Part shown: positions 1 to 64,000 of the stretch, piece by piece
Layout: each line of letters opens with the position of its first letter
How positions within the stretch are numbered: position 1 is the first letter of the stretch
DNA from: Pseudomonas phage sp. 30-2
Length of the DNA: 64,000 nucleotides
Reading direction: 5' to 3' (one strand)
Sequence record: LC727697.1
Notes under the pieces: model-generated
What the model saw: only the letters and a program-made list of their open reading frames with translations
Database searches by the model: none
What the model was told of the DNA's origin: nothing
Translations under genes and position numbers: made by a program

Positions 1-81
1 TGCCAGAGTAAATTACAATTAATCTAGCTTTATTAGATATTTCTAAAATTTCGTCATAATAAATTTTATGCATAGTCAGAA

Positions 82-387
82 TTATTTTAACCATTTGCCG
101 TGATAATATCTTCTTCCTATAGCAAGGAAAATGTATTCATCGTCTATATCTTTAAATGATACTTTAATGTCCACAGCACCCCATACAACAAGTGATGTAG
201 TTGTGTGCTGTAATAGTAGAATACGATATATGGAATCTAACTTTATGTTATGAAGTACAACTGCGCCTTTTCCTGTTCTTCGGTTTATCGAAAGAACATG
301 ACCGCCTAAACTCGTTATTAACGTGATACAGTCCGTGTCAAAGAAGATTTCGGAAGTTGATGCTTGAATGTTAATGATAATATTCAT
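82..387 (-). CDS. hypothetical small protein (about 100-aa early-gene-like array)
   Basis: ORF in tightly tiled same-strand array; AT-rich; no recognisable motif. Confidence 0.4.
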   Translation of the reverse strand: MNIIINIQASTSEIFFDTDCITLITSLGGHVLSINRRTGKGAVVLHNIKLDSIYRILLLQHTTTSLVVWGAVDIKVSFKDIDDEYIFLAIGRRYYHGKWLK

Positions 388-456
388 ATATTTTATTCAC
401 AATTGCACATTGTTTTTTATTATTGCACATTGTGCATGTTATAGCAACTGAAAAAG

Positions 457-738
457 TTATTGGTAAAGACCTTTCCATATAAGTGTACCATTATATGATA
501 TGCAAATTGCATACTTATTATCGAATATTACGCGGCAAAATGATTGTATTATAAAAGGAGATAGTGTAAACACACACAAATATAAATGATGTATTCTGCT
601 AGCAGCACGGGAACCCATGTATGGTATAGATATGCTATAAAATATGATTCCAGCAGCGTTGAACAAGTCTACACAGTTATGAGAAAATGAAGTTATATAA
701 GTCTCTTTACTTAACAATAGTATTAATTCATCGTTCAT
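457..738 (-). CDS. hypothetical small protein
   Basis: tiled minus-strand ORF, stop/start overlap with next ORF. Confidence 0.4.
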   Translation of the reverse strand: MNDELILLLSKETYITSFSHNCVDLFNAAGIIFYSISIPYMGSRAASRIHHLYLCVFTLSPFIIQSFCRVIFDNKYAICISYNGTLIWKGLYQ

Positions 739-1028
739 AACATATTTGTACGAAATACAGCATCTGCTGATATATTAGATTTATTTTGACGGAAAAGTAT
801 AATAGACGGTAAATATACCAGTTTATTTGTATAATATTGTATAATTATAGGTAATGAAATATAGTTTAACCAACTGTTATCTATATAAGGAAAATTACAC
901 ATACCATGCAAGTGTATTGGTATTATTTTATAAAAGAATATACCTTTATTGCCAACAAAGGTAATATTTGTGTCGAATATAATACAATTTGTGTTATTAC
1001 TTATATGTAATATAAAATCATATTTCAT
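735..1028 (-). CDS. hypothetical small protein
   Basis: tiled minus-strand ORF. Confidence 0.4.
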   Translation of the reverse strand: MKYDFILHISNNTNCIIFDTNITFVGNKGIFFYKIIPIHLHGMCNFPYIDNSWLNYISLPIIIQYYTNKLVYLPSIILFRQNKSNISADAVFRTNML

Positions 1029-1042
1029 TAAGTATAGATATC

Positions 1043-1309
1043 CTAATTAACACAACTAGTCATGATAACGCCATTGCAATTGCGTATAAAAGCATATCTG
1101 GGGGTGACATAAATTTCGGAACAATTTTTACTTATATAAATGATAATAAAACTATCTGTTATTAATTCGTCTACAACAATTAATGACTTAGTTTTAGATA
1201 AAAAATTTATAAAGTATACCACTTTATTATAATTTTGAAAACGCACAACATCGTCTAATAATGCTATCTGTTTAGTATTAATAGAAATTGTAAGTATTAA
1301 TTTAGTCAT
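1043..1309 (-). CDS. hypothetical small protein
   Basis: tiled minus-strand ORF. Confidence 0.4.
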   Translation of the reverse strand: MTKLILTISINTKQIALLDDVVRFQNYNKVVYFINFLSKTKSLIVVDELITDSFIIIYISKNCSEIYVTPRYAFIRNCNGVIMTSCVN

Positions 1310-1530
1310 TTAAAGGTATATAGTATGTATAATAACTGTTTAGTGCAATAACACGACAATCTGAGTAACATGCAGCATATATTGTATCTGTGTGATAAGA
1401 TAATACCAATATATTAAATATGCATCCGGTAGGAAATAGATTTTTCATTAATAATTTATTTTATCTAATTGACATATTTAATAGTGTCACAATAACTAGT
1501 ATACACTAATTAAAATTAATGGTATGATAT

Positions 1531-1866
1531 TTATGGTGTAACTTGATCTGATTTAGCAGATACGTTACTAAGACAATAAAATATCTTTAACTTAGTAGTA
1601 GTTACCTGTATCTTTTCTCTACCAATAATAAATAAAAGCTTATTACAATATTTAGACGTTAGTAAGATTTTTTGTTTCCAATCAAAATCGAAAATGTCGA
1701 TTGGGTGTCCTGCGGCTGAACGTATTGCATAAAATACTCTATTGTGTTTATTAATTAAATAAAATGTAGTTATATTAGAACACTGGACAGCTATCTCGCA
1801 CGAAATATAAAATATATTGTCCATCAAATTACCTATGTATTGTACAATTATATTAGTAAGTGACAA
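1531..1866 (-). CDS. hypothetical small protein
   Basis: tiled minus-strand ORF. Confidence 0.4.
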   Translation of the reverse strand: MSLTNIIVQYIGNLMDNIFYISCEIAVQCSNITTFYLINKHNRVFYAIRSAAGHPIDIFDFDWKQKILLTSKYCNKLLFIIGREKIQVTTTKLKIFYCLSNVSAKSDQVTP

Positions 1867-2146
1867 TCTTAGAGAAAAATTGACCTACTTTTGTGAGCAC
1901 ATATATTTGAATTAATTCGTGATGCACAGAAAATTTAAAAATATCTGTGTAAAACTGAACTAGTGCGGGAATCTCATATATTGTCCCCCAGCCATTACTT
2001 CCGTCGTCTATCACTACCGGATGTGAATTAAGATTTTTTGTTACAACATAGATACATTTTTGATCAAATCTGTATAATAAGAATGTGCTATTACTCGTTG
2101 ATGTTATATAGTATGTATTGTTTGATATAAAAAGAATAATATCCAT
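1853..2146 (-). CDS. hypothetical small protein
   Basis: tiled minus-strand ORF overlapping neighbour by 14 nt. Confidence 0.4.
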   Translation of the reverse strand: MDIILFISNNTYYITSTSNSTFLLYRFDQKCIYVVTKNLNSHPVVIDDGSNGWGTIYEIPALVQFYTDIFKFSVHHELIQIYVLTKVGQFFSKIVTY

Positions 2147-2258
2147 TTAGTGTTCCGCATTTAATTAACTTGTACACTAACATACAACACTTAATAACAC
2201 AACAGAGTTTTTATAATGAATAATACATAAGATATCACATTTTTCTGCAAATGTACTG

Positions 2259-2582
2259 TCACTGACCTATGTAATATAACAAATCTGTTAAAGATCTTCT
2301 GTCATCAGAATAAAAATAAAATACTACTTTATCGTATATTCTTAGTTCAGTGATGTGTTTACATTTACATGACAAAATAAAAATAAATAATTTTTTAAAT
2401 ACTGATATATCGAGATTTAACATAAGTGATACTGTTTTACCATATTTTACTTCTGTTATATATTTGATTATATCGTTAGAGGGGCTAGTTCGAATATATA
2501 TTATATTGTTTATATGTCCGATTGACCGGTCTATACCTATTTGTATATTATCAATGCTAGCTATACAAAATATTAAATTCAT
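2259..2582 (-). CDS. hypothetical small protein
   Basis: tiled minus-strand ORF. Confidence 0.4.
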   Translation of the reverse strand: MNLIFCIASIDNIQIGIDRSIGHINNIIYIRTSPSNDIIKYITEVKYGKTVSLMLNLDISVFKKLFIFILSCKCKHITELRIYDKVVFYFYSDDRRSLTDLLYYIGQ

Positions 2583-2583
2583 T

Positions 2584-2925
2584 TTATAATAAAACAGAAA
2601 TATTTATAATTACAGAAGATGAATAACAAGACGAATATGTCATATTCGTATCAACTACTGACAGTAGTATATTTCTGTTATTATTTTTTATTATAAAACT
2701 TGCATTATCTGCTCCATATGCTATCGTGTGTGTATGGTTACATAATGCAATAATATCTATACTGCAATTATTATAGGATATAAATGAACAATTATGCCAG
2801 TTTTTGAGATGATATGCTGTAAATTCTCTAGCTCCTGTAGTATTATTAATGGTAACTATACATCCGTATTCTGCTTCTAATTTTCTACTTCTTATAAAAT
2901 TCTGAACATATAATATATTATTCAT
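2584..2925 (-). CDS. hypothetical small protein (YGC..T.G motif shared with 17914..18237)
   Basis: tiled ORF; EYGCIVTINNTTG resembles DYGCITLHNDTFCLGTG in 17914..18237. Confidence 0.4.
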   Translation of the reverse strand: MNNILYVQNFIRSRKLEAEYGCIVTINNTTGAREFTAYHLKNWHNCSFISYNNCSIDIIALCNHTHTIAYGADNASFIIKNNNRNILLSVVDTNMTYSSCYSSSVIINISVLL

Positions 2926-3412
2926 TTATGATACGCCGTAACAAAGGTGTTGGATCTAATAAATTTTCAGGTCTGCTAGTATTTAATTGCCATAATCCAA
3001 TAGAATTTGTAGTTCCTTTTGTATATCGTTCTACGTGAAGCATAGACATAGGACGTCCTTTGTTCTTTTTTAACACTTGTTCTACTCTGCCGATACATGT
3101 TCCAGCTGGTACAGTATCTCCTATGTTAATCCAATTTCCTACTAATATTTCGCCGTATACCCATACACCAAATACGTCTTCTACTACTAATGCACTTGTT
3201 TTATTCCACCAAGGTGTTCCGCAACCTGGTCCTGTAAAATCTTTTATTATATTAACTACTTTACCCGATAGCATTGTAAACACAGGTTCTTTATTTTTAC
3301 AATAAAGGTCTACGCCTTCGTGTATATGATTTTTTCGTTGGTATGCAAATCCGCCCGGATGTGTGTAATCTGGGATATTATTCAATTCTATAAATGGTTT
3401 TTGAAATATCAT
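2918..3412 (-). CDS. M23 family metallopeptidase (LytM-like peptidoglycan endopeptidase)
   Basis: HEGVDLY (HxxxD) and SMLHVE (HxH) motifs typical of peptidase M23. Confidence 0.75.
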   Translation of the reverse strand: MIFQKPFIELNNIPDYTHPGGFAYQRKNHIHEGVDLYCKNKEPVFTMLSGKVVNIIKDFTGPGCGTPWWNKTSALVVEDVFGVWVYGEILVGNWINIGDTVPAGTCIGRVEQVLKKNKGRPMSMLHVERYTKGTTNSIGLWQLNTSRPENLLDPTPLLRRIINE

Positions 3413-3732
3413 ATTATGTAGGATACGTTTATCATAGTATATGCTTTTAACTTCCGAAATGATATAGTAAACAAATGCGAAGAACTGTGTAATTGAGTGT
3501 CATTGTACGAAAAAATCGTATCTCTTGCACGATGCGAAACATTACACACATCTATTATATGAATAGGAGTACACAGTATACTGGATACAACTTTTGTTAT
3601 AGGCCTACCCATTCCGAATATAACAAAATGAAACGATGTATAATTACTCAGTCTTATTGTATACGAATATCTTGTTATATTGCATAATATACTTGAATCA
3701 GACATATCATATTGTAGAAAATGTATATTCAT
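3409..3732 (-). CDS. hypothetical small protein
   Basis: tiled ORF. Confidence 0.4.
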   Translation of the reverse strand: MNIHFLQYDMSDSSILCNITRYSYTIRLSNYTSFHFVIFGMGRPITKVVSSILCTPIHIIDVCNVSHRARDTIFSYNDTQLHSSSHLFTISFRKLKAYTMINVSYII

Positions 3733-3881
3733 ATACAGCTATAAACTTATTGTTGCGTTCTGTTATATATTGAATTATATAATTACCAAATACATCTGCT
3801 ATACAAAATGTAACGAAATCACTATACGCATCTTCAGATATAGACGTGCATCTAGCAGTAATTGATACAATATATGTAATG

Positions 3882-4241
3882 CTAGCTGACATACGATATT
3901 CTATATCTGCAATATACTTCATCTGCAATACGGGGTCTTAATATACCCACAGAGCATATAGTATTGTGCATTATATCATCTAATACATATGTACTGTTTC
4001 TATATCTGTTTTTTATAGAATACACTGTATTGACTAATTTAAATAAATCTATTTTGAATTCATTTTTATATTTTAAGGTACATAATCCTGTAGTTAAATT
4101 AGTTGCCCATAAAATTATAGTAATATTAGGTGAAATATATAACGACCATATAGTGATTGTATGGTCCATTACCTTTATACTTCGTGTATTTTTAGAAATA
4201 TAATAAATTTTTTCTATATTAGAATGCATGTCCGAGCCCAT
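3882..4241 (-). CDS. hypothetical small protein
   Basis: tiled ORF. Confidence 0.4.
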   Translation of the reverse strand: MGSDMHSNIEKIYYISKNTRSIKVMDHTITIWSLYISPNITIILWATNLTTGLCTLKYKNEFKIDLFKLVNTVYSIKNRYRNSTYVLDDIMHNTICSVGILRPRIADEVYCRYRISYVS

Positions 4242-4555
4242 GTGTGATTTTTGTAACTATATAACAATCCGTTTCCTTTATTATTAATAATACATACAGA
4301 TCTAGTTTTATAATACATCTCTGAGGCCATTTTAATCATAAAACATTTACTAGATAAAGACAGTACACATATATCATTTTTAAATGTGTAAATGTATGAT
4401 AAGTGCTCTGAATCATGGTTTAAATTATATCTTACAAAAAAGTTTAATGTTTTTGTTGGTTTGTCATATAATCCTTCTATACTTATAACACTGTTACCTA
4501 TAACAGCCACGTTTGAGCATCCTGCTTGCATTTCTAGTATATTGTTTTCCTTCAT
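4214..4555 (-). CDS. hypothetical small protein
   Basis: tiled ORF. Confidence 0.4.
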   Translation of the reverse strand: MKENNILEMQAGCSNVAVIGNSVISIEGLYDKPTKTLNFFVRYNLNHDSEHLSYIYTFKNDICVLSLSSKCFMIKMASEMYYKTRSVCIINNKGNGLLYSYKNHTWARTCILI

Positions 4556-4603
4556 TTCAATACCTTATTTAAGAAATAACTAAACACAAATTATATCACA
4601 TGT

Positions 4604-4936
4604 TTATACAAAACACACCGGATCCCAATTATGGAACCGAGAACCTTGTATATCTATATTTAAGAAACATGGATTTATACCTAATGCTACTGCACGGTTT
4701 GATTCCATTTCTAAGTATAAAGTAGGATAGTCGAAACATATAATACAACACAAGGTAGACACCAAAAATACATTGATATGTAGATTTTTTGCAAACATAG
4801 AATACAAAGACGATTCTTTGTTACTGTAATGGAATACTTTCATGTTTTCTGAGTTAACAATAAAAAACCCGTAATTGTATTTTGAGTTATCTATTTCTAT
4901 TTTGTCACAATTGCTTTGTAATTTAATGATAAACAC
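4604..4936 (-). CDS. hypothetical small protein
   Basis: ORF, hydrophobic central segment. Confidence 0.4.
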   Translation of the reverse strand: MFIIKLQSNCDKIEIDNSKYNYGFFIVNSENMKVFHYSNKESSLYSMFAKNLHINVFLVSTLCCIICFDYPTLYLEMESNRAVALGINPCFLNIDIQGSRFHNWDPVCFV

Positions 4937-5148
4937 TTAAAATACCTTATATAATTTTGTTAAATTAACCCAACACGAATGGATAGTCAAGCATTTTGCG
5001 GTTCTTTGTCCTGTACATCTAACTCAGCAATAGTTGTACAGATTTTACTAGAATTGCAATAATAAGAATATACATAAAGAAGTTACATTTTTAGTTTGGA
5101 ATTTAAATGCAAATGGTGCGTTATGGTCTTATGCTAAAATACATTCAT

Positions 5149-5496
5149 TTATGCTAATACTATTTCGGATGAATAATTTTTACTACTAATACTATCATTT
5201 GCTATTTCATTGTATAAAATTGTACTTGAGTTACTGTCTGTCAATACTACTACTATTCTATTAATAATATAAGATGATATTTTTTGTGTTAATAGCTGAA
5301 TCTTAAATATATCTAAGTATATCAAACTATTGTTATATGTATAGTCTACAAACCACGACTGTAATGAATTTTCAATTTCTACACAATAAAATATATTATT
5401 ACCACGTCTATCTTTGATAATAAAATTATAGCGGTATGACCGGTCGTCTGGTTGTATTGTTTCCTGCAAAGCACTTAGCGTTATTATAGTATTCAT
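5149..5496 (-). CDS. hypothetical small protein
   Basis: ORF. Confidence 0.4.
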   Translation of the reverse strand: MNTIITLSALQETIQPDDRSYRYNFIIKDRRGNNIFYCVEIENSLQSWFVDYTYNNSLIYLDIFKIQLLTQKISSYIINRIVVVLTDSNSSTILYNEIANDSISSKNYSSEIVLA

Positions 5497-5604
5497 TTGC
5501 TACTAGATAAAATAAACACAAGTTTATGTTTAACACCGACATACGGTATTATATGATAATTCCTTGCTTGAATAGAAATAACAAGCATTGTTAAAAGTGA
5601 GTGT

Positions 5605-6216
5605 TTAGCCATTCTCTTCTCTTACTTTTTTTGCAATCACTTTAAACAATCCTGGATTTACTTTAAGTGCTTGAGGAATTATATTATGTCGAATTTGATT
5701 TCTATTAAAATTAGTGTCTCGGTTACTAGGATCTTCTAACCATTGTACACCATTACTTTTCGCATATTTTTTAAATTCGTTTTTTGTAGTAAGCATAAAC
5801 GGTCGGATGACATTTTTTTTCCGATACGGAATGATACGAGGCGAACCGTGCATACTATAAAACAACCACGTCTCTACGTTGTCGTCTAGTGTATGTGCAG
5901 TCATGATTTCTAATTCATGAGAGTGCAGAAATTTATATCGTTCGTTTCGCCAATGTTCTTCCCAACTGCAACCTTTTGGTTTTTTTGTGTTAATGCAGTA
6001 TACATGGCAATTTATTTTATTGTCGCTACAATAATCTCTCACAAATTGCTCTGCTTTGATATCATACTCCGATCCGTGGTTTACATGAAAGACATCGAAG
6101 TTATTTTGTGGATATTTCTTTAAGAAGGACAATGCAACCATAGAATCAATACCGCCCGAAACAGCGATACCAAATTTCTGTCCATAATATGCAATGGGTT
6201 TTACTAACTTAATCAA
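5605..6216 (-). CDS. tilS: tRNA(Ile)-lysidine synthetase, minimal N-terminal PP-loop domain
   Basis: PP-loop SGGIDS; AHTLDDNVETWL; RPFM; WLEDPSNRD..RNQIRH match TilS signature blocks (AHxxDDxxET, RPLL, WxEDxSN..RNxIR); a QueC reading was considered and rejected. Confidence 0.8.
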   Translation of the reverse strand: MIKLVKPIAYYGQKFGIAVSGGIDSMVALSFLKKYPQNNFDVFHVNHGSEYDIKAEQFVRDYCSDNKINCHVYCINTKKPKGCSWEEHWRNERYKFLHSHELEIMTAHTLDDNVETWLFYSMHGSPRIIPYRKKNVIRPFMLTTKNEFKKYAKSNGVQWLEDPSNRDTNFNRNQIRHNIIPQALKVNPGLFKVIAKKVREENG

Positions 6217-6521
6217 ACCTAATATCCTTCCTTCATAACTAATCCAAGTACATAAGAAAAATTACACGATTCTAAACCAGTTCTTAAACTTTTTCTATAT
6301 ATATGATATGTAGTTAAGGTATCATCAGTAGTAACTGACAAGAATACCATATTGCTCCAGATATATATACATTTATAGTTCAACGATATGCGTTGTAACG
6401 CTAGTATGCTGTACATGTTTTTATGCACTGTATTGTTAGCTGTATTAGCGTTATACATGCGTTTGCACGTTATTGCAAACTTGCGTATAGCATAATGCAA
6501 ACGTGCAAAATAACGCATTTT

Positions 6522-6818
6522 TTAAATTCCTCTTATTTTATTAATTTCCCGCTCAACGGATGTCATAGCTCTACTAAAGGAAATATAAATGTCAGTGTCG
6601 TATAACCTCCATACAACAAATCTATATCTAACTAGAAATTTTATATATGTATACTTAACAGATATAAAAGATATATAAAAAATAGAATTAACTTTAATAA
6701 ATCTAGTTTCATTATTGATAAATGGGTATTCCTTGCCATAAATTTCGCACAAAAATGCCCCTTCGGGATTATCACCTACATAATACAATATCGGTTTCAT
6801 TTTAATTATATTTGCCAT
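6522..6818 (-). CDS. hypothetical protein
   Basis: ORF. Confidence 0.4.
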   Translation of the reverse strand: MANIIKMKPILYYVGDNPEGAFLCEIYGKEYPFINNETRFIKVNSIFYISFISVKYTYIKFLVRYRFVVWRLYDTDIYISFSRAMTSVEREINKIRGI

Positions 6819-6992
6819 TCAGGAAAGACACCCATACATCCGTCTTGAGATACGTACAAATACCTACCATACTTATCTGACTTTGTAACGTATACCCATG
6901 CCTTTTTAATGTTTAATCCGAAAATATAAAAAGTTATGGTTGTAGTATTTGCACAAATTGAATAGTTTAGTATTAAACTCATACTATACCTC

Positions 6993-7214
6993 TTACCAAT
7001 ACTTTTTTCTTCGTTTATTCTTCGGTAACAAATGTTCCCCGGATAATTTTTTTATCATTTGCCGTTGCTGCTCTTGTGCAGTTTGTTTACAAGACTTAGA
7101 ACAATATAGTCCCCAACCTCTTTTAACATCGGCAATTCTTACTTCGAATACATTATTACATTCTATATTATTGCATGTTATTTTAGTTTTCTTTCCCCTA
7201 GGCGTTGTTGACAT
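6993..7214 (-). CDS. small basic Cys-rich (zinc-ribbon-like) protein
   Basis: CNNIEC...CSKSC Cys pairs, Lys/Arg-rich tail. Confidence 0.45.
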   Translation of the reverse strand: MSTTPRGKKTKITCNNIECNNVFEVRIADVKRGWGLYCSKSCKQTAQEQQRQMIKKLSGEHLLPKNKRRKKYW

Positions 7215-7303
7215 TTAATTACTCGCAACAATACACTGTGTATTAGAATGCACAGTGTATATTATAGATAGTTGAATGCATGACTTACTTTGTTTCTTAC
7301 TAT

Positions 7304-7332
7304 AAAAAAAGGGCACAATGTGCCCTTTTTTT
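7304..7332. terminator. rho-independent terminator
   Basis: aaaaaaagggcacaatgtgcccttttttt. Confidence 0.75.
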
Positions 7333-7337
7333 ATATT

Positions 7338-7487
7338 TTACTTCTTGCCAGTGGAAGAAGTAATAATTTCTTTACCGCAAACAGTGCAACGATAGCCCTT
7401 AGTAAACACGTTATGCACACGATTACCTTTGCCGTACACACTGTCCTGGAAATCATGTGCGCATTTGCACGATTTGATATTATCCAC
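7338..7487 (-). CDS. unlisted small zinc-ribbon protein (49 aa, GTG start)
   Basis: Minus-strand frame VDNIKSCKCAHDF...YRCTVCGKEIITSSTGKK; GAGGT 5 nt upstream of GTG; stop abuts hairpin terminator 7304..7332; locally GC-richer. Confidence 0.35.
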   Translation of the reverse strand: MDNIKSCKCAHDFQDSVYGKGNRVHNVFTKGYRCTVCGKEIITSSTGKK

Positions 7488-8298
7488 GTTTACCTCTGCT
7501 AGTTAATGTGTTGAGTGTTTAGTATACTGTTTTATAACAACGAAATCTAGCATTTTTTTAAATTCTTATAACTGGTCCAGCCTAAGCCCCCTATTTCATG
7601 CGAAATATAAGTTGTATAATCATAATTACCTATACTCATCGATCTTGTATCATAAATCATACGTCTATACAAAACTATCCCTTTTTCTCCCCGGACCCAT
7701 ATACATGTATATATGGTACTTGGTTCTATGCATATTTGGCGTGCATTATAAGACAGTTTTAGGATCATATTTAGTTTTTACCTTAGCAAAAATAAATCCA
7801 AAATCATTTACAAATGATATAATGTAAACTGTATTACCTTTTATGTCTTTTTGTACATGTTCTACTATATGTAATTTTATAGAATTATACGATAATCCTA
7901 TAATAGAGGTATTGAAATTTGGATTATATGACATATTAGAATCCTTCTTATATGCAAATATTTATTGCTTAGATTCTTAATATATTATATCTATTAATAC
8001 GTTATAATGTAATTCAGAGACATTCAGGTTATATTTGTTTTCTAAATATAATCTCACTAAGTTTGTTTAGTGTTATTATCTTTTTTAGATTTATTTTCAT
8101 TTCTTTCTTCTATACAAAACGATAATAGGTTTATAACAGTTGGTAGTAAGCAACATGTAGCTAAATTAGAAACAATGTCAATTCTTATTAAACTATATAT
8201 TTTATTAAAAATGGAAATAAAAAAATTAGAATATTTAATAGAAACAACGATTGTACTATTTCTAACTACTCTAGATAATTTACATAATAATGATAGAT

Positions 8299-8529
8299 TC
8301 ATTTGTATAACTTATTTCTCAGATCAAACAACGACTGGCATTCCACACATTTTGTTGCACTTGGTAGTATACGTTTTCTTTCTTCTCCTATTTCTTCTCC
8401 GCAATCTATACATTCGGTATAGCCAGAATTTCTTGCCATTTCTTTTCGTATTTTACTTACAGCTTTTTCTACAATTTGTTCGTGGGTTTCAGCAAGTCCG
8501 CTGTCATCTATATCAAATTCTGAACTCAT
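8299..8529 (-). CDS. TraR/DksA-family C4 zinc-finger protein (start corrected to internal Met)
   Basis: CIDCGEEI...CVECQ four-Cys finger; the listed upstream Met lies inside the terminator hairpin 8604..8634, so MSSEF start with AAGGA SD is preferred. Confidence 0.7.
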   Translation of the reverse strand: MSSEFDIDDSGLAETHEQIVEKAVSKIRKEMARNSGYTECIDCGEEIGEERKRILPSATKCVECQSLFDLRNKLYK

Positions 8530-8603
8530 AAAACATTTCCTTGTTATTAAACGTCCATTATTTATTATTTGTATAATAGCATAAGAAAAATAAAAATACA
8601 ATA

Positions 8604-8634
8604 AAACATTGCCCGCATTAGCGGGCAATGTTTT
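8604..8634. terminator. rho-independent terminator
   Basis: aaaacattgcccgcattagcgggcaatgtttt. Confidence 0.7.
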
Positions 8635-8635
8635 A

Positions 8636-9274
8636 TTAATATTGTTGCCAAAGATTTTTGGATTTCATTTCATTTACTAACCATGTGCAAAATTTAGCAT
8701 GCCCGGCAGCATTTAAATGCAATCCATCACCAAAATATGTTGCATTTTGGACAGGTGCTTGTTTCCCATCTATAAAATAGACATTACTATTATTAGCAGA
8801 AACAAGTGAAGTAACCCATTGTGCTGTATTTTGAAAATCTGCAAGTACATTAGTCGTTCCGTCGTATTTTAACACAGATGTATCCTTATCTTGTCGCCAT
8901 ATAGGCGAAACAATTACAACAGGTATGGTTAACGATATTGCTGCATTCAAAAAATCAGTTAAAGCATAAAAATAATCGACTGTAGTTACGTATGGACTTC
9001 CGTAGTCGTTTGTACCTAATGTACACACAACTCCGTTTAACCCGAAAAATCCATGTAATTTGCTTAATGAAGAAATATCAAACGGATCACTAGGATCAGT
9101 TCCTTTTGCTAAACGCATACCCGGGACAGACACGTTCTGTATAGATGCGTTTACTTTAAACGGTATCATAGATGCAGTGAGTTTATCTGCCCTCGGAATA
9201 ATACCACTATTACTATTTTCTAATACCCATGCCTGGATAGAATCTCCAACTAATGCCCAACGCTGTTGCCACAT
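8636..9274 (-). CDS. SGNH/GDSL-family hydrolase
   Basis: N-terminal GDS(I) block and C-terminal GDGLHLNAAGH (DxxH) block. Confidence 0.75.
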   Translation of the reverse strand: MWQQRWALVGDSIQAWVLENSNSGIIPRADKLTASMIPFKVNASIQNVSVPGMRLAKGTDPSDPFDISSLSKLHGFFGLNGVVCTLGTNDYGSPYVTTVDYFYALTDFLNAAISLTIPVVIVSPIWRQDKDTSVLKYDGTTNVLADFQNTAQWVTSLVSANNSNVYFIDGKQAPVQNATYFGDGLHLNAAGHAKFCTWLVNEMKSKNLWQQY

Positions 9275-9335
9275 AATATATCTCCTACATAATTAAAGAT
9301 ATTTAGTGGCATTGCATTTATAAATCTAATGTGTG

Positions 9336-9854
9336 TTAATCTTTATAACACACTTGTTCTAAATCTTTGGCGTCAGCGTCGGATATTTCTAAGATTGTTA
9401 ACCAATTTTTAAAATATTTAGATAATTGATGAGATCTTTTGTGGGTGTCTTTATGATATATTTTAAAATCTTTGAAATTTTGAACCTTATCTGCTATTAG
9501 CATTTCTTTTACAGGATGAATAATATGACCTATTTTTTTAGATGCATATTCAACTGTCCAATGATCTGTTTCTTTTTTACACAAATATGTATTTGCTTTG
9601 TGTCTATATTCCATTGCAAGAAGAATACTTTTTGTTACCAGGCCGCCTGTGCTTACTACTAAATCATAGTTATTTTCAAATTCTTCGTTATTTTGGAGCA
9701 AAGGATGTAAACAAAATGCTTCTTTTACTTCGTATGAAGAATTTATTGTATCTAAAATTTTTAGACCTTCATCTATATGGTTCATTAACGGAATCCCGGA
9801 ACGTTTAGCAACCCGGGTACCATAATATTCTTTAATTAAATCATACCCTTTCAT
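9336..9854 (-). CDS. hypothetical protein
   Basis: 172-aa ORF; no secure motif. Confidence 0.5.
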   Translation of the reverse strand: MKGYDLIKEYYGTRVAKRSGIPLMNHIDEGLKILDTINSSYEVKEAFCLHPLLQNNEEFENNYDLVVSTGGLVTKSILLAMEYRHKANTYLCKKETDHWTVEYASKKIGHIIHPVKEMLIADKVQNFKDFKIYHKDTHKRSHQLSKYFKNWLTILEISDADAKDLEQVCYKD

Positions 9855-10069
9855 GCTGAATATTTTCCTTCCATTAAGTATATAAAACTTTTTGTGTATT
9901 TTCCTTTATTATACTGAGTATCGTTGTGCGAAGTAGTCTCGTAAGACCATTTATACCATATAGAACCGTCTGAAAAATATTCTGCCAGATCGTAGTGTAC
10001 ACCATAATGGCGTGATGAATCTATAAAAATTAAACAATAGGAACTTAATTTAAAGATGTAATCTATCAT
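9851..10069 (-). CDS. hypothetical small protein
   Basis: ORF overlapping start of upstream gene by 4 nt. Confidence 0.4.
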   Translation of the reverse strand: MIDYIFKLSSYCLIFIDSSRHYGVHYDLAEYFSDGSIWYKWSYETTSHNDTQYNKGKYTKSFIYLMEGKYSA

Positions 10070-10245
10070 TTTATTTTAGATTTTAAGAAATTAATATACC
10101 TCAGTACATTAGTGTGTTTATTTCTGTCTGACAGACACTTACAACCGCCGTTAGTTACCATTCCTTTCCGATGCGATGGGCGAAATATACAATTGCCATC
10201 AGTACATGCACAATCTAATTGTTCTAGAAATTCGTCTATTGTCAT

Positions 10246-10596
10246 TTACTTTACCTTCAAATACGGTTGCATTGTATATGCACTGGAATAAAATGTTCTT
10301 CGCCAAACTAATGTATAATTTATCCACATATTTAATATTTCTTTCTGGGTAGCACGATTGTACACTGGTGATATTTTCACATTAGATGCAGAAATTCTAA
10401 TTATGCGTTCTAGTTCTTCTTCTATGATGTTAATTGGGCTAGTAATATTATGGTCTAACAAGCGATGCATTTTTTTATTATTTTTGTATTCTATATATAC
10501 GCCGTAGTCGTTATAAAATTTAGATAACGAAATACGTTCTATCGAACTAGAAACTTTTAGTAGATTGATTAATTTAAATACATACTCAAAGTTCAT
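10246..10596 (-). CDS. hypothetical protein
   Basis: ORF. Confidence 0.45.
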   Translation of the reverse strand: MNFEYVFKLINLLKVSSSIERISLSKFYNDYGVYIEYKNNKKMHRLLDHNITSPINIIEEELERIIRISASNVKISPVYNRATQKEILNMWINYTLVWRRTFYSSAYTMQPYLKVK

Positions 10597-10753
10597 TCAT
10601 TATACTCTTTAATTTCATAATGACTGTTCCATATGGGTTTAGGATTATTTAAATTAATAAAAACGATGGGTGATGATGATGAATCTATAGTATATATAGA
10701 TAAATGATAATATATCATATGTGCTAAGTGCATCTGTATTTTAAATATGTTTA

Positions 10754-11026
10754 TCATTTATAAAGTTTCATTCTTGGGTTATTAATCCATCTAATATAAC
10801 TGTTATGTAAATGATTTATTCTATTAGAATAATCACTTAGATTATTAGTTATTTTAGTTGTTTCCTTATGTACTTTAAAATGAAATATGAAAGATGAAAT
10901 ACTACCATACTCTGTCGGTACTTCGAATCTAATTATAATTGATGTTGTTTTGTCCTGCAGATTTTCCATGATGATTTCGAGATATTGATACATGGAACAT
11001 AGTTTACATAGTTTAGTCATGTGCAT
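10754..11026 (-). CDS. hypothetical small protein
   Basis: ORF. Confidence 0.4.
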   Translation of the reverse strand: MHMTKLCKLCSMYQYLEIIMENLQDKTTSIIIRFEVPTEYGSISSFIFHFKVHKETTKITNNLSDYSNRINHLHNSYIRWINNPRMKLYK

Positions 11027-11235
11027 GATTTTAAGAACCTAGAATAGCTTAATATCTCGTAGTTGGATACATTCGCACATAACACTATGTTTACTTTTTT
11101 TACTAATACTTTGAATATGTCATTAACACTGAAATCGCCATACGCATCTTTAGTGTCATAGGTTATTCCACAGTTTGGTTCTTGCCAAAATGCCGGCGAA
11201 GGACCGGCATCTGTACACATAACAAATATTCTCAT
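11017..11235 (-). CDS. hypothetical small protein
   Basis: ORF. Confidence 0.4.
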   Translation of the reverse strand: MRIFVMCTDAGPSPAFWQEPNCGITYDTKDAYGDFSVNDIFKVLVKKVNIVLCANVSNYEILSYSRFLKSCT

Positions 11236-11239
11236 TTAA

Positions 11240-11455
11240 TTAGTATTGTTTCTTTATTTTATAAAGGGCTGCTGTGCAGTAGTGAGATAGTACGCGGATG
11301 GCGTCGTCGGCAGTGCAATTTTCGTGGCGTGCAACATACTCGCCCTCGTTAGGTTGTTGGCCAACCTCATATCTACCATCGTCGCGATATTTCCTTACTT
11401 GTACAGTATAAGTAGGATATTCGAGTTCGGCAATTATATCGAAATGTTTGTTCAT
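11240..11455 (-). CDS. hypothetical small protein
   Basis: ORF, locally GC-richer. Confidence 0.45.
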   Translation of the reverse strand: MNKHFDIIAELEYPTYTVQVRKYRDDGRYEVGQQPNEGEYVARHENCTADDAIRVLSHYCTAALYKIKKQY

Positions 11456-11770
11456 AACTGTGACCTCGTGTGATTTATATTTAATATACTATACTCTGTG
11501 TATTAATAAAATTGTAAATTTATTGTTTTAATGGAAAATACCAGAATGTAATACTATACTGATTTAAATGAGTATTTTCTGATTTTGCTAAATTAGATAA
11601 TAATAGTTGATTGCATTTGACATCTGCAATAATACTTTGTCTAGTAATCTTTTTCTATATAATACCTAAACTAATATTATTACAAATTATTTTAGAAATT
11701 TCAAAACTAGTATTATAAGATATGTTTTATAATGAGTAACATTATAAAATAACATTTATTAGGTTAATAA

Positions 11771-11798
11771 AAAGCGGAACAATTGTTCCGCTTTTGTG
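11771..11798. terminator. hairpin terminator at 3' end of tRNA operon
   Basis: aaagcggaacaattgttccgcttttgtg immediately downstream (minus strand) of the last tRNA. Confidence 0.65.
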
Positions 11799-11799
11799 T

Positions 11800-11889
11800 T
11801 GGCAGATACTGTAGGATTCGAACCTACGGAGCTTTTTCAAACTCACTTCCTTAGCAGGGAAGCACCTTAAGCCACTCGGTCAAGTATCT
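11800..11889 (-). tRNA. tRNA-Ser (anticodon GCU), CCA encoded
   Basis: Cloverleaf read by hand: acceptor AGATACT/AGTATCT, anticodon loop CTGCTAA, long variable arm, T-loop GTAGG-TTCGAAT-CCTAC. Confidence 0.85.
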
Positions 11890-11894
11890 ATATT

Positions 11895-11984
11895 TGGCGG
11901 AGAGGGTGGGATTCGAACCCACGGGACCTTTCGATCCGCTAGTTTTCAAGACTAGTATAATAAACCAGACTCTATCACCTCTCC
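11895..11984 (-). tRNA. tRNA-Ser (anticodon UGA), CCA encoded
   Basis: acceptor GGAGAGG/CCTCTCC, anticodon loop CTTGAAA, long variable arm, T-loop TTCGAAT. Confidence 0.85.
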
Positions 11985-11998
11985 AAAACTAGTTAATT

Positions 11999-12358
11999 CT
12001 ATTCGTAAATTATTCTACAATGTTGTTTTCCTGCAACTCTATCTAAATAACCAAGTCTAGCTAAAATAGCTGGAGCTACATTATTATATTCATCTATAAA
12101 AGATTTAGGAACATTATATAAGTATGCACTTTGGTCATTATCGAATTCTTTACAAAAGATACCATAAAAGTGCGGAACATAGGGATTATCTTCGAATTCC
12201 TTATTTTCTAAAATCTTATCTTCTAAATACGCATCATTTGCAAATAATCTAATATTTTTATTTATTTTATTAGATTCGTATTCCGAGTCTTCGTATATAA
12301 TTTTTGCATCGGCAGTAGGAAGATATATTCCGTATACAATTTGAATTTTGGAAATCAT
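11999..12358 (-). CDS. hypothetical protein within tRNA region
   Basis: 119-aa ORF. Confidence 0.45.
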   Translation of the reverse strand: MISKIQIVYGIYLPTADAKIIYEDSEYESNKINKNIRLFANDAYLEDKILENKEFEDNPYVPHFYGIFCKEFDNDQSAYLYNVPKSFIDEYNNVAPAILARLGYLDRVAGKQHCRIIYE

Positions 12359-13170
12359 TTAAAATTCTCTTTTGTTATTTTATGCACTTATTATACGAAA
12401 TAATTATACTTTTGTCAAATGTTATTTTGTATATTTAAAAGAAATCATCATAAGAATGTACTACAAGTATATATTTTTCTTATTAAATATCCGTCGGGAT
12501 CTATTATAAAAATATTCAAATGCTTTGAATAAAAAACACCATTAAAAAAGTAAGTAGGGGATATTCGTATAATACCTTCGTTAGCATTAATAGATATCCT
12601 AAATATGTTTTCCATAAATCCACACCGTTATTATGTGTATTTATGGTTTTATTTCTATTTAGAATAGTTATTATAATAGATATATAATGGTTATTTAAAG
12701 GTAAGTCAATTTATAAAATAATAGATAAGCTAAAAATATTTGCATGCAATTAAAAAATCAGTTGTTTTATCTACAACATATATTTCTAATTGTTTTCTAT
12801 TGCTTGTCGGTTTAGTTTTTATCGAAACACATATAGATTTTGTATAAGACAACCTAGAAATGCTATATACATTTTCACGAAAAATAGACAAATCGAGTCT
12901 AAATATGCAACCTGCCATTTAATGTTGGTTCCTTAAACAGAACAATATCAATTTATATTTTTATTCTATCTGTCTAAAAACCATAAAGCATAATTTCCTA
13001 TATTAGGAAGGTATAAACATAAACAATGAGATTTTCTTACATACAATAACTCTGTTGTGTATGCCTGTATTTCCAGCACCGTTATATTAGATGGTATAAC
13101 TAATACTTCCATATTTATCCACTACACGAATCATCGAATAGATATACCAATCAATTATATTAGAATATTG

Positions 13171-13243
13171 AGCAGCCCACGGGACTCGAACCCGTAACAT
13201 CTGACTTGGAAGGACAGTGCTCTACCAATTGAGCTAGGACTGC
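13171..13243 (-). tRNA. tRNA-Gly (anticodon UCC, probable), no encoded CCA
   Basis: acceptor GCAGTCC/GGGCTGC (one GU), D-arm GCTC-AATTGGTA-GAGC, anticodon loop CTTCCAA, T-loop TTCGAGT. Confidence 0.7.
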
Positions 13244-13252
13244 ATAGTAAAT

Positions 13253-13329
13253 TGGTCTAGGCAGGAGACCTCGAATCCCCAACCTCTTGCTCCCAAAGCA
13301 AGTGCTCTACCTACTTGAGCTATGCCTAG
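13253..13329 (-). tRNA. tRNA-Pro (anticodon UGG), CCA encoded
   Basis: acceptor CTAGGCA/TGCCTAG, anticodon stem CTTGC/GCAAG, loop TTTGGGA, T-loop TTCGAGG. Confidence 0.85.
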
Positions 13330-13338
13330 ATATAAAAC

Positions 13339-13415
13339 TGGTTGCAGGGGTGGGATTCGAACCCACGATAAAAAGGTTATGAGCCTTTCTGCTTAGACCT
13401 CTTGCATACCCTGCG
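13339..13415 (-). tRNA. tRNA-Met, initiator-like (anticodon CAU, C1-A72 mismatch, A73)
   Basis: 5' CGCAGGG vs 3' CCCTGCA leaves C1:A72 unpaired as in bacterial tRNA-fMet; anticodon loop CTCATAA; 3' end ...CCCTGCAACCA resembles E. coli tRNA-fMet. Confidence 0.7.
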
Positions 13416-13438
13416 ATAAAACTATATTGTTATATTAT

Positions 13439-13771
13439 TTACCATTTTAAATTTTTAATCTGAGAAAAATCAAATTCCGGAAGTATGCATTTATCGTCTA
13501 GATAATCTTGCATAATCTTTACATCATCAGGCGAACACGAACCTGTACTAGATTGCCACAGGCTCATTATATCTTTCGAATACATAGATCCACGACTATG
13601 TATTCCGTATCTACAGTGCATATTGTCTTTTACTATGCCAACTCTTGCTTTTCCGGCATCGAAATAAACAATATTATATATTCCGTCTATATATGAAATT
13701 AGACGTGCATTTTTTCTATTGTTACGCTTTATCCATTTTAGAACATCTGTATCATTAGAATAATTATTCAT
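13439..13771 (-). CDS. hypothetical protein
   Basis: ORF between tRNAs. Confidence 0.45.
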   Translation of the reverse strand: MNNYSNDTDVLKWIKRNNRKNARLISYIDGIYNIVYFDAGKARVGIVKDNMHCRYGIHSRGSMYSKDIMSLWQSSTGSCSPDDVKIMQDYLDDKCILPEFDFSQIKNLKW

Positions 13772-13799
13772 TATTTGAGGTACTCTTATATATACATGT

Positions 13800-14042
13800 T
13801 TATTCTAAAATTATTTTCCCTTTACCGTATAATTCTGTATTATACCAAGCTACAGAGTATAAGTAAATAGAATTATATTTAATATCGAATATGTATATTC
13901 CGCTAGTATCAGTTCTAATACTGAATGCTTGTTGTTGAAGCCAAAATAATTTTATTTGTAACGATAACTCTTTGCATTTCCTACAAGTCGATGTATGCTT
14001 TTTGATTGTTCTGTATTGTAGATGTTCTTTGCATCTATTCAT
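13800..14042 (-). CDS. hypothetical small protein
   Basis: ORF. Confidence 0.35.
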   Translation of the reverse strand: MNRCKEHLQYRTIKKHTSTCRKCKELSLQIKLFWLQQQAFSIRTDTSGIYIFDIKYNSIYLYSVAWYNTELYGKGKIILE

Positions 14043-14310
14043 ATTATTAATATAAATTTTTATACTATAATATTTTTATAGCGAGTCCAGCCTACTAAAC
14101 AGGTATTGTGCAGATTGTAGTTCGAATCAATTCCGATTAATACTCGTCCTATATAATTTTTTCGTAAGTTTAGCTGACCTGGACTGATCCGAGTTTTTCT
14201 GCACACTTCAAATATATCTTTACCTATACAACAGAAACCTTGTTTCATACTATAACGAAGAAGTCTTATGTCAAATCTTATTGTTTGCATAACACAACAC
14301 TCTTTAAAAT

Positions 14311-14387
14311 TGGCGCGCCCGGAGGGATTCGAACCCCCGACCATCCGCTTAGAAGGCGGATGCTCTATCCAGCTGAGCTACGAGCGC
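14311..14387 (-). tRNA. tRNA-Arg (anticodon UCU), CCA encoded
   Basis: acceptor GCGCTCG/CGGGCGC, anticodon stem TCCGC/GCGGA, loop CTTCTAA, T-loop TTCGAAT. Confidence 0.9.
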
Positions 14388-15293
14388 ATATCTTGTGCAA
14401 CTAATGATAGCTTTGTAATAATGCTTTGTATGCGTAACATTATATACTGTTTTGTTTGTTCGGTCAACTATTTTTATTAAAATATATATCTATACAATTA
14501 AGTAATGATCGACGTAACATTTATGAAAATAACTACCACTATTTATTAAGTATAAAGCTATTACGGATTTCTCACAAAAAGTATTTTTACTGACTACAAA
14601 CCCTTTGTAGATTTTTGCATGACATACGATGCGTTCTAAATAGTACGAATAGGAAAAAATACAGTTCATTATCATCATCTTAGCCGTACAATATAACAAT
14701 TCTTATCTAGCCGAACATACCATACTATTTCGCCAGAATAAACACAAACTATGGATTCCGACCATTTTAATAACGACAATTTACATATCAATGTTTTATG
14801 CGAAATAGTTAAAATTTTTTCCATTCTTTATTCTATGTAATAAAGTTAATAAGAAATACTAAGTATACCGCAATATCGATAATAAACAGAATTGCTATAT
14901 ATTATCTAAGCACTTCCGGTATTTGTTACAATAAAAATATTATGTATTATAGAATATAACGGAACATCGGATGCAAATAGTATCTTATCTTAAATATCAT
15001 AGTAATAGAAAGGATAGTAACAGATCTATTATCGCATAACGATATTATGTTGAAACAAGGCATGTATATTACTTCTGTTGAGTATTGTAAATTAATAATG
15101 TATTTCATTTTTTAATTCTATATTGCATTGTATTTCCATGCCATAGAAAATGTACCGATATCAAAATGTACCCATAATGTAAAAGATCTATTATTTTTTA
15201 TAGTGACTACTAACTTGTTTAATACGCGATATTCTATTACGTATGTGTTGGCAGATATATGCATTATTTCATTCATAATAAAAATATCATAAT

Positions 15294-15326
15294 AAAAAAG
15301 GAACATACCATAATATGTTCCTTTTG
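15294..15326 (-). terminator. rho-independent terminator inside tRNA cluster
   Basis: aaaaaaggaacataccataatatgttccttttg hairpin flanked by A/T runs. Confidence 0.6.
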
Positions 15327-15334
15327 TAGGAGTT

Positions 15335-15419
15335 TGGTGCCCGGTGCCAGACTCGAACTGGCACGACTTTCGTCGGGAGATTTTAAGTCTCCTGTGTCTA
15401 CCGATTTCACCAACCGGGC
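15335..15419 (-). tRNA. tRNA-Leu (anticodon UAA), CCA encoded
   Basis: acceptor GCCCGGT/ACCGGGC, anticodon stem GGAGA/TCTCC, loop CTTAAAA, long variable arm. Confidence 0.85.
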
Positions 15420-15469
15420 ATATTCATTCATTATATAGTTTAAGTATAGTTTGATTTGTATATAAAAAT

Positions 15470-15546
15470 TGGTGGGACTTACTGGATTCGAACCAGTGAC
15501 CTAGCGATTATGAGTCGCGCGCTCTAACCAACTGAGCTAAAGTCCC
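15470..15546 (-). tRNA. tRNA with CAU anticodon: elongator Met or Ile2 (lysidine) candidate
   Basis: acceptor GGGACTT/AAGTCCC; body GCTCAGTTGGTTAGAGC-GCGCGA-CTCATAA-TCGCT closely resembles E. coli tRNA-Ile2. Confidence 0.8.
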
Positions 15547-15615
15547 GTTTGAAACATTATATGAATATTTTATTTAGACTATTGTATCTCTTTAGATACA
15601 AATGTTATTTAAAAT

Positions 15616-15691
<76 letters not shown>

Positions 15692-15717
15692 ATATTGAAT
15701 ATACAACAAAGTGTAAT

Positions 15718-15793
15718 TGGCTGGCTAGGTAGGACTCGAACCTACGACCCAATGATTAACAGTCATTTGCTCTACCGACTGAGCTACTAGCCA
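15718..15793 (-). tRNA. tRNA-Asn (anticodon GUU), CCA encoded
   Basis: acceptor TGGCTAG/CTAGCCA, anticodon stem AATGA/TCATT, loop CTGTTAA, T-loop GTAGG-TTCGAGT-CCTAC. Confidence 0.85.
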
Positions 15794-15843
15794 TTTAATT
15801 TTAGAATAGTTTCCTATCTTGTTAAGTATTTATATCTTTTGTT

Positions 15844-15928
15844 TGGTACCCGAGACCGGACTCGAACCGGTACGCTGCGAAGCGGGAGATTTTAAGTCTC
15901 CTGTGTCTACCAATTTCACCACTCGGGC
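15844..15928 (-). tRNA. tRNA-Leu (anticodon UAA), second diverged copy
   Basis: same D-arm and anticodon arm as 15335..15419 but different acceptor stem (GCCCGAG) and variable arm. Confidence 0.85.
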
Positions 15929-15950
15929 TAAAAGCACAACATCTTAAAAT

Positions 15951-16027
15951 TGGTCCCTCGAACTGGATTCGAACCAGTGACCTAGCGATTATGAGTCGCG
16001 CGCTCTAACCAACTGAGCTACCGAGGG
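15951..16027 (-). tRNA. tRNA with CAU anticodon: Ile2 (lysidine) or elongator Met candidate
   Basis: body identical to 15470..15546 between positions 8 and 65; acceptor stem CCCTCGG/TCGAGGG differs. Confidence 0.8.
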
Positions 16028-16064
16028 GTTTTTTAACTTGTTAAATAAGCTGCATTATACGCTT

Positions 16065-16093
16065 ATTATACTAAAACTTTTAAGCTATTGCAA
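16065..16093 (-). promoter_or_regulatory. sigma70-type promoter P1 for tRNA operon (-35 TTGCAA, 17-bp spacer, -10 TATAAT)
   Basis: minus strand reads TTGCAA-tagcttaaaagttttag-TATAAT; lies about 35 nt upstream of the 5' end of the first tRNA. Confidence 0.65.
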
Positions 16094-16143
16094 CATTTTT
16101 TATTACGTTTTGTTTGTAAACTGTATTGCGTTGTTATGTGCTT

Positions 16144-16172
16144 ATTATACTAAAACTTTTAAGCTATTGCAA
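16144..16172 (-). promoter_or_regulatory. sigma70-type promoter P2, exact duplicate of P1
   Basis: second copy of the same -35/-10 pair within an about 79-bp tandem duplication. Confidence 0.6.
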
Positions 16173-16530
16173 CATTTTTTATTACGTTTTGTTTGTTGCT
16201 GTGTTATTGCGTTATATGTGCAAATTATACGCATACTTTTATATGAAAACTATACTATATTTACAATATTTTTGGAATGTACTTTTATATAAGTAGTGAA
16301 CAGAAAGTTATATAATATACACGAAATATATTTCATACACTTCGGTAATAAAAGTATTTAATTACCAGGTTCCCACGTTTATCTGGTAGAATTAGAGACA
16401 TTCGTTGTAAAATATAACTAAAATTGTAATGCAGTCTTACAACTCTACTTCTGCTGCTTATATGTAATATAGTTTCAAATGTAACTATTTTGTCGTTATT
16501 CTGTCTTATATAATCATAAGTGTTCATATA

Positions 16531-17016
16531 TTAATATCTATCTAATTTTCTAGAAAGTTTTTCTACAAAATCTACAAATCTTGTAAATTTATATTGACTG
16601 GCGATGTTGGTTTTAAATGCAGCAGAAGTGTATGTGTGAAAACATTTTATGAGGTATTTCTTATGTTTTGCTCCGCATACCTTTAGTGCAAATCTACTAG
16701 CAAACATTTCGGAATAAAGACATTTATAAAAATCTTGTGTCTTATTATATAAAAGATACCCGTGTGTAGGACAAATAGGAGTATAGTAATCTAAATAAAT
16801 TTTATAATTAACTAATGTATGATGAATATAATGCCCTATTTCGTGCCAAAATATAGGTATAAAATTACTATTAAATACATTTACGCTAACTGTTATTTTA
16901 TCTGCGTTATCTATTTGTAAACTTCCTGTATCTAATTTTACAAAAGGATTAAATTTAATTCTATACCGTTTGCATATTCGTCTTGCAAGTATAAAATTAT
17001 ATATAGGATTATTCAT
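16531..17016 (-). CDS. putative HExxH zinc metallopeptidase-like protein
   Basis: WHEIGHYIHH motif. Confidence 0.5.
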   Translation of the reverse strand: MNNPIYNFILARRICKRYRIKFNPFVKLDTGSLQIDNADKITVSVNVFNSNFIPIFWHEIGHYIHHTLVNYKIYLDYYTPICPTHGYLLYNKTQDFYKCLYSEMFASRFALKVCGAKHKKYLIKCFHTYTSAAFKTNIASQYKFTRFVDFVEKLSRKLDRY

Positions 17017-17321
17017 ATTCCCGTCATATCGTGTAAAGGAACAGAAGATTCATCTGTAACAGATGTGTCTATGTAGGCAAATTTATCGTGTATTCGGTTT
17101 GCATTCTTACTTATATAGATAATGATATCTATAGAACCGTCTTTAATGTCGTTAAACAAAATGTCAGTAAATACAATGCATTTGCATCTTCTTTTGTGTA
17201 ACGTCATTATAGCAGATAAATTAGAATCACTATAAATATGAATAAGTGTTGCGCCGCCGCGCTGGAATCCTCCTATTACAGACGTACATCTTTGAAGTAT
17301 CAGTATTAAATTTATATTCAT
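17013..17321 (-). CDS. hypothetical small protein
   Basis: tiled ORF. Confidence 0.4.
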   Translation of the reverse strand: MNINLILILQRCTSVIGGFQRGGATLIHIYSDSNLSAIMTLHKRRCKCIVFTDILFNDIKDGSIDIIIYISKNANRIHDKFAYIDTSVTDESSVPLHDMTGI

Positions 17322-17575
17322 CGAAGTATGTGCATTGCTCTTAATAGTTCTAAATCTTTAATATAGATTGCATCTTTGCCTATAGTATTGGTATTACGCG
17401 AAATATATAATATGAAATAAATGCATTTTATTCGTTTCATACATATATCTGTAAATAAGAATCCAATACCACTTCTTCTATTAATTAAAAAATATCCACT
17501 ATTAAAACAACCGAACAGTATTGTATTTTTATTATATGTTATTTTATGTAACAGTCGCTGTACAATGAATATCAT
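17318..17575 (-). CDS. hypothetical small protein
   Basis: tiled ORF. Confidence 0.4.
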   Translation of the reverse strand: MIFIVQRLLHKITYNKNTILFGCFNSGYFLINRRSGIGFLFTDICMKRIKCIYFILYISRNTNTIGKDAIYIKDLELLRAMHILR

Positions 17576-17584
17576 AATTTAGGA

Positions 17585-17911
17585 TTATGTTTTGGGGCGG
17601 GTAAAGAATATAGTAATTCCAAGTTCAGTATCTACTTGTGCTGTACCTGTAGAACCCAAAAATGATATTTCGTCTGAATTTATTGATATATACAATATAA
17701 AATTTTCATCATATATTCCAATATCTTGGATACTATCAATATATAATAAAAATTTCATATTACTGCTAAACGAACCTATATCCATATTGTTATAATTCCG
17801 TGCAGATATCTTGACACTTTTACCGATTCCAAATAATCTTATTTTTGGGTTTCCTAAGTAGGAAAATTTATTAACGCATGCTTGGAAACATAATATAATT
17901 TGTTCATTCAT
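17585..17911 (-). CDS. hypothetical small protein
   Basis: tiled ORF. Confidence 0.4.
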   Translation of the reverse strand: MNEQIILCFQACVNKFSYLGNPKIRLFGIGKSVKISARNYNNMDIGSFSSNMKFLLYIDSIQDIGIYDENFILYISINSDEISFLGSTGTAQVDTELGITIFFTRPKT

Positions 17912-17913
17912 AT

Positions 17914-18237
17914 TTAATCTGCAAAAAATTTAACTTTTTCCTGAAAATATCCAGTACCTAAACAAAATGTATCGTTATGTAGGGTTATACAGCCATAGTC
18001 ATCAGTCACAGTTATTGTTTTTATATTTGACTGGATATATAATATTGATTCTAGTGGTATAGTTTTGCCCATACATTGAACAAAAAGCATAGTGAATTCT
18101 GTATTGACTATTATATTATGTAGATATGTATTATTGTCACTATACATACACAAATATAACACATCATCCTTGCCATATTCAAATTCCATTTTATATATTT
18201 TATTAGATACAATTAACGGTATATTAACAGAGACCAT
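17914..18237 (-). CDS. hypothetical small protein
   Basis: tiled ORF; motif resemblance to 2584..2925. Confidence 0.4.
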   Translation of the reverse strand: MVSVNIPLIVSNKIYKMEFEYGKDDVLYLCMYSDNNTYLHNIIVNTEFTMLFVQCMGKTIPLESILYIQSNIKTITVTDDYGCITLHNDTFCLGTGYFQEKVKFFAD

Positions 18238-18679
18238 TAAAATATACTCCGTTTGTTAAATGTTACTTGCAAATCAATAAGTATATTTTTACTTGTATTT
18301 AATATAGTATTATAAGATTGAATGTGCATAAAGTCTGAGATAATAAAATTTTTAATTGTAACATTTCCGTAATGTATATTATAAGATAGGTTAAATCTAG
18401 AATTTAAAAATATACATCATTCTAGCAAATTATTATATTTGTAAGAATACGTACCCCTAGCGTTATAGCTGCAAAAATGCGTTATTTTGCATGCTAGTTT
18501 GCATAGTAGTGCAGTATACACAAAGCACACAAACAACGCATTATGCGCGTGTTTTGTGCTGTTTACGTATGCATTATTTTGCATGCTTTGCAGCAACTGT
18601 AAAAAGCATTTAAATTCCCAACTGTCATTGTATATCATAAAAAGAATACCATATATAGTCTAGTATCGTATTAAATAAA

Positions 18680-19765
18680 TTATATATGATTTAATACTTC
18701 ATTTATAAAACTATCATCGTATTCATATGGGTTAATTTCATCAGTTACAGTTGTTTTACGGACGATTTTATTTTTAAAGTCTACGTATAAGGGTAATGCA
18801 TTGCTAGCACTGATATATTTGTAAGATAGCCATTTCTTGGGAATAGCTACATATGTTCCGGGAATTCCGTTACTGACAAACATTTCACTAATATCGTCGA
18901 TTTCTTGATACAACGAAGGAACACCTACTGTATATTGCAGTCCGTATAGATAACTTCCGGTGCCTAGCGTCCGCCCGGTTGCCACATCAAATCTGCGGTC
19001 AAATACACGATGTCCTTCTTTTGTGCAATAATAAAACGCCTTTAAGAAATACTTTTCATATATACTCGATAGATCACCTACATCTAATTGTTTTAATTTT
19101 AGTATAACATTGTACATGTCTTCGTCATATGATTTTAATTTTTCAAATTCGTTCTTATACACATTATGATCAGAATTTATATACCATGCATATCTTCCGC
19201 CTACAAGATCTACTGCCATTTTTGCTAGACCTTTTTCTTCTTGATGATTAGGCAAGTTGATTGTCAAAAATAATTGTTTGCCACATTCAGTTGATGCCTT
19301 CCCTAGGTATATAACGGAATTTCCTACTTTATCTTTATATGCCCTAAATGGAATTAGTTCTTTTGCAGTTTTCTTTGCACTGGCAGAAATTACATTATCT
19401 GCCGGAATAATTCTATAACTACTAGAACTAAAATCAAATGAAAACTTACCTTTAATTACACCTTCCGAAACAGAAATGTTTTTTGTATGTAAAAGTTCTA
19501 CAAGAGATTCTGCCCTCAGATCAAATCTGCCATACATATCTATCTCTTTTATATATATTGCTGCTTGCATTACTTTCGCACTTCCGTGTCTAGTAGATAT
19601 ATCCTTTAAAATATGTATTTCGTCAAATATGTTTTGTACATTTCTTACACAATTTGTAAAACTGTAGGAAGGTTCAGGGCTAGTAATTTTTTTAGGCCAA
19701 ATCTGTACTTGTTTCTTTGTTTTTGTTTGTAGTTCTACGTCAGTATACCATATATTAATATTCAT
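18680..19765 (-). CDS. hypothetical protein (361 aa)
   Basis: long ORF; TKEGH segment superficially like an RNA-ligase KxDG motif but wrong position and spacing. Confidence 0.55.
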   Translation of the reverse strand: MNINIWYTDVELQTKTKKQVQIWPKKITSPEPSYSFTNCVRNVQNIFDEIHILKDISTRHGSAKVMQAAIYIKEIDMYGRFDLRAESLVELLHTKNISVSEGVIKGKFSFDFSSSSYRIIPADNVISASAKKTAKELIPFRAYKDKVGNSVIYLGKASTECGKQLFLTINLPNHQEEKGLAKMAVDLVGGRYAWYINSDHNVYKNEFEKLKSYDEDMYNVILKLKQLDVGDLSSIYEKYFLKAFYYCTKEGHRVFDRRFDVATGRTLGTGSYLYGLQYTVGVPSLYQEIDDISEMFVSNGIPGTYVAIPKKWLSYKYISASNALPLYVDFKNKIVRKTTVTDEINPYEYDDSFINEVLNHI

Positions 19766-19846
19766 AGATATATTCTCAATACATTATAGTAAGGACATTA
19801 TAGCATAAAACAATATTTTTGTGCTAAAGGTATGCGCAGACAAATA

Positions 19847-19870
19847 AAAAGGGCTTTAAGCCCTTTTTAT
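19847..19870. terminator. rho-independent terminator (AAAAGGGC..GCCCTTTT family)
   Basis: aaaaagggctttaagccctttttat. Confidence 0.7.
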
Positions 19871-19881
19871 TGATTTTCGTT

Positions 19882-20124
19882 CTACAAAAATAGATTGTAG
19901 CATGTTATTATTGAAATTAAAATTCCTAACACAACGGGAACATAAATCCATTTATTGCGAACCCGTTTATTAACAACAAATGTGTTATACAGAGCTACTA
20001 ACATTACCACTAATGATACTGCCATAATCATAAATGTCACAAGAAAAAGTCCAATATTTCCGTCTTGCATGCTCGACCAAAACGCTGCTTCTACCGGATT
20101 TCTGTACACTATAATTTCTTGCAT
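19882..20124 (-). CDS. small membrane protein, two predicted TM helices (holin-like topology)
   Basis: two long hydrophobic stretches separated by a charged loop. Confidence 0.5.
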   Translation of the reverse strand: MQEIIVYRNPVEAAFWSSMQDGNIGLFLVTFMIMAVSLVVMLVALYNTFVVNKRVRNKWIYVPVVLGILISIITCYNLFL

Positions 20125-20186
20125 GATAGTATCCTACTATGCGGTTTGTTGTTGCATAATACAATTAAACAGTAACTGTGTCAAAA

Positions 20187-20213
20187 GAAAAGCGCATATA
20201 AAAGCGCTTTTCT
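20187..20213. terminator. rho-independent terminator
   Basis: aaaagcgcatataaaagcgcttttc. Confidence 0.6.
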
Positions 20214-20227
20214 TTGTTTAGATTTTA

Positions 20228-21208
20228 TTAAAAATCTTTTGTTACACGAACTATCATTTTTGCACTAACAGTATTAAAGTTAGTTTTATGGGTTGCTTCT
20301 AATTTGATAATAAATGTACCTACTATAGGATCTTCTTCACCTACGGGAGGCACAACATTATCTTTAAAGAACGTGTATCTAAGAGTATTTTGAACACACC
20401 GATTATCAGGATCGGATGCACTGTCAGTAATATCTCCATCTAAAACTGTATTTTTCCATACATATGTATCTTCTTTTGCTAAAGTAAATACAGCCGGGTT
20501 TTGTTCTTTGCCTTCTGAATTACAATATGCAGTAAGAACAACGTTGTATTCTGTAGTTATATCTGTTACTGCCGGAGATACGATACCTACACAATAGTCA
20601 AACGCCCAATCTTGTGTTGAAGAAGTTAGAGATATATCATACGAACCGTCGTCGTTTATTTTTCTGTTAATAACAGAACCGCGCAAGTGTGCAGACAATG
20701 CAAGTTCAATTATATTATTTTTAGATACTAACATTCCTGATGCCGGTATTCCCGAACCAGTCCATAATGTTCCGTTTTCTTTCTTAAATGCAGTACTGGC
20801 ATTTGCAAGCAACGTTTGATTACTTGGTTGCGGGACAGAACTAGTATCAGGTTGTAATCCTGTTTCTTCGTCTACTACCCATTGTGTTTGTCCGCCGAAT
20901 TGAATTTCGCCAGTGGAATTAACTGCTACTAATCCGTATTGTTGTATTTTAGAAACAGTTATGTCACTATCTACTTCGCCTACGAATATAACCCCTTCGC
21001 CTTCGTTTAAATCAGCTAATTTAGAATTAACTAGAAAGACATCGCCTATAGTGTCGTTAACGTTTACTTTATATTTACGAGTACCTTTTTGTGCTACTAT
21101 AAAACCCTCGGCAGCATTAGTCATACCAGGTAACTTAGCATATATGCTTAACTTAGGTTGGCCCGTTTCGCTTTCACCAAACCAATCGCTTTTAATAGGT
21201 CTTCCCAT
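20228..21208 (-). CDS. hypothetical protein, Thr/Ser/Gly/Val-rich beta-rich (possible virion structural or Ig-like)
   Basis: 326-aa ORF with compositional bias typical of structural proteins. Confidence 0.5.
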   Translation of the reverse strand: MGRPIKSDWFGESETGQPKLSIYAKLPGMTNAAEGFIVAQKGTRKYKVNVNDTIGDVFLVNSKLADLNEGEGVIFVGEVDSDITVSKIQQYGLVAVNSTGEIQFGGQTQWVVDEETGLQPDTSSVPQPSNQTLLANASTAFKKENGTLWTGSGIPASGMLVSKNNIIELALSAHLRGSVINRKINDDGSYDISLTSSTQDWAFDYCVGIVSPAVTDITTEYNVVLTAYCNSEGKEQNPAVFTLAKEDTYVWKNTVLDGDITDSASDPDNRCVQNTLRYTFFKDNVVPPVGEEDPIVGTFIIKLEATHKTNFNTVSAKMIVRVTKDF

Positions 21209-21293
21209 GGAAAACTCCTCCTTTACAAGATAACACTATTTAGTTATATAATGCGATAAATAAGCATATACATATAATACAGGATTAAAGATT

Positions 21294-21488
21294 ATGAAAC
21301 TTTCCGAAATATGCATACTAGAATCGTCAGAATTAGACGAAGAATTAAAACATATAAATGGAAAATGGGCACTTGTTTCTAAAAAGACAGGGAAGCCCCT
21401 TAGATATTATGAGGGTAAAGGAAAACCTTCTAAAGACTGGGTTTCTAAACAAGAAAAATCTATCCAGTATTGGAAACATAACGGATAG
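21294..21488 (+). CDS. small protein sharing N-terminal motif with the two downstream paralogs
   Basis: MKLSEICILESSE vs MKILEFNLIEKASE vs MRLNEINLIETSDE. Confidence 0.5.
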   Translation: MKLSEICILESSELDEELKHINGKWALVSKKTGKPLRYYEGKGKPSKDWVSKQEKSIQYWKHNG

Positions 21489-21494
21489 GATATA

Positions 21495-22184
21495 ATGAAA
21501 ATTTTAGAATTTAATCTAATAGAAAAGGCAAGCGAAAGTATAATATTATCTACTATTGCAAAAATAATATGGTTTGTTATAGAAAAGAATGCAGAAAATA
21601 AAATATACAATTCATACAAACTAAAAGATTTAATAAAACAAGAATATTTCGATAAGTATCCTGTTTTAAATAATATTTCCGATTTAATAATACGTCCGTA
21701 TGCGAATGAGCATCCAGAACAATACAACGGTGCTTTTATTCAAAGAACTGATGGCAAAAATCTCATAGCACTTTTTGATATAGGTCCGGATTCATATAAA
21801 AATGATATAACATACACAAATACCTTAGTTCATGAATTACAACATGCATTAGATAGTTCTAAGGGTAATCCATTATTATATAAACATACAAACAATTCAG
21901 ATAAACATAAAGAATATTTAAATCAAAAATACGAAATAAATGCAAGAATAGCCGAATTATTAAATGATCTTAAGGTTATATTTTTGCAGTATTGGGGATC
22001 TTCAAAAGAAATACCATCCAAAGAATGGTTTCTAGATAATATAGAAAAATTCGCAAAAGGTCATCAGCTTACATACTTAAAGAAAGAAAATCCAAAAGTA
22101 TGGAAACGAATAGTATCTAGATGTTACGAATTGTATGTTACATTAAAGAAAAGGGCAGAAAATCGTGCGACTGAACGAAATTAA
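21495..22184 (+). CDS. putative HExxH metallopeptidase-like protein, paralog A
   Basis: TLVHELQHALD (HExxH) and YEINARIAELL blocks shared with paralog B. Confidence 0.55.
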   Translation: MKILEFNLIEKASESIILSTIAKIIWFVIEKNAENKIYNSYKLKDLIKQEYFDKYPVLNNISDLIIRPYANEHPEQYNGAFIQRTDGKNLIALFDIGPDSYKNDITYTNTLVHELQHALDSSKGNPLLYKHTNNSDKHKEYLNQKYEINARIAELLNDLKVIFLQYWGSSKEIPSKEWFLDNIEKFAKGHQLTYLKKENPKVWKRIVSRCYELYVTLKKRAENRATERN

Positions 22185-22917
22185 TTTAATCGAAACTTCA
22201 GACGAAGAACTGATTATTCAAAATATTGCGAAAATGTGTGTAGCAAACGCCGTATCATATTTCAATAATTTAAAGCAACACAGAGAAGAAATAGAAGATC
22301 AATTGTTGTTGAAAAACTACGATTGGCCGACTGTACAATTAATGTTAAGTACCCATAGTGTTGTTTTAAAAAATATAATTCCCGATGATATATTTGATAA
22401 TTTGTACAATGAATTTAAAGATATTCAGGTAGTGTTTGACATTTCCGGACAACACGGTGCAAAGAAAGGAGAATACAACTTAGTATCTAATACGATATAT
22501 GTTTATACTCATTATTATGGTAATTCTTTTAGTAATAACAAGAGTGTAGTTTCAACTATAGTACATGAGTTAAGGCATGCACTAGATAAAAATAAAGGAC
22601 AACCGTTTAAGAATGAAAAAATAAAAAGATACGATCCGGCATCTTCGGATACATATTATAGACAATCATACGAAATAAATGCAAGAATAAGTCAAGCTTT
22701 AGAACAAACTGTAGATCAATTTAGTTTTTTATACAAAAAAGGAACTGTATTAACAAAAGAAGAATTTATAAATGCATTTATAGAAAATGCACACATAAAT
22801 TATATTATGTTTCTTAAAAATGAAAATCCCAGAGCATACAAACGTATAATCAAACGTGCATATGATTTATATAATACTATAATGACTAAAATTTCAAATA
22901 ATAAAACAGGAGCCTAA
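22165..22917 (+). CDS. putative HExxH metallopeptidase-like protein, paralog B
   Basis: TIVHELRHALD and YEINARISQAL; N-terminus MRLNEINLIE. Confidence 0.55.
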   Translation: MRLNEINLIETSDEELIIQNIAKMCVANAVSYFNNLKQHREEIEDQLLLKNYDWPTVQLMLSTHSVVLKNIIPDDIFDNLYNEFKDIQVVFDISGQHGAKKGEYNLVSNTIYVYTHYYGNSFSNNKSVVSTIVHELRHALDKNKGQPFKNEKIKRYDPASSDTYYRQSYEINARISQALEQTVDQFSFLYKKGTVLTKEEFINAFIENAHINYIMFLKNENPRAYKRIIKRAYDLYNTIMTKISNNKTGA

Positions 22918-22931
22918 TGCTCCTGTTTTAT
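22904..22931 (+). terminator. rho-independent terminator closing plus-strand module
   Basis: aaaacaggagcctaatgctcctgtttta. Confidence 0.7.
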
Positions 22932-22947
22932 TATATAGAAACTACTG

Positions 22948-23211
22948 TTAGGTGTCTACATTTTGTAATTTTGTTGATATTTCAGTTTTAGTAGAATTAA
23001 TTTCTTTGTTTAATTCCTTTATTTCCAGATTTAGTGCTTTTTGTTGTTCCAATAATTCATTCATATTTTTAATAAGATTATCCCTACTATTAGAATACCC
23101 TGGAGAGTTTTCTTTTCCGGCAAATATAAATCCATATGTCAACGCATATATAATTCCGGATATAGCTAATATGAATACCAGTGAAAAATATGCAATGAAA
23201 TATCTACGCAT
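22948..23211 (-). CDS. membrane-anchored coiled-coil protein
   Basis: N-terminal TM segment then heptad-like Leu/Glu/Lys region. Confidence 0.45.
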   Translation of the reverse strand: MRRYFIAYFSLVFILAISGIIYALTYGFIFAGKENSPGYSNSRDNLIKNMNELLEQQKALNLEIKELNKEINSTKTEISTKLQNVDT

Positions 23212-23216
23212 ATTGT

Positions 23217-24665
23217 TTAGTTCCCGAAACCAATTTTTTGTTTCTTAAGTTGGACTTTAAAGTCAGGATTATCCATATTGTAAATGTCTGCTAGCGTCAT
23301 TTCGCCTTTTGCTACATATGTCCCTGTTCCGTATTTTTTGTCTAAAAGATTTTGGGATTTTTCTTTTGTTAATTTGTTAAATTCATACTCTGCATTTAAC
23401 CGACCTTTACGAGTTAATGCACTGTCAATTTCTGAAATTTTACAGTTAAACGTACAAATAAACTGACACCGAACAGCATCACCTAGAATACCGTCACTCA
23501 TGTTAAGAAGGTTAGACACTGCCGAACTGCCGCCGCCCTCCCGAGGACGGAGAATATTTTCTGCGTCTTCTACTATAAACACACTATCTTTGTGGTTCAT
23601 AACAAACGAGACAAACTGAGGTCTGGCTAACTCCGGAGCCATATCAGAAGGAACATATATGAGTTTCTTCTTTTTAGCTTTATTTGCAATGTATCGGATG
23701 AAATTAGTTTTACCAGTTCCTCGTTCGCCATAAAGGAGTGTTATACCTTTACTAGAACTAATAATTTTTTCTACTATATATTCAGATGTGTCTTTAAAAT
23801 CATCGTTATAATTTTCTTCAATAAAGGCATCTATGTTTTGCAGAGGAGTCATGTCAAACGACTCTAAATCATAACCGTGGGAATCAGCCACAATAATATT
23901 AATTTCCGGTTTTTCTTCTTTTACTTTAGGATATGCATTTGCATATACTTTTCCAAATTCTTCTACAAACCTAGCTACATTACAACTATCATTTGCAGAA
24001 ATTACCATAAACCGTACACTATCGTAAATATCTGTAATTCTAGAAATAGCTGCTTTTTCGTTTCCTATTACCCAAATTTCCTCAGATGCAACGTCTGCAT
24101 CTCGCTCTGCATCAGATGACGAATAAGATGTTATATTTGTATATTTTTTGGAGATTATATCAAACGATTCTTTACTTAGGCAAGTTTTAAATGCTTCTTC
24201 TACTGCCTTTGTGTTACAATCTATAAATGCTACCCACGTTTTTCTTATAGGCGATTCATTAAAGACATTAGAGAATTCTTCTTCCAGAGAAAACTCAATA
24301 TCGTTGCTATTACGTGTGTAAGTTCTGTTAACTTGAGTCATTCCGGCATCCTCTTTATAATTCATAATAACTTTGTTAGTGTAAGATGTGCAACCTGAAA
24401 CATTTCCTGCAGTGTTGCGTATTAATTGACAGGGTATATCGTCAGAATATATCGACGATCTTCCTGCATATTTGCTATCTCCTGCCCAACTACAGATAGC
24501 AGCATCCTCTGCTATTATATTCTTTGTAAAATAGTGATCAAATGCTCCATTTAATTTCCCGCTCATCATATGGGGAATTTTAATCTTAACTGCTACTTTT
24601 GATATCAATCTATGAGAAGATGAAAGATTTATATTACGCCGCATATATCCATCCCAACATAGCAA
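23217..24665 (-). CDS. classical AAA family ATPase with about 300-aa unknown N-terminal domain
   Basis: Walker A GERGTGKT, Walker B VFIVEDAE, second region of homology DSALTRKGRLN. Confidence 0.7.
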   Translation of the reverse strand: MLCWDGYMRRNINLSSSHRLISKVAVKIKIPHMMSGKLNGAFDHYFTKNIIAEDAAICSWAGDSKYAGRSSIYSDDIPCQLIRNTAGNVSGCTSYTNKVIMNYKEDAGMTQVNRTYTRNSNDIEFSLEEEFSNVFNESPIRKTWVAFIDCNTKAVEEAFKTCLSKESFDIISKKYTNITSYSSSDAERDADVASEEIWVIGNEKAAISRITDIYDSVRFMVISANDSCNVARFVEEFGKVYANAYPKVKEEKPEINIIVADSHGYDLESFDMTPLQNIDAFIEENYNDDFKDTSEYIVEKIISSSKGITLLYGERGTGKTNFIRYIANKAKKKKLIYVPSDMAPELARPQFVSFVMNHKDSVFIVEDAENILRPREGGGSSAVSNLLNMSDGILGDAVRCQFICTFNCKISEIDSALTRKGRLNAEYEFNKLTKEKSQNLLDKKYGTGTYVAKGEMTLADIYNMDNPDFKVQLKKQKIGFGN

Positions 24666-24963
24666 CTAACACTACAGCGATGCCAGATATAACACCTACC
24701 GTAGTTGCAATATTTTTCTCTGGTTTTATCAATTCTATTATTTTACAACTTTTTAATCCACATAGAAGACCTATAATACAATACAAAACTACTATAGTTG
24801 TATAAACCGAGTCGGATACCAAATTTTGTACATTATTTAATTTAGACACATAACACAGAAATACTGTAGTTACTATACAACTAAAAAGAAATATAACGTT
24901 TGACAGAACTATATAGGAAAATCCGTTATAAAAATCTAAAATATGTTTAATTATATTTTTCAT
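24634..24963 (-). CDS. small multi-pass membrane protein
   Basis: three hydrophobic segments. Confidence 0.45.
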   Translation of the reverse strand: MKNIIKHILDFYNGFSYIVLSNVIFLFSCIVTTVFLCYVSKLNNVQNLVSDSVYTTIVVLYCIIGLLCGLKSCKIIELIKPEKNIATTVGVISGIAVVLVAMLGWIYAA

Positions 24964-24973
24964 TATATTTCCA

Positions 24974-25600
24974 CTATATAAAAGTTATGTTATGTTCTTG
25001 TGCGTAACTAATTAAAGATTTAAGTTTCTTATCGGATTTTCTTATTCTGTTTCTTGCTTCGTGTTGTAAGTGTTCTGGTAATTGACGTATATAGGTATTA
25101 ATTATTTCTTCTAATTGTTTATATTGCATTCCTTTGTTTGTATGACAATTTTCTTTTATTAAACTTTGCGATAACGCATATTCTTCCCTGCCTTTAGCAA
25201 CAATTATATTTTGTTCTTCTATAGATTTAAATAGTTTGTTTGCAAGCTTAGACGAATTAATTGCAGTTAGTGCATCACCTACATTATGCATATATTTGTC
25301 GAATCCCTTCATTTTAGATAAAGGGTTATTTTTTAATGCGCCGGAAGTATATGCAGATACAGTAATGTTTGATATTTCTATAAATGCAGGCGAAAGAGAA
25401 ACTAATTCTTTTGCAGAAGAAGAAATTATATAATAGTTTTTAGAAAACCAAGTTCCTTTCCTGCAAACTACTTGTCTATCTAATATGTCGCCGTGTCCAT
25501 CGTCTATCATTTTTTCTAAAGAGATGTTTATTTTATAAATTTCTAAAATAAGAGAATTTGCAACAGACCTAAATATGTTTGCATGCGAACTGTATATCAT
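24974..25600 (-). CDS. hypothetical protein
   Basis: ORF in operon with AAA ATPase. Confidence 0.5.
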   Translation of the reverse strand: MIYSSHANIFRSVANSLILEIYKINISLEKMIDDGHGDILDRQVVCRKGTWFSKNYYIISSSAKELVSLSPAFIEISNITVSAYTSGALKNNPLSKMKGFDKYMHNVGDALTAINSSKLANKLFKSIEEQNIIVAKGREEYALSQSLIKENCHTNKGMQYKQLEEIINTYIRQLPEHLQHEARNRIRKSDKKLKSLISYAQEHNITFI

Positions 25601-25986
25601 ACAATATATTCCACTTCGCCTAAATCTACGTATACAGACAAATTATTACCTATAATTCCTATTTTTGTTTCAAACAAAAATAAATTATCCACATTAGTAA
25701 TAGTGTCTAACTTTTCTTTTGTTTTAGAGTGATATTTTGCTGCAAGTTTAATGGAATGGTATATGTTATCTTTCGATTTAACAGAAAATTCTATTATTAA
25801 TTTCTTTTTACATTTGTATGATATAAAAGAATTAGAAATAAATTCGTAGTGCTCAGCTGAACATCCGGAAATACACTTTAAAATAATAGAATTATATATA
25901 GAGAAATACCCGTAATGCTCTGTCTCTTTTTTATTATACAGATACTCGGTTATAAACTTTTCGAAATTATACATTGGTAATCTCAA
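25597..25986 (-). CDS. hypothetical protein
   Basis: ORF, 4-nt overlap with downstream gene. Confidence 0.45.
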   Translation of the reverse strand: MRLPMYNFEKFITEYLYNKKETEHYGYFSIYNSIILKCISGCSAEHYEFISNSFISYKCKKKLIIEFSVKSKDNIYHSIKLAAKYHSKTKEKLDTITNVDNLFLFETKIGIIGNNLSVYVDLGEVEYIV

Positions 25987-26008
25987 AAGTTTTTAAATAT
26001 ATTACATT

Positions 26009-26488
26009 TTAACACTTTTGTATAAAAACACAACTAGTTATTTTTAAATTAATTGAAGTATTAGGTTCTTCGATGTAGCAGATTAATTGTTTGTCATTAT
26101 AATAACTTCTATATCCATATAAAATATTTCCAGATTTAGTAACAACTCTGTTACTTCCTTTAAAAAACACAGTATCGGACTTTACTTCTATCCAACCGTC
26201 CAATTTAAGAGAGTTGTAAATTGTATCTATTGTTCTTTTTTGAATTGTTAATTCTAATAAATTTTCCCACGGGTTATCTTCATCACCAGAACCCCAGCAA
26301 GCATCGCACCGGCCGGGTGTTATTGCATTCCCTCCGACTGCACCTCTGTTCCACATAGCAGTAGATCCATAACAAATAATTCCGTAGCCCATACATTTTT
26401 TACAAGGATTTTTTATATGTCTTAATTTTAGACCTTGATCTTTTAATAATTCTATTTCTCTTCGGAGAGATTGTATGGTTTCATTCAT
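26009..26488 (-). CDS. DnaJ-type zinc-finger (CxxCxGxG x2) protein
   Basis: CKKCMGYG and CDACWGSG repeats. Confidence 0.5.
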   Translation of the reverse strand: MNETIQSLRREIELLKDQGLKLRHIKNPCKKCMGYGIICYGSTAMWNRGAVGGNAITPGRCDACWGSGDEDNPWENLLELTIQKRTIDTIYNSLKLDGWIEVKSDTVFFKGSNRVVTKSGNILYGYRSYYNDKQLICYIEEPNTSINLKITSCVFIQKC

Positions 26489-27089
26489 TTATTAATACCG
26501 GAAAAATTATATTAGAGTTTTTATCTATTTCTAATACCAAATTATAGGATTCTATTACAGGCATGCTGTATTCTGTTTTATTGATCTTAGGAAATATAAC
26601 AGTTATAGCCGAACTATTTACACTTACATTAGGTCCTCCGAGTATGTGTGAATTAGTCCAGTATGTCCACACACGTATAAAACCGCCGTAATCACCTATA
26701 TTCAAGTTTTTGTAATTATGAAGTACGATAGAATTGGATGCAATCCTAGATAGTATATAGGGAATATATTTGTATAACTCATTTGCTTTGGATATTATAG
26801 ATATATAAGAATAAAAAATTCTATTCTTCTTTAATTTGTTTGAATTTAATAATTTAATTTCAGTGGGATAGATATTATTTTCCGGATCGTCATTTAAAGA
26901 TCCATATTTATAATAAAATAAATCCAATTCGCACGAATGAATTATACAATTATAAAAATTGCTCTCAAAACATATTATGCATGAATTTCGAACTACATCG
27001 AAACTAGAAAGTCTGCAGTTATATATAAGATAGCTAACTCCAAATATATTCCCGTATTCAGACTTTCCTATTTCTTTTAAATTTAACAT
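26481..27089 (-). CDS. hypothetical protein
   Basis: ORF. Confidence 0.45.
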   Translation of the reverse strand: MLNLKEIGKSEYGNIFGVSYLIYNCRLSSFDVVRNSCIICFESNFYNCIIHSCELDLFYYKYGSLNDDPENNIYPTEIKLLNSNKLKKNRIFYSYISIISKANELYKYIPYILSRIASNSIVLHNYKNLNIGDYGGFIRVWTYWTNSHILGGPNVSVNSSAITVIFPKINKTEYSMPVIESYNLVLEIDKNSNIIFPVLINE

Positions 27090-27694
27090 ATTTCATCAAT
27101 ATCCCATATACTAAACTGTTTTGATATTTTGAATGTGTGTTTATATATAGTATTATAATTATACACGGTCAATGAAAAGTACAGGAAACTCCTGGAACTA
27201 AAATGTACATTACATAAATCTGTATCATTTACATGCGATATTATTTTATAATTGATGTTATTTCGTGATCCTGTGGGAGTCGTCGTTATATACTGTAGAT
27301 TGTGTGTTGTAAATTGACATTCTCTTACTTCTTTTACTATAAAAGGAATAAACATATCAAACGATATGTTTTTAAAATGGATAGCAAACGAAGTTTCATA
27401 TTTGTTAGTATGTAATATATCTGATACTTTGGTCTGTTTTTTAATGTCTTGATAGGCATAATGACCATCAGACCATGTTATCGTATTTAAAAATAATTTA
27501 TTATTTACAGAAGGCACTATTTTGATATTATATATAACTTCACTTACTATACCAGTTGAGTACCATCGTAAGATTATAGATTGATTACTTACATATGTGC
27601 CAGCTGGTTTGCATTCAGAAACACATTTAGAAAATAAAAATATATTAGCAATAACTTCAGTCACACCTACTAATAAACATTCATTTTTGAACAC
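27083..27694 (-). CDS. hypothetical protein
   Basis: ORF. Confidence 0.45.
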   Translation of the reverse strand: MFKNECLLVGVTEVIANIFLFSKCVSECKPAGTYVSNQSIILRWYSTGIVSEVIYNIKIVPSVNNKLFLNTITWSDGHYAYQDIKKQTKVSDILHTNKYETSFAIHFKNISFDMFIPFIVKEVRECQFTTHNLQYITTTPTGSRNNINYKIISHVNDTDLCNVHFSSRSFLYFSLTVYNYNTIYKHTFKISKQFSIWDIDEIC

Positions 27695-27823
27695 ACTATA
27701 TATCCTATTATGAAAATATAATTACAGAAACGACTAATATTTTACATTAATTATTATATTCAAAAATACATGATTGCAGGCAACATTCAACTAAAAATGT
27801 CATTTATTGTTTATTTCTTATAT

Positions 27824-27852
27824 AAAATAAGGGACATAAAGTCCCTTATTTT
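27824..27852. terminator. rho-independent terminator
   Basis: aaaataagggacataaagtcccttatttt. Confidence 0.7.
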
Positions 27853-27880
27853 ATATAAACCGAGCGCACTCGCCGCCGGT

Positions 27881-28240
27881 TTAGTCGTCAGTGTCGAACT
27901 CGAACTGATCGTCGCCGTGTTGAAGCTTGAGCATCATAATGTGCTCTTTCGGCACCCGGTCGCCGACGGCTTTTTCGTATTCATCCCAGGTGCGGATGAT
28001 GTCACCGTCCACTGCCCATGCGTTTTTCTTTTTCCCGTTGATGTGGGTGGCCGGACCGAGCAAGCGGTGCATGTTGCCCTGAATGTTCAGCCACACCTTG
28101 TTGCCGTCCTTGTCAACGATGCAGTAGGAGTCGATTTCCTGGAGAACGTATTCGGTTACGCCGCCGACTTGACCATCGACGACCTTCGAGTGCTCGGGAA
28201 ATTCTGCCAGTGCCCATGCTTCTTCGTAGCTTTTTGCCAT
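27881..28240 (-). CDS. hypothetical acidic protein encoded by an about 60%-GC island
   Basis: protein-like minus-strand frame with GAGAGG SD; the overlapping plus-strand 169-aa ORF is Val/Leu-rich antisense noise. Confidence 0.6.
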   Translation of the reverse strand: MAKSYEEAWALAEFPEHSKVVDGQVGGVTEYVLQEIDSYCIVDKDGNKVWLNIQGNMHRLLGPATHINGKKKNAWAVDGDIIRTWDEYEKAVGDRVPKEHIMMLKLQHGDDQFEFDTDD

Positions 28241-28314
28241 TGCAAATTACCTCTCGGTTGTATTAATGTTGTTTGTTAAGCTTCTTAGCTTGATATACAG
28301 TATAGCGCAAAATA

Positions 28315-28614
28315 TTATGTTCGTCTAGTTACGTTTACTTTATTACATTTTTGCCTCTGCTGTTTAGTTGAAGACTTAGCTTTAATATAAAGTAATTTTA
28401 TTTTAGCTTGTTTACATACGGTATGCAATTGTTTAATAAGTTGTTTTACAGAATTTCGTCTAAAATTTAAAGATCTAAAATAAACATCTTTAACTTGTTC
28501 TGAATAGAACTTTGTATAATGTTGCATTAGGTCTTCATTAAGTTCTTTTTTTGTTCTTTTAAACTCTTTTATTTCTTCGATTAAAAGATTTATTTTATAT
28601 TCTATTTTTTTCAT
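28315..28614 (-). CDS. hypothetical basic coiled-coil protein
   Basis: ORF. Confidence 0.4.
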   Translation of the reverse strand: MKKIEYKINLLIEEIKEFKRTKKELNEDLMQHYTKFYSEQVKDVYFRSLNFRRNSVKQLIKQLHTVCKQAKIKLLYIKAKSSTKQQRQKCNKVNVTRRT

Positions 28615-28858
28615 ATTCCCTATATAATCTACAAGACTGTATATATTGGTCGCATTCTTCGTTAACGTAATAATTTTGCAATACTATTCCCTGGTTAAAC
28701 GGGGTTTTATAATATATTTCTATTATATTTGCTCTTGTGCTAATATATATATGAGCAACGGTAGAATAGTTTCTTATATTATATTGCATTTCAAACATTT
28801 CTTTTGTTATTGTTTTACATACCATAGTATAATCCTCATTACGATTTATAAAACACAT
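28595..28858 (-). CDS. hypothetical small protein
   Basis: ORF. Confidence 0.4.
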   Translation of the reverse strand: MCFINRNEDYTMVCKTITKEMFEMQYNIRNYSTVAHIYISTRANIIEIYYKTPFNQGIVLQNYYVNEECDQYIQSCRLYREYEKNRI

Positions 28859-29405
28859 GATTACCTAATTTGGCAGTTTTTCTCATTTTCTTTGCCCAAT
28901 ACGGTTTGCTTACTCTGTGCGGTGCATAATAATGATCTGCGCCGTTGGTGGGATCGCTAGATAGTCTATTTATAGCCCTATATGCTACTATATTAGCTAA
29001 ATCCCATTTATCTTTTTCTTTAAAACCTTGTTTTCTACTGCCGTCGCAAGTATAACTAAATTGGCATTTATAGTAAACCACACTGTACGGGGTGTTGGGC
29101 CATCTAGTAGGATTCATGGCTCTATTTAATATCGTAAATGCTACACCTTGCATTCCGATCCTAGATTCACTACGCGCTTCATAATATATTGCTTCTGCTA
29201 CTGCCCTGCAATTCTTTCTTCTTTTACACAACGCTATATATGATTTTATTTTATCTTCATCATTTATAGCAAATTCTTCTTTTAGTTTTTCTTCTTTTAG
29301 TTTAAGGTTAGTAATGTATTCAAATTCTTTAGAATACATTTTGTCTGCTACCATACAACTTGCAGCGATAGCGAGACTAAGTAGAGTTGCCTCAGTTGTA
29401 GTCAT
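28839..29405 (-). CDS. SleB/CwlJ-like cell-wall hydrolase with N-terminal signal anchor
   Basis: AIYYEARSESRIGMQGVAFTILNRA and CQFSYTCDG blocks typical of Hydrolase_2 (SleB); N-terminal hydrophobic TLLSLAIAASCMVA. Confidence 0.7.
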   Translation of the reverse strand: MTTTEATLLSLAIAASCMVADKMYSKEFEYITNLKLKEEKLKEEFAINDEDKIKSYIALCKRRKNCRAVAEAIYYEARSESRIGMQGVAFTILNRAMNPTRWPNTPYSVVYYKCQFSYTCDGSRKQGFKEKDKWDLANIVAYRAINRLSSDPTNGADHYYAPHRVSKPYWAKKMRKTAKLGNHVFYKS

Positions 29406-29415
29406 GCAGAAATTC

Positions 29416-29655
29416 CTATAATTCTATTATAAGTATTTCGTCAGAATCTTTCGGAAAAGAAAACTTCTGTTTTGTTGTATGAATTCGTTTTTGATACCCA
29501 TCGGTGCATTTGTATATTTTAACAACATTTAGAAATCCTGTGTATTCTGTTTCTGTTTCTTCTAGAAATTCTAAATAACCTTCCTGTCTGATAACTATAT
29601 CGTATATTTCGGCATTACCCCGGCAAATACGTTGTTCTTTTATATAAACTCTCAT
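29416..29655 (-). CDS. hypothetical small protein
   Basis: ORF. Confidence 0.4.
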   Translation of the reverse strand: MRVYIKEQRICRGNAEIYDIVIRQEGYLEFLEETETEYTGFLNVVKIYKCTDGYQKRIHTTKQKFSFPKDSDEILIIEL

Positions 29656-30085
29656 TATTATATTTCTTTATATAAGATATTACTTCTGGATGTACTAAAT
29701 AATTTTTGGATGGATACACAAAAAACGAACCATTCAGTGTATTGTCGTATTTAAAAAAGTAATAGTTTGATAATTGTGTACCAAAATCATAAAAATTCAT
29801 TGATATAAGATTACATTTTGCTACAGAAATAATTCCTTTTGTATTACAGGCAATAAAATAATCCTCGTCGAGTGGCATGTCAATCGATATAGTGCAATAA
29901 TCCATGCTTAAGAGACGTTCAAATCTATATGCTCCTATAGTTGTACCTGCTAAATTACTTAACAGAAGTATTTCCGATAGATGATGTTTATGAACACATT
30001 TAAAGAAGACATAGAATCTTATATATTTTATATAAGCAACTTCGTTAAGGAACGCATAAATTGCGTTATACAGCTTTTTAAGCAT
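29615..30085 (-). CDS. hypothetical protein
   Basis: ORF. Confidence 0.45.
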   Translation of the reverse strand: MLKKLYNAIYAFLNEVAYIKYIRFYVFFKCVHKHHLSEILLLSNLAGTTIGAYRFERLLSMDYCTISIDMPLDEDYFIACNTKGIISVAKCNLISMNFYDFGTQLSNYYFFKYDNTLNGSFFVYPSKNYLVHPEVISYIKKYNNESLYKRTTYLPG

Positions 30086-30154
30086 AAGCGTATATAAGCT
30101 CTAGTGTTACATGTTTTTGTAGCATACGCGCAAATTAACGCGCAGTAAAGCGCG

Positions 30155-30460
30155 TTATTGTGTTAACTTTTTAAGTATAAGTAATTCTGTGTGTTCAGCT
30201 AGAGTGTATGTTGGCTGGTCAGCTTCTACATACTGAACAATTTCACATTCGTTGTATATGTCTTGTAAAACCGGGTTATTACGAATAGTAGTAAGATGAG
30301 ATCTAAGTTTACCTAAAGTATTGAATACTTTTCCCGGACCAGAAGTTACAAACGCCGGACTGGAAGACCCTGTGCTAAATGCACCGTCAGAAATGCGACG
30401 AATTCTATATAGTGCGCCTTTCGGTTCATATACTTTGCTATAATTAATTTTTTTCGTCAA
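30155..30460 (-). CDS. hypothetical protein
   Basis: ORF. Confidence 0.45.
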   Translation of the reverse strand: MTKKINYSKVYEPKGALYRIRRISDGAFSTGSSSPAFVTSGPGKVFNTLGKLRSHLTTIRNNPVLQDIYNECEIVQYVEADQPTYTLAEHTELLILKKLTQ

Positions 30461-30968
30461 TTGAAATATCTCCTGTATATTTGTCCCAGCTAGTATGTAC
30501 GGTATTATCTTTTAAATCGTTTAACTTATGACACCATACTCCTTCGTTAGTTTCATCAAAACCTATATCATCTATCTTTAATATAGTGTTTTTATTGTAT
30601 TCGGATATATTTGGTATTTTTGCACTTATAATAGGAATAAATTTATCATACTTAGATAAATCCATTTCTAAAATTGCAGAAGAATTGCATATATCAAAAT
30701 CTAAAGTACACCAAAATCCTTTATTTAAGCAATGCAGTATCATTTGTTTCCATTTAATTACTTCTGTTATATCTATTTTGTGTAGAGGGAAACTTTGGTT
30801 AGCACCGAAATATATATGTTTACAGTTATGTTTCAGTGCATTACTTACTACTTCGTCACCGGCTTGGGGACCAGCAACAAAAAGTGTTTTTTCACCGTAT
30901 ACTGGAGTATGTTCGACTTCTGTTCCTATAAAATAAATTACTTCTTTTCTATCCATTGTTAGTTCCAA
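30444..30968 (-). CDS. hypothetical protein (weak nucleoside 2-deoxyribosyltransferase/DNPH1-like LFVAGP..E signature)
   Basis: KTLFVAGPQAGDE resembles the IYLAGPFF..E motif; weak. Confidence 0.4.
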   Translation of the reverse strand: MELTMDRKEVIYFIGTEVEHTPVYGEKTLFVAGPQAGDEVVSNALKHNCKHIYFGANQSFPLHKIDITEVIKWKQMILHCLNKGFWCTLDFDICNSSAILEMDLSKYDKFIPIISAKIPNISEYNKNTILKIDDIGFDETNEGVWCHKLNDLKDNTVHTSWDKYTGDISIDEKN

Positions 30969-31861
30969 ATAATATAACCATAATTATAATGTTTCGGGCG
31001 ATTAATCCCTGTACTGAATGCACTTTTCCATTCAGTGTCTCTTTTATATCCCTTAGTCCAAAATTTATTAGGATCAAAGATTTTAGTTTCTACTATTCTA
31101 CATGCATCATTTAATGATTCGTAAAATTTATTATTATCGGGACTAGGGAAATTTATTGTAACAGATTTATGTGCTAATAGATTTAAATCTATTAAAGTTG
31201 GTTTACCTGCGGCACCTATTATTAATAAGGAATTCGTATTCAATATATTATTTGTTAAGGGTGTGTTTAAACCCTGCAGATCAAACACTATGTCATACAA
31301 GTGAATCGGTAGAGTATTATACAACGATTTATTAAAGATAGATTTATTATGAGATCCAACAACATATATTCTATTAGGATCAATATCGTGTTCTTTTGTT
31401 AAGACAGTATACAGTACAGATGCAACAAAACCAGATCCTAGAATAAGTATTTTACCTTCGTTTCTATTTAACTCTACGAATTTGTTCCAATTTTGTGTTA
31501 TTAAATTTAATGATCGAGCAATTGGTTCTAAAATATATCTAGGAGAACATTTAGGGATTTTTACATATTCTTCTGTTTTACAATTATAAAAATCTGAATA
31601 TAAATGATTCGTAGTTGTGGCTACAAAATCTCCCACTTTTACATCAGTAATTTTAGATCCAACTTTTGTTACTATACCTACACTTTCACAACCATATTTG
31701 TTACTAGCATAAGTTGTTTGGTTATAAATTACATTTAAATCATTATTGGAAACACCTACATATTTTGTTTTAACTTCAATTTCTGTATTTTTTATATCGG
31801 GCTTATCCCATACTGTTTCTTCGAATACATTGTTTATGGGATGAAAATAACGGACCTTCAT
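30959..31861 (-). CDS. medium-chain dehydrogenase/reductase-like oxidoreductase
   Basis: ILGSGFVAS Rossmann GxGxxA/G after an N-terminal GroES-like region. Confidence 0.55.
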   Translation of the reverse strand: MKVRYFHPINNVFEETVWDKPDIKNTEIEVKTKYVGVSNNDLNVIYNQTTYASNKYGCESVGIVTKVGSKITDVKVGDFVATTTNHLYSDFYNCKTEEYVKIPKCSPRYILEPIARSLNLITQNWNKFVELNRNEGKILILGSGFVASVLYTVLTKEHDIDPNRIYVVGSHNKSIFNKSLYNTLPIHLYDIVFDLQGLNTPLTNNILNTNSLLIIGAAGKPTLIDLNLLAHKSVTINFPSPDNNKFYESLNDACRIVETKIFDPNKFWTKGYKRDTEWKSAFSTGINRPKHYNYGYIIWN

Positions 31862-32727
31862 TATAAATTCTCTATTTGTTTAAGTATCCATTCATCTATT
31901 AAATAATGATAACTCCAAAATCCTTCGTTACTTAAATTTTGTACACAGTTAGATATCATCCGAGAGTATGATGATTCTTCATTATAATCTATATCGAATA
32001 AACTACTAGTATCGTCATTTAAAATGAATTCTATATTTTTTACATCAGTTTTATTACTTTTCCAGTCAGCTTCTAAATTACATATTATTTTAGATCGATA
32101 CGACACATTAAAATAATCGTCTACATCGTAAATTAAACCAGGACCCGGTATATATTTTTTTATATCTGATAATGACAAATTACGTTTTAATATTGTCTCT
32201 GTTGCTACAGATTCTGCAAAATCATCATTTAATAAAACAAATATACTTAGTAAATGAGGCAATATATCTCTGCTTGTTCCGCCGAACGAAAAACCCTTAA
32301 TTGTGTTCCAGTAATCTAAAGAATTTAATTTGTTTTTATTAAGACATTTTATATTAATTGCTTTTGTATCTGGTATTAATTTTTTAAAATCAGAAATATT
32401 AGAATTCCACATATTATTTTTTAATAAAATAAATCTAGTATACGGAAATTCTTTTTTAATATCTTCCCATTCTTGTGCCGATCTAAAACCATTTATGTCT
32501 ATGAAAACAATTTTACATCTCGAAGCACAAAGTTTTGCTATTTCGTATTGAAAATGAGTAGATGTACGTACAAAAGCAGTAAAGAAATCTTTAGAATTAA
32601 GTTCTTCTTCTATTTTATCGAACTCTACTATATCATCTACTTGTATAGTAGTTGTTATAAATCCTAAATTCGACAGTGTTGTTTCGTATAAAAGATCTTT
32701 TTTTGTTTTTATAATTATACTATTCAT
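31861..32727 (-). CDS. hypothetical protein
   Basis: ORF. Confidence 0.5.
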   Translation of the reverse strand: MNSIIIKTKKDLLYETTLSNLGFITTTIQVDDIVEFDKIEEELNSKDFFTAFVRTSTHFQYEIAKLCASRCKIVFIDINGFRSAQEWEDIKKEFPYTRFILLKNNMWNSNISDFKKLIPDTKAINIKCLNKNKLNSLDYWNTIKGFSFGGTSRDILPHLLSIFVLLNDDFAESVATETILKRNLSLSDIKKYIPGPGLIYDVDDYFNVSYRSKIICNLEADWKSNKTDVKNIEFILNDDTSSLFDIDYNEESSYSRMISNCVQNLSNEGFWSYHYLIDEWILKQIENL

Positions 32728-32729
32728 GG

Positions 32730-33140
32730 TTATATTTTTAGTTTTTCTTTATCTCTGTCTATTAACAGAATATTTCTTTTTTCTTTTAATTTAGTTTTAC
32801 CAAATTCTGTTAATTTATTAGTATACACTATTTTTGCCCTACATACAATAAAGGCAACAGACAACCCGTTATTCTTTAGGATGTCTGGTTTGTTTTCAAC
32901 AGAATATGTTATATTTTTATTATTTTCTTTGTACGAAATAATCCATTCGTATAAATTAGTATTAGTATCAGAAAATTTAGTTGTTATTAAATTTTGTGCA
33001 GAATCTATTAAACACGAGAATATACAATAATTTTGATATCCATTTAATACACTATGCATATCTGTTTGTTCTGGTTTACAAGAAACAAACGTATTTAGAT
33101 ATTTTTTAGCGTCTGTATAATTTTTGAAAATCTTCATCAT
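32730..33140 (-). CDS. hypothetical protein
   Basis: ORF. Confidence 0.45.
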   Translation of the reverse strand: MMKIFKNYTDAKKYLNTFVSCKPEQTDMHSVLNGYQNYCIFSCLIDSAQNLITTKFSDTNTNLYEWIISYKENNKNITYSVENKPDILKNNGLSVAFIVCRAKIVYTNKLTEFGKTKLKEKRNILLIDRDKEKLKI

Positions 33141-33663
33141 TCATGAATACACTAGAACTTACTGATCCGTATAAATCTGCCAGTATCATATCTTCTTTGA
33201 GTTTATGTTTTAGGTAAAATGTTATTAATATAAATACCGGGTGAGACAGTTTAGATAAATCTATTTTAGTATTTTTAACATTATCTACATAAATAAATTT
33301 TCCATTATTATGTAAATATACACCGTTTTTATTTACAAAGATGTGTATAGTTTCGTCATCTTTTAAAGAATAAATAAAACCATCATTTGTTATTTTCCAA
33401 GTTGTGTCAAAGTGACCAATATTTCTAAAAATAGAGAATATACTTAAAGCACAATTAAAAAAATTTCCAGATGAACACGCTGCTAGTTCTGCAATAAACA
33501 AAATTATAAGCATAGTGACAAAATAAAAACACGCCGGCCACACATTTTGTTCTGAAAAAAGGAAATATATTACAGACGTAAGAATTAAAGGTATAACTAT
33601 AAACGTTGTTATAGAACTTTTTATATTTCTATCTAAAAAAGCAAACCTAACACAATGATTCAT
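33106..33663 (-). CDS. membrane protein (two TM helices)
   Basis: hydrophobic segments FIVIPLILTSVIYFLF and LIILFIAELAAC. Confidence 0.45.
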   Translation of the reverse strand: MNHCVRFAFLDRNIKSSITTFIVIPLILTSVIYFLFSEQNVWPACFYFVTMLIILFIAELAACSSGNFFNCALSIFSIFRNIGHFDTTWKITNDGFIYSLKDDETIHIFVNKNGVYLHNNGKFIYVDNVKNTKIDLSKLSHPVFILITFYLKHKLKEDMILADLYGSVSSSVFMNDEDFQKLYRR

Positions 33664-33706
33664 ACCGTATCTCCGGAAAGTAGCATCCTTGCTACTTTAT
33701 TGTGTA

Positions 33707-34861
33707 TTAAATATCACTGTACTTTTCGTTATACAGCCGCCGGAATTTTGCATTCCGTTTCAGTACAGTTGTCTCTGCATATTCTCGCCAACCATCTTTT
33801 TTGAATTTAATCAGATCGGCAATTTTAATTACCATACGCAAGCTAAGTTCTCGCAGATCATTCTGGTTATCGATAATATATTCTAGGATTTCTTCATCTT
33901 CTCCGTTATTAAATTCATATTTACTAAGCATCCCGTCGCGCACAACTTGTTTAATGCGAAGGATCTGGTCTCTCGTACTACTAATTTCCATGTCTAAATA
34001 ATGACACCGGGACATAATTGCTTCTAGGTGCCTTCCAATTCGGGACTTTGTATCCTCGAAGTTAAGGTTAGTAAGGAAAATTACACTACCTTCGAAATCG
34101 AATTTAGGTGGAATATCATTTTCTTTTAAAACGCGGGACTCACTAAGCCAGTAAATAGTTCTACGCTTAGTAGTATCTAATGCACCTTTAAGGAGATTTA
34201 GACTATCTTCGTCAAATAGTACGCGGTCGCAATCATCGAAAATAAGGATTTTACCTTTATCTTTAAATTCGTAAAGCTTTTGGTAAACACCAATTGCACT
34301 TGCAGCGCCCTTTACGATCTCAAACGGTTCTTTATTATCTTTAATTTTATCCAACAAGAAACACCTGTTTAGTGTTTCTTCTACGCCGAAGCTTTTTCCG
34401 ATTCCGGGAGGACCGGAGATGATCATAGAACGGATTTCGCCTGCCGCAGCAGCCTCTGTTAGTTCATTTACAATCTCAAAAGTCCGTTTGATACGATTCA
34501 TTGCATCGTTTTCGGATTCTAGTTGCTGGTATTGCTTTTCGTAGTCAATTTCTACTGCGGTGCCTTCATACACTGTACCGCGACTAGATGCAGGAACATT
34601 ATTATTATTTTCGCCCACAAAAGGACGTATAACATTAGGCAAATCTAAAACCTCTCCTTGTTCGTTCGAATACTGTACTGTTGCGTCATTACCGAGTGTA
34701 ACTCTACATTTATGTTGAGACCATTCCGGCAATGCACCTAATACGTTAATAACTCGTTTTCCCGACCCAGTAACTTTCACATCTTCGAGTAAAAGGAATG
34801 TGCCGTTTACTTGCTGGTTACGGTACATTCCGTTAGTGATAGTTACGTACATCTGACTCAT
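33707..34861 (-). CDS. AAA+ ATPase with clamp-loader (RFC/gp44)-like motifs and about 140-aa N-terminal extension
   Basis: Walker A GPPGIGKS, Walker B ILIFDDCD, sensor-1 VIFLTN, SRC motif IMSRCHYL. Confidence 0.6.
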   Translation of the reverse strand: MSQMYVTITNGMYRNQQVNGTFLLLEDVKVTGSGKRVINVLGALPEWSQHKCRVTLGNDATVQYSNEQGEVLDLPNVIRPFVGENNNNVPASSRGTVYEGTAVEIDYEKQYQQLESENDAMNRIKRTFEIVNELTEAAAAGEIRSMIISGPPGIGKSFGVEETLNRCFLLDKIKDNKEPFEIVKGAASAIGVYQKLYEFKDKGKILIFDDCDRVLFDEDSLNLLKGALDTTKRRTIYWLSESRVLKENDIPPKFDFEGSVIFLTNLNFEDTKSRIGRHLEAIMSRCHYLDMEISSTRDQILRIKQVVRDGMLSKYEFNNGEDEEILEYIIDNQNDLRELSLRMVIKIADLIKFKKDGWREYAETTVLKRNAKFRRLYNEKYSDI

Positions 34862-34963
34862 AAATGCTACTCCTAGCTATGTTTTTAAACATGCTACAAG
34901 TATAGTGCTATCCAACAAATGAGTCAACCTAGGGTTAACCTAGAGTTAGGTTGGTTAGCTGTC

Positions 34964-35161
34964 TTACGCAAGTTCTTGTGAACTTTTTTGTTTTGCAATA
35001 ATTCTTTCTTGTTTAGTTCCTACCGAAACAGGTCGAACTTCCCATAGTTCGCATGATTTAGCACTACAATTTTCTACTTGTTGGCGCCAACTACCGGTAG
35101 ACTCAGGATCATAAATGCATCCTTTGCAGAATTCATCAATGCATTTTCTTAGACCTGCCAT
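34964..35161 (-). CDS. small Cys-rich protein
   Basis: ORF, CxxC pairs. Confidence 0.4.
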   Translation of the reverse strand: MAGLRKCIDEFCKGCIYDPESTGSWRQQVENCSAKSCELWEVRPVSVGTKQERIIAKQKSSQELA

Positions 35162-35163
35162 TT

Positions 35164-35373
35164 TTAGCTCCTCGTTTGTATCAGTTTATTAATAAGCAAA
35201 TAAGATAGTAAACTTATTATCCATACTATAGCAATTGTTATAACTAATGTAATAAAGAACGATGCAGGAAGAAACAAAATAACACAGGGAAGCAATGCAA
35301 ATAAAAATGCCTGTACCTTTACTAGTGTTTGTAAGTCTGATAATATTAATAGTAATATATAACGAATTTTCAT
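35164..35373 (-). CDS. small membrane protein
   Basis: two hydrophobic helices. Confidence 0.4.
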   Translation of the reverse strand: MKIRYILLLILSDLQTLVKVQAFLFALLPCVILFLPASFFITLVITIAIVWIISLLSYLLINKLIQTRS

Positions 35374-35588
35374 AAAAAGTTTTCCGGTACTAAATGTATT
35401 TCCATTACCCTTACATTACTATCGCCAAACTTTTTCTTACAAGATTCTAATATAGATGATATTTTAGAAATATCATATTCTACAACCGGAGAATCCTGAT
35501 AATTTATCCATGTGCATGATTTCCAATTATTATCTGTAACTACGACAATATAACATTTAGACGGAGATATTTTAGATATAGCATTCAT
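35370..35588 (-). CDS. small protein, tandem paralog 1
   Basis: similar to 35585..35806 (C-termini EIHLVPENFL / EVYIVPEKVL). Confidence 0.45.
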   Translation of the reverse strand: MNAISKISPSKCYIVVVTDNNWKSCTWINYQDSPVVEYDISKISSILESCKKKFGDSNVRVMEIHLVPENFL

Positions 35589-35806
35589 AACACCTTCTCC
35601 GGGACAATATATACTTCTGCTATTTTTATTTCAGCATCCGGCCATTCGTTTTTACAATTGTCAAATTCATCATTTAAAACTACCGGATTGTCTACCAACA
35701 TATATTGATCGTCTAGCGATACCCAGCTAAATCTAGTATCGCCTGGATGACGCACAACTATGCAATATCCTTTAATGGGCGGAAGTTCTTTAATTACGTT
35801 TACCAT
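35585..35806 (-). CDS. small protein, tandem paralog 2
   Basis: paralog of 35370..35588. Confidence 0.45.
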   Translation of the reverse strand: MVNVIKELPPIKGYCIVVRHPGDTRFSWVSLDDQYMLVDNPVVLNDEFDNCKNEWPDAEIKIAEVYIVPEKVL

Positions 35807-36483
35807 AAATTACGTGCATGATTAATGATGTTTTTATTACTATACACTATTTTTAATAAAATACTATTTTGTTTCATACAGGAAACAGGTGTGCTTTTTA
35901 TATATATGCCTATTTTTGTCGTTTTATACATAAAATAAGTCAAAATTTTGAATAGTATAATTCTATTAAAATAGCTTGTGTCATAAATTGCAAACATTAT
36001 AAAATTATATTATAAATCTTGAATAACATATAATAAAACAGATGAAAGAATTATATTCTTTCATCATTTGAGTATGACACAGAAAACTAATTATAATGGA
36101 ATTCTTCTAAAGCACATAATAACTAATTAGTTTTATATACGGCAAGTATCAATGCATAATAATATAGGTAGTGTCGATTCAATACAAAACATAGTTTGAT
36201 GTATATTCTCTATATAATTTGGTTTGTTATTACACTATAGCGTATATAACTGTATACATTAATAATCGATTATGCAGATTAATGAAACTAAAAAATATAG
36301 ACACAAATATTATGTGTCTCAATTTATCATATTTGCTATATCCCGAGACGTATTAAATATAAAGAAAAATAACCATTTATTGACAAATGTAATTAGTAAA
36401 TGTATTTCTATAAAATATAGTTATCGTACAGATATTATTAATTATAATCTGAATATCTAAAACCGAATACCATATAATCAAAT

Positions 36484-36510
36484 AAAAACCCTACATTTGT
36501 AGGGTTTTTA
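36484..36510. terminator. bidirectional hairpin terminator
   Basis: aaaaaccctacatttgtagggttttta. Confidence 0.6.
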
Positions 36511-36552
36511 ATGACTTTAAGATTATAAAAGAAATAGACAAAATAGTTTTAT

Positions 36553-36653
36553 ATGAAATTGTTTAAATTAAAATTACAAAATGATATTGTTTAATATATT
36601 TCCATTTTAAATCACGAAATAGTATTTTAAATTAAAATCACAAAATGACATTT
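36553..36653. repeat. iteron-like direct repeats (TTAAATTAAAAT(T/C)ACAAAATGA)
   Basis: two about 29-bp copies at 36553 and 36624, plus a partial copy. Confidence 0.6.
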
Positions 36654-36766
36654 AAAAATAATATTTAAAATTATATTTTATAGATTGATTTTCAAAAACA
36701 CATTTCAAAATATAAAATTGAAAATACAAATTGCAATTTTAAACAGCGAAGCAAGCTTCACTGGTA

Positions 36767-36816
36767 GTTATTAAGTATATTCGTTTTCGTAAACTACAAC
36801 TCATATACTTAATAAC
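36767..36816. repeat. 14-bp-stem inverted repeat (gttattaagtatat / atatacttaataac) with 22-nt loop
   Basis: perfect 14-bp arms. Confidence 0.7.
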
Positions 36817-36850
36817 TAATTAAACGAATTTTATATATTAATTATTAATG

Positions 36851-37613
36851 CTTTTGATCTTATGATATTCGGGCGGAGAAGATTTCCTCCCCGTTTGGGA
36901 AGGAAATCGTAATAACAGAAACGTATGTTTCGGTATGGTACGAAGTTTAGTGTACGTTGGGAAGTGCAATCCCTGAGGCGGGCACCGATAGGTAATTCCT
37001 CATTGTAAACGCATCCTCTTACTCATATATACAGTTGCTACTAATGCTTACTGTCTCGCATCACTGCATATACTTTCAATGCCGGAATAAACTATAGCCA
37101 CACTAACAAAAACTATAGTCTATTGATGTTGGTGTTTCAACTTTCAGCCATACGGAATCTATACTGAAAGATTTATAGAAACTCTGTTTCAACCAGAGCA
37201 TCATCCTTTCCGTGTAGTAGTTGAGGCATATATTCTATGCCGTGGTTAGACCAACATCCTACACAAGTTTCGAGATTATATGCGGTTCTTACTAAGTCCT
37301 TTTAGTAAGTACAATCTCTGTGGCACCCAAAATCATAATTTAAATAACTGTTAAAACGTTAACCCGACACTATCGGAACTACAATAACAGCACGATGGGG
37401 ATAGTTTCTACTATCAATATCCAATAACGGAACAGAGCCACTTGTCTGTATATACATATAGCACTATCGTATATACATTTCTTACGCAAGCGCACAGTTT
37501 ACTAAAAGACAATACCAATGTCAAGTGCCTAATTACCACATTTTGTTACCAAACACAGTTGACTATTGAATATACATATTTTATAGTATGGTAAAAATTT
37601 TTACGGTATACGT
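36851..37613. other. about 760-bp ORF-free, GC-elevated region with multiple hairpins: candidate structured ncRNA or intron/origin remnant
   Basis: no ORF of 60 aa or more on either strand; 10-bp stem hairpin at 36881..36908; composition departs from flanks. Confidence 0.35.
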
Positions 37614-38507
37614 ATGGATATTAGCTATATTAAAGCTTTAGGCGAATTAGAATATTTTATTAAATTTAGAAAAAATAAAGAAATAACAATTGCTAATAAT
37701 TCAGCTAAAGATGCACTAATTGCAGTCTGTAATTCTATTGACGTTGAATATATACCGTTCAATGCTACTGTATTGAATGTTCTTATGGAAATTAAAAGTC
37801 CAAAATTAATAAACTTTATATCAAGTAATTATTCATCTTCTATTAGTGAATATAACAGATCTATAAGTAAAGAAGATTTATATCTTGTCAGGCAATGTAT
37901 TGGAAAATTTTCAAATTCAATGTTTCCTATGAAAGTTCCTATAACATGTCATAAATTATTTTATGTTGTTTTAAAGAATTTAAAACCGAGAAAAGCATTA
38001 TCTAAAGATATAATAACGCAATTGTGTACCATACAATCTTTACCTGATTTAAACATAGTAAGACTTATTTTAAAAGAATTAAAACGACATAACGTTTTGT
38101 TGAATAAAAGAGTATTTAATTTTTTTTGTAGTAAAAGATATTCTGTTTTTGAAGAATATGTAAAATTTGTAGGGTTTGATACTATTTCTAAAAATAAACA
38201 ATATCACTGGTTTCTTTTTGAAAGGATGTCTTCGCTATTCTATATGCATAAAGCAAATGGTCAGACAATGTCTACTGATAGTTGTATTAAATTTCTTAAA
38301 AATATAGATTGGTCTTATATAGCAGGACGACATATATTGACTATATTTTCGAGGAATGTGTTGCATAGTAATTCTATAAAATATTTAGATCATATAAATC
38401 TCGATTTTTTGCCGTATTCGTACTGGAACAAACTTATAAAGATCTTCCCTCATTTGGCTGGGTCAGAACAACATGTACTAGCAAAACTTAAAGGTCCCCG
38501 AAACTAA
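37614..38507 (+). CDS. hypothetical protein
   Basis: first gene of plus-strand module. Confidence 0.5.
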   Translation: MDISYIKALGELEYFIKFRKNKEITIANNSAKDALIAVCNSIDVEYIPFNATVLNVLMEIKSPKLINFISSNYSSSISEYNRSISKEDLYLVRQCIGKFSNSMFPMKVPITCHKLFYVVLKNLKPRKALSKDIITQLCTIQSLPDLNIVRLILKELKRHNVLLNKRVFNFFCSKRYSVFEEYVKFVGFDTISKNKQYHWFLFERMSSLFYMHKANGQTMSTDSCIKFLKNIDWSYIAGRHILTIFSRNVLHSNSIKYLDHINLDFLPYSYWNKLIKIFPHLAGSEQHVLAKLKGPRN

Positions 38508-39466
38508 TGAAAAAATCAGTATCACACATGTTATCACAAATTGACTGGAATTCGGTAGAACGAAACGATATAGAATATATATTAGAAAGTTCTATTAGAT
38601 ATGACATACCGTTAGAACATTCATCAGATGCACACTATGCATTATCATCGTTTTTTAACAATGATAATTTATCTACTAGTCTTTATGCATTTAAGAATAG
38701 TACACAGTTTGATGGGTTATGCAGAGCATTGCATGAATTTCTTATAAAAGACATTACTATTTTGTTTAATGAAAAAATAATTAATGAGTTTAAATCTAAA
38801 TTCAACAGTAAACCTATTGTAAATAATGTGGCAGCTAGGTACAGTGACTGTATTCCATTGATGCTGTGTTTAAATAAAATAGATGTGTCTGATTTACATA
38901 ATTTAAAAACATATAAAAATTATGATAAATTATATGCCAGTGTAATAGATAAACATATTAAACGTCTGTGTAGTATGGCAAATCTCGTATTTACTTATAA
39001 TTCATTTTCGTATTATTACCATTTGCCGCCAGCAATTAAACATACAGTATCTGACTTTAATAAGTCTAATAAATTGTGTCCTAAATATGCTTTAGATACA
39101 GTAAACGATCTTAAGCAAATATTTACTTTAGATACAATAAAAAACGATATAATAAAAAATAAGTACATTTCTAAATCTGATGTATACAATATTGTTAACT
39201 TTTTTGAAATTAACGAAAACGATATATCGGATGAACTTTCTTCTAAAGAATTTGTACACGGCACTCCGTTTACAGGTGCTAACTTAGTAGCATTTGCTAA
39301 GAAATATACGACAACCTTTAAGCCTATAGTACCTAAGCATCTCGAAAAATTAACAAAAACTAGTTGGTCAGAAATGTTTAAGATGTATCCTGAATTAAAA
39401 AATAACGAAGAATATTTTATGTATATTTTATCTACAGGCAAAGGAAAAAGAAAAACAAATGAATAA
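38507..39466 (+). CDS. hypothetical protein
   Basis: ATGA start/stop overlap. Confidence 0.5.
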   Translation: MKKSVSHMLSQIDWNSVERNDIEYILESSIRYDIPLEHSSDAHYALSSFFNNDNLSTSLYAFKNSTQFDGLCRALHEFLIKDITILFNEKIINEFKSKFNSKPIVNNVAARYSDCIPLMLCLNKIDVSDLHNLKTYKNYDKLYASVIDKHIKRLCSMANLVFTYNSFSYYYHLPPAIKHTVSDFNKSNKLCPKYALDTVNDLKQIFTLDTIKNDIIKNKYISKSDVYNIVNFFEINENDISDELSSKEFVHGTPFTGANLVAFAKKYTTTFKPIVPKHLEKLTKTSWSEMFKMYPELKNNEEYFMYILSTGKGKRKTNE

Positions 39467-40205
39467 CAAAATTTATATAGAAAAAGAAGATTTGAAAGAA
39501 ATCTTATTAAATACGTATAATTGCAAAAAACATAACATCGTAAAACTAATAGAGAATAATTATTCTAATGACGACGAACTACTGTATCATGCTGCTGTAG
39601 ATGCATCTACAGCAGCAAAAACTAGATTAGTTTCTAAAATGTCAGACAAGTTTGTTGCTAGACATATACACACATTCGGCGATAGTATTCCAAACGAGCG
39701 GTTAAAAACTATTGTTAGTATTCACCCTAAAGTGTTAATGAAGTATATACAAGTCTGGCATAATACTCCATACTATCGTGTAATTTATTATAATTCTAAA
39801 GACTGTATAAAACGTATGGCAAAAATATTAACAGATTTAGATTTAAACTCAATAGTATATAATACACCTATTCCTGAACAATTATTTAAAATTTCGTTTA
39901 GAACAAAATTTATTGAATTTGTAGCAAATAACAATATAGATAACATTAAACCTTGCCTTGTAATTTCTGAAATATGTAATAATAAATTGCCTAAATCTAG
40001 GGAAACTGAAACATTATTGAATAAAATACAATTAACTGGCACTGATGCTATTAGATTAATGAAAGTTGATCCCGAATATTACCATATAGCAGATAAAAAT
40101 AAAACAATGCCTATGAGTTTTCATAAAAAAGTAAAGCAATTATTTCCAAATTACTATGACGAATTAGCACATTGTATGTCAATTTTGGTAAGAAAAGGTA
40201 AGTAA
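39459..40205 (+). CDS. hypothetical protein
   Basis: ORF. Confidence 0.5.
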   Translation: MNNKIYIEKEDLKEILLNTYNCKKHNIVKLIENNYSNDDELLYHAAVDASTAAKTRLVSKMSDKFVARHIHTFGDSIPNERLKTIVSIHPKVLMKYIQVWHNTPYYRVIYYNSKDCIKRMAKILTDLDLNSIVYNTPIPEQLFKISFRTKFIEFVANNNIDNIKPCLVISEICNNKLPKSRETETLLNKIQLTGTDAIRLMKVDPEYYHIADKNKTMPMSFHKKVKQLFPNYYDELAHCMSILVRKGK

Positions 40206-40209
40206 TGCT

Positions 40210-40235
40210 AAAGGGGAATTTAATTCCCCTTTTAA
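40210..40235 (+). terminator. rho-independent terminator
   Basis: aaaggggaatttaattccccttttaa. Confidence 0.65.
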
Positions 40236-40276
40236 TTTATATATAAGATAAATATCCATATTAAGGACTATTTTTT

Positions 40277-40702
40277 ATGCACTTATTTGAACTATTCGAT
40301 CAGATTGAAAAATATCAGTATACCAACATTAATGGAACCGTTAATGCATATTTTATTGTTGGTAATATGAAATATAGAGTCATAGAAACTATGGTTAATG
40401 GAAGACTATTAATATCGTTTACTGCAAAGGAAGTCGATGTTGACGATTATTATTATGATACTACTGTTACCGGAACTGGCAATGAATTTAAAGTATTCTC
40501 TACTATATTAGATATTACCAAACGTGCTATTTCTGAATTAAAACCTAACCAAATATATTTTACTGCCGATCTATCCGAGCCATCTAGAGTTAAATTATAC
40601 AATAGACTCGCAACAAAAATGGCTACTCAATATGGTTACACAATACAGTCAAACAAAAATACCAATAATGAACATACTTACCTTCTGACAAAGACTAGTT
40701 AA
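40277..40702 (+). CDS. hypothetical protein
   Basis: ORF, AAGGA SD. Confidence 0.5.
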   Translation: MHLFELFDQIEKYQYTNINGTVNAYFIVGNMKYRVIETMVNGRLLISFTAKEVDVDDYYYDTTVTGTGNEFKVFSTILDITKRAISELKPNQIYFTADLSEPSRVKLYNRLATKMATQYGYTIQSNKNTNNEHTYLLTKTS

Positions 40703-40822
40703 AAATATATTGACAACGGTAATATGCTGTTATATAATATGCACACTAGCTAGGGAAGGCGTTGTTTCCCTTCTTAGGAAATATATACGTAGATAAATAC
40801 TTTAATAAAAGGAGAAACGTAT

Positions 40823-41071
40823 ATGATTTCTGTCACACGGGAATATAGATTAACAGAAGACGAATTTTATTCATTAAAAGGCACTACTCTATATTCTAAT
40901 TTACTTTATAACAAATATGTAGTTCATATTTCTAAGGATGAAGTAGAAAAACTCATTGCAGTTATTAGTACCAATATAAAATATCCTTGGTATATAAAAA
41001 TACAAGATGGTAGATCTACTGTATACTTTTCACAATATGTAGACCCAGGAATATTAAGTGGATTTTGTTAA
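40823..41071 (+). CDS. hypothetical small protein
   Basis: AAGGAG SD. Confidence 0.45.
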   Translation: MISVTREYRLTEDEFYSLKGTTLYSNLLYNKYVVHISKDEVEKLIAVISTNIKYPWYIKIQDGRSTVYFSQYVDPGILSGFC

Positions 41072-41300
41072 TATGACTAGGTTTAGTGTACAACGATCTG
41101 CTAACGGGTTAGGAGAAGTATTTAAGCTTTACTTAGGTGTATGGCTAGACTCTAATTGTGATGGAAAGTATACTATTTTAGAAGAAATACAACCTACAAA
41201 AAATGAAATTTTTTATAACATTGATTTCGAAAAACAGGAAGATCAAGTGTTTGTAACATTAAAAGGTTTTCCGGAAGAATTAAAGAAATACATGAAATAA
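41058..41300 (+). CDS. hypothetical small protein
   Basis: ORF. Confidence 0.45.
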   Translation: MDFVNMTRFSVQRSANGLGEVFKLYLGVWLDSNCDGKYTILEEIQPTKNEIFYNIDFEKQEDQVFVTLKGFPEELKKYMK

Positions 41301-41327
41301 AAAGATAAATAACTGTGTAGTTTATAA

Positions 41328-41930
41328 ATGGATACTTTGATACTTAACAAAGACGGTAATCCGTTATGCATGTTACCATTATCTGTTGTAGACTGGCAAA
41401 CTAGTATTAAATTAGTATCGCTTGGCAAGGTCGAAATTTTAAAAAATTACGACAATTGGGAAGTTAATTCTCCCAGTATTACTATGAAGGTTCCGTCTAT
41501 TGTAATGTCAACTGAATACATTAAATGGAATCATAAAACAAAGTTTTCCAGAAACAACGTATATTTAAGGGATAACTATCAGTGTCAGTTTTGTTTTAGA
41601 ACGTTTCCTGTTAAACAGCTAACACTAGATCATGTTTTACCTAAGAGATACGGTGGTAAGACAAATTGGACTAATATATGTACTGCATGCAAAGTTTGCA
41701 ATAACAAAAAAGGCGATAACAAGAATATTATTCCCATTAAAATGCCACATAGACCTACTTATTATGAACTTGTTTCTCGTAGGCAACAATTACCTATTTT
41801 AATAAGAGATAGTGATTGGAAATTTTATTTGCCGTGGGATTCAAACTTAATAATTATTACTGATAAAAAATGTATATCAGAAATTGAATCGAGCCCGACA
41901 CACAATTACGGAGAAATGTTAAATGGCTAA
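41328..41930 (+). CDS. HNH endonuclease
   Basis: LDHVLPKRYGGKTNWTNICTACKVCNNKKG: HNH core with flanking Cys pairs. Confidence 0.75.
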   Translation: MDTLILNKDGNPLCMLPLSVVDWQTSIKLVSLGKVEILKNYDNWEVNSPSITMKVPSIVMSTEYIKWNHKTKFSRNNVYLRDNYQCQFCFRTFPVKQLTLDHVLPKRYGGKTNWTNICTACKVCNNKKGDNKNIIPIKMPHRPTYYELVSRRQQLPILIRDSDWKFYLPWDSNLIIITDKKCISEIESSPTHNYGEMLNG

Positions 41931-42195
41931 GAAAGCTAAAGCTGTAGAAAAAGAAGTTGTAGAAAAAGAAGTTGTAGATCAAGAGAATATGACTGAACAA
42001 GCAAGCGAAGAACCTCGTCTAGGTGTACAAGACATTAAAGATTTACTAACCATAGTTGATGTTGCATGCCAACGCGGAGCATTCCGCGCAGAAGAAATGG
42101 CTAGCGTCGGTGGAGTGTTTAGTAAAGTTAAATCTTTTGTATCAGCAATTGAACCTAAACAAGAAGAGCAAGAAGCTGAAACTGAAGCCAAATAA
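41923..42195 (+). CDS. hypothetical acidic protein
   Basis: ORF, GC-richer than flanks. Confidence 0.5.
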   Translation: MAKKAKAVEKEVVEKEVVDQENMTEQASEEPRLGVQDIKDLLTIVDVACQRGAFRAEEMASVGGVFSKVKSFVSAIEPKQEEQEAETEAK

Positions 42196-42212
42196 TACAC
42201 GGAGATTTCCTA

Positions 42213-42953
42213 ATGAGTCTTAAGCGCCACATAGGGAAAATCGCTAATACCGGAACACGTGTGTATGTCGTGTTCCGGGAATTACCCGATGATCCTACTC
42301 ATTGTTTAGTAGTTGAAATAGATAGACTACCAGACATGTACCAAGATAACCTAAAAACTATAGTTGAAAGTAGAGAAGGACAAAATTCTGTCGATTTGTA
42401 TACTGTCCTAAATAATAAACTTTTAGGTGACGGATTGCCTGCACTTCGTACAATGCATGATCGGTCTTTTTTACGCAAAGTGGAAGTTAGACAGGTTTTT
42501 ATGCAACCGTACCCAGGTACTAATGTTGCTTTAGAACTTATTAATTCTCAGATACGCGAAGCTGCATTAGCAGGTGCCGACCCTGTACATACAGAAACTG
42601 CATCAGTACCTGTAGTTGAAGAATCTATTACTGATAAACAACGAGCAGAAGGTCTTATAGTTCAAGCACGGTTGCTTAAAGAAGAGGCTGATGCAAAGTT
42701 AGAGCTTGCATATTCTTTATGTCCTGAACTAAAACCAGCGCCTGGTCGTCAGCGTGAACTTACAGAAGAAGAACTAGAAGAACGTTACAAAGAGCGCCTA
42801 GAAAAACGTAAGGAAAAGCGCAGGGAAGCTAGGCAGAAACGAGAAGAAGAAAAGGCTAGAGCTTTACTAGAAGAAAGCAAAGCTAAGGCCGTTGAGGAAT
42901 TAGAACTTAAGGTTTCTCAAAAACTTGAGCGCGATTCTACTCGCGCGGAGTAA
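42213..42953 (+). CDS. hypothetical protein with Lys/Glu/Arg-rich coiled-coil C-terminus
   Basis: GGAG SD; GC about 45%. Confidence 0.5.
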   Translation: MSLKRHIGKIANTGTRVYVVFRELPDDPTHCLVVEIDRLPDMYQDNLKTIVESREGQNSVDLYTVLNNKLLGDGLPALRTMHDRSFLRKVEVRQVFMQPYPGTNVALELINSQIREAALAGADPVHTETASVPVVEESITDKQRAEGLIVQARLLKEEADAKLELAYSLCPELKPAPGRQRELTEEELEERYKERLEKRKEKRREARQKREEEKARALLEESKAKAVEELELKVSQKLERDSTRAE

Positions 42954-43194
42954 AATGCAAGAAATAAAAGAAGCTTTAGAAGTAAAGGGCATTAATATTA
43001 TATCCATTGAAGAAACTATGGATAACATTACACTAAAATGTAGATGTAAAGATACTAGTGAAATGATAGAAAAAGTTATTGAAGATGTTGTAATATCTGC
43101 ATTAGATATATATGGCAAGTTTTGTCATGTTAGTGCGACACAACACTTTAATATAGGAGAAGATGCGCTAACACTTGTTTTAGAAAAGCTTTAA
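42925..43194 (+). CDS. hypothetical small protein
   Basis: ORF. Confidence 0.45.
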   Translation: MSAILLARSKMQEIKEALEVKGINIISIEETMDNITLKCRCKDTSEMIEKVIEDVVISALDIYGKFCHVSATQHFNIGEDALTLVLEKL

Positions 43195-43199
43195 CTAAC

Positions 43200-43228
43200 A
43201 AAACAGCCCTAGCTAGGGCTGTTTTTTT
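43200..43228 (+). terminator. rho-independent terminator
   Basis: aaaacagccctagctagggctgttttttt. Confidence 0.75.
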
Positions 43229-43360
43229 GGGCAAAAAATGCACAATTTTGCTTGGTAATAAAACTAACTAATACGCTGCATCGTGTTTGTGTGTGCTATT
43301 AAAACTATGCATTTTTGTATAATTGCTAAATATCTATATGCATAGAACGGAGTAGCATAT

Positions 43361-43681
43361 ATGGCCAAAATCTATCTTAAAAAACTCCCCGAACAGGAGG
43401 GGATTTCGTTTGATATAGAAGAATTTCTGCCTAGCATAAGCTTAGACGATTTACATCTTTCTTATGTAGATTATGTAGAAGTTATTTGTGAAAACGGTTC
43501 TGTTAATAAATTTGACAGACAGTTTATAGGAAATCTAATTAAGAGCAAAAAAGATGAACGGTTGTCTAAGTTAGGCAAAATAGAGGCTATTTTTATCTAC
43601 TTAGATATGATTAAACTAGAATCTGAATACCAGGAAGCATATCACAATATGCTATGTACTATTCATGCAAAAATAGAATAA
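43361..43681 (+). CDS. hypothetical protein
   Basis: GGAG SD. Confidence 0.5.
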   Translation: MAKIYLKKLPEQEGISFDIEEFLPSISLDDLHLSYVDYVEVICENGSVNKFDRQFIGNLIKSKKDERLSKLGKIEAIFIYLDMIKLESEYQEAYHNMLCTIHAKIE

Positions 43682-43691
43682 TTGATTAAAA

Positions 43692-43717
43692 TAAAAGGGC
43701 GTTAAGCCCTTTTATTT
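43692..43717 (+). terminator. rho-independent terminator
   Basis: aaaagggcgttaagcccttttatttt. Confidence 0.7.
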
Positions 43718-43773
43718 TGTAAATTAGTTCTATAATAAATTTATCATAATCTTAATAAAATCTTTATAATATT

Positions 43774-44016
43774 TCAAATTCTCTTTATATATTTTTTGCC
43801 TATTACATATATGCAAGCACAACTGAGTACAATAACGTTTAAGTAAGAAAACCACCACATTTTTATAAATTTATGAAACCGGGTTTGCTTGTGGTTTTGT
43901 TTGTGTAACATACTATATGGAAATAGTGTGCTGTATGATACTACATTGTATAAAAACAATGATAATATGTTTCCTATAACATAAACGAATAGTATAACTG
44001 GAAGATAATGTAACAT
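43774..44016 (-). CDS. small membrane protein
   Basis: two hydrophobic helices. Confidence 0.4.
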   Translation of the reverse strand: MLHYLPVILFVYVIGNILSLFLYNVVSYSTLFPYSMLHKQNHKQTRFHKFIKMWWFSYLNVIVLSCACIYVIGKKYIKRI

Positions 44017-44110
44017 AACATTTTATTGTCTTATTTGACACAAACAAGCATACAATACTGCCCCTGTGCATTAAATACAATGCAAAATAAAAAGCATAGT
44101 AGATGTGCTT

Positions 44111-44197
44111 AAAACACGCAAATTTGCGCTATAGCGCGTTTTGCATGCGTAGTATTAGCTATGTATTGTAAAGCATAAAAACACGCAAATTTGCGCT
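44111..44197. promoter_or_regulatory. 21-bp direct repeat pair (aaaacacgcaaatttgcgcta) each with palindrome GCGCAAATTTGCGC: operator-like
   Basis: copies at 44111..44131 and 44177..44197; additional AGCGCT palindromes nearby. Confidence 0.5.
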
Positions 44198-44254
44198 AAT
44201 TTAGCGCTTATATACAGCTATGCTACAGCGCTTTAAGTAGCTAAAACTAGTCAA

Positions 44255-44286
44255 CAAAAAAGGGGCTTATAAGCCCCTTTTTTGTT
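44255..44286. terminator. bidirectional rho-independent terminator
   Basis: aaaaaaggggcttataagcccctttttt. Confidence 0.75.
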
Positions 44287-44297
44287 TTAACCTACGA

Positions 44298-45482
44298 TTA
44301 TTCGTCGTAGTCGATGGTGATGCCAAACGGTGCAGTTACACCCTTGCGACCGTGGTTTATAAACACGGTATCGCAATAGTTAGGATCGCCGTAGTCATAC
44401 ACTTCCATGTCAGTGAAGAATACCAGCTGATGTGGCGGTTCGGTGAGCGTATCTTTAAGGAAGTTAAACACAGCCACAAAATCGGTACCGCCGCCGCCTT
44501 TGAGGGGATACTCATAGATTTCGTCTGCATTGTCGGGAGTATATTTTCGGAATTCATACACTCTAGTATCAAACGTTAGCACTTGTATGGAAAAGTCACT
44601 AAACTGTTCCATAATTCCTAACACTTCTCCTAAGAAATCCCTTAGCTGAGAAGAGCTAATCGAACCAGAGGCGTCTAGTGCCAAGATAACATCAATTTTG
44701 TCATCGACAATCTGACCCGGCAGAGTCGCACCAGTTCCCCAGCTCTTCCGCGACGGACGAGTCCACATATAGTCGGATTTAATGTGCGACGGAATAGTCT
44801 GGTTTAGCAATTCGCGCCAATCTAGTTTAGGTTCAGTGATGTCACTGATCATCTGACGCACACCTGCCGGAGTGTTGCCGACACCAGCAGCTTTAGCAGC
44901 CTGAAGAACAGCTTCAGTGATCTCGTCCCGAAGAGCAGCTTGCTCATCTGCAGACATAGGGATAGGACCGGATTTGCCAGTGCCGTCGCCGTCTTCATTC
45001 CCGGCACCACCCGGTTCGAGGTGAACGTCGAAGCTATCTTTATCTTTTAGTGACGGATCTTTCTTAATTAGTTCGTAGATCTGGTCAGCGGACATTCCGC
45101 GGTACTTTTCATCAAAGCACGGCTCGCACGTACCCGGACGGTGGATAAGCTTGCCGATCTTCATATCGTGCAATTCGAGGTTGATAACAAAGTCGGCAGC
45201 ACAGTTCCACAGTTTAGGCTCTCTGCTGCCGCGCCGCCCCATGTGGTCGTAGACGACGTGCATTACCTCATGACCGATGAGGAAGATAAGTTCCTTATCG
45301 TCCAAGTCTTCGAGGAACTTGGTATTATAATAAAGATGGCGTCCATCAGTACCGGCAGTAGGGCACCAGTCGTTCGCCTCGACTAGTTTAAGGCGCAGCG
45401 CCAAGGTCCCGAAAAACGGATGGTTCAACAGCAACTGAACACGGGCGCGGATGATGCGTTCTTCTAGGGTTTTAGTGGACAT
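44298..45482 (-). CDS. vWA-domain protein with N-terminal putative metallopeptidase (DUF2201-like) domain, partner of the MoxR ATPase
   Basis: HEVMHVV (HExxH) N-terminal; C-terminal ILALDASGSIS (DxSxS MIDAS); GC about 52% vs about 30% background. Confidence 0.8.
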   Translation of the reverse strand: MSTKTLEERIIRARVQLLLNHPFFGTLALRLKLVEANDWCPTAGTDGRHLYYNTKFLEDLDDKELIFLIGHEVMHVVYDHMGRRGSREPKLWNCAADFVINLELHDMKIGKLIHRPGTCEPCFDEKYRGMSADQIYELIKKDPSLKDKDSFDVHLEPGGAGNEDGDGTGKSGPIPMSADEQAALRDEITEAVLQAAKAAGVGNTPAGVRQMISDITEPKLDWRELLNQTIPSHIKSDYMWTRPSRKSWGTGATLPGQIVDDKIDVILALDASGSISSSQLRDFLGEVLGIMEQFSDFSIQVLTFDTRVYEFRKYTPDNADEIYEYPLKGGGGTDFVAVFNFLKDTLTEPPHQLVFFTDMEVYDYGDPNYCDTVFINHGRKGVTAPFGITIDYDE

Positions 45483-45537
45483 ATAATGCTCCGTTAAAAT
45501 GATATGTTTTGTGTTACGTTACAAGTATAACATTATG

Positions 45538-47046
45538 CTAGCGTACCTGCAATGTATATTTGTAATTGCCGCAATCGTAATATTTTAAATAACCTAAACT
45601 ATCCATTATTTCTGATTCGCTTAGATGTAAATTATTTTTATTAGAAATCTTAGATTTTATGAAATTAGATCTATGATATTTTATGTTGTCTTTTATATAC
45701 CAATAACCTGTATTTCTGTCATTCTTGGTTACATTTGTAAACCCGAGCTGTTTATATAAATTTCCATCTGACCAACACCTGTCTGCATATGTAATAATAG
45801 ATTTAGGGGAATATGTTTTTATGAAATATTTAAGAAGTTTGCTGGCTCCTCCTACAACAGTATTTTTGCTAGCATATCTAAGTAATTCATATTCCTCTTT
45901 TGTATATCTAGATTTCCCAAATGTCATTACGGCTACTAACAAATTCTCATTGTCGTATAGACCTAGTCTTACAGATGATTGACAAGAACCTTGGATGTGA
46001 GTTTCTTCTAAAAAAGTTAAAGATTCGTTAAATGTTATTTCTTTTATGGTTGTATTCCTTGCATATATTCTATCACTACAACCTAAAATAGATTTTAACC
46101 TTGATTTTATTATGTCTTGTTTTGATATCCAATCTACATCTAAAATTTGTATTAACTTTATTCCTTTATCTCTGCATTCTATAAATTTATCTACATGATA
46201 TGATTTTTTTCTGTGTTTTGTAGAATGCCAATAACAACCATTATATTCTATTGCTATGTTTGTACCTTTAATTACTATATCTAATTCTTTGTTAGATAAT
46301 ATAGATCGGTCATTGTTAATCACATCAAAACCTAGCGATACTATATAGTTAGATATTTCATTTTCGCCGGCAGACTTTGTTAAAGGATTACAAACATTGC
46401 ACCTCGGAGTAGACCCATAATCTACGTGTCCGATTACTATATTTCCGCATGCATTGCATACCCAGTCATACACATTTTTTCTAAAGCACCCTTCGTACTC
46501 GTCTATACTAAACGTAGGGGTGAGTATGTTAGAAAGTCGTTCTACTACTTTTTTATATCCCAATTCCTTTATAGTTCTATGATCTGGCTTTATATGTTTT
46601 TTACTTAATTGCTGTTTTGCAATAATATCTTTTGACTTAGATGGATTATCGACACCGTATTTTTCTATCCAAGTTTTTATCCTTTTTGTTTTCATACTTT
46701 CTTTTCCGGATTGTGTCATGCCTGGATGATTTTTTAAAGACCATTCCATATGGCATTTACATTTACTTTTATTTCCGCAAAATCCGTATTGGGTTTGTTT
46801 TGTATCTTTATTTCGCTTTAGTGTCCGTTTGTTATCATACTTACAGTAAACATTATCAGCCGGATTTAAGTATATATGAATCCTTTCTGTCACAGAAACG
46901 TCGTCACGAAGAAAGGAATTAGTTCGACGAACTAATTCCTCATATATTTCTTTTTTACTTTTTACTACATTTCCTAATGCGTTAGGATTTGTATTTTTTA
47001 TGAGTTCTTTTAATTCTATATCAAAGTTATCCATTATTCGTGCCAA
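45538..47046 (-). CDS. homing-endonuclease-like protein: Zn-finger pairs + Vsr/DUF559-like PD-(D/E)xK nuclease core + C-terminal domain
   Basis: CNACGN..CNVCN; ELDIVI..IAIEYNGCYWHS; paralog of the ORF at 62881..>64000 (IYAR..I.E..F...H.QG, ADRCWSDGNLY blocks). Confidence 0.7.
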   Translation of the reverse strand: MARIMDNFDIELKELIKNTNPNALGNVVKSKKEIYEELVRRTNSFLRDDVSVTERIHIYLNPADNVYCKYDNKRTLKRNKDTKQTQYGFCGNKSKCKCHMEWSLKNHPGMTQSGKESMKTKRIKTWIEKYGVDNPSKSKDIIAKQQLSKKHIKPDHRTIKELGYKKVVERLSNILTPTFSIDEYEGCFRKNVYDWVCNACGNIVIGHVDYGSTPRCNVCNPLTKSAGENEISNYIVSLGFDVINNDRSILSNKELDIVIKGTNIAIEYNGCYWHSTKHRKKSYHVDKFIECRDKGIKLIQILDVDWISKQDIIKSRLKSILGCSDRIYARNTTIKEITFNESLTFLEETHIQGSCQSSVRLGLYDNENLLVAVMTFGKSRYTKEEYELLRYASKNTVVGGASKLLKYFIKTYSPKSIITYADRCWSDGNLYKQLGFTNVTKNDRNTGYWYIKDNIKYHRSNFIKSKISNKNNLHLSESEIMDSLGYLKYYDCGNYKYTLQVR

Positions 47047-47387
47047 GTATAAAATGTGGGTACCTTTTTATATACTATTTTTATAATATCGGCGTCTACA
47101 TACATATTTAATGCATTTATGGCATCGTTTAGTGTTCTAAATCCAAACTCTTTGTCAAACATAACTAAACCAGAATGTGTTATTTTAAAAGAAAGAAATT
47201 TATATTTTATTTCAGGAATATATACATATTCTATATTAGAGGTACCATATATAATTACATTAGCTGAAATCTTTAGTGACTTATTTAATATCTTACATGT
47301 TATTATTCTGAGACTTATATATAGTATAGTCATAACTGTTATTAATGCAGCTATGAAAATAGAATATATAATCTCGCTGACGATCAT
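47034..47387 (-). CDS. TM-anchored small protein, member of 3-gene family
   Basis: one TM helix then KYKFLSFKITHSG region resembling the neighbours. Confidence 0.45.
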   Translation of the reverse strand: MIVSEIIYSIFIAALITVMTILYISLRIITCKILNKSLKISANVIIYGTSNIEYVYIPEIKYKFLSFKITHSGLVMFDKEFGFRTLNDAINALNMYVDADIIKIVYKKVPTFYTWHE

Positions 47388-47842
47388 ATTAATTTTTTCC
47401 TTTTTTTAAACACAACTTTATTATATTCTGTCTCTGTGTATTGTTTATATATATGTTCTACTTCTTTTAGTGCTTTTTCTAATGAATCATACGAACTATG
47501 TATATGTCTTCTTATAGAAAATCTATTTTGTTTTATATTAAAATAAAATATTTCGGACAGCCATATCTTTTTTATAAAATATAATGTAGGTTTACCTTTT
47601 CTTTTTATAGCTTCTATTTCGAATGAAGTAAAATATTTATTTTCAGATATTTCGCAGAGAATCATCAAATAAAACAATATCGCAATCCCGCATATACTGA
47701 CAGACAGTACACATACTATTAAAGGTATTATTACTAGTGCCAGTACGACATGTTCTTGGTATTCTAGAATAATGCATATAGTAATCAATACAGCAAATAA
47801 AGGTACTAATATTAAACATATGTTACTGAACGGAAGTCTCAT
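47384..47842 (-). CDS. TM-anchored protein (3 TM), family member
   Basis: KYFTSFEIEAIKRKG after the TM helices. Confidence 0.45.
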   Translation of the reverse strand: MRLPFSNICLILVPLFAVLITICIILEYQEHVVLALVIIPLIVCVLSVSICGIAILFYLMILCEISENKYFTSFEIEAIKRKGKPTLYFIKKIWLSEIFYFNIKQNRFSIRRHIHSSYDSLEKALKEVEHIYKQYTETEYNKVVFKKRKKLI

Positions 47843-47843
47843 A

Positions 47844-48299
47844 CTACTTAGTACCTTTACTAGATTTTATTACAGTAGTAATGGCGCTGCTCTTTTTATA
47901 TAGCTCAGCTTGGTCTTCATACCTTTGGAATGTGTTAAGTGCCAATGATTCTGAATTAGTATAGAAATTCGCATAAATAGGAAGACAGCAAAAAGAATTG
48001 TCATGAAAATCGTAATAATATGTTTCACCTAATACATTTAATTTTAAAATATATTTTGTTGAGCTCCCTCTTTGCTTGTCTAAAACGACTTCTAGTTTAT
48101 AAAAACTAAATCTCTTTATATAAAAAAATTCTGCTATGATTTTTCTGTATACACAAGAAATTAATGATATAACACACTGATTAGGAACTGCAACAAGCAT
48201 ATAAATTAATGGCACGTTAGTAACATACATATATATTACAGAAAGAATATTTACTAATGTCATTATAATGACAAACAAAGATGAAGTTAGTGTTCTCAT
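47844..48299 (-). CDS. TM-anchored protein, family member
   Basis: KRFSFYKLEVVLDKQRG after the TM helices. Confidence 0.45.
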   Translation of the reverse strand: MRTLTSSLFVIIMTLVNILSVIYMYVTNVPLIYMLVAVPNQCVISLISCVYRKIIAEFFYIKRFSFYKLEVVLDKQRGSSTKYILKLNVLGETYYYDFHDNSFCCLPIYANFYTNSESLALNTFQRYEDQAELYKKSSAITTVIKSSKGTK

Positions 48300-48332
48300 T
48301 CTATAATTCTGTATCCTATTAATATATAAAAT

Positions 48333-48360
48333 AAAAGGGGCTTTAAGCCCCTTTTATTTT
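48333..48360. terminator. rho-independent terminator
   Basis: aaaaggggctttaagccccttttatttt. Confidence 0.75.
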
Positions 48361-48368
48361 GCCCTTAC

Positions 48369-49484
48369 TTAGTTCGAGTCGACAATAAACTTGCCGTACT
48401 CTTGGAAGAACTTAGTGAAGCAAGGGATCAACTTTCTGTTGATCGGCAGTTGGTATTCGCGCAACGCAGTACGCGCGCCGAGGATGACCATTTCTTGGGC
48501 AAAGTTGTTCATCATGTACTCGAAGAACAAGTTTACCGACTTGTGCCAATCCTCGGTAGTGTACTTTTTGTCGGCGTCAGCTACGTCAGCCAGCCACTCT
48601 TTTAGAGTGTAGCACATACTGACCACGAGCGAGTAACGAGCACTGATCTCTTCGACTTTGAGATCGGTTACCCGGCCGGTTAGCACATCTTCCGGCTTCG
48701 GAAGCTGCGAAGCATACTTCATGTGCTGCATGAAGGAGTAGCTGTGACTTTCGCCGACGGTTCCTGCGATAGTCGCACGTAGCAGGTGGTCCTTGTTGAT
48801 TCCTGCGAGCTGGAGGATGTCGGACACGAACTTCCAGGCTCGCGGAGTAGCAAACGCCTTGCTACGATCTTGGGGATCGAAGCAGAACAGGTTCTGCTTG
48901 TGCTGAGTGAGGTAGCCGACTACATCCGGGTGTACCGTGTTGTTAAGCGCCCACTGCTGCCAGTCCTCGAAGTTGGTTTCGATCTGCAAGTGAACGAAAC
49001 GGTTGGCCAACGGACTAGGCATACGATAAGTAACGCCCTTGTCGGTATCGCGGTTACCAGCAGCGACAATGTCGACGCCATCGGGCAGCTTATACGAACC
49101 GATGGCACGGTTCAGGATGAGCTGATATGCAGCGCCCTGCACGCTCGCCGGCGCCGAGTTCATTTCGTCCAGGAACAGGATGGCGTTGTCCAGGGTAGTT
49201 TCGCCGGGTTGCGGAAGATCGGACGGAATAGCCCAGCGCATGGTATTGGTTTTCGGATCGTAGTACGGAATGCCCTTAATATCAGTGGGATCCATGAGGA
49301 TCAGACGCATGTCGATGACCGGACGGTCAGCCTCGAAACCCAACTGGGCGATGATATCCGACTTGCCTACCCCCGGCGGACCCCAGAGGAACACAGGACG
49401 CTTCGCCTTGAACATGCCGCGGATAATTGCAGCACACTCCGTCGGACGAAGATACGTTTCTACGATGTTTTCTTTTTTAGCCAT
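48369..49484 (-). CDS. MoxR-family AAA+ ATPase (AAA_5; CobS/CbbQ/GvpN-like)
   Basis: Walker A GPPGVGKS, Walker B LFLDEMN, VAAGNRDTDKG sensor region; GC about 55%; antisense ORFs on plus strand are artefacts of the GC richness. Confidence 0.85.
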   Translation of the reverse strand: MAKKENIVETYLRPTECAAIIRGMFKAKRPVFLWGPPGVGKSDIIAQLGFEADRPVIDMRLILMDPTDIKGIPYYDPKTNTMRWAIPSDLPQPGETTLDNAILFLDEMNSAPASVQGAAYQLILNRAIGSYKLPDGVDIVAAGNRDTDKGVTYRMPSPLANRFVHLQIETNFEDWQQWALNNTVHPDVVGYLTQHKQNLFCFDPQDRSKAFATPRAWKFVSDILQLAGINKDHLLRATIAGTVGESHSYSFMQHMKYASQLPKPEDVLTGRVTDLKVEEISARYSLVVSMCYTLKEWLADVADADKKYTTEDWHKSVNLFFEYMMNNFAQEMVILGARTALREYQLPINRKLIPCFTKFFQEYGKFIVDSN

Positions 49485-49674
49485 CTATAATGCCTCTGTG
49501 GTTGAATATGTTTTGCTGTTTAACACCTACATTTTACAGCTTGTAGCTTTTAAAACAACACATAATTAACAATTTTTATGAATGCTATTATTTGTTGTTT
49601 TGCAAAGCAGGATGTTATTAAAGCAAATAACTATATAGTTAGTCAACATAGTAAAACGTAATTTTTTAATCATT

Positions 49675-49702
49675 AAAAAAGGGCAATTATAGCCCTTTTT
49701 TC
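49675..49702. terminator. rho-independent terminator
   Basis: aaaaaagggcaattatagcccttttttc. Confidence 0.7.
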
Positions 49703-50238
49703 TTTTTTCTCTTAAAATATTTAGGAAGTCTAAATGTAGGATACCAGCAGGAGCCACGCGGACCGGAATGCCTAGGATAAGCATATCGTTTTCTTTTATC
49801 TTTGCTGTCTTTATATAGTTTAACACCTGTATTATAAAATGATGATCTTTTACTGCTAATTGTTTCTTCCCCGATACAGCGATCATTTCTTTTTTTACAT
49901 GTATTATTTTTATGTTGTTTTGGTTTTCTTTTGTTAAACGAAGAATGAAATATTTCATAATCGGGTGTTTTATTTATAAACCGATAAGATATAGAAACTA
50001 ACTCAGCAACAAACATATAAAATACTTCATTAAGCACAGGGATAGTATCTAAATATTCTGGTTTATTTTGCAATAATTGCATTATTTTGAGAATAATTAA
50101 GAAACTCGCTATAATAGGATTAAAAACTACATTTCCTACTAGTAATATATAAAATGATAGATTCTTAAAATCATACATTTTATTTCTGTGTGTCATCAAA
50201 AACCATTTAATGTAATATTTCATTTTTATACTATTCAT
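49687..50238 (-). CDS. membrane protein with highly basic C-terminal tail
   Basis: N-terminal TM helices; C-terminus KRKRYAYPRHSGPRG...KRKKKKGL. Confidence 0.4.
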   Translation of the reverse strand: MNSIKMKYYIKWFLMTHRNKMYDFKNLSFYILLVGNVVFNPIIASFLIILKIMQLLQNKPEYLDTIPVLNEVFYMFVAELVSISYRFINKTPDYEIFHSSFNKRKPKQHKNNTCKKRNDRCIGEETISSKRSSFYNTGVKLYKDSKDKRKRYAYPRHSGPRGSCWYPTFRLPKYFKRKKKKGL

Positions 50239-50261
50239 GTTCCTTTTTAGATATTTTTCTA

Positions 50262-50627
50262 TTAAATCACATTTGCGATGTAATGGTATTTTAATACTTG
50301 TCTAAGACGATCTGGTATCTCTACAAAGCGAACATAGTTTTTACCATCTTTAGTAATTTCTCCCGATATCATTTTCAATATGGCATCTTCTTTAGTAATT
50401 ATTTCGATTAATTTTTCGTCTAATTTATATTTTGAACCAGAAATTCTTGTTGCCATCTTTAAATCGAAATTATTTAACTTGCTTAGATAACAAATTAAGC
50501 CGGGAGCAAGTACTACTACAGTGTATACCTCTACATCTTTTTTAAAGAAGTTTAGTAGTGTGCAGAACATAAATGTTCCTTTACTTTTTGCCAATTGATT
50601 TAACAATTTCATCAGGTGGATTTTCAC
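50262..50627 (-). CDS. hypothetical protein
   Basis: ORF. Confidence 0.45.
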   Translation of the reverse strand: MKIHLMKLLNQLAKSKGTFMFCTLLNFFKKDVEVYTVVVLAPGLICYLSKLNNFDLKMATRISGSKYKLDEKLIEIITKEDAILKMISGEITKDGKNYVRFVEIPDRLRQVLKYHYIANVI

Positions 50628-50955
50628 CTAAATATACATATCCGCCCTTGTTGTAAGCTACTGCAACAAATTGTTTTTTACGTTCTTTTTCTTTTAATGC
50701 AATTTCTTCTCTTATTGCAAATTCGTCTTCATATTTGACTGGAATTGCGTTGTTTATAGGTTTATTTGTTTCTATGCTTTTGTATTCTGATAGTGTAGTA
50801 GCCCATGCAGGTATACTAGGACTTAGTTCTATATTAGGTTTTTTATAAGTATTAGATTTACCGTACTTATTAGGATTGCCACCTAATTTCATATTAGTTA
50901 TATATTGTTGATGTTTTTTGTTTTCGGCTCTAGTGATAGATTTAGATTTTTTCAT
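50581..50955 (-). CDS. hypothetical protein
   Basis: ORF. Confidence 0.45.
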   Translation of the reverse strand: MKKSKSITRAENKKHQQYITNMKLGGNPNKYGKSNTYKKPNIELSPSIPAWATTLSEYKSIETNKPINNAIPVKYEDEFAIREEIALKEKERKKQFVAVAYNKGGYVYLGENPPDEIVKSIGKK

Positions 50956-51009
50956 GACAATTTTACAGCACTTTATATACTGTAATTTTATAAAAGTATT
51001 TAAAATATG

Positions 51010-51381
51010 TCAAACACTATGTTCGAACGATTCTAACCAGAGCTTTATATCGCCTATTAAATTTAAATATAAAGAATCGTCGTATGAAAACAATATTAAT
51101 CTTTTATCACTAAAATAATAAGGAAATTTTAGATGCCTACCTAATAGCAATCTTTGTCTGAAAGTTATTTTAAAATCTATATGGTAGGTATAAGAAGTGA
51201 ATAGTTTTGAAAATAGTTTTAGACCATCATACGACAGTCTAAAACTAGAAGGGTGTGCAAATATAAAACGATTAAGTTCTATATCTGTTAACTCAGTTAA
51301 AGATTCGTTATTTTCTCTTAAATAAGAGAAAATTGAATCTCTAAGCTTAGTATTCTTCACCGGTGTATTTTTCTCCTGCAA
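51010..51381 (-). CDS. hypothetical protein
   Basis: ORF. Confidence 0.45.
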   Translation of the reverse strand: MQEKNTPVKNTKLRDSIFSYLRENNESLTELTDIELNRFIFAHPSSFRLSYDGLKLFSKLFTSYTYHIDFKITFRQRLLLGRHLKFPYYFSDKRLILFSYDDSLYLNLIGDIKLWLESFEHSV

Positions 51382-51640
51382 TTAATTTATGAACAGTAAA
51401 GTCAGTGCATTTAAACATTTCATTTAAACGTTCAGCCAAATTAAGTGCATGGCCCGGGTTAACAAATGTAGATTTCTTATATTTAGGAGCATAATCTATC
51501 AATGCACTCTGTGACCGTATATTGATAGGCTCGCCTTTATAAAATACAGCAAACACAGCTTCAGCTTCAAGTATTTGCTCAGATTTATATGTTTTTGGAT
51601 CTACATGTTCAACAAGGATAGTAGGTTTTGGACGTGCCAT
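51347..51640 (-). CDS. hypothetical protein
   Basis: ORF. Confidence 0.45.
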   Translation of the reverse strand: MARPKPTILVEHVDPKTYKSEQILEAEAVFAVFYKGEPINIRSQSALIDYAPKYKKSTFVNPGHALNLAERLNEMFKCTDFTVHKLIAGEKYTGEEY

Positions 51641-51700
51641 ATATATCTCCAGTAATAGCCATCGTATTATTTATCTGATTTTATAATTTACTGGGTATAT

Positions 51701-51731
51701 AAAAACCCTGTATAGTCTATACAGGGTTTTT
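51701..51731. terminator. bidirectional rho-independent terminator
   Basis: aaaaaccctgtatagtctatacagggttttta. Confidence 0.75.
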
Positions 51732-51919
51732 ATATTTAATATACATTGCGTATATACACGATATTAGATAACCTATAGGCCATAATATCCATAATATAGT
51801 CGATAGTATAAATACACATAACCAATTTTCTTTTAATACAAGATTTCTTATAGCTAAATGATGCAGTATACCTACTAAAATAGATTGGATTATTATGTAC
51901 AATACTACTAACGTCATTA

Positions 51920-52492
51920 TTAGCTATTGATCCATTCTTCTTCCGACATCCAAATTGGTTTAAAATTTTTATATATATCGTGTTGCGAACCCAACTGTGC
52001 CCATTTAGTATTATCTTCTTTCATATCAGTAGCTCCAAGCATATACTTATTCTTTGCAGTAGATACATAATCATGAGTTATATAGTTAGTATTAAATACC
52101 AAAAAATTAGGATGATTTATTAATGTTGCTTCTACCCAAGCACCATATGCTTCTGTGCCTAATACGTTATCATATTGTTCCTTGCATGAAATTATATTGT
52201 TATCTAAAACCCAACAATATCTAACTTCATTGTCTTTTGTAATTTCAAAAAATGCAGGTCCGTTATCCCTGTGTATCTTTCCATGATTATACCAAACTTC
52301 GCATACATTGGGAATTATAAGAGCAGGACCGTTTGTTCTGTGACTTTGACCCCAACCATCCATAAACAAATAGATATCTTTAAACATTTCGTGTTTAAAC
52401 ACATAACAGTCTACGTCTTCTTCTATTTGTTTAAACAAATCGGGATCATAACTTCTTCTGTTCATAATTAAATTTCCTGATAAGAACTGCAA
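51920..52492 (-). CDS. MORN-variant / YwqK-like repeat protein
   Basis: repeated G..HR.NGPA units (DGWGQSHRTNGPALI, WYNHGKIHRDNGPAFF). Confidence 0.55.
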   Translation of the reverse strand: MQFLSGNLIMNRRSYDPDLFKQIEEDVDCYVFKHEMFKDIYLFMDGWGQSHRTNGPALIIPNVCEVWYNHGKIHRDNGPAFFEITKDNEVRYCWVLDNNIISCKEQYDNVLGTEAYGAWVEATLINHPNFLVFNTNYITHDYVSTAKNKYMLGATDMKEDNTKWAQLGSQHDIYKNFKPIWMSEEEWINS

Positions 52493-52758
52493 CGTTCTAA
52501 TTTTAATACAACTAGATTATTTGTTTCGGAATCTGTTGTACAAACTGCCCTATACCAAACTAATTCCATACATTCACCATGCACTAAGTTAGTATATTTG
52601 TTTATAAATGTTCTATTTGCTTCTGAGTTAGGAACTATGTGCTCGGATAACTTAATATTAAAGAATATTGTGGGAATATCGGCACCTAAATCATATACTA
52701 CGTTTTTATACATAGATTCTAATTCTTGTTTTGCTAATAGTTCATAGTTATCGAGCAT
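52468..52758 (-). CDS. hypothetical small protein
   Basis: ORF. Confidence 0.4.
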   Translation of the reverse strand: MLDNYELLAKQELESMYKNVVYDLGADIPTIFFNIKLSEHIVPNSEANRTFINKYTNLVHGECMELVWYRAVCTTDSETNNLVVLKLERCSSYQEI

Positions 52759-52769
52759 TTTTATTTTCC

Positions 52770-53228
52770 TTATTTTTTATTAATACTGGTTGTTGCTCTT
52801 GCTTCGAGTTCAGTTTTGAAAGGTCCACTAAACTCGTATTTTTCTAATGTAGAAAGTTTAGGACAAAAACTGTTTATATATGATCCAGGAAATTTAATAC
52901 TATAATATCCGGCACAGTGTATTGATTTTCCTCCCTCTGTTTTAGTGTAACAAGGAAGATTATTTACTGATTGTGCCTTAACAGGGTTAGCAGTAGATAC
53001 TGGCCATCCATCTAATTCGAACACTTCTTCTGTTTTACTAATATATACTATATTACTGAATATATCTTCACCGAAGAATGTATTTGCATCATCTTGCGTA
53101 TCGAATAACATAGATCCGCCAGGAGTCATTAGATTGAGCTTTTCTTTAGTTCTAGTAAGTATACCTACTTTATCGCCCTGGTTGTCTAACACAATCCACG
53201 AAGTTTCAGTTAATGATTTTAATTTCAT
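52770..53228 (-). CDS. hypothetical protein
   Basis: ORF. Confidence 0.45.
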   Translation of the reverse strand: MKLKSLTETSWIVLDNQGDKVGILTRTKEKLNLMTPGGSMLFDTQDDANTFFGEDIFSNIVYISKTEEVFELDGWPVSTANPVKAQSVNNLPCYTKTEGGKSIHCAGYYSIKFPGSYINSFCPKLSTLEKYEFSGPFKTELEARATTSINKK

Positions 53229-53230
53229 AA

Positions 53231-54217
53231 TTATGGTTTAGCATTAAGAAGTTTTGCAAATTCGTCTGGATATTTAGAGATTTGCTCTAGTGCCCATCTA
53301 TTACAGAATTTTAAAAAATGGATGCCTACGTTAGATACGGGCGGTTTATTACGAGCCACATCTGCGACTGTTTTAAATTCTGTTTTTAGATCATCTGGCT
53401 GACAAGTTAAGTCAATTAGTGTTTTGTTAAATTCGTACTTATCGTGAACAACAAATTCATTACCAGCAGAATCTGTAATTTTTGTCAACATAAAATTATT
53501 CCATGCGTAACCTTTATTATCCATATCGGCAAATACTTCACGCATGCCTACTTTATTTTTAGAACTAGTTTCTCTTGCACCTGGGTACGCTGCAAAAATA
53601 AAATCAGATTTATCTCCCCTAATGCATTTTTCAAATAATAACCATTTAGGATCAGGAGCTACTTTTGGTTTCTTTGTTTTATTATCAATTACAGGTTTGC
53701 CTTTATTATCAAAGAAACCTTCTAATGTGATTAGTTGTTCTGTAATTCCATTATATATTTTAACGTTAGGTGCTAATAGCTGGAAAAAATCGCTGTCTGA
53801 ACTAACAATGATATGATTATCATTTGGATTATTTTGAATCCAAGTAGCTATCATATCATCTGCTTCTGCTTTATGGTGATGTAGTACGCTAGAATTTGTT
53901 TTATCATTAATGAATGTGATTAAATCGTTATATGCTTCCATTAAAGCAGCATCTTCTTCGATTTCAGCTTCTGTTCTTGCCATTCTAGCTGCTGTTCGGT
54001 TGAACTTATATTCTTTATAAAAGTCCTTCCGCCAAGATTTGCCTTCTATGCAAAACACAGCATGATCTGCAGAATGGTCTCTGTATACTTTGCGTATACT
54101 GTTAAACATTACATGAAGACACATGCCTACTTTTTCATCTAACGAGGAGGACCTGATTACATGTTTTGCTCTATGAAACATGTTAAATGTATCGATTAAA
54201 ATATAAGTTTTAGACAT
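53231..54217 (-). CDS. rnh: T4-type RNase H / 5'-3' flap exonuclease (FEN family)
   Basis: N-terminal ILIDTFNMFHRA and central HHHKAEADDMIATW (EADD) blocks typical of the phage 5'-3' exonuclease PIN domain; SSDSDF. Confidence 0.8.
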   Translation of the reverse strand: MSKTYILIDTFNMFHRAKHVIRSSSLDEKVGMCLHVMFNSIRKVYRDHSADHAVFCIEGKSWRKDFYKEYKFNRTAARMARTEAEIEEDAALMEAYNDLITFINDKTNSSVLHHHKAEADDMIATWIQNNPNDNHIIVSSDSDFFQLLAPNVKIYNGITEQLITLEGFFDNKGKPVIDNKTKKPKVAPDPKWLLFEKCIRGDKSDFIFAAYPGARETSSKNKVGMREVFADMDNKGYAWNNFMLTKITDSAGNEFVVHDKYEFNKTLIDLTCQPDDLKTEFKTVADVARNKPPVSNVGIHFLKFCNRWALEQISKYPDEFAKLLNAKP

Positions 54218-54828
54218 TACTTAACTTCCCTTCTATAGTTTTCTTTGCTATCTATTTTGTCATTATCTTCTGAAAGATCGTCTACAGATCCCATTCCTCC
54301 GAATTCGTCTAATGCGATATTTTTACATAAAGTAGATAACCATAAATTTACTACTTCTTCGTCAGTCCTACCTACATATCCGTATTCGTGCAATTCTTCT
54401 ATAAAATATTCATTCCAGTCTAATTCCATTTCTCCTGTTGAAATATCAGAGGAAGACAAGCCTATCTTTATTATATCTACCCAAGGTAGCTTTCTTAAGG
54501 TAGCAATTCGTTTGCTATGTTCCCTTTCATTTATTTTATGATGCTTTAAATCTATATCAGCTAATTTTAAGTCTAAAGCCAGACCCGGATCGTATTGAGT
54601 TTTAGCTAAAGCAACATCGTATTCGTATTCTGTTATTTTACCATATTTAAAATCAATATGTAACAATTCAATTTCTTTGGCTTTGCTTGTTGTATTCGAT
54701 AGTGCTACTAATTCCCTATCTAATTCTTCTCCTTCGAGATAATACTCTGCTTTTGCAATAGCTTTCTGTTTAGCAGGTAATCCCCAGCTATATGGCCATA
54801 ACCAAAATGGAAATAATCTTTTTTTCAT
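54217..54828 (-). CDS. hypothetical protein
   Basis: ORF, ATGA overlap with rnh. Confidence 0.45.
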   Translation of the reverse strand: MKKRLFPFWLWPYSWGLPAKQKAIAKAEYYLEGEELDRELVALSNTTSKAKEIELLHIDFKYGKITEYEYDVALAKTQYDPGLALDLKLADIDLKHHKINEREHSKRIATLRKLPWVDIIKIGLSSSDISTGEMELDWNEYFIEELHEYGYVGRTDEEVVNLWLSTLCKNIALDEFGGMGSVDDLSEDNDKIDSKENYRREVK

Positions 54829-55244
54829 TTATTAAAAATATCCGTTAATTTATTGAACTGGTGTATGTTATTATGATATAACCAGTCTGCAGATTTGTAA
54901 AATATTTCTAGACAATTATCTTCATAATATTTTACTAAAACATTAAAATTGTTATTTTCTATATTTTTAGAAACTGTTTCTCTTCCGTCAACTAATCCTT
55001 GATCATACAGTGCTGTATCTGCATTATTCGATTTTAGTGCAGTGTATTTGCCGTATGCATGAAGTACCTGACCTATATTATACAATTTTAAAGTTAATAC
55101 TTCGGTATTTGCATATTCAGACAGTTTAGTAACCATCCCGACGCATTTTCCATGAAGATGCGGATTTATATAGGATTTATTTTCTCCGCATACTGCATAC
55201 GACGATATTAAACTAAACACTACAGAAAGGATAATACGGTTCAT
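54825..55244 (-). CDS. secreted/periplasmic small protein (signal peptide)
   Basis: N-terminal MNRIILSVVFSLISSYAVCG. Confidence 0.45.
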   Translation of the reverse strand: MNRIILSVVFSLISSYAVCGENKSYINPHLHGKCVGMVTKLSEYANTEVLTLKLYNIGQVLHAYGKYTALKSNNADTALYDQGLVDGRETVSKNIENNNFNVLVKYYEDNCLEIFYKSADWLYHNNIHQFNKLTDIFNK

Positions 55245-55248
55245 GGTT

Positions 55249-56121
55249 TTACCTACCTAGTTGATCGTCACCCCAGGTTAATACGTGAACACGCAAACTA
55301 ACATTCCATTCGTATTCGAAGATAGCTTTATCTGCAAGTCTTCCAATTACCGGGTCTGTTTGTTGGGAATAAATGCCCCCGACTGGCATAACCCACACAT
55401 CTGGTAAATACCCATCGGCATTTAATGTGTCTACTATACTTTTTGCTTGATCCCACGATCGCTGATCTTCATTTACTACAAATTTTAGATAGCTATCCGG
55501 TGCAATATCTATATATTCCTTCATTAAATTTATATGGATAGCTCGTTTGGGTTGTTCACCTGCTACATGAAGTAGTTTAGGTGACATAGAAAAATAAAAT
55601 TGCACACCGATCGATTTGCATCTGTTAACTAAATCGATTAAGCATTTTTCTAACGGTCTAGTTGTATTTGTTTCTATTCCTATCCATGCAGGATAATCAT
55701 TAGTATCTATCCAATAATTTACTATATCTACTATAGATTCTTGGTTTACTAACGGTTCTCCGCCCGTAAATACATGACCTATTTTTTTACCAAATGTTTT
55801 ACTAGGAATTAATTGTTTTATTTCATTTGCAACTACAACAGGATCGACTTCTGTTGCAAGATGTTTAAATTTAGCAAATACAGAATAGTCTGAATCACAT
55901 CCATATTTAGGAGTCGGTAATTGTTTATAATCTGTAATGTTTGTTACATCTATTAAATCCGGTCGTTGTTCTACCCATGTTTCGGGATTTCCAGGTTCTT
56001 TTTGTCCAAAGCCCCTACATTGCAACGAACATCCGAAAAATCTAAGCCAAGTGCATAGTTTTCCGGTATGTAGGCTTTCTCCCTGGACTGAGAAAAACTT
56101 TTCAGTATATCTGTGTTTCAT
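55249..56121 (-). CDS. queE: QueE-like radical-SAM 7-carboxy-7-deazaguanine synthase, atypical Cys spacing
   Basis: FFSVQGESLHTG...LRFFGCSLQC matches the QueE N-terminal block (QGEG..G...R..GC..C); VFTGGEPL SAM-binding motif; Cys pattern CX7CX3C rather than CX3CX2C. Confidence 0.65.
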   Translation of the reverse strand: MKHRYTEKFFSVQGESLHTGKLCTWLRFFGCSLQCRGFGQKEPGNPETWVEQRPDLIDVTNITDYKQLPTPKYGCDSDYSVFAKFKHLATEVDPVVVANEIKQLIPSKTFGKKIGHVFTGGEPLVNQESIVDIVNYWIDTNDYPAWIGIETNTTRPLEKCLIDLVNRCKSIGVQFYFSMSPKLLHVAGEQPKRAIHINLMKEYIDIAPDSYLKFVVNEDQRSWDQAKSIVDTLNADGYLPDVWVMPVGGIYSQQTDPVIGRLADKAIFEYEWNVSLRVHVLTWGDDQLGR

Positions 56122-56191
56122 ACATAATCCGCTTTATTTTATAATATACATTATAAACGCAATCATACTAAAAGTAAAGAATAACTTTATA

Positions 56192-56626
56192 TTAAATAAA
56201 TTGTTTAAATTCAAAACTTACCGAATCATGGTAACTTATTTCATCATGATAAAAATCTACAATTGTATTATTTCTTGTTGCAAATATTGATGCTACTCTA
56301 ATTTTACTAATGTCTTCTTTCGTAAAAAAGAATTCGTCTTCTAACAAAGAAATAACAGAATTTACAGTATTGCCTGTATCGATAACATCATCTACGATAA
56401 TGCATTCAGAACTTATGTCATTATTTGTACTAAAACAATCTTCTACCGGATCGTATGTTACAATGGGGCAATCATAATAATAGCTAATCATAGTGGCAGG
56501 AATTAGTCCACCTTTGCTAATAGCAATAATAACTTTAGGAGAAATTCCTGCTTCGTCTATATCACTAACCAAGTCACTGACAATAACTGGCATTTGATCC
56601 ATTGATACAAAATTTTTATCGTACAT
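56192..56626 (-). CDS. type I phosphoribosyltransferase-fold protein
   Basis: IIVDDVIDTGNT PRPP-binding motif. Confidence 0.65.
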   Translation of the reverse strand: MYDKNFVSMDQMPVIVSDLVSDIDEAGISPKVIIAISKGGLIPATMISYYYDCPIVTYDPVEDCFSTNNDISSECIIVDDVIDTGNTVNSVISLLEDEFFFTKEDISKIRVASIFATRNNTIVDFYHDEISYHDSVSFEFKQFI

Positions 56627-56637
56627 ATAATATCTCC

Positions 56638-57156
56638 TTAAAATATATAAAAGTGTTTACTTAATTCTAAATACGGTTGTACTAATTCTATAATGTGTTG
56701 TTCATTATTCTTATCTAACAAATTATATATTTTTGAATTAATTCCTGTCGATTTAGAAAATTCTTCTAAATAGTCTTTATTAGTGTTATTAGAGAGTTTT
56801 AAAAAGGCATCATTATTTTCTGCACTTTTATTTCTAAATACTATTATTTCTTTTATAGAAGTATTTTTTAATACTGATAATAAGTTTATAAATTGAATAC
56901 TATTGTGGTAGAAATGTTGTTGTAATGTATTGCTTTTTTCTACAGCACAATGAATAAGCGTGTCTGCATCAGACTCGAGTATTATATCTTCTGCGATACT
57001 AGATGCATAGCTAGTTTGATAAAAATTAGTTATGTAACTATTTTTTGAATTAATTAAATCAAATCCCACTACATTATATCCTAATGTATAATAGTATTTG
57101 CTTACTGTTTTACCAACATAACCGTTACAACCAGTAATAATGACACGCATTGCCAT
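56638..57156 (-). CDS. short NAD(P)-binding Rossmann-fold protein (epimerase/dehydratase N-terminal-like)
   Basis: VIITGCNGYVG glycine-rich loop at N-terminus. Confidence 0.5.
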   Translation of the reverse strand: MAMRVIITGCNGYVGKTVSKYYYTLGYNVVGFDLINSKNSYITNFYQTSYASSIAEDIILESDADTLIHCAVEKSNTLQQHFYHNSIQFINLLSVLKNTSIKEIIVFRNKSAENNDAFLKLSNNTNKDYLEEFSKSTGINSKIYNLLDKNNEQHIIELVQPYLELSKHFYIF

Positions 57157-57417
57157 TTACTCTTTTTTCTCCGTACCGTTTATGATAGATAATATGACTT
57201 CGTATTCGTCATATGCAGATTTTAATGCAGGATATTTTTCTGAAAGTAATTTATCTACTTCTAACATGCACAACATTTTTTCTATCTGTTCTATCTTTTT
57301 CCTCAATACTGAAAGTTCTGTATCATACATGCCTAGATCCGTTAATCCGGAGTAGCTAGCTGGCATAGAGTTTATCGTTGTAGTAGTATATATTCCCGAC
57401 AGTTGTTTATTATACAT
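57157..57417 (-). CDS. hypothetical coiled-coil protein
   Basis: ORF. Confidence 0.4.
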   Translation of the reverse strand: MYNKQLSGIYTTTTINSMPASYSGLTDLGMYDTELSVLRKKIEQIEKMLCMLEVDKLLSEKYPALKSAYDEYEVILSIINGTEKKE

Positions 57418-57431
57418 AATAGCATCCTTGC

Positions 57432-57809
57432 TTATTTGAAAAATTCTAAAACAGCTTTATTAATATTGTCTTCTGCCACTGTAATCACAACGTCCCTGTT
57501 AGGATATACAATGTTAATTTGTTCATATAATTCTTCTGCCATTGTTTCACAAGATTTACCATCTAGTTTTAGCAGAGATTCACTATACAGTCTTTCTAAG
57601 AACCGTCTAAATTGAATAAATTCGATATCTCGTTCATTATGAAAAACTTCAATTTTAACAGTAAAATAAAAATAATGAAAATGAGGATATCCTAAAAAAG
57701 ATACATCTTTCCAATCATTTGTAGCTAGTGCAGGGTTACTATCTGCACCCAGGTACATGTGAATTCCTTCTTTCTGAAAAGGAACTTCGATCCATCGTTT
57801 AATTCCCAT
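57432..57809 (-). CDS. hypothetical protein in modification cluster
   Basis: ORF; no CxxxHGH (QueD) or CEHH (FolE) motif seen. Confidence 0.45.
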   Translation of the reverse strand: MGIKRWIEVPFQKEGIHMYLGADSNPALATNDWKDVSFLGYPHFHYFYFTVKIEVFHNERDIEFIQFRRFLERLYSESLLKLDGKSCETMAEELYEQINIVYPNRDVVITVAEDNINKAVLEFFK

Positions 57810-57893
57810 AAAAATAATCCTTATTTTTAATTTTGTAATATTATAATGTTTTCGTATTAAAATGTAAATTGTATGCAGAATATTAAATGGAAA

Positions 57894-58955
57894 TTATTTT
57901 AAAATTCTTTTATACAACTCTGTTCCGTTATAATATTTGTTTAATTCGGGCAGTAAATTAAGTTTCATTTCTTCTACTATAAAATTATAATTACGCATAG
58001 TATAATCTATTAGGGTAACTAAATTTTTTAGGTCTGCCAGATTTTCCGAAATAGTCCATTCATTTGGATATACATACAAATTTCTGTTTTTTACATTTTC
58101 TGTCATTTCTTTATAAGACAATCGGTCAGGCAATAATGGAATTGCACCGACTAATGCACCTTCGTAGAAACCTATACCCAATGTTTCCTGCAACGAAGCC
58201 GAAAAGACAATTTTAGAACGTTTAAGAAGTGTATGGTATTCTGCCTTTGATAATTTAGTTTCTTGTGCAAAAACAAACTCGTAGTTAGGAAGTAATGATC
58301 TTAATTTTTTAAATATATTTGGTTGTTTTTCCGGAGAAATTCGATGAGGAAATAATACAGTATCTGTCTTGTTAGTAGAAGGTGTAAGTTGGTCAACTAA
58401 ATATTCCATTGGCCAACCTACTATATCGTGTCTGTTTATGTTAGCTGTTTTACCAAAAAGGTTATCTATCATGAGATCTTTACTAAAATTAGTTGCATAG
58501 AAATTCACATCATATATATTATATAACGATCTTTCAAATTCATATGACCAATTTTTATCAAAGTGCCTTCCTAAAAAATCATGCGGATCATACGAACCGG
58601 CGTGCCACAACCCCATTATTTTAAATTTTTTATTCATTAACGATCGCATGTAATTTAGTTGAACTACTGTGGGATTCCATGCGTCTGTATAGAGAACAAC
58701 ATCGTTATCGTTTAAAGTTTCTATTATACTTGCTAATTTAATGAATTGATTGCATTTGAATATGTTTGTATTTGCAAAGTTAAGGAAGGCACCCGCAGAG
58801 GTGCCTTCGTCAACATAATCTACATCAATTTGAACTATTTCTGCATCGAGACCGGATTCGTTTATATACTTTTCTAGTTGCGGTTTAAGAAACGTATTCC
58901 ATTCTGACGTATACCGAGTTTCTATTGATTCGATTGGGATTATTATAACTTTCAT
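57894..58955 (-). CDS. GT-B fold (GT1/GT4-like) glycosyltransferase
   Basis: C-terminal QETLGIGFYEGALVGAIPLL resembles the E..G....EA...G.P donor-binding block of GT4 enzymes. Confidence 0.6.
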   Translation of the reverse strand: MKVIIIPIESIETRYTSEWNTFLKPQLEKYINESGLDAEIVQIDVDYVDEGTSAGAFLNFANTNIFKCNQFIKLASIIETLNDNDVVLYTDAWNPTVVQLNYMRSLMNKKFKIMGLWHAGSYDPHDFLGRHFDKNWSYEFERSLYNIYDVNFYATNFSKDLMIDNLFGKTANINRHDIVGWPMEYLVDQLTPSTNKTDTVLFPHRISPEKQPNIFKKLRSLLPNYEFVFAQETKLSKAEYHTLLKRSKIVFSASLQETLGIGFYEGALVGAIPLLPDRLSYKEMTENVKNRNLYVYPNEWTISENLADLKNLVTLIDYTMRNYNFIVEEMKLNLLPELNKYYNGTELYKRILK

Positions 58956-60577
58956 TAATTGTCTAATCCTTGTTCTAATTCGGTTAGTTTTTCGTCGTTT
59001 ATGTCTGCAAATTTATTTTCATCTTCGATTGCAGTAGCATCTACATCAAAAAGACTGTTAAATGAGTTTGAGTTATAATTGCCGAAACTAATGCTGTCTA
59101 GCATAGGTCTATAATCTTCTAATAATTGTCGCTTATTAGGAGTACTCGGATCTAGCAATACTTCTACAAAATGATCAAAATATAAAATCGAACTAGGGAC
59201 GTGATTACTTACTTCTATAGTACCTTTCTTTTTATCTCTAGTCCAATCTCGGTAATCTACTTTAACTCGCAACCGTTCTATATCAACTAATCTATTAGAT
59301 TCTTGGATTGCAGCTATATGATTGTAAACATTGTGATTCATTATTAATAAGTAACTAAGTGAATCCCAACTGGTTTTACCTACTTTACCATTTTTATTTG
59401 CACTCGGTGGCACGTATTCTGCATCTTTTCCTTCTTTGAGAGCAGTTTCTACATCTTCTTTTGTAAAGTTTGCATTTTTAACACCATTTATTATACCATA
59501 ACCATTGTGATATGGACATATGTCTTTTAATGATAATTTTTCCATAATAGGACTCATAAACGGCATAGGAATATCCTTATCACTAAACTCTCTGCTGTCC
59601 GGAGCAGAATCCATATTATATCCCCACCGTTTGGGATTAAAATAATTATAGTTATATGCAAGACCGTATGCCACAGAAACAAACGGAGAAGCTGCGTCAA
59701 AACTTATGTTAATATTGGGATTATAATGTTTTCTTATATTTCGCTGAATAGATGTTAAGAAACAAGCCCAATCAGTCCTGCCTAGTCCGAGAAAGTGTAT
59801 CCAGTTTTTATCTGAAATAATATTATCATCTATTAAATCTAAGAATCGAGAAAGAGCACAATACATATTTCTCATGTTTATACCAGCAAATGCATACCCT
59901 TCGAGTGTATGACTAGCCGGATATCCCATTTCTACTACTTTAGCTGGGTCACTAAATGCTTTTACGTTGTCGTACCAAATTTTAGATGTATCTACATCTG
60001 ATCCCGATAATACACTAAGGAATTTAGTTGCGCCAGGAGTTCTGTTCTTCATGTAATAATGTAAATTATGAAGAGAATAATCTAATGTATCTTCAAATTT
60101 ATTAAGACCGGTTTTTGAACTGTACGGAGGAGTAGCAGCAAACGCAGGAACATCTAGTGTCATTGACCAGTCGGCGGTATGTTCACACCATTTTAAAATT
60201 TCATTTCTTATTTTATCTCCGCTAGCTCCTTTAAAATCATCCCAGTTTAATTTAATTACACCGGTAGCTACCTGGAAACCACCCGAGTCTGCAATAACTG
60301 TTGTTTGTGTTTTGTCCCTGGCTTGGATCATCCATTCTTTTGCATCAGTTCTAGATAAAGACAGTTCTGCATGGCCTGCAGAATATAACCCATACCCGTA
60401 AAAGAATGTATCGCTAGATGGATCTAAAAAATTAAGAGTATTATATCCATTAGGAAAGCTAGGTATTTTTCTTGTAGACGGATCGTTAATAGAACTGTCT
60501 AATTGTTTTGTGTAAAACCCACTAATTGCAGGCAAATAGATCGCATAATCTTTTTGACTGTTTGATAAATTTTTCAT
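58955..60577 (-). CDS. dpdA: tRNA-guanine transglycosylase superfamily protein, DpdA-like DNA 7-deazaguanine transglycosylase candidate
   Basis: VIADSGGFQVATG: catalytic-Asp DSGGFQ signature of TGT/DpdA; 540 aa. Confidence 0.7.
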   Translation of the reverse strand: MKNLSNSQKDYAIYLPAISGFYTKQLDSSINDPSTRKIPSFPNGYNTLNFLDPSSDTFFYGYGLYSAGHAELSLSRTDAKEWMIQARDKTQTTVIADSGGFQVATGVIKLNWDDFKGASGDKIRNEILKWCEHTADWSMTLDVPAFAATPPYSSKTGLNKFEDTLDYSLHNLHYYMKNRTPGATKFLSVLSGSDVDTSKIWYDNVKAFSDPAKVVEMGYPASHTLEGYAFAGINMRNMYCALSRFLDLIDDNIISDKNWIHFLGLGRTDWACFLTSIQRNIRKHYNPNINISFDAASPFVSVAYGLAYNYNYFNPKRWGYNMDSAPDSREFSDKDIPMPFMSPIMEKLSLKDICPYHNGYGIINGVKNANFTKEDVETALKEGKDAEYVPPSANKNGKVGKTSWDSLSYLLIMNHNVYNHIAAIQESNRLVDIERLRVKVDYRDWTRDKKKGTIEVSNHVPSSILYFDHFVEVLLDPSTPNKRQLLEDYRPMLDSISFGNYNSNSFNSLFDVDATAIEDENKFADINDEKLTELEQGLDN

Positions 60578-60640
60578 TATATTCCTTAATTATTCTTTAG
60601 TGCATATGTATTTAGGTTAATTCATTTATAAATGAAAAAT

Positions 60641-60661
60641 ATAGGGCAATTATTGCCCTAT
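60641..60661. terminator. hairpin terminator
   Basis: atagggcaattattgccctat. Confidence 0.5.
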
Positions 60662-60910
60662 ATCATATATTTTTAATGTTCTTTTTGCCCATACACTTAG
60701 TTGTTCACACAACTCTTTTTCGGATTCTTGTTTATAATACAAATTGTCTGTTTTCTTAATACGCTCGAATATAATTTTTTCTTTCTTTGTAAAAAATATA
60801 TATTTTCTGTATACAAGAGTAACTGTAGTTATTGGTCTACCTATAGAATTGTAAGATTCCTGTACAATATAGTATTGCAATTTAACTAATTTACGAGCAG
60901 GTAAGATCAT
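60650..60910 (-). CDS. hypothetical small protein
   Basis: ORF. Confidence 0.4.
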   Translation of the reverse strand: MILPARKLVKLQYYIVQESYNSIGRPITTVTLVYRKYIFFTKKEKIIFERIKKTDNLYYKQESEKELCEQLSVWAKRTLKIYDIGQ

Positions 60911-60913
60911 TAT

Positions 60914-61660
60914 TTATGCACTTTTTGCAGGAAGAATATATTGAACTTCTATTAACCCAGTATCGAGTTCAATCATTAATGCACCCTGGCTAGAAATAGA
61001 CATAGTACATTTGCCACTATCTGCGTTTTTTAGAATTGCTAACACTTCTGGTAATGGCCAGGACCAGTTATTGCGTAATGTGCTCTTTACATCTTTTGCA
61101 AATGGTACAACGGTGCGGTCGCTAGTAGCACCGGTGCCTATGTGGAATTCTAAAACACCGTCTGTTACTTTAACTAAAAAGTTAGATTCATAAGAACCCA
61201 ATACAGCACTAAAATATTGAAGATCCTTCATCGCTTGTTTAGTAGGTTGAATAACTATATCCCACACAACTCCTCTAAACGGCGGAACTTTTAGCACTTC
61301 GTCTACTGTATCTCGTGCCATAAACCGGTACGACGATTTATGACCCGTCGAAGAAGAAAATACAATTTCTGCAGGAATTTCTTCACCGTTACGTTCTTGT
61401 TTCTTAATAGAAACTTCAGCATCATCTCCCGAATATGGTGGGAAATTTAACATACCGCTCAGTACAGACATTCTACTTAAACCTACAGTATCGTCTAACC
61501 CCGGAATGGATTTTTTTAAAGAACCGTACATAACTACAGTTTTATTGGTTGACATAGCTTCTAATTTAGTTTCATTTACAGAACCAATAATTTTAACAGT
61601 ATCTATAAAACCCAAACCGTGAGTGTTACGAACTACGTCCTTTAAATTGTCTACAATCAT
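60914..61660 (-). CDS. hypothetical protein downstream of DNA polymerase
   Basis: 248-aa ORF. Confidence 0.5.
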   Translation of the reverse strand: MIVDNLKDVVRNTHGLGFIDTVKIIGSVNETKLEAMSTNKTVVMYGSLKKSIPGLDDTVGLSRMSVLSGMLNFPPYSGDDAEVSIKKQERNGEEIPAEIVFSSSTGHKSSYRFMARDTVDEVLKVPPFRGVVWDIVIQPTKQAMKDLQYFSAVLGSYESNFLVKVTDGVLEFHIGTGATSDRTVVPFAKDVKSTLRNNWSWPLPEVLAILKNADSGKCTMSISSQGALMIELDTGLIEVQYILPAKSA

Positions 61661-61740
61661 TACTTATTATTCTCCTAAGATGTGTGTGAATTATACATTA
61701 AATATTTTCATAATGCAAGTGTACAAAGTATAGTTTTTGA

Positions 61741-62880
61741 TTACCAACCAAACAGCGAATCGAAGTGTGCAGCAGCTTCTTCTGTTTTACTAAAATCCCA
61801 TTTTAGAATACCTAAAAGGTTCTTAACTTTGTTATCTACTACTTTTTCTCTCATTAAATCTTCATCAAATGGCAAAGACGTAAACCATTCTGGTAAGTGC
61901 AATTCATCTACAGGATATGCTATACTAGTAAAATGATTGTCTGCGGTTTCTTTTAAATAACAAACAACACATTTTTGACCATCTGAGATTTTAGGAGTAT
62001 GTAGGTCTTTATTGATAAGCTTTAGTTTATTCCAATTCATCGCAGCAGACACGTGACCAGGGACAGTGATTCTAGACTCTCTTCCTGCTAACTTTTTATT
62101 CATGTGTTCTTCTAATTTATCTTCATATGTACTGATACCGTTGACGCCTTTTGGCATTCCCTTTTCCCACGGTTTCATTTTATTAAATTCTTTTTTAAAT
62201 TCTCTAATATATTCTATTACTTCATCTTCTGTTTTATGTGTTAGCACCATAACTAGAATTTCCATGAGGAATGTTTGGACAAATTTAGGCGTATCTGACC
62301 GACGTAAGTCTAAACCCATTGCTTTTACTTTTCCTGGGCTGTTTTCGTCGTCGTATCTAGTACCTTCTTTATCATACATCATAGCAGCATAACGTTTCTT
62401 TTTAATAAAAAGACCAGAAGTAGCTACAATTTCCCTACCTGACTTAATAACACCTTCTGAGTTTTTATATGGAACATTAAATGTTTGTTTTAAAAATTCT
62501 GGAAATGTATCACTTACTTGTGACGAAACGTTGTCGTATAATTTAATGACAGTATCTTTATCCCATTCCATTTCGCCAGATTCTACAAGGTCTTTTACTG
62601 CAGGCCATGCAGTAAAATAGCAAGAATTGTGAACTAATATATTATTTCCAAAGAAATACGGATTATCGGGATTTTTCATCCCTATATCGTATACATATTG
62701 TTTCTTTTTTCCTAAATTAGTTACTTTAGATACCTTTCCTAAAGACACATTAAATTTATTAGGATCTCTTTCTTTTATATTTTTGTTTAATTCTTCTAGC
62801 GCTCTTTTTGCACTTTTATATTCTTCGTCTTCTGTTTTTGCAGAAAATACACCTAAAAGGTGTTTTGTTAGATTATGCAT
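61741..62880 (-). CDS. family-B DNA polymerase C-terminal segment: intein C-terminal block (VYD..NFFGNNILVHN) followed by the C-extein (S-CYF..., KKRY region)
   Basis: IKKKRYAAMMYDKEGTRYD...GLDLRRSDTPKFVQ nearly colinear with the T4 gp43 KKRYA..DMEGTRY..GLE..S.TPK.VQ region; YVYDIGMKNPDNPYFFGNNILVHN|S matches intein blocks F/G with +1 Ser of motif C (YGDTD|S). Confidence 0.8.
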   Translation of the reverse strand: MHNLTKHLLGVFSAKTEDEEYKSAKRALEELNKNIKERDPNKFNVSLGKVSKVTNLGKKKQYVYDIGMKNPDNPYFFGNNILVHNSCYFTAWPAVKDLVESGEMEWDKDTVIKLYDNVSSQVSDTFPEFLKQTFNVPYKNSEGVIKSGREIVATSGLFIKKKRYAAMMYDKEGTRYDDENSPGKVKAMGLDLRRSDTPKFVQTFLMEILVMVLTHKTEDEVIEYIREFKKEFNKMKPWEKGMPKGVNGISTYEDKLEEHMNKKLAGRESRITVPGHVSAAMNWNKLKLINKDLHTPKISDGQKCVVCYLKETADNHFTSIAYPVDELHLPEWFTSLPFDEDLMREKVVDNKVKNLLGILKWDFSKTEEAAAHFDSLFGW

Positions 62881-64000
62881 TTATAAATCCTTTGTATAAA
62901 CAATATTTCCCGAATCCCAAATCCTGCCATATCCGTTTGCGTAAATATTTTCTACTACGCTAACCGAATTATTATAATTTTTTAATTTAACTTTTGCCTT
63001 GTCTTTAGAGAAAGATAATCTATTATATGTATCTTTGAAGTCAGTATAATAAAATCCAGGAGCTATTATTGAAGTTTTAGCAAATCCGTTTTTTTCATAA
63101 ACGTTTCCTACGGACCAGCGCCTATTTGCATATGATACTATCTTGCCTGTAAAATTACAAGAAACTACCTTTAATAATTTAGAAAACCCACCTATTACAC
63201 TTGTGTTATTTAGGTTACAAAATCTTACTATTTCCCAGTTTGCATTTTTATTAAACCTGGGCTTTGCAATTGTTAATAAAGAAACTAATTGATCCGAATA
63301 ATACAATCCGTATGCATGCCGAAATTGTGCATGACCTTGCAAATGATTCGTTTCGGCGAATTGCTTTGCATCATCGAACTTAACTTCTTTAATTTCTGTT
63401 TTTCTTGCATATATTTTATTAGATAAACCTAGTTTATTTTTTATTACTGAGATCCATATATCTTTTTTAGTATGCCATTCGTTGTCGAAAATGTGTAATA
63501 ATTGGATATTATTTTGTTCACATGTAGTGGTTTTATCAAGGTGGTATGTTTTATATTTTTGATCAGTTTCTATATGTTTAGAAGAATGCCAATAAAGTCC
63601 ATTATATTCTATTGCAAGATTTTTACTAGGAACATATATGTCTAATTCGAACCCGAATCTATTGTATGAATGAATTGTATCTGAGCAATAAGATTTAACT
63701 AAATCGAATATTTCTATTTCTGCCTTAGACCTGTATGTAGTTTCTGCTACTTTATCTAAACCGCATTTCTGACAACCGTGTCCGGCAGTATGATAGTATG
63801 ATATAAGGTTAAAGTCGCCGTGTACCGGGCATGTTATAATAACTTTATCTCTAATGTTAGTGTATATAGTTTTAGTATAGTCATAAAAATTATTATGAAC
63901 GTTATTACTTCTTTCTATGAAAGAATCTGTGTCATATGATAATCTATGACCGATGGCTTCGAACGAGCATTTTTTACAACCGTGACCTGATTGATGGACG
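62881..64000 (-). CDS. homing-endonuclease-like ORF (partial; continues beyond window) in frame with the polymerase segment and separated from it by a single TAA
   Basis: Hand translation gives HGCKKC/HGCQKC Zn fingers, LAIEYNGLYWHSSKH Vsr-like core and a C-terminal domain paralogous to 45538..47046; stop 62881..62883 abuts ATG 62878..62880. Confidence 0.65.
   Translation of the reverse strand, partial: VHQSGHGCKKCSFEAIGHRLSYDTDSFIERSNNVHNNFYDYTKTIYTNIRDKVIITCPVHGDFNLISYYHTAGHGCQKCGLDKVAETTYRSKAEIEIFDLVKSYCSDTIHSYNRFGFELDIYVPSKNLAIEYNGLYWHSSKHIETDQKYKTYHLDKTTTCEQNNIQLLHIFDNEWHTKKDIWISVIKNKLGLSNKIYARKTEIKEVKFDDAKQFAETNHLQGHAQFRHAYGLYYSDQLVSLLTIAKPRFNKNANWEIVRFCNLNNTSVIGGFSKLLKVVSCNFTGKIVSYANRRWSVGNVYEKNGFAKTSIIAPGFYYTDFKDTYNRLSFSKDKAKVKLKNYNNSVSVVENIYANGYGRIWDSGNIVYTKDL

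Follow-up and report, generated by a model that had tools for sequence, protein, structure and literature searches.

To our knowledge, only about a dozen classes of RNA that exceed 400 nt and adopt a conserved complex fold have been recognised in bacteria and phages. The large structured RNAs solved so far are ribozymes, protein-RNA machines or self-assembling cages. RNA-primed replication origins, such as those associated with ColE1 RNA II and T4 oriF-oriG, employ a transcript of several hundred nucleotides that runs from a host-polymerase promoter toward a hairpin-bearing, AT-rich tract that unwinds easily. The long phage RNAs GOLLD and ROOL and the lncRNAs of phage K are abundant, as reported (PMC9241854) and as is generally known.

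The DNA considered here, a window of 64,000 nt (LC727697.1), is part of the genome of a PA5oct-group jumbo phage (Wroclawvirus) of Pseudomonas aeruginosa and is 96-98% identical to ten published genomes. It is fairly likely that the GC-richer part of one 1.8-kb intergenic region of this window (35807-37613) is the gene for a folded non-coding RNA of about 0.6 kb, encoded on the minus strand. In PA5oct, the orthologous ncRNA004 (EST35_0353) was found by directional RNA-seq and listed as a "putative lncRNA" (Lood et al. 2020, PMC7318152, Table 1). That paper and the genome record go no further than noting a transcript that lacks an ORF and a known promoter; its promoter, fold and paralogues are unreported in both, and the family of three diverged RNA copies presented below has not been described before. 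In published records, the paralogues are either unannotated or overlaid by small hypothetical CDSs.

Layout of the intergenic region

The initial annotation treated the 1.8 kb as a single unit. Its features are instead distinct elements, namely a spacer, a terminator, an AT tract, an inverted repeat and an RNA gene, and the region divides into a conserved 1-kb transcription unit and an adjoining hypervariable 0.7-kb spacer (Table 1). The spacer carries 15-23 variable sites per 100 nt (7 genomes) versus 0-5 in the RNA unit, i.e., copy A of the RNA and its tail; judging from this divergence, the left 0.7 kb is an unconstrained, fast-evolving spacer. The elevated GC content noted initially is evident, with values of 0.36-0.42 over about 36800-37500 against 0.15-0.24 in 35800-36800 and about 0.24-0.27 in the right-hand gene. 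The statement that no ORF of at least 60 aa is present is literally wrong, as the ORF list contains one of 65 aa at 35800-35997 (minus strand) and one of 62 aa at 36272-36460 (plus strand). Both are interrupted by stops or frameshifts in other Wroclawvirus genomes, and the region is therefore non-coding in the biological sense. The suggested divergent promoter region is likewise recovered, in the form of two predicted back-to-back promoters.

Table 1. Coordinates of the features in and around the RNA gene (window positions unless stated otherwise).
Feature	Position	Strand	Description or basis
Hypervariable AT-rich spacer	35807-36482		Promoter-like and terminator-like sites, decaying small ORFs, no conserved ORFs
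Bidirectional intrinsic terminator (predicted)	36483-36510		13-bp stem, U-tracts on both sides
Extremely AT-rich tract with two 27-nt direct repeats	~36543-36742		GC 13.5%
Second short hairpin, CAGUGAAGC UU GCUUCGCUG	36744-36763	-	Read from the sequence
Inverted repeat	36765-36818		Perfect 14-nt arms, 22-nt loop
Structured non-coding RNA body	~36859-37489	-	Orthologue of PA5oct ncRNA004 (246116-246734 of MK797984)
GC-rich 12-bp hairpin, 3′ end of stable RNA	36881-36908	-	Annotated 3′ end 22 nt downstream
Block 3 UUCCGGCA (37080-37087) pairing with block 4 UGCCCGCCUC (~36975-36986)	36975-37087	-	Encloses variable domain
ACCAAC, 5-nt linker and hairpin H9	37088-37134	-	Conserved ACCAAC; per-copy folding
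Conserved block 2, GAAAGGAUGAUGCUCUGGUUGAAACAGAGU	37181-37210	-	BLAST and k-mer matches between paralogues
Hairpin H7 (branched)	37211-37265	-	Preceded by conserved single-stranded GAAAC (37269-37273)
Helix P5 around hairpin H6, AAGGA in H6 loop	37274-37318	-	Per-copy folding
Conserved 5′ domain	37316-37444	-	Closing helix P1, two small hairpins, nested three-helix arm, invariant internal loops including UAUUUAAAUU
Sigma-70-like promoter of RNA gene	37496-37524	-	TTGACA (37524-37519), 17-nt spacer, TAAACT (37501-37496)
Divergent promoter-like site TTGACT-17-TATAGT	37559-37587	+	Prediction; would serve rightward gene starting at 37614
Predicted starts of copies B and C	PA5oct ~75833 (B), ~12866 (C)		Predicted promoters

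Promoter and transcript of copy A

The promoter of copy A matches the consensus at 10 of 12 positions, and its hexamers are invariant among genomes. Transcription is predicted to start at about 37489, which is 12 nt upstream of the annotated 5′ end of PA5oct ncRNA004 (mapped to ~37477). Copy A is orthologous to ncRNA004, with 99.2% identity over 784 nt, the same strand and the same flanking genes, and its RNA is 99% identical among genomes. The initial annotation had envisaged a large structured ncRNA, to be checked by looking for a discrete transcript, and had left the strand unspecified. The RNA-seq-based ncRNA004 that the PA5oct record annotates at the copy A locus is such a transcript, and the GC-elevated segment is indeed transcribed, conserved and structured, on the minus strand. 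Folding of 36851-37490 yields -184.7 kcal/mol for the minus strand (z = -3.8) versus -160.5 kcal/mol for the plus strand (z = -2.7).

In PA5oct, ncRNA004 accounts for 0.08, 0.03 and 0.02% of total phage reads in early, middle and late infection, respectively (PMC7318152). It is odd that the RNA is so weak, below the genome average, and this counts against a structural RNA acting in trans.

Three paralogues per genome

Besides copy A, each genome contains copy B (PA5oct 75.9-76.9 kb) and copy C (PA5oct 12.9-13.5 kb). BLAST locates three places per genome in all ten Wroclawvirus records, at positions that are the same throughout, and a search of the 287-kb PA5oct genome with the covariance model R1 returns exactly three matches of 136-159 bits (135.5 bits for the 5′ domain at copy A), the next best scoring 13.7 bits. 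B and C have perfect TTGACA-17-TATAAT promoters (12/12 consensus matches) at the place equivalent to that of the A promoter, which suggests that they are transcribed as well.

Similarity between A, B and C is confined to colinear conserved blocks, between which hairpins with unrelated stem sequences occur at the same positions. Each member possesses the single-stranded blocks GAAAC, AAAGGAUGA-GCUCUGG, ACCAAC, UUCCGG and CCCGCCUC, together with an almost invariant multi-helix 5′ core of 130 nt, variable peripheral hairpins and a 3′ GC hairpin, and the conserved architecture continues for 400-700 nt past the 5′ domain. The flanking genes of the three copies are mutually unrelated, and duplication of a gene cassette was accordingly rejected. 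A protein-coding gene was also considered and rejected: the only ORF start common to the copies opens a frame of 14 aa in A, 50 aa in B and 7 aa in C, and the small ORFs predicted automatically within the elements include none common to the copies.

From genome to genome, all three copies vary less than the DNA next to them, and they are under purifying selection. Copy C has 0-5 variable sites per 100 nt versus up to 12-23 in the flanking genes and DNA, and copy B has 15 variable sites in 1.5 kb. These observations bear on the view, raised in part in the initial annotation (for a mobile element or a group I intron), that the segment is what is left of a decayed mobile element, intron or gene and is devoid of present function. 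Such a remnant would be ORF-free, with a GC content unlike its surroundings and several copies, as found here, and the phage carries many homing endonuclease genes. Against this, the elements surpass their flanking genes in conservation, exhibit compensatory changes and conserved promoters, and sit at three unchanging positions in each of the ten published genomes, with no terminal repeats at the borders of homology and no intron or transposon-RNA match. Already disfavoured, a remnant is thus highly improbable.

Searches for known families and homologues

At the gathering threshold, Rfam 15 finds only 12 tRNAs in the window; they form a cluster at 11.8-16.0 kb, 20 kb from the copy A RNA. When the threshold is relaxed to E<=10, the GC-elevated segment (36850-37495) gives no match of any kind, including to the degenerate group I intron that had been proposed, while hits elsewhere in A, B and C are noise or terminator-like, those in the region falling mostly at the terminator and the inverted repeat. 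Group II introns, tmRNA, 6S, RNase P, GOLLD, ROOL, HEARO, OLE, raiA, riboswitches and Rsm/Csr RNAs were likewise discarded, none of them giving an Rfam signal.

Sequence searches lead to the same genus. When A, B and the 5′ domain are compared by BLAST with 50,697 phage records, only the ten Wroclawvirus records are recovered, the weak matches at E=5 being chance stretches of 19-29 nt. Exact and gapped pattern scans of IMG/VR were empty or gave chance matches; a metagenome scan produced one chance match within an AraC-like gene, a bacterial genome scan six, and none of these chance loci scores with R1. The neighbouring proteins of copy A have no Pfam match, and one of the neighbours, gp352, has no relatives outside the genus, so that synteny is unusable for finding homologues. 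As no homologue was found outside one phage genus, the support for the structure presented below comes from within this genus.

Secondary structure of the RNA

The best-defined part of the fold is the 5′ domain. Across the three independent lineages formed by A, B and C (orthologues are ~99% identical), and in an alignment fitted to a model from the same sequences, 96.9% of the pair positions of this 130-nt domain are paired versus 35-49% in controls with slid 3′ partners, both sides have changed in 11 of the 41 pairs, and the covariation score reaches 0.288 versus at most 0.078 in the slid controls. On the antisense strand, pairing falls to 82.7%, and the 86 G-U pair positions make the pairing of the domain strand-specific. 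Consistently, the variants between orthologues that lie within helices (37428, 37414) are G-U to A-U switches on the minus strand. Covariation analysis, suggested at the outset for related phages, has here yielded compensatory, strand-specific base pairs, as expected of a conserved structured RNA, over three lineages.

Downstream of this domain, the stems of the variable hairpins cannot be aligned by sequence, and each copy was folded separately between anchors. Counted from P1, P5 and H6 begin at identical distances in A, B and C, on stems of unrelated sequence; the z-score of the P5/H6 segment is -5.0 for A and -4.1 for C. In every copy H7 runs right up to block 2, and its stem is formed by UGUGUAG/CUACACG in A, GUUUACAC/GUGUAAAC in B and UAUUAUAUAUCU/AGAUAUGUAAUA in C. 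H9 extends in all three copies from linker position 6 to the last base before block 3, again on unrelated stems (12, 6+5 and 9 bp; z = -3.1, -2.4 and -2.25). The z-scores of these downstream segments range from -2.3 to -5.0. The helix between blocks 3 and 4 shows one compensatory change, GGCA/UGCC in A versus GGGA(G)/(C)UCCC in B and C, and encloses a domain of 98 (A), 196 (B) or 47 nt (C). A long-range pairing between CAGAG in block 2 and CUCUG in the 5′ domain is possible, the two sides having co-changed in B (CUUUG / AAAAG) in what amounts to a single event. The 3′ half of the RNA is only loosely modelled, with local z values of -0.9 to -2.4.

The conserved blocks also invite the view that the RNA acts as an RsmA/CsrA-type sponge, which would titrate the host translational regulator RsmA through GGA motifs in hairpin loops. 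AAGGA is present in the conserved H6 loop of all three copies, block 2 reads AAAGGAUGA, close to the high-affinity CsrA site, and AGGAU, summed over the sense strands of the three copies, is found 7 times, versus an expectation of about 2.2 and a single antisense occurrence. However, GGA shows no overall enrichment: counts of 10, 12 and 10 (A, B and C) compare with 7.7, 10.1 and 7.9 in dinucleotide shuffles, and antisense counts are similar. GGA density in RsmY, RsmZ and CsrB is about 5-fold higher than in A, B and C. Only two GGA sites are conserved, the most conserved parts of the RNA contain no GGA loops, and Rfam gives no Rsm/Csr family match. We give a sponge very little credence.

3′ hairpin and downstream elements

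The hairpin at 36881-36908, described initially with a 10-bp stem, has 12 uninterrupted pairs, one of them U-G, when read on the minus strand, while the plus strand has a C-A mismatch. Its sole variant among genomes is in the loop (36896), and B and C have equivalent GC hairpins, of which that of C scores as terminator-like. The 14-nt arms of the inverted repeat, 36767-36780 and 36803-36816, are perfect as first reported and can be extended to 26-nt arms with 85% complementarity. The repeat is invariant in 7 genomes; in B, an identical 32-nt centre is flanked by different but again perfectly complementary arms, and in C, 16-bp arms enclose a different loop. In B and C, as in A, a hairpin follows the long inverted repeat.

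Further along, the AT tract is the lowest-GC 200-nt window of the entire 287-kb PA5oct genome; it starts some 120 nt beyond the annotated 3′ end of the RNA and is conserved among genomes (0-5 variable sites per 100 nt). The direct repeats noted initially within it are real, if slightly shifted from the positions first given: each spans 27 nt, at 36562-36588 and 36626-36652, and the two are identical at 25 of 27 positions here and at 26 of 27 in PA5oct, a match obtained in 0 of 100 shuffles. No further copy was found in the window or in the PA5oct genome even with 5 mismatches allowed, and two copies 64 nt apart are few for iterons, which would be arrayed as 3-4 or more direct repeats. Copy A alone has the extreme AT tract and this pair of repeats, with no counterpart in B and C. 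Beyond them, the terminator gives weak terminator-type Rfam alignments and varies among genomes only in its loop and top pair; it probably ends the primary minus-strand transcript.

This terminator is also relevant to the proposal of a cis-regulatory leader or insulator, in which the RNA would be a long 5′ leader of the riboswitch or attenuator kind, or a transcriptional buffer, for co-oriented downstream genes. The next downstream gene is co-oriented with the RNA at all three loci, and the invariant multi-helix 5′ domain has an aptamer-like layout. Yet at A the terminator and 0.5 kb of hypervariable spacer with promoter-like sites precede the next gene, the genes that follow the three copies are mutually unrelated, no riboswitch family matches, and a leader leaves aside the 400-700 nt of conserved architecture past the 5′ domain. 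A role of this kind seems quite improbable.

The main rival to a folded, stand-alone RNA is an RNA-primed replication origin, in line with the origin suggested in the initial annotation. According to this model, the structured RNA would be a pre-primer and the three paralogues three origins: a host-polymerase transcript would run toward an unwinding element made of the inverted repeat and the AT tract, form a persistent hybrid, be processed and prime the leading strand. The position and composition of the AT tract are those of an AT-rich unwinding element, the inverted repeat and the 27-nt direct repeats are conserved between the RNA and the terminator, and downstream of each paralogue come a long AT-rich inverted repeat and a further hairpin. 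A and B are located where transcription direction diverges, low abundance and an early promoter suit a cis-acting primer, and the phage encodes an RNase H. T4-type phages have several origins, which also speaks for this model. On the other hand, the confinement of the AT tract and direct repeats to copy A and the paucity of the repeats weigh against it, as do the absence of DnaA boxes in 35807-37613 and of a recognisable initiator gene nearby, and a GC skew that tracks gene orientation only. It is the 5′ core, well away from the presumed origin, that is conserved most strongly, and T4 R-loop primers need no elaborate conserved fold. An origin is thus unlikely, though it would be more than a marginal prospect. 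If true, the three loci would be the first origins to be mapped in this phage family.

Proposed role of the RNA

Computation and published RNA-seq establish the transcript at A and its strand, the paralogy, the conserved secondary structure and purifying selection; from these we infer that the RNA works as a folded molecule, rather than as a DNA site or an mRNA. In the proposed sequence of events, host RNA polymerase would start at about 37489 from the sigma-70-type early promoter TTGACA-17-TAAACT. The stable product would be the GC-elevated body of about 620 nt that ends at the GC hairpin 36881-36908, corresponding to PA5oct ncRNA004, and read-through would end at the terminator 36483-36510. 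The whole transcription unit, at about 36483-37524 on the minus strand, would then be stand-alone.

It is plausible, with chances not far short of even, that the invariant core is specifically recognised early in infection by a protein, a ligand or another copy of the RNA, and acts in trans. More tentatively, the family may constitute a novel class of large RNA with a complex fold, similar in size and architecture to GOLLD, ROOL and OLE, whose 130-nt core binds a partner, catalyses a reaction or assembles with its paralogues, and which is put to early use by a non-nucleus-forming jumbo phage. The invariant internal loop UAUUUAAAUU includes the self-complementary AUUUAAAU, which would offer one route for assembly among paralogues.

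Cultivable, therapy-relevant Pseudomonas phages (PA5oct, Paride) and public RNA-seq make this a tractable case, in which the three diverged copies amount to a natural mutagenesis experiment. Annotation also needs correcting, as several deposited genomes place strings of 30-50-aa "hypothetical proteins" inside all three elements.

Comparison with known systems

Compared with the origin transcripts, the RNA resembles ColE1 RNA II and T4 oriF-oriG in its length of several hundred nucleotides, its host-polymerase promoter and its course toward an AT-rich, easily unwound tract with hairpins, a likeness known here as geometry only. It differs from them in that the AT tract is found at one of three copies, that there is no antisense regulator, and that conservation resides in the 5′ core and not at the 3′ end. 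As an unusually long, GC-rich intergenic region in an AT-rich genome, the locus is akin to the ncRNAs discovered through GC-rich long intergenic regions (PMC8632094); motifs of that type are mostly bacterial and have many representatives, whereas the family described here has three independent members in one phage genus. With respect to GOLLD and ROOL, A, B and C show no Rfam sequence or structure match at E<=10, copy A is low in abundance and does not lie next to tRNA genes, and three paralogues are present per genome. Like GOLLD and ROOL, the RNA exceeds 500 nt, is phage-borne, ORF-free and GC-elevated relative to its surroundings, and combines a conserved core with variable peripheral hairpins.

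Three copies of an RNA element

The minus-strand locus, called copy A here, carries in the PA5oct GenBank record (to which the window runs in reverse complement) a "putative lncRNA, ncRNA004, based on RNA-Seq data". This is one of four transcribed regions "lacking putative ORFs or known promoters", and its share of the phage reads is 0.08% early in infection, 0.03% in the middle phase and 0.02% late (Lood et al. 2020, PMC7318152). Beyond this, nothing on it was found in the paper or its preprint, in the MIJ3 paper or in a 2026 jumbo-phage review. By megablast, window 35500-38500 matches ten records over its full length at 96-98% identity, all from Pseudomonas aeruginosa jumbo phages of the genus Wroclawvirus (among them PA5oct, MIJ3, Paride, Cassandra, Deifobo, Ettore, Callisto, PAC2 and 30-3).

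Because BLAST returned matches at several places per record, the PA5oct genome was assembled and the other places were located, giving copies B and C. The three share a block of ~125 nt (~80% identity, invariant runs of ~30 and 27 nt) and a second block of 28 nt, and A and B also have in common an identical 32 nt within the inverted repeat, the remaining sequence being unalignable; in B and C the 5′ domain runs on into an ORF-free element of 0.5-0.85 kb. R1, a covariance model built on the 5′ block, recognizes exactly three copies in PA5oct (287 kb) at 136-159 bits, the next best match scoring 13.7 bits; in the window it recognizes a single copy. By BLAST, three such places occur in each of the ten published genomes. 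The genes beside A, B and C are mutually unrelated, which indicates that the duplicated units are the RNA elements themselves. A perfect predicted TTGACA-17-TATAAT promoter precedes B, and likewise C, and the promoter hexamers of all three copies are invariant among genomes. Outside Wroclawvirus, no homologue was found in phage records, IMG/VR, metagenome contigs or bacterial genomes, and every pattern match there proved to be chance; the neighbouring protein, too, lacks relatives beyond the genus. A genus-specific family of structured RNAs with three paralogues very probably exists.

In several records, elements B and C are unannotated or overlaid by 30-50 aa 'hypothetical protein' CDSs (EST35_0142-0145 in PA5oct; likewise in the Paride, Cassandra and Ettore annotations), which are probably spurious. 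Beside element B, and divergently transcribed, PA5oct gp141 (25169-25663, minus strand, of L004, a piece of MK797984) matches the phage endonuclease family PDDEXK_15 (E = 2e-28).

Features of the region and of the RNA copies (window coordinates unless stated)
Feature	Position	Strand	Remark
ORF, 65 aa	35800-35997	-	interrupted in other genomes
ORF, 62 aa	36272-36460	+	interrupted in other genomes
Bidirectional terminator	36483-36510		conserved
Direct repeats, 27 nt	36562-36588; 36626-36652		
Inverted repeat	36767-36780/36803-36816		14-nt arms, perfect
Hairpin	36881-36908	-	12 contiguous pairs, this strand only
ncRNA004 (copy A)	~36859-37477	-	PA5oct 246116-246734
R1 match	37316-37444	-	
Predicted promoter TTGACA-17-TAAACT	37524-37496	-	12 nt upstream of annotated 5′ end of ncRNA004
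Predicted promoter TTGACT-17-TATAGT	37559-37587	+	faces gene at 37614
Copy B	PA5oct ~75.9-76.9 kb	as ncRNA004	ORF-free, GC-elevated
5′ domain of B	MK797984 75986-76119 (L004 25986-26119)		
Copy C	PA5oct ~12.9-13.5 kb	as ncRNA004	ORF-free, GC-elevated; within long terminal repeat
5′ domain of C	MK797984 12898-13031 (L003 12898-13031)		
P5	begins 1-2 nt past P1		A, B, C
H6, AAGGA loop	begins at position 11 of post-P1 segment		A, B, C
H7	ends immediately 5′ of block 2		A, B, C
H9	begins 6 nt past ACCAAC, ends at block 3		A, B, C

Structure of the RNA

The large structured ncRNA that the initial annotation had considered possible is supported by folding and by base-pair covariation between the copies. 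The minus strand of 36851-37490 folds at -184.7 kcal/mol (z = -3.8), the plus strand at -160.5 kcal/mol (z = -2.7). An Rfam scan and comparative covariation had been proposed as checks: the scan gave no match at the A, B or C loci even at E<=10, and covariation was found in the 5′ domain. The RNA thus belongs to no known Rfam family. Nor does it code for protein: the sole start codon common to A, B and C opens peptides of 14, 50 and 7 aa.

The 5′-domain alignment comprised 19 sequences (15 distinct), with six or seven genomes contributing to the three loci. In the consensus fold, 96.9% of pair positions are paired, versus 35-49% after sliding the 3′ partners by 1-3 columns, and in 11 of the 41 pairs both partners are altered. 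The covariation score is 0.288 (slid controls, at most 0.078), obtained from just three independent lineages and an alignment fitted to a model made from them. P1, which closes the domain, is GUGGC/GCCAC in copy A and GCAGC/GCUGC in both other copies. Since G-U occurs at 86 pair positions, these helices reach only 82.7% pairing on the opposite strand. Both orthologue variants within helices (37428 and 37414) are G-U/A-U switches. In an internal loop (37339-37348, minus strand), the 10-nt invariant unpaired UAUUUAAAUU includes the 8-nt self-complementary AUUUAAAU, which could let RNA copies pair with one another by a kissing interaction or dimerization.

Downstream, in all three copies, the short colinear conserved blocks GAAAC, AAAGGAUGA-GCUCUGG, ACCAAC, UUCCGG and CCCGCCUC are followed by a GC-rich hairpin. 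When each copy is folded separately, the inter-block hairpins lie at equal offsets in A, B and C with unrelated stem sequences, and the segments fold more stably than shuffles (z -2.3 to -5.0). Blocks 3 and 4 pair through GGCA/UGCC in copy A and through GGGA/UCCC in the other two, a compensatory change; the 3′ half of the RNA is structurally less well defined. Element B also contains a perfect long-range complement of 13 nt (GUGUAAACGAAAG/CUUUCGUUUACAC, PA5oct 76326-76338 and 76803-76815), which joins the H7 3′ strand and block 2 to the tail past the GC hairpin; as a competitor of the local hairpin H7, it makes alternative folds possible.

Conservation of the region and the origin question

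Comparison of the window with PA5oct and an alignment of seven genomes divide the 1.8 kb (35807-37613), previously taken as one unit, into hypervariable and conserved parts. Across the seven genomes, 35400-36500 has indels and 15-23 variable sites per 100 nt, and 36514-37613 has 0-5, a conservation at least that of the coding DNA on its right. The border is the terminator, whose variation is confined to the loop and top pair. No other stretch of the 11 kb compared varies as much as this hypervariable part (spacer and last small leftward genes), whose ORFs are intact or broken depending on the genome. The absence of ORFs of at least 60 aa, claimed initially, is literally wrong by two ORFs; since other genomes carry interrupted versions of both, the region is biologically non-coding. 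The GC-elevated segment was recovered (0.36-0.42 across about 36800-37500; flanks 0.15-0.24 over 35800-36800 on the left and ~0.24-0.27 in the gene on the right), as were the inverted repeat and the hairpin. The direct repeats, described as about 29 bp, are present at two sites with corrected length and coordinates, and no shuffle produced them.

Past the RNA body, all three copies have a long AT-rich inverted repeat, then a second hairpin. The repeat centre is an identical 32 nt in A and B, with arms that differ yet are perfectly complementary in each; the loop of C differs from both. At A only, an extreme AT tract comes next (13.5% GC, the lowest 200 nt of the whole genome), within which both 27-nt repeats sit. 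GC skew tracks gene orientation only, and the region has no DnaA boxes. This layout keeps alive, for copy A, the earlier idea of a replication origin but does not establish it; an RNA-primed origin, the main rival reading, is rather unlikely.

Other features of the window

The 384-aa protein at 33707-34861 (minus strand), 'thioredoxin' in PA5oct (EST35_0359), has only weak AAA_16 and STAND-NTPase matches in Pfam and no thioredoxin signal. Twelve tRNA genes cluster at 11800-16027 (minus strand), as published for PA5oct, adjoined by a 63-nt direct repeat (16055-16196; 97% identical, 79 nt apart). Another direct repeat (82 nt, 74% identity) occurs 17 kb apart at 46206-46287 and 63567-63648, its first copy within a 502-aa ORF (45538-47046) whose PA5oct counterpart is annotated as a putative homing endonuclease. 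Finally, 41801-42000 differs from PA5oct at 30 positions per 200 nt, versus 0-6 in adjacent bins; this patch, beside an HNH endonuclease gene (41328-41930), resembles a local replacement or recombination tract.

Interpretation

In the favoured reading, copy A is a stand-alone gene for a large structured RNA of this three-paralogue family, driven by an early promoter, and its product probably acts as a folded molecule via the nearly invariant core. That it works in trans, the core being specifically recognized, is a tentative proposal with slightly less than even chances. A cis leader or insulator and a decayed remnant are minor alternatives, as is an RsmA sponge, GGA showing no enrichment in the RNA. 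Regarding what is already known, the transcript at the copy A locus was annotated before; the three-paralogue family is not previously described, and its paralogy, promoters, conserved architecture and strand-specific covariation are new within the literature searched.

Follow-up and report, generated by a model that had tools for sequence, protein, structure and literature searches.

Why do two GC-rich partner genes, one encoding a MoxR-class ATPase (48369..49484) and the other a vWA protein (44298..45482), lie on either side of an AT-rich insertion of 2,886 bp (45483..48368) in a PA5oct-like Pseudomonas jumbo phage (Wroclawvirus)? We addressed this question in a window of 64,000 nucleotides from Pseudomonas phage sp. 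30-2 (LC727697.1), which has a GC content of 31.3% (33.2% in the closest complete genome). The open reading frames lie where an earlier, sequence-only reading had placed them, and the compositional contrast it had remarked on was confirmed at somewhat lower values: 53.6% GC for the ATPase gene (previously about 55%), 49.4% for the vWA gene (previously about 52%) and 28.5% for the gap. The interpretation attached to this contrast held in part: the pair is one whose members are normally adjacent and an endonuclease gene has been inserted between them, but horizontal acquisition and a counter-defence role were not supported. Taken as a whole, the locus is rather probably an ancestral phage module that has been interrupted and that keeps a codon-usage regime of its own, and not a foreign island. 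It thus appears to be a conserved two-gene chaperone–protease module of a giant Pseudomonas phage, parted by an old insertion of a selfish endonuclease.

Both partner proteins are encoded on the minus strand and were classified using Pfam and PHROG profiles, sequence motifs and AF2 models; the AAA_5 and vWA/DUF2201 domains that had been read from the sequence were borne out by the profile searches. The ATPase (371 aa) matches AAA_5, AAA_3 and AAA, with AAA_5 at 24 bits, just over the cut-off of 22, and aligns with phrog_1297 over its full length (E 1.9e-94). Its Walker A (GxxGxGKS) and Walker B (DE) motifs, together with N144 and arginines, are invariant in 35–40 homologues, and the top 21 PDB matches of its AF2 model (pLDDT 84) are all NorQ and CbbQ. 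The protein is a MoxR-class (NorQ/CbbQ-like) AAA+ ATPase of the N4 gp24 family, with NorQ and CbbQ as its nearest solved structures. According to the record of PA5oct, ESI-MS/MS of purified particles detected the orthologue, from which we conclude that the ATPase is made in quantity.

The partner (394 aa), an adaptor/protease of the N4 gp25 family, combines an N-terminal HExxH zincin domain and a vWA/MIDAS domain in one chain. It matches DUF2201_N (E 8e-43), DUF2201 (E 4e-19) and, over its full length, phrog_1314 (E 1.3e-108). The zincin-like domain carries the sequence HEVMHVVYDH and the C-terminal vWA domain has an intact MIDAS; the HExxH residues (H71, E72 and H75), H80 and the MIDAS DxSxS/T/D residues (D270, S272, S274, T333 and D358) are invariant across 35–40 homologues. 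The C-terminal domain of the AF2 model (pLDDT 81) resembles vWA folds such as those of NorD and the midasin MIDAS. The two proteins are members of the N4 gp24/gp25 family, for which a role as assembly chaperone has already been suggested in jumbo phages.

In all 70 related viral loci the two genes are co-oriented with the ATPase gene first, and because the gap between them is at most 260 bp in 53 of these (median 176 bp), adjacency is ancestral, as had been expected of a MoxR–vWA partner pair. The genes are adjacent in RaK2, where they are annotated as N4 Gp24/Gp25-like, and less than 400 bp apart in 45 of 64 bacterial or MAG loci; gaps of more than 1 kb occur in 12 of the 70 viral loci. The pair occupies a conserved syntenic position across a large viral clade (orf97 upstream; HNH, orf90 and orf246 downstream), and the gene trees of the ATPase and the vWA protein are congruent. 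The nearest relative, locus L003, is 70%/63% identical to the window's pair at the amino-acid level; the best homologues outside the lineage are viral and at most 60% identical, and identity to isolate phages outside Wroclawvirus is about 25–36%.

In relatives the partner genes are adjacent yet terminated separately. The 75-bp spacer of the uninterrupted locus L011 comprises a hairpin followed by a TTGACT-N17-TATAAT site, a terminator-then-promoter layout. In the window, a terminator-like GC hairpin with a T-run lies 15 nt past the ATPase stop codon (48333..48354, minus strand) and has equivalents after the ATPase gene in relatives, and a strong terminator-like hairpin follows the vWA stop codon (44253..44286, minus strand); its core, AGGGGCTTATAAGCCCCT, is found in the 64-kb window only after these two genes. 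Insertions have recurred at the junction, which runs from the terminator to the start of the vWA gene and is a hot spot for them: DUF7487/TnsA-like endonuclease genes occupy it in L010, L013 and L016, and a biosynthetic cassette does so in L025-type loci.

The GC-richness of the pair reflects a stable codon-usage regime. GC3 is 0.68 for the ATPase gene and 0.53 for the vWA gene, and among the 250 open reading frames of at least 100 aa in the closest complete genome they rank third (robust z 9.8) and 15th (z 6.3), respectively; the contrast in composition is therefore far beyond chance. The excess is common to the orthologues in L003, where it is even stronger, and in L006, L008, L009, L014 and L016. 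ATPase GC3 exceeds the median of the flanks in 71 of 73 loci and that of the vWA gene in 54 of 59, although the regime is not universal in the clade (GC3 of the L010 ATPase gene is 0.32). The deficit in Nc amounts to 15.6 for the ATPase gene, 10.8 for the vWA gene and 6.2 for the flanks. Silent sites are saturated between orthologues, and yet the bias persists; codon identity in the vWA gene equals the expectation from permutation within amino acids (z 0.4–0.5), and silent sites are likewise saturated in the flanking gene orf97 (81% amino-acid identity). Synonymous polymorphisms among nine Wroclawviruses, polarised by minor allele and thus approximately, and with recombination among strains evident, comprise 32 GC>AT and 32 AT>GC changes, whereas neutral decay predicts a ratio of 4–7.5 to 1 (P ~1e-7).

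The pair prefers C/G-ending and some T-ending codons and avoids TTA, AGA, GGA, ACA, ATA, TCA and CCA almost completely. The phage uses these codons often in its other genes and reads them with its own tRNAs; in the GC-rich host they are rare. Only 3 of the 153 L/R/G/T/I/S/P codons of the ATPase gene are of the A-ending kind that phage tRNAs read, and the fraction of phage-tRNA codons is 0.020 for the ATPase gene and 0.074 for the vWA gene (third and eighth lowest of 250) against a genome median of 0.408. Avoidance of such codons extends to the major head gene (0.118), but there the host-rare codons give way to T-ending rather than C/G-ending ones, so 'high expression' alone does not explain the G/C shift. 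The odd composition of the pair thus looks like maintained host-style codon usage rather than a recent foreign import, and it is probably maintained by selection for genes that translate efficiently with the tRNAs of the host.

An account that dispenses with codon selection strikes us as unlikely: the common ancestor of the window, L003 and L006–L016 obtained the pair from a phage of higher GC content, or its own GC content was higher, and high GC3 has lasted because amelioration was slowed or was offset by recombination with GC-richer relatives, perhaps including co-conversion at homing. The strongest GC3 excess is indeed confined to this clade, other conserved genes of L014 and L016 are GC3-rich too, the window and PAC2 are mosaic with a breakpoint at the endonuclease start, and the pair favours G/C-ending codons where the major head gene turns to T-ending ones. 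However, GC3-rich pairs are also found where no endonuclease occupies the gap (L006, L009 and L014), the Nc deficit of both genes relative to the flanks is clade-wide and extends to low GC3 (Nc 38.9 in L010, 53.6 expected), and the stationarity of the polymorphisms needs a continuing force.

What separates the partners is a set of four co-oriented, tightly packed genes on the minus strand. Next to the ATPase gene is that of a small membrane protein of 151 aa (47844..48299) with a hydrophobic N-terminal segment of about 50 aa and a conserved 'KxExx..K(R/Q)(K/R)G..Y.IK' region, followed by that of a 152-aa membrane protein (47384..47842), its weak paralogue (26% identity over 96 aa). A third gene, with ATGA overlaps at both neighbours, encodes a single-TM protein of 117 aa (47034..47387). 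All three small products have hydrophobic N-terminal segments, and all three had been taken for paralogues; this is correct for the first two but not for the 117-aa protein, which is not detectably related to either (hhalign probability 0.1%). The 151-aa protein belongs to an orphan family that occurs only in Wroclawvirus and L003.

The fourth gene (45538..47034) is a putative free-standing homing-endonuclease gene with a Vsr/I-Bth0305I-like nuclease core, annotated by the depositors as 'Hef-like'; it encodes 498 aa from the ATG at 47034 or 502 aa from a TTG at 47046. It matches phrog_3339 (E 1.6e-115), and weakly MTES_1575, Vsr and DUF7487, with nuclease-domain matches below curated thresholds and 3R3P (I-Bth0305I) as its best PDB match (E 0.1). 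The gene is selfish and multicopy: the same genome holds four paralogues (35–43% identity), which adjoin the major head, tail sheath, split RecA and split DNA polymerase genes. Because these paralogues lie beside or inside other conserved genes, the insertion is well supported, and with independent endonuclease genes at the same junction in other lineages, the suspected invasion by an endonuclease-associated cassette is upheld. The insertion is also old, since a relative at only 63–70% protein identity carries the same cassette; the four-gene layout is repeated in L003, with an endonuclease 46% identical to that of the window, and the insertion predates the split from this relative. The free-standing endonuclease gene and the three membrane-protein genes would have entered the short spacer that separates the terminator of the ATPase gene from the start of the vWA gene, a place in which they probably harm neither partner. 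Purifying selection has since preserved the cassette (pN/pS 0.08–0.26), the endonuclease at 0.08–0.10 and the 151-aa protein (against MIJ3) and the 117-aa protein both at 0.26.

Such selection could be taken to mean that the four genes are accessory parts of the MoxR–vWA machine (membrane anchors, substrates or regulators), or superinfection-exclusion cargo carried by the endonuclease to the benefit of the phage, a proposal that we consider improbable. Gene order has stayed the same and gene sizes similar in an intact cassette on both sides of a deep split, and its genes show translational coupling and run in the direction of the pair; small membrane proteins are, moreover, typical of exclusion functions (T4 Imm/Sp). 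Yet most relatives work without such genes, the small proteins are fast-evolving orphans known from this lineage only, and the insertions that other lineages have at this site are unrelated.

By analogy with NorQ–NorD, CbbQ–CbbO and RavA–ViaA, a hexamer of the ATPase would dock the vWA domain, the MIDAS site would hold a client protein by an acidic residue, and the client would be remodelled through ATP hydrolysis and perhaps finally cleaved by the fused peptidase. Among possible clients, a phage protein that is matured or assembled late in infection is the likeliest. Iyer et al. 2021 described the pair as chaperone and co-chaperone in 'group 2.2' jumbo phages and proposed a role in virion assembly (PMC7824862); the window's neighbourhood of the pair, with RNase H, deazaguanine and small unknown genes and no structural genes, counts against the favoured reading.

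The sequence-only reading had seen in the pair a candidate counter-defence or host-manipulation module. Such a machine would capture and degrade a host immune or housekeeping protein, and this we hold to be very improbable. vWA–MoxR couples do occur in bacterial conflict systems, with occasional metallopeptidase effector domains (PMC7159879), the peptidase domain might offer a means of destroying a host target, and host-adapted codons would be of use if the genes were expressed while phage tRNAs are still scarce. But the genes are a core, middle-expressed pair of N4-like phages (PMC4193335), shared with RaK2-like and many uncultured phages of very different hosts, and have already been read as a chaperone in jumbo phages. 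PADLOC returned no match for the pair, which has no third, VMAP-like component or effector architecture; no anti-defence genes were seen linked to its neighbourhood, and the ATPase is found with purified particles. Nothing supports a counter-defence role.

Slimmer still are the chances that the pair was recently acquired from a GC-rich donor, whether the host (66% GC; PMC7318152) or a GC-rich phage, and was invaded by the cassette before it had ameliorated: although the compositional contrast is strong and the genome has other GC-rich open reading frames (59–61% GC) that are possibly true imports, such a transfer is already largely refuted by the split layout and GC3 excess shared with L003, the conserved synteny and congruent trees, the distant and viral nature of the best homologues outside the lineage, the saturated silent sites with their persisting bias, the lack of net GC>AT flux in the polymorphisms, and a scan of 185,579 species genomes that yielded no GC-rich or Pseudomonas donor.

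The interrupted ancestral module that we favour has the architecture, order and orientation of N4 gp24 (AAA ATPase) and gp25 (vWFA), which correspond to PHROGs 1297 and 1314; unlike these, its genes are 2.9 kb apart and in an atypical codon regime. Sequence identity to NorQ–NorD, CbbQ–CbbO and RavA–ViaA is only 15–16%, and no metalloenzyme client is evident for the window's pair. Relative to NorQ, CbbQ and RavA, its ATPase is extended at the C-terminus by a helical domain of about 110 aa, and in the partner protein a zincin domain replaces the N-terminal regions of NorD and CbbO. With the vWA–MoxR–VMAP ternary conflict systems (Kaur et al. 2020) it shares a MoxR ATPase and a vWA protein; it differs from them in having neither a VMAP component nor a diversified effector array and in being a conserved core pair of lytic phages. 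The putative homing endonuclease, in turn, resembles the free-standing enzymes of T4-like and jumbo phages (Vsr-like I-Bth0305I family) in its position between conserved genes, its Vsr-like core and its several diverged paralogues per genome, two of which split the DNA polymerase and RecA genes. Free-standing homing endonucleases are reportedly associated with the 'fractured genes' of Dassa et al. 2009. In contrast to those enzymes, the one described here travels with three small membrane-protein genes and splits not a gene but an operon-like gene pair.

Ten P. aeruginosa jumbo phages of the genus Wroclawvirus (PA5oct, MIJ3, Paride, PAC2 and others) match the region at 43000-50500 from end to end with 98.4-99.2% identity, and its gene order is identical in all ten genomes. 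Both genes of the pair are found where the sequence-only reading had placed them, on the minus strand: the ATPase gene at 48369-49484 (371 aa; GC 53.6%; G+C at third codon positions, GC3, 0.68) and the vWA protein gene at 44298-45482 (394 aa; GC 49.4%, GC3 0.53). The 2,886 bp between them have a GC content of 28.5%, and the window as a whole 31.3%. The complete PAC2 genome (33.2% GC) contains 250 ORFs that are 100 aa or longer, with a median GC3 of 0.228; when these are ranked by GC3, the ATPase gene comes third from the top (robust z 9.8) and the vWA gene fifteenth (robust z 6.3), so the atypical, GC-rich composition is borne out.

The ATPase belongs to the MoxR class, MoxR/NorQ-like with intact motifs. 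Its AAA_5 domain is confirmed by Pfam, though weakly (24 bits against a cut-off of 22), and the match to AAA_3 (MoxR) lies under threshold (21 bits, cut-off 27). The Walker A, Walker B, sensor 1 and arginine residues of the AAA+ core are all present, and GPPGVGKS, hhhhDE, N144 and R154/R162/R215 are invariant across 35 homologues. A Foldseek search with the AlphaFold (AF2) model (pLDDT 84, pTM 0.80) returned only NorQ (9QH4-9QHG) or CbbQ (5C3C, 6L1Q) at PDB ranks 1-21, with E values of 3e-8 to 5e-6. We scanned IMG/VR with the ATPase alignment and recovered 80 loci at 48-56% identity; in all 70 that hold both genes, the ATPase comes first and a vWA-domain partner is encoded downstream on the same strand, as it is in the window at a distance of 2,886 bp. 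The PA5oct GenBank record marks the ATPase (EST35_0335), and not the vWA partner, as found by ESI-MS/MS; since this mark denotes detection in purified particles in the PA5oct study, the ATPase was found with purified particles.

The partner belongs to the DUF2201 metallopeptidase-vWA proteins (PF13203 and PF09967), as had been proposed, with matches to DUF2201_N (E 8e-43, 147 bits, cut-off 23) and DUF2201 (E 4e-19, 69 bits, cut-off 26). The HExxH...H residues H71, E72, H75 and H80 and the MIDAS residues D270, S272, S274, T333 and D358 are invariant, as judged, like the other catalytic and metal-binding residues of the pair, over 35-40 homologues. In the model (pLDDT 81) the C-terminal domain folds as a vWA domain, with further matches to the VWA domain of NorD and to the midasin MIDAS; the fold search gave no structural match for the N-terminal domain, which is a predicted metallopeptidase on the basis of its Pfam match, of an HExxH...H motif that is invariant and of marginal similarity to M48/MJ1213. 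Across the ten genomes, the gene at 44298-45482 is labelled inconsistently as ‘HNH endonuclease’, ‘homing endonuclease’, ‘DNA repair ATPase’, ‘hydrolase’ or ‘Zn-dependent hydrolase’. The endonuclease labels are wrong and derive from phrog_1314, a family that carries the mistaken label ‘HNH endonuclease’ and that the partner matches at full length (residues 3-394, E 1.3e-108). The ATPase likewise matches the full-length profile of phrog_1297 ‘ATPase’ (residues 11-368, E 1.9e-94), and its tblastn matches fall on records annotated N4 gp24-like. The pair is thus the phage N4 gp24/gp25 family (phrog_1297/phrog_1314). Among isolate phages, 855 genomes carry ATPase homologues that are roughly 25-36% identical, with N4-like, rV5-like and RaK2-like phages among them, and metagenomic homologues of the pair number in the thousands.

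The GC-richness of the two genes had been taken as a sign of horizontal acquisition, and it is here that our analysis runs most directly against the earlier inference. The pair is present at a syntenic position throughout its clade, with orf97 upstream (50-81% identity) and HNH, orf90 and orf246 genes downstream common to related loci. The ATPase and the vWA protein give concordant neighbour-joining trees, both of which place the window with L003, a 12.2-kb metagenomic contig, as sister to the related viral loci L006 and L008-L016. No close GC-rich donor was found among isolate phages, 5.8 billion proteins or 185,579 species genomes. The nearest homologues outside the lineage are at most 60% identical and lie on viral-type contigs; the species-genome scan (one genome per species) gave for the most part small MAG contigs (46-53% identity), with chromosomal copies mostly in low-GC Campylobacterota (42-50%) and nothing from Pseudomonas or other GC-rich taxa.

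The composition itself is shared by relatives. The L003 orthologues have GC3 values of 0.80 and 0.69 against a background of about 40% GC, and a clear GC3 excess of the pair is also seen in L006, L008, L009, L014 and L016. GC3 exceeds the flank median for the ATPase in 71 of 73 loci and for the vWA gene in 52 of 59, and is higher in the ATPase than in the vWA gene in 54 of 59; the Nc deficit, a measure of codon bias past that predicted from GC3, is 15.6 for the ATPase, 10.8 for the vWA gene and 6.2 for the flanks. When codons at conserved residues were compared between the window and L003 or L006, identity in the vWA gene equalled the within-amino-acid permutation expectation (z 0.4-0.5), with a small excess in the ATPase gene (z 3.4-3.8). 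The flanking orf97, at 81% amino-acid identity, is saturated too, with four-fold-site GC of 0.19 versus 0.42. Given this silent-site saturation, the codon bias has survived complete silent-site turnover. Nor does the composition decay today: synonymous polymorphisms of the pair among nine Wroclawviruses, polarised by minor allele, comprise 32 GC>AT and 32 AT>GC changes (16:25 in the vWA gene, 16:7 in the ATPase gene), where neutral decay to the genomic equilibrium would give 4:1 to 7.5:1 (P about 1e-7). Of the features of a horizontally acquired island, the pair has the atypical composition, while absence from relatives, tree incongruence, a donor and ongoing amelioration were all sought and not seen; we therefore reject recent horizontal transfer. 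Endonuclease-driven co-conversion is rejected as the main cause of the GC-richness because GC3-rich pairs exist without an endonuclease gene in the gap.

A different account emerges from the codons. Besides a lysidine synthetase, the phage has 12 clustered tRNA genes at 11800-16027 of the window (Leu-UAA x2, Arg-UCU, Gly-UCC, Thr-UGU, Ser-UGA, Ser-GCU, Pro-UGG, Asn-GUU and CAU x3). A-ending codons cognate to these tRNAs dominate phage genes, where they account for a genome-wide median fraction of 0.408 within the seven amino-acid families concerned; the fraction falls to 0.020 in the ATPase gene (third lowest of 250) and to 0.074 in the vWA gene (eighth lowest). The ATPase gene contains no TTA, ACA, ATA, TCA or CCA codon and almost no AGA or GGA, and favours CGT/CGC, ATC, TTC, AAC, CAC, CCG, AAG and GGC, as do its L003 and L006 orthologues; the codons it avoids are those read by the phage's tRNAs. 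The major head gene also has a low A-ending fraction (0.118) but uses T-ending codons instead (GC3 0.29), which indicates that codon selection operates in the phage and that expression level alone fails to explain the G/C shift of the pair. The GC-rich composition is a codon regime of host type, maintained and stationary, that steers clear of the phage's own tRNAs, and is no evidence for recent transfer. GC-rich islands in AT-rich phages thus call for caution, and for a check of relatives, before horizontal transfer is inferred.

The codon signature of the pair recurs in a third gene of the window, a 119-aa ORF at 27881-28240 on the minus strand (GC 53.9%, GC3 0.71, phage-tRNA-type codons 0/37), for which a search for a family match returned none. 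It is overlapped by a 169-aa ORF at 27770-28279 on the plus strand; the PAC2 record annotates the plus-strand ORF, which looks like a shadow ORF. About 13 more PAC2 ORFs (1-24 kb and 279-282 kb) have GC3 above 0.5, some with 59-61% GC, clustered in a block of small plus-strand genes that is probably an early or terminal-repeat region (PMC7318152). They could be true host-derived imports or further members of the host-codon class.

The gap between the two genes holds an endonuclease-like gene and three small genes. The former, at 45538-47034 (498/502 aa), matches phrog_3339 ‘homing endonuclease’ (E 1.6e-115), in keeping with the sequence-only reading. Its nuclease core resembles Vsr/I-Bth0305I below curated thresholds (MTES_1575, 22.5 bits against 38.2; Vsr, 17.9 against 27), a TIGR00632 match is likewise under its cut-off, and PDB 3R3P is matched at E 0.1. 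Four paralogues at 35-43% identity lie elsewhere in the same genome (PAC2 72426-74003, 106678-108294, 123051-124886 and 204330-206012), one each following the major head gene and the tail sheath gene, and one each inside a split RecA-like gene and a split DNA polymerase gene; the last-listed copy falls at the edge of the span covered by the present window. The window's endonuclease gene is missing from the ATPase-vWA junction in most relatives. Its multicopy, patchy distribution beside or inside conserved genes is that of a free-standing homing endonuclease, and we consider it a putative one of Vsr-like/I-Bth0305I type. The three small ORFs (47034-47387, 47384-47842 and 47844-48299) have hydrophobic N-termini. 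They had been described as paralogues, which holds for two of them; for the 117-aa protein, an alignment with the other two gave an hhalign probability of 0.1%. The family is an orphan: neither a profile search over 5.8 billion proteins nor an HMM search over 1.84 billion representatives turned up homologues beyond the Wroclawvirus and L003 copies. An NCBIfam match of the small proteins to ‘MAG0130’ (23 bits against 85) was dismissed as compositional.

As had been supposed, the two genes normally lie together. Over the 70 loci the median gap is 176 bp; it is at most 260 bp in 53 and exceeds 1 kb in 12, and the larger gaps hold unrelated genes. Adjacency of the pair is therefore ancestral and its separation tolerated. 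Endonuclease-type genes lie independently in the ATPase-vWA junction of L010 (9455-11446 and 12268-13767), L013 (1284-2291) and L016 (9273-10259, minus strand), which makes the junction a recurrent landing site; those of all three loci are DUF7487/TnsA-like, and L010 additionally has a homologue of the window's endonuclease. In another group of uncultured relatives (L025 9129-14915; also L028, L029, L030 and L047), 5.9-6.8 kb between the two genes carries a small biosynthetic cassette of an AMP-binding (adenylation) enzyme, a tryptophan-halogenase-like flavoenzyme and a ketoacyl synthase.

The layout of the spacer shows how an insertion there can leave both genes undamaged: several relatives have a terminator hairpin immediately past the stop codon of the ATPase gene, and in the uninterrupted locus L011 the 75-bp spacer consists of a hairpin followed by a TTGACT-N17-TATAAT site. 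Each gene of the pair has its own terminator. In the window the hairpin core AGGGGCTT(A/T)AAGCCCCT occurs at 48336-48352 and 44261-44278, directly past the stop codons of the two GC-rich genes; these are its only two occurrences in 64 kb, with none expected by chance. A scan for sigma-70 promoters was uninformative (25 sites against 27.7 expected).

The insertion is old and centred on the endonuclease gene. L003 has the same layout (ATPase, 158 aa, 162 aa, 117 aa, a 519-aa endonuclease at 46% identity, vWA), and its ATPase and vWA protein are only 70% and 63% identical to those of the window, which dates the insertion to before this divergence. All six genes are under purifying selection within the genus, with pN/pS of 0 for the ATPase, 0.03 for the vWA gene, about 0.1 for the endonuclease gene and 0.26 for the small genes. 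Such an interruption is what one would ordinarily expect in an endonuclease-rich jumbo phage; what is unusual is that the endonuclease gene is accompanied by three orphan membrane-protein genes, and that the arrangement has been stable for so long.

Two further observations concern this neighbourhood. Between the window and PAC2, the 2-kb tract at 47001-49000, spanning the small-gene trio and the greater part of the ATPase gene, shows zero differences, and its surroundings differ at about 1% of sites. The left edge of the tract falls where the endonuclease gene starts; on one side of it synonymous divergence amounts to 0-0.012, against 0.05-0.06 in the endonuclease and vWA genes, a pattern suggestive of recent recombination whose breakpoint lies at the endonuclease gene. 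The block of HNH endonuclease, orf90 and orf246 at 41328-43681 lies on the plus strand, opposite to the pair. Homologous blocks follow the vWA gene on the same strand in seven relatives (L006, L008, L009, L011, L013, L014 and L016), and the block has therefore been inverted in the Wroclawvirus lineage.

We also entertained a joint reading, which we hold to be unlikely, in which the ATPase, its vWA partner, the ORF at 27881-28240 and the dozen or so GC3-rich genes form a distinct translational class and the membrane trio is functional cargo. Selection on host-type codons may let translation of this class proceed without phage tRNAs, which could matter before these accumulate or when they are attacked; the trio may serve in exclusion or as a membrane partner of the chaperone, rather than being junk. 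The main text of the PA5oct paper holds no gene-level expression data for gp335-gp340. The codon-class idea or a cassette function, if confirmed, would raise the interest of the locus, which opens concrete experiments in a phage that is a therapy candidate.

The pair had further been put forward as a counter-defence module related to vWA-MoxR conflict systems, a reading that we find weak. The vWA-MoxR-VMAP ternary systems include VMAP as a conserved third component, and effector domains are linked to them; across the 70 loci, by contrast, the pair is directly adjacent and surrounded by small, unrelated ORFs, and the intervening genes of the window encode an endonuclease and membrane proteins of 117-152 aa in place of VMAP or effectors. 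Neither PADLOC nor NCBIfam returned a defence or anti-defence match for the pair, no anti-defence genes are linked to it, and it belongs to the core of phages whose hosts differ widely.

The gp24/gp25-type pair is among the most widespread conserved phage gene pairs and is known from bioinformatic description. To this the present locus adds that the pair is ancestral and separable, that its ATPase is abundant enough for detection with purified particles, and that its codons avoid the phage's tRNAs. In N4-like phages gp24 and gp25 (vWFA) are among 14 core genes, and in N4 they are middle genes (PMC4193335). In group 2.2 jumbo phages, Iyer et al. 2021 described a MoxR ATPase with a vWA protein bearing an N-terminal metallopeptidase; they named the two chaperone and co-chaperone and proposed that the pair acts in the assembly of virions and in peptidolytic processing (PMC7824862). 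Following them, and by analogy with NorQD, CbbQO and RavA-ViaA, a hexamer of the ATPase would dock the vWA domain, whose MIDAS site would bind an acidic residue on a client protein; the client, probably a phage protein matured late in infection, would be remodelled through ATP hydrolysis and may be processed by the zincin domain. In RaK2 the two genes, annotated N4 Gp24/Gp25-like, adjoin; in a Pseudomonas N4-like phage one small ORF lies between them; in the present phage the same two genes stand on either side of an endonuclease gene and its three companions.

Follow-up and report, generated by a model that had tools for sequence, protein, structure and literature searches.

In the DNA of Cellulophaga phage phiST, G is present wholly as 2'-deoxy-7-deazaguanosine (dDG; Cui et al. 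2023, PMC10516641). The same study defined DpdL by the motif LxxxHRHxF and proposed that it is a decarboxylase, with the note that expression in E. coli yielded no dDG (PMC10516641). Independent experiments on the Pseudomonas jumbo phage PA5oct showed that its DNA resists restriction at G-containing sites and is attacked by nucleases targeting modified G. These published restriction data indicate that the PA5oct genome carries modified G.

We analysed a window of 64,000 nucleotides from Pseudomonas phage sp. 30-2 (LC727697.1), and compared the region with ten PA5oct-like Pseudomonas jumbo phages (identity 98.6–99.4%). Our analysis showed that this region very probably contains a deazaguanine DNA-modification module. 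We slightly favour the fuller reading that the window holds the core of a phage system replacing guanine in its own DNA with a 7-deazaguanine derivative, including a likely sugar step. Every ORF of the original prediction was found at its coordinates on the minus strand, but the run consists of eight ORFs instead of the five genes proposed (Table 1). The gene set of the module recurs at at least nine independent loci. The 139-aa ORF is placed beside it by adjacency, without evidence of belonging; it has no family match, and a homologue was found in none of the related loci. The hairpin upstream of the DpdA-like gene, which is a consensus match only, is likely to mark a transcription boundary.

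Table 1. Features of the putative modification module and of its surroundings in the window.
Feature	Position	Strand	Basis or remark
DpdA-like (TGT-superfamily) transglycosylase, 540 aa	58955..60577	-	
GT4-type glycosyltransferase, 353 aa	57894..58955	-	
DpdL homologue, 125 aa, T-fold QueD paralogue	57432..57809	-	homology
Conserved small protein, 86 aa	57157..57417	-	homologues in L002, L004
Truncated SDR/epimerase-like Rossmann protein, 172 aa	56638..57156	-	PF01370, phrog_540
Small type I purine phosphoribosyltransferase (PRTase), Gpt-like, 144 aa	56192..56626	-	PF00156
QueE-like radical SAM enzyme (7-carboxy-7-deazaguanine synthase type), 290 aa	55249..56121	-	phrog_2076
139-aa ORF, hydrophobic N-terminus, adjoins module	54825..55244	-	
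w174, 174 aa, conserved module member relocated here	30444..30968	-	homology
Strong hairpin, stem 11–12 bp, then T-run on minus strand	60638..60664	.	terminator-like scan
Sliding-clamp-like protein, 248 aa, replication-module context	60914..61660	-	phrog_12062
Split family B (gp43-like) DNA polymerase, C-terminal fragment	61741..62880	-	PF00136 + PF14890

The core of the original prediction, a 7-deazaguanine DNA-modification module around a DpdA-like transglycosylase, is well supported, since the 540-aa protein comes nearest to DpdA in its fold and its catalytic Asp triad shows no variation. DpdA was the best match in structure comparison, QTRT2 and TGTs were also strong structural matches, and the significant Foldseek matches were TGTs only. 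The motifs are collinear with those of the DpdA-type proteins of Acidovorax phage ACP17 and Xanthomonas phage X1, as well as with the residues described for DpdA in PMC10164549. None of the TGT or DpdA sequence models was matched by the 540-aa protein, and the canonical zinc site CXCX2C...H is present in 0 of 41 DpdA-like family members. In Vibrio phage 2.275.O, the homologue lies within a complete cluster, with QueF, YhhQ, QueC, Gat, FolE, QueE, and QueD directly beside it. The DpdA-like gene is always located beside replication genes, either PolB and the clamp or, in Phosso, primase and helicase. The predicted activity of the enzyme is to replace guanine in DNA with a 7-deazaguanine base. 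Its gene had been described as overlapping the glycosyltransferase gene by ATGA; the junction is ...AAT TAA TG AAA..., a one-base TAATG overlap between the DpdA-like stop and the glycosyltransferase start.

The QueE-like assignment was confirmed by phrog_2076 (7e-49) and by conserved QueE motifs (ExFxSxQGE, R27, TGGEP, ETN, and the Cys triad C31/C35/C75). The Cys spacing, previously read as CX7CX3C, is CX3CX39C in our alignment, with an insertion ahead of the third Cys. We take this as the cluster motif because C31, C35, and C75 are nearly invariant in 109 QueE-like homologues (99%, 98%, and 100%), whereas only 40% of them retain C23. The gene clusters with QueE genes at all 11 loci compared, and in Vibrio 2.275.O its homologue is the sole QueE candidate within the inspected part of the deazaguanine cluster region. 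The nearest Schizotequatrovirus homologue, nt-1 ORF151, lies beside nrd and topoisomerase genes; no further deazaguanine-pathway gene is annotated within about 10 kb.

The window contains no FolE, QueD, or QueC, as had been noted. Our search of the rest of the genome for the three genes found FolE and two QueD paralogues about 52 kb away, but not QueC. The phage FolE matches PF01227 at 1e-59 and clears the NCBIfam cut-off. No QueC, QueF, Gat, or YhhQ was found by tblastn across the whole PAC2 genome, and QueC appears to be truly missing, not merely encoded elsewhere. Because of this absence, the predicted base would be of the 7-carboxy-7-deazaguanine (CDG) or 7-deazaguanine type and not of the preQ0 type, a branch that we consider probable.

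The 125-aa protein, for which no role in known Dpd pathways had been seen, is homologous to DpdL, which has been proposed to decarboxylate CDG in phages with 7-deazaguanine in their DNA. It matches phrog_17812, phiST CGPG_00067 (DpdL; tblastn, 32.5% identity, 1e-7), and ACP17 gp125 (46% identity). Its motif is L39-x3-H43-F-H45-x-F47, and it deviates at conserved positions, with HFH for HRH and EDNINK for EDGENG. Homologues of the 86-aa protein (40–50% identity) occupy the same position, adjoining the epimerase gene, in the metagenomic relatives L002 and L004. The protein w174 had no match in Pfam, PHROG, or PDB. Its homologues (36–40% identity) are ACP17 gp122, encoded just upstream of the DpdA gene, the L002/L004 proteins, encoded between the glycosyltransferase and DpdL, and the L019 protein, encoded next to DpdL.

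The glycosyltransferase, predicted to be of GT-B type, is a GT4-type enzyme. Of 22 family members, 16 match PF00534 (best 8e-12); the protein of the window on its own scored under the Pfam cut-off. Its best PDB match is the GT4 enzyme WlaC, and the GT4 catalytic residues R205/E209/K210 and EX7E (E257...E265) are conserved. Identity is 38% to ACP17 gp124 and 43% to the Phosso enzyme. The gene adjoins DpdA-type or DpdL genes in ACP17, X1/BUDD, BCSR5, Phosso, jumbo metagenomic contigs, and marine contigs. Such adjacency spans five or more unrelated lineages of phages, despite gene shuffling, and abundant marine contigs. All full-length matches in cultured phages are in DpdL-bearing phages, and related modules carry sugar-nucleotide enzymes (SDR epimerase, UDP-glucose dehydrogenase). 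This conserved linkage strengthens the earlier proposal that the glycosyltransferase may be a pathway member. The GT4 family consists of retaining O- or N-glycosyltransferases, and plain 7-deazaguanine has no hydroxyl and no obvious O-acceptor for a sugar. Chemical precedents are HuiG, which glycosylates the 7-deazapurine base in huimycin, and the glycosylated queuosine of tRNA. Glycosylation of deazaguanine is plausible, and we suggest a sugar on the DNA base of PA5oct only tentatively. The glycosyltransferase accompanies these genes in many phages, so a sugar-bearing deazaguanine could account for the modified G of PA5oct.

The PRTase and Rossmann folds proposed for two other proteins were borne out. 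The former is a type I PRTase (PF00156, 3e-11, 43.3 bits, cut-off 26.3) whose top NCBIfam match is xanthine PRTase; the marine modules L019 and L021 also carry a PRTase from its PHROG (8995). The latter is an SDR epimerase reduced to its N-terminal Rossmann half, with residues 5–106 corresponding to positions 1–112 of the 240 in the PF01370 profile, and it matches phrog_540, a nucleotide-sugar epimerase. GxxGxxG is present, and no YxxxK was seen in the 172-aa sequence. In the relatives the module epimerase is full-length (245–322 aa).

We propose that phage FolE and QueD would convert GTP to CPH4, whose ring would be contracted to CDG by the QueE-like enzyme. From CDG, the DpdL homologue is expected to form 7-deazaguanine by decarboxylation, the reaction suggested for phiST; the pathway would stop short of preQ0 because QueC was not found. 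After replication, the DpdA-like enzyme would flip G out of the double-stranded phage DNA, release guanine, and insert the deazaguanine base, with D294 as the presumed nucleophile on C1', D97 as general acid/base, and D142 as base reader. Using an NDP-sugar, the glycosyltransferase would most likely add a further decoration to the deazaguanine, either once it is in DNA or immediately ahead of its insertion. The PRTase plausibly converts the expelled guanine to GMP/GTP, feeding FolE; alternatively, it may handle the deazapurine base.

Plain dDG (or dCDG) might instead be inserted as in phiST, with the glycosyltransferase acting off DNA, on a pathway intermediate or a protein, or in an unrelated function. 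phiST-type phages reach 100% dDG with FolE, QueD, QueE, DpdL, and DpdA and have no glycosyltransferase, no O-acceptor is obvious, as described above, and PA5oct has only a truncated form of the SDR epimerase partner. This reading is nevertheless rather doubtful in view of the linkage of the glycosyltransferase to DpdA-type/DpdL genes across unrelated lineages, its constant company with DpdL in cultured phages, and its conserved catalytic residues. Another route would act before replication: a PRTase like TubE/ToyH of tubercidin and toyocamycin biosynthesis would use PRPP to make a CDG or 7-deazaguanine ribonucleotide, to be decarboxylated, reduced, and phosphorylated to deaza-dGTP for the polymerase, and the TGT-like protein would be auxiliary or proofreading. 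The PRTase is conserved in PA5oct and the marine modules, TubE is a CDG-specific PRTase, related modules hold MazG and HIT nucleotide enzymes, and the phage encodes its own ribonucleotide reductase. However, the best match of the PRTase is Gpt-type, the clusters of ACP17, X1, BCSR5, and phiST have no PRTase but always a DpdA-type gene, and DpdA is encoded by every known deazaguanine-carrying phage (PMC10516641), which makes this route improbable.

TGT enzymes act on tRNA, and the substrate might be the phage tRNA-Asn(GUU) or host GUN tRNAs; the window contains 12 tRNAs, including tRNA-Asn with anticodon GTT, and QTRT2 and TGTs are among the strong structural matches. We regard this as very unlikely, as the top match is the DNA enzyme DpdA, the gene is tied to replisome genes and not to the tRNA cluster, many family members lie on contigs without a nearby tRNA, and it is PA5oct DNA itself that resists restriction. 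That these are unrelated neighbours and that other genes make the PA5oct modification is scarcely credible: database matches are weak or absent for several members, but the same gene set recurs at the independent loci mentioned above.

Compared with Salmonella Montevideo DpdA (PDB 7ui4; PMC10164549), the PA5oct protein shares the TIM-barrel TGT fold and the invariant Asp triad, which by motif order corresponds to D95, D130, and D256. It differs in having 14% identity with no sequence-profile match, no CXCX2CX22H zinc site, and a predicted substrate other than preQ0; no DpdB ATPase partner was found for it. ACP17 and X1 share the DpdA-GT-DpdL-QueE arrangement with PA5oct, but their DpdA type (phrog_10773) shows only marginal similarity (22% identity; hhalign E 8e-5) and their clusters lack the PRTase. 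No report on the DNA chemistry of ACP17 or X1 was found in the papers searched. The phiST system (PMC10516641) is alike in having FolE, QueD, and QueE without QueC, a DpdL T-fold paralogue to which the PA5oct protein is directly homologous, a divergent DpdA, and a cluster adjoining the DNA polymerase. PA5oct differs in its transglycosylase, which is of another subfamily (540 aa against 259 aa in DpdA3, with no significant sequence match), in its extra GT4 glycosyltransferase, PRTase, SDR fragment, and w174, and in the dispersal of FolE and QueD in the genome. Among enzymes with free or RNA-borne 7-deazapurines as substrates, TubE/ToyH are precedents for a PRTase that takes CDG, and HuiG and QTMAN/QTGAL (glycosyl-queuosine) for glycosyltransferases acting on a 7-deazapurine base or queuosine; these enzymes are part of secondary-metabolite or tRNA pathways and have no action on DNA.

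The module had also been placed directly downstream of the gp43-like polymerase. It does lie downstream of the C-terminal PolB fragment, but the clamp-like gene and a small ORF stand between. This fragment opens with a C-terminal intein half (PF14890 positions 99–155 of 155), and the N-terminal fragment holds intein positions 2–93. The clamp-like gene, which the annotations of PAC2 and Phosso call PCNA or clamp, also has PolB on one side and the DpdA-like gene on the other in L002, L004, L006, L019, and L021, and adjoins PolB in Phosso (L015). The suggested exchange with the T4 hmC cassette at a conserved locus is unsupported, since the gene order PolB, clamp, DpdA-like is an ancestral trait of a large jumbo/marine phage clade. 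Other deazaguanine phages likewise place their clusters beside replication genes, and the relation to T4 is therefore a positional analogy, with locus homology not demonstrated. In T4, the gp43-type polymerase is followed shortly downstream by gene 42 and the alpha- and beta-glucosyltransferase genes, as it is by the module in PA5oct. The modified base is a purine in PA5oct and a pyrimidine in T4, base exchange is predicted in the former whereas the latter replaces the dNTP pool, and the phage ThyA is an ordinary thymidylate synthase. The profile of the GT4-type PA5oct enzyme matched no T4 glucosyltransferase chain among PDB sequences. What the module would share with the hydroxymethylcytosine glucosylation of T4 is the further masking of a non-canonical base by a sugar from an NDP-sugar.

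The region 54825-62880 shared 98.6-99.4% identity with ten jumbo phages of Pseudomonas aeruginosa that belong to the PA5oct group (Wroclawvirus, Arenbergviridae), of which Deifobo was the nearest. The annotated reference was phage PAC2, whose position 214068-(x-54825), on the other strand, is the equivalent of window position x. The modification block had been described as five genes, the first two overlapping by ATGA; our analysis showed that it comprises eight ORFs and that the genes of the 540-aa and 353-aa proteins share a single base (TAATG). The G+C content of the window was about 30% throughout, and a promoter scan, which gave 57 sites against 52 expected, was uninformative in such AT-rich DNA.

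Features of the region around the modification module and the polymerase, in order of transcription
Feature	Position	Strand
Family B polymerase, C-terminal fragment	61741-62880	-
Clamp-like protein	60914-61660	-
86-aa ORF	60650-60910	-
Strong hairpin with T-run	60638-60664	
540-aa protein (DpdA-like)	58955-60577	-
353-aa protein (GT4-type)	57894-58955	-
125-aa protein (DpdL homologue)	57432-57809	-
86-aa protein	57157-57417	-
172-aa protein (SDR N-terminal half)	56638-57156	-
144-aa protein (PRTase)	56192-56626	-
290-aa protein (QueE-like)	55249-56121	-
139-aa protein	54825-55244	-
203-aa protein	54217-54828	-
RNase H / 5'-3' exonuclease	53231-54217	-

Elsewhere in the window, two 2-kb bins (44001-46000 and 48001-50000) had a G+C content of 0.42 against about 0.30 in the others. 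By coordinate mapping, their PAC2 neighbours are genes for a Zn-dependent hydrolase and a homing endonuclease, and an ATPase gene, and the bins possibly represent mobile or acquired DNA. A 12-tRNA cluster (window 11800-16027 and 5605-6216) contains three copies of tRNA(CAT) besides tRNA-Asn(GTT). Since a TilS-like PP-loop gene (PF01171) lies near this cluster, one of the CAT tRNAs may be a lysidine-modified tRNA-Ile.

The 540-aa protein had no match in Pfam (E up to 0.1, including PF01702), PHROG or NCBIfam, and searches against PDB sequences by phmmer and by a 41-sequence profile each returned 0 matches. At least 1,605 close homologues were found in metagenomes, and among 1.84 billion cluster representatives a profile search retrieved 1,019 clusters with E values up to 1e-3, 296 of them at 1e-30 or better. 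An AlphaFold2 model built from the family alignment had a pLDDT of 89.6 and a pTM of 0.89, and its significant Foldseek matches in PDB were exclusively tRNA-guanine transglycosylases (TGT) with the TIM-barrel fold. The predicted relationship to TGT/DpdA was therefore recovered by structure comparison, whereas the sequence models did not detect it.

The general acid/base motif DSGG[FY]Q, present as D97-S-G-G-F-Q102, was invariant in 41/41 family members, and D142 (TLDVP) and D294 (SFDAASP) were likewise invariant across the 41-member family. In DpdA, D95 is the general acid/base, D130 serves base recognition and D256 is the nucleophile, and these aspartates also define TGT (PMC10164549). From the order of the motifs, we infer that D97, D142 and D294 are the corresponding residues. 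Alignment of the family by hhalign with the DpdA-type proteins of Acidovorax phage ACP17 and Xanthomonas phage X1 was collinear across the aspartate motifs (SFDEIP and SYDS in ACP17/X1) with an E value of 8e-5. The canonical zinc site CXCX2CX22H was missing, CxCxxC being found in 0/41 members; in its place C272, C354, H415 and H420 are kept in the family and could possibly form an alternative 2Cys-2His site.

Upon tblastn search with two family members against 50,697 cultured phage records, only PA5oct-like phages, Sinorhizobium phage Phosso and Vibrio phage 2.275.O were found. DpdA3 of Cellulophaga phage phiST gave no BLAST match to the family and a profile E value of 0.006 in a six-sequence database. 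A 464-aa protein of Vibrio phage nt-1 matched the 540-aa protein by structure only (Foldseek E 2e-8), and a search for DpdA2 in two nt-1 regions yielded a QueE-like paralogue and otherwise unrelated genes. The protein has the fold and the aspartate triad, yet no sequence match to DpdA3 or DpdA2, and we therefore file it as a separate subfamily of the TGT/DpdA superfamily outside the named DpdA1-4, DpdA2 being judged from the structural match to the 464-aa protein and the negative BLAST. Even without a sugar step, this defines a large DpdA-like subfamily that is missed by current Pfam and PHROG models, so that surveys relying on these models would under-count deazaguanine-modified phages.

The 290-aa protein matched phrog_2076 at 7e-49. 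Its cysteines C31, C35 and C75 were conserved at 98-100% among 109 homologues, C23 at 40%. Thus the cluster motif is CX3CX39C, with a long insertion ahead of the third cysteine, and not CX7CX3C as first read. The QueE motifs ExFxSxQGE, GGEP and ETN are also conserved (E7, F9, S11, Q13, G14, E15, R27, T119-P123 and E150-N152). In Pfam the protein had only a weak Fer4_12 match, and the best NCBIfam model scored 41.6 bits, over the N-terminus only, against the QueE equivalog cut-off of 260. The QueE-like assignment stands on the PHROG match, the three cysteines and the motifs; the protein falls below the curated equivalog cut-off. The closest Schizotequatrovirus homologue is nt-1 ORF151 (positions 10001-10876 of our nt-1 locus L007; 37% identity), which adjoins topoisomerase gp52 and nrd genes and has no other annotated deazaguanine-pathway gene within about 10 kb. 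One record labels it 'queE_3', which suggests that these phages carry several QueE-like paralogues.

The three enzymes reported as absent from the window were sought in the complete PAC2 genome, where FolE (PF01227 at 1e-59) and two QueD/PTPS paralogues were found but QueC was not. The former adjoin the thymidylate synthase gene and lie outside the window, some 52 kb away from the module. They lie at PAC2 153864-157302 (locus L011, 3864-7302) in the order FolE and then the two differing paralogues, one with CxxxHGH and an insertion, resembling QueD of Vibrio phage 2.275.O, and the other with CxxxHGY, resembling QueD of phiST and ACP17. Together with DpdL, the two QueD types bring the T-fold proteins of the phage to three. 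A tblastn search over the whole PAC2 genome found no QueC, QueF, amidotransferase (Gat) or YhhQ; the annotated TilS-like PP-loop protein was rejected as a QueC candidate because its family is PF01171. On this basis the product is predicted to be 7-carboxy-7-deazaguanine (CDG) or 7-deazaguanine, and not preQ0, preQ1 or archaeosine.

The 125-aa protein, to which no role in known Dpd pathways had been assigned, was found to be a homologue of DpdL. In a BLAST search of 2.3 Gb it matched CGPG_00067 of phiST (32.5% identity, E 1e-7) as well as the orthologues of CGPG_00067 in phi13:1 and phi19:2, and also ACP17 gp125; the identity of the 125-aa protein to the ACP17, Phosso and marine homologues was 46-59%. 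CGPG_00067 is DpdL, a QueD paralogue proposed as CDG decarboxylase in phages whose DNA is fully 2'-deoxy-7-deazaguanosine (dDG); this activity is a proposal for phiST and ACP17 as well (PMC10516641). Within the DpdL motif LxxxHRHxF (PMC10516641), L39, H43, H45 and F47 are kept in PA5oct, and residue 44 is F where other DpdL proteins have Arg. The kinship of DpdL to QueD rests on the same study; our hhalign comparison gave a probability of 10.7% with shallow alignments, and a single-sequence AlphaFold model (pLDDT 51) was too poor for a T-fold reading.

For the 353-aa glycosyltransferase (GT), PF00534 (Glycos_transf_1) was detected in 16/22 family members, the best at 8e-12, and the family profile matched the GT4 enzyme WlaC in PDB at 4e-4. 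The family is of GT4 type; the PA5oct protein itself scored 18.8 bits, under the Pfam cut-off of 26.4. Residues R205, E209, K210 and E265 do not vary within the family, and at least 90% of members have E257; these residues correspond to EX7E and the diphosphate-binding R/K. A possible resemblance of the GT to QTMAN/GTDC1 is not claimed here. The best 120 of at least 8,000 matches were full-length with about 45% identity or more, and several of these 120 were labelled as of Tara Oceans source.

The GT is 38% identical to ACP17 gp124, which sits between the DpdA-type gene and DpdL. In X1 and in Burkholderia phage BCSR5 the homologue lies directly upstream of the DpdA-type gene; another adjoins DpdL in Phosso, and homologues were present in 4/4 metagenomic loci examined. 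Among cultured phages, full-length GT matches were all within DpdL-bearing phages, whereas DpdL occurs without the GT in Cellulophaga phages and several others. Judging from this distribution, the GT is an optional add-on to the DpdL branch, as expected of a decorating enzyme. Related modules also contain sugar-nucleotide enzymes. Modules on two marine metagenome contigs (L019 and L021) add two 2OG-Fe(II) oxygenases and a HIT-family protein, and in L021 the additions extend to a UDP-glucose dehydrogenase and another two radical SAM proteins; these extra enzymes possibly perform further tailoring, such as a hydroxylation that makes a sugar acceptor.

The 144-aa PRTase scored 43.3 bits with PF00156 (cut-off 26.3) and has the PRPP-binding loop IIVDDVIDTGNT; its nearest model is xanthine-guanine PRTase, making it a Gpt-like type I enzyme. 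The 172-aa Rossmann-fold protein corresponds to the N-terminal half of an SDR nucleotide-sugar epimerase, whose relatives are 245-322 aa long, and a full-length epimerase occupies the same place in the relatives' modules. GxxGxxG is present as GCNGYVG, and no YxxxK of the SDR catalytic S/T...YxxxK was seen in the 172-aa sequence. The 174-aa conserved protein w174 (30444-30968) has homologues in ACP17 (gp122) and within the metagenomic modules; in PA5oct its gene has been relocated to a site about 27 kb from the module, and the protein had no family, PHROG or meaningful PDB match. Its gene overlaps and follows an ADH_N/zinc-dehydrogenase-like gene (30959-31861), beside which lies a 288-aa ORF without family match (31861-32727). 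Possibly, the stretch 30444-32727 forms a detached second part of the modification pathway.

In PA5oct, as in T4, modification genes lie directly downstream of the polymerase, and the original prediction was that one cassette had been exchanged for another at this conserved locus. In Vibrio phage 2.275.O, the DpdA-like homologue follows PolB-like and clamp-like genes, and just one hypothetical ORF lies between it and the genes for QueF, a YhhQ-type transporter, QueC, an amidotransferase and FolE; genes for a QueE-like protein and QueD come further downstream. This neighbourhood links the DpdA-like family to deazaguanine. Metagenomic jumbo-phage and marine contigs keep the order PolB, clamp, DpdA-like. 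The DpdA-like gene of Phosso adjoins primase and helicase, and the clusters of phiST, ACP17, X1 and Phosso are near polymerase genes too. Because the order is ancestral in a large clade and other clusters are also polymerase-proximal, the exchange reading is unsupported; the position is a recurrent association and not evidence for exchange at a homologous locus.

The polymerase itself is a fractured gene (window 61741-64000 and beyond; PAC2 locus L001, 14917-20143). An N-terminal ORF of 803 aa ends in an N-terminal intein half (PF14890 positions 2-93). Next comes, in a different reading frame, a free-standing 560-aa ORF for a Hef-like homing endonuclease that has a stop codon of its own, and then a C-terminal ORF of 379 aa opens with the C-terminal intein half, which ends at ...NILVHN|S. 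In relatives PolB is unsplit (889-983 aa). This arrangement suggests that the gp43-like replicative polymerase is joined by protein trans-splicing. The clamp-like protein was seen in PA5oct virions by ESI-MS/MS according to the note of GenBank MK797984, which is unusual for a replication clamp.

The original observation was largely right, and its core reading was supported and sharpened: the chain to CDG and the base exchange into DNA are well supported by homology and context. DpdL would then decarboxylate CDG, the GT would add a sugar, and the PRTase would recycle guanine or carry out a TubE-like reaction. We propose tentatively, with clearly less than even confidence, that the GT4 enzyme puts a sugar on the 7-deazaguanine placed in DNA by the DpdA-like protein, at N2 or the electron-rich C7, or on a hydroxylated derivative. 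HuiG is a precedent for glycosylation of a 7-deazapurine base, and queuosine in tRNA is a second; our literature search found no paper on glycosylated deazaguanine in DNA.

Two main rivals were weighed against this proposal. The DNA might carry plain dDG with the GT acting elsewhere, which would agree with the dDG genomes of the phages in which DpdL was proposed and with the DpdL phages without GT; the neighbourhood of the GT to DpdA-type genes and DpdL argues for a role within the pathway. Both the GT and the transglycosylase are acidic, so that charge and pI cannot discriminate DNA binding. Alternatively, the PRTase might drive a nucleotide-level route, against which its Gpt-like type speaks. 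An hmC/hmU acceptor for the GT is unlikely, because the ThyA of the FolE/QueD region (one homologue) is an ordinary thymidylate synthase, scoring 222.7 against the equivalog cut-off of 108 and keeping the Asn of PTNI.

According to published reports, PA5oct-type DNA withstands restriction as well as CRISPR nucleases and is targeted by modification-dependent END nucleases. One preprint found that END nucleases, one of them specific for G-modified phages, restrict PA5oct and named QueE (gp162) and a PTPS (gp230) as candidate genes; a 2026 preprint found PA5oct highly resistant in vivo to all nucleases tested. Neither preprint names the base, the transglycosylase, DpdL or the GT, and we found no paper naming the PA5oct base. 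Our analysis points to a probable insertion enzyme, assigns an "unknown" gene to DpdL and predicts the CDG/7-deazaguanine branch over preQ0, in phages that are candidates for phage therapy.

The GT is genetically tied to this branch in many phages. If the sugar reading is true, the glycosylated purine would be the first of its kind described from a viral genome, made by a previously unnamed DpdA subfamily with DpdL, the PRTase and w174, in a system widespread among uncultured marine and jumbo phages. Sugar masking of DNA, seen on pyrimidines in T4 hmC and related systems, would thereby extend to purines. It would also explain the recurrence in marine viromes of about 1,000 DpdA-like clusters (50% identity) and of related GT proteins numbering in the thousands. 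Compared with the known deazaguanine DNA-modification systems, the present one is a variant with a GT and a separate DpdA-like subfamily.
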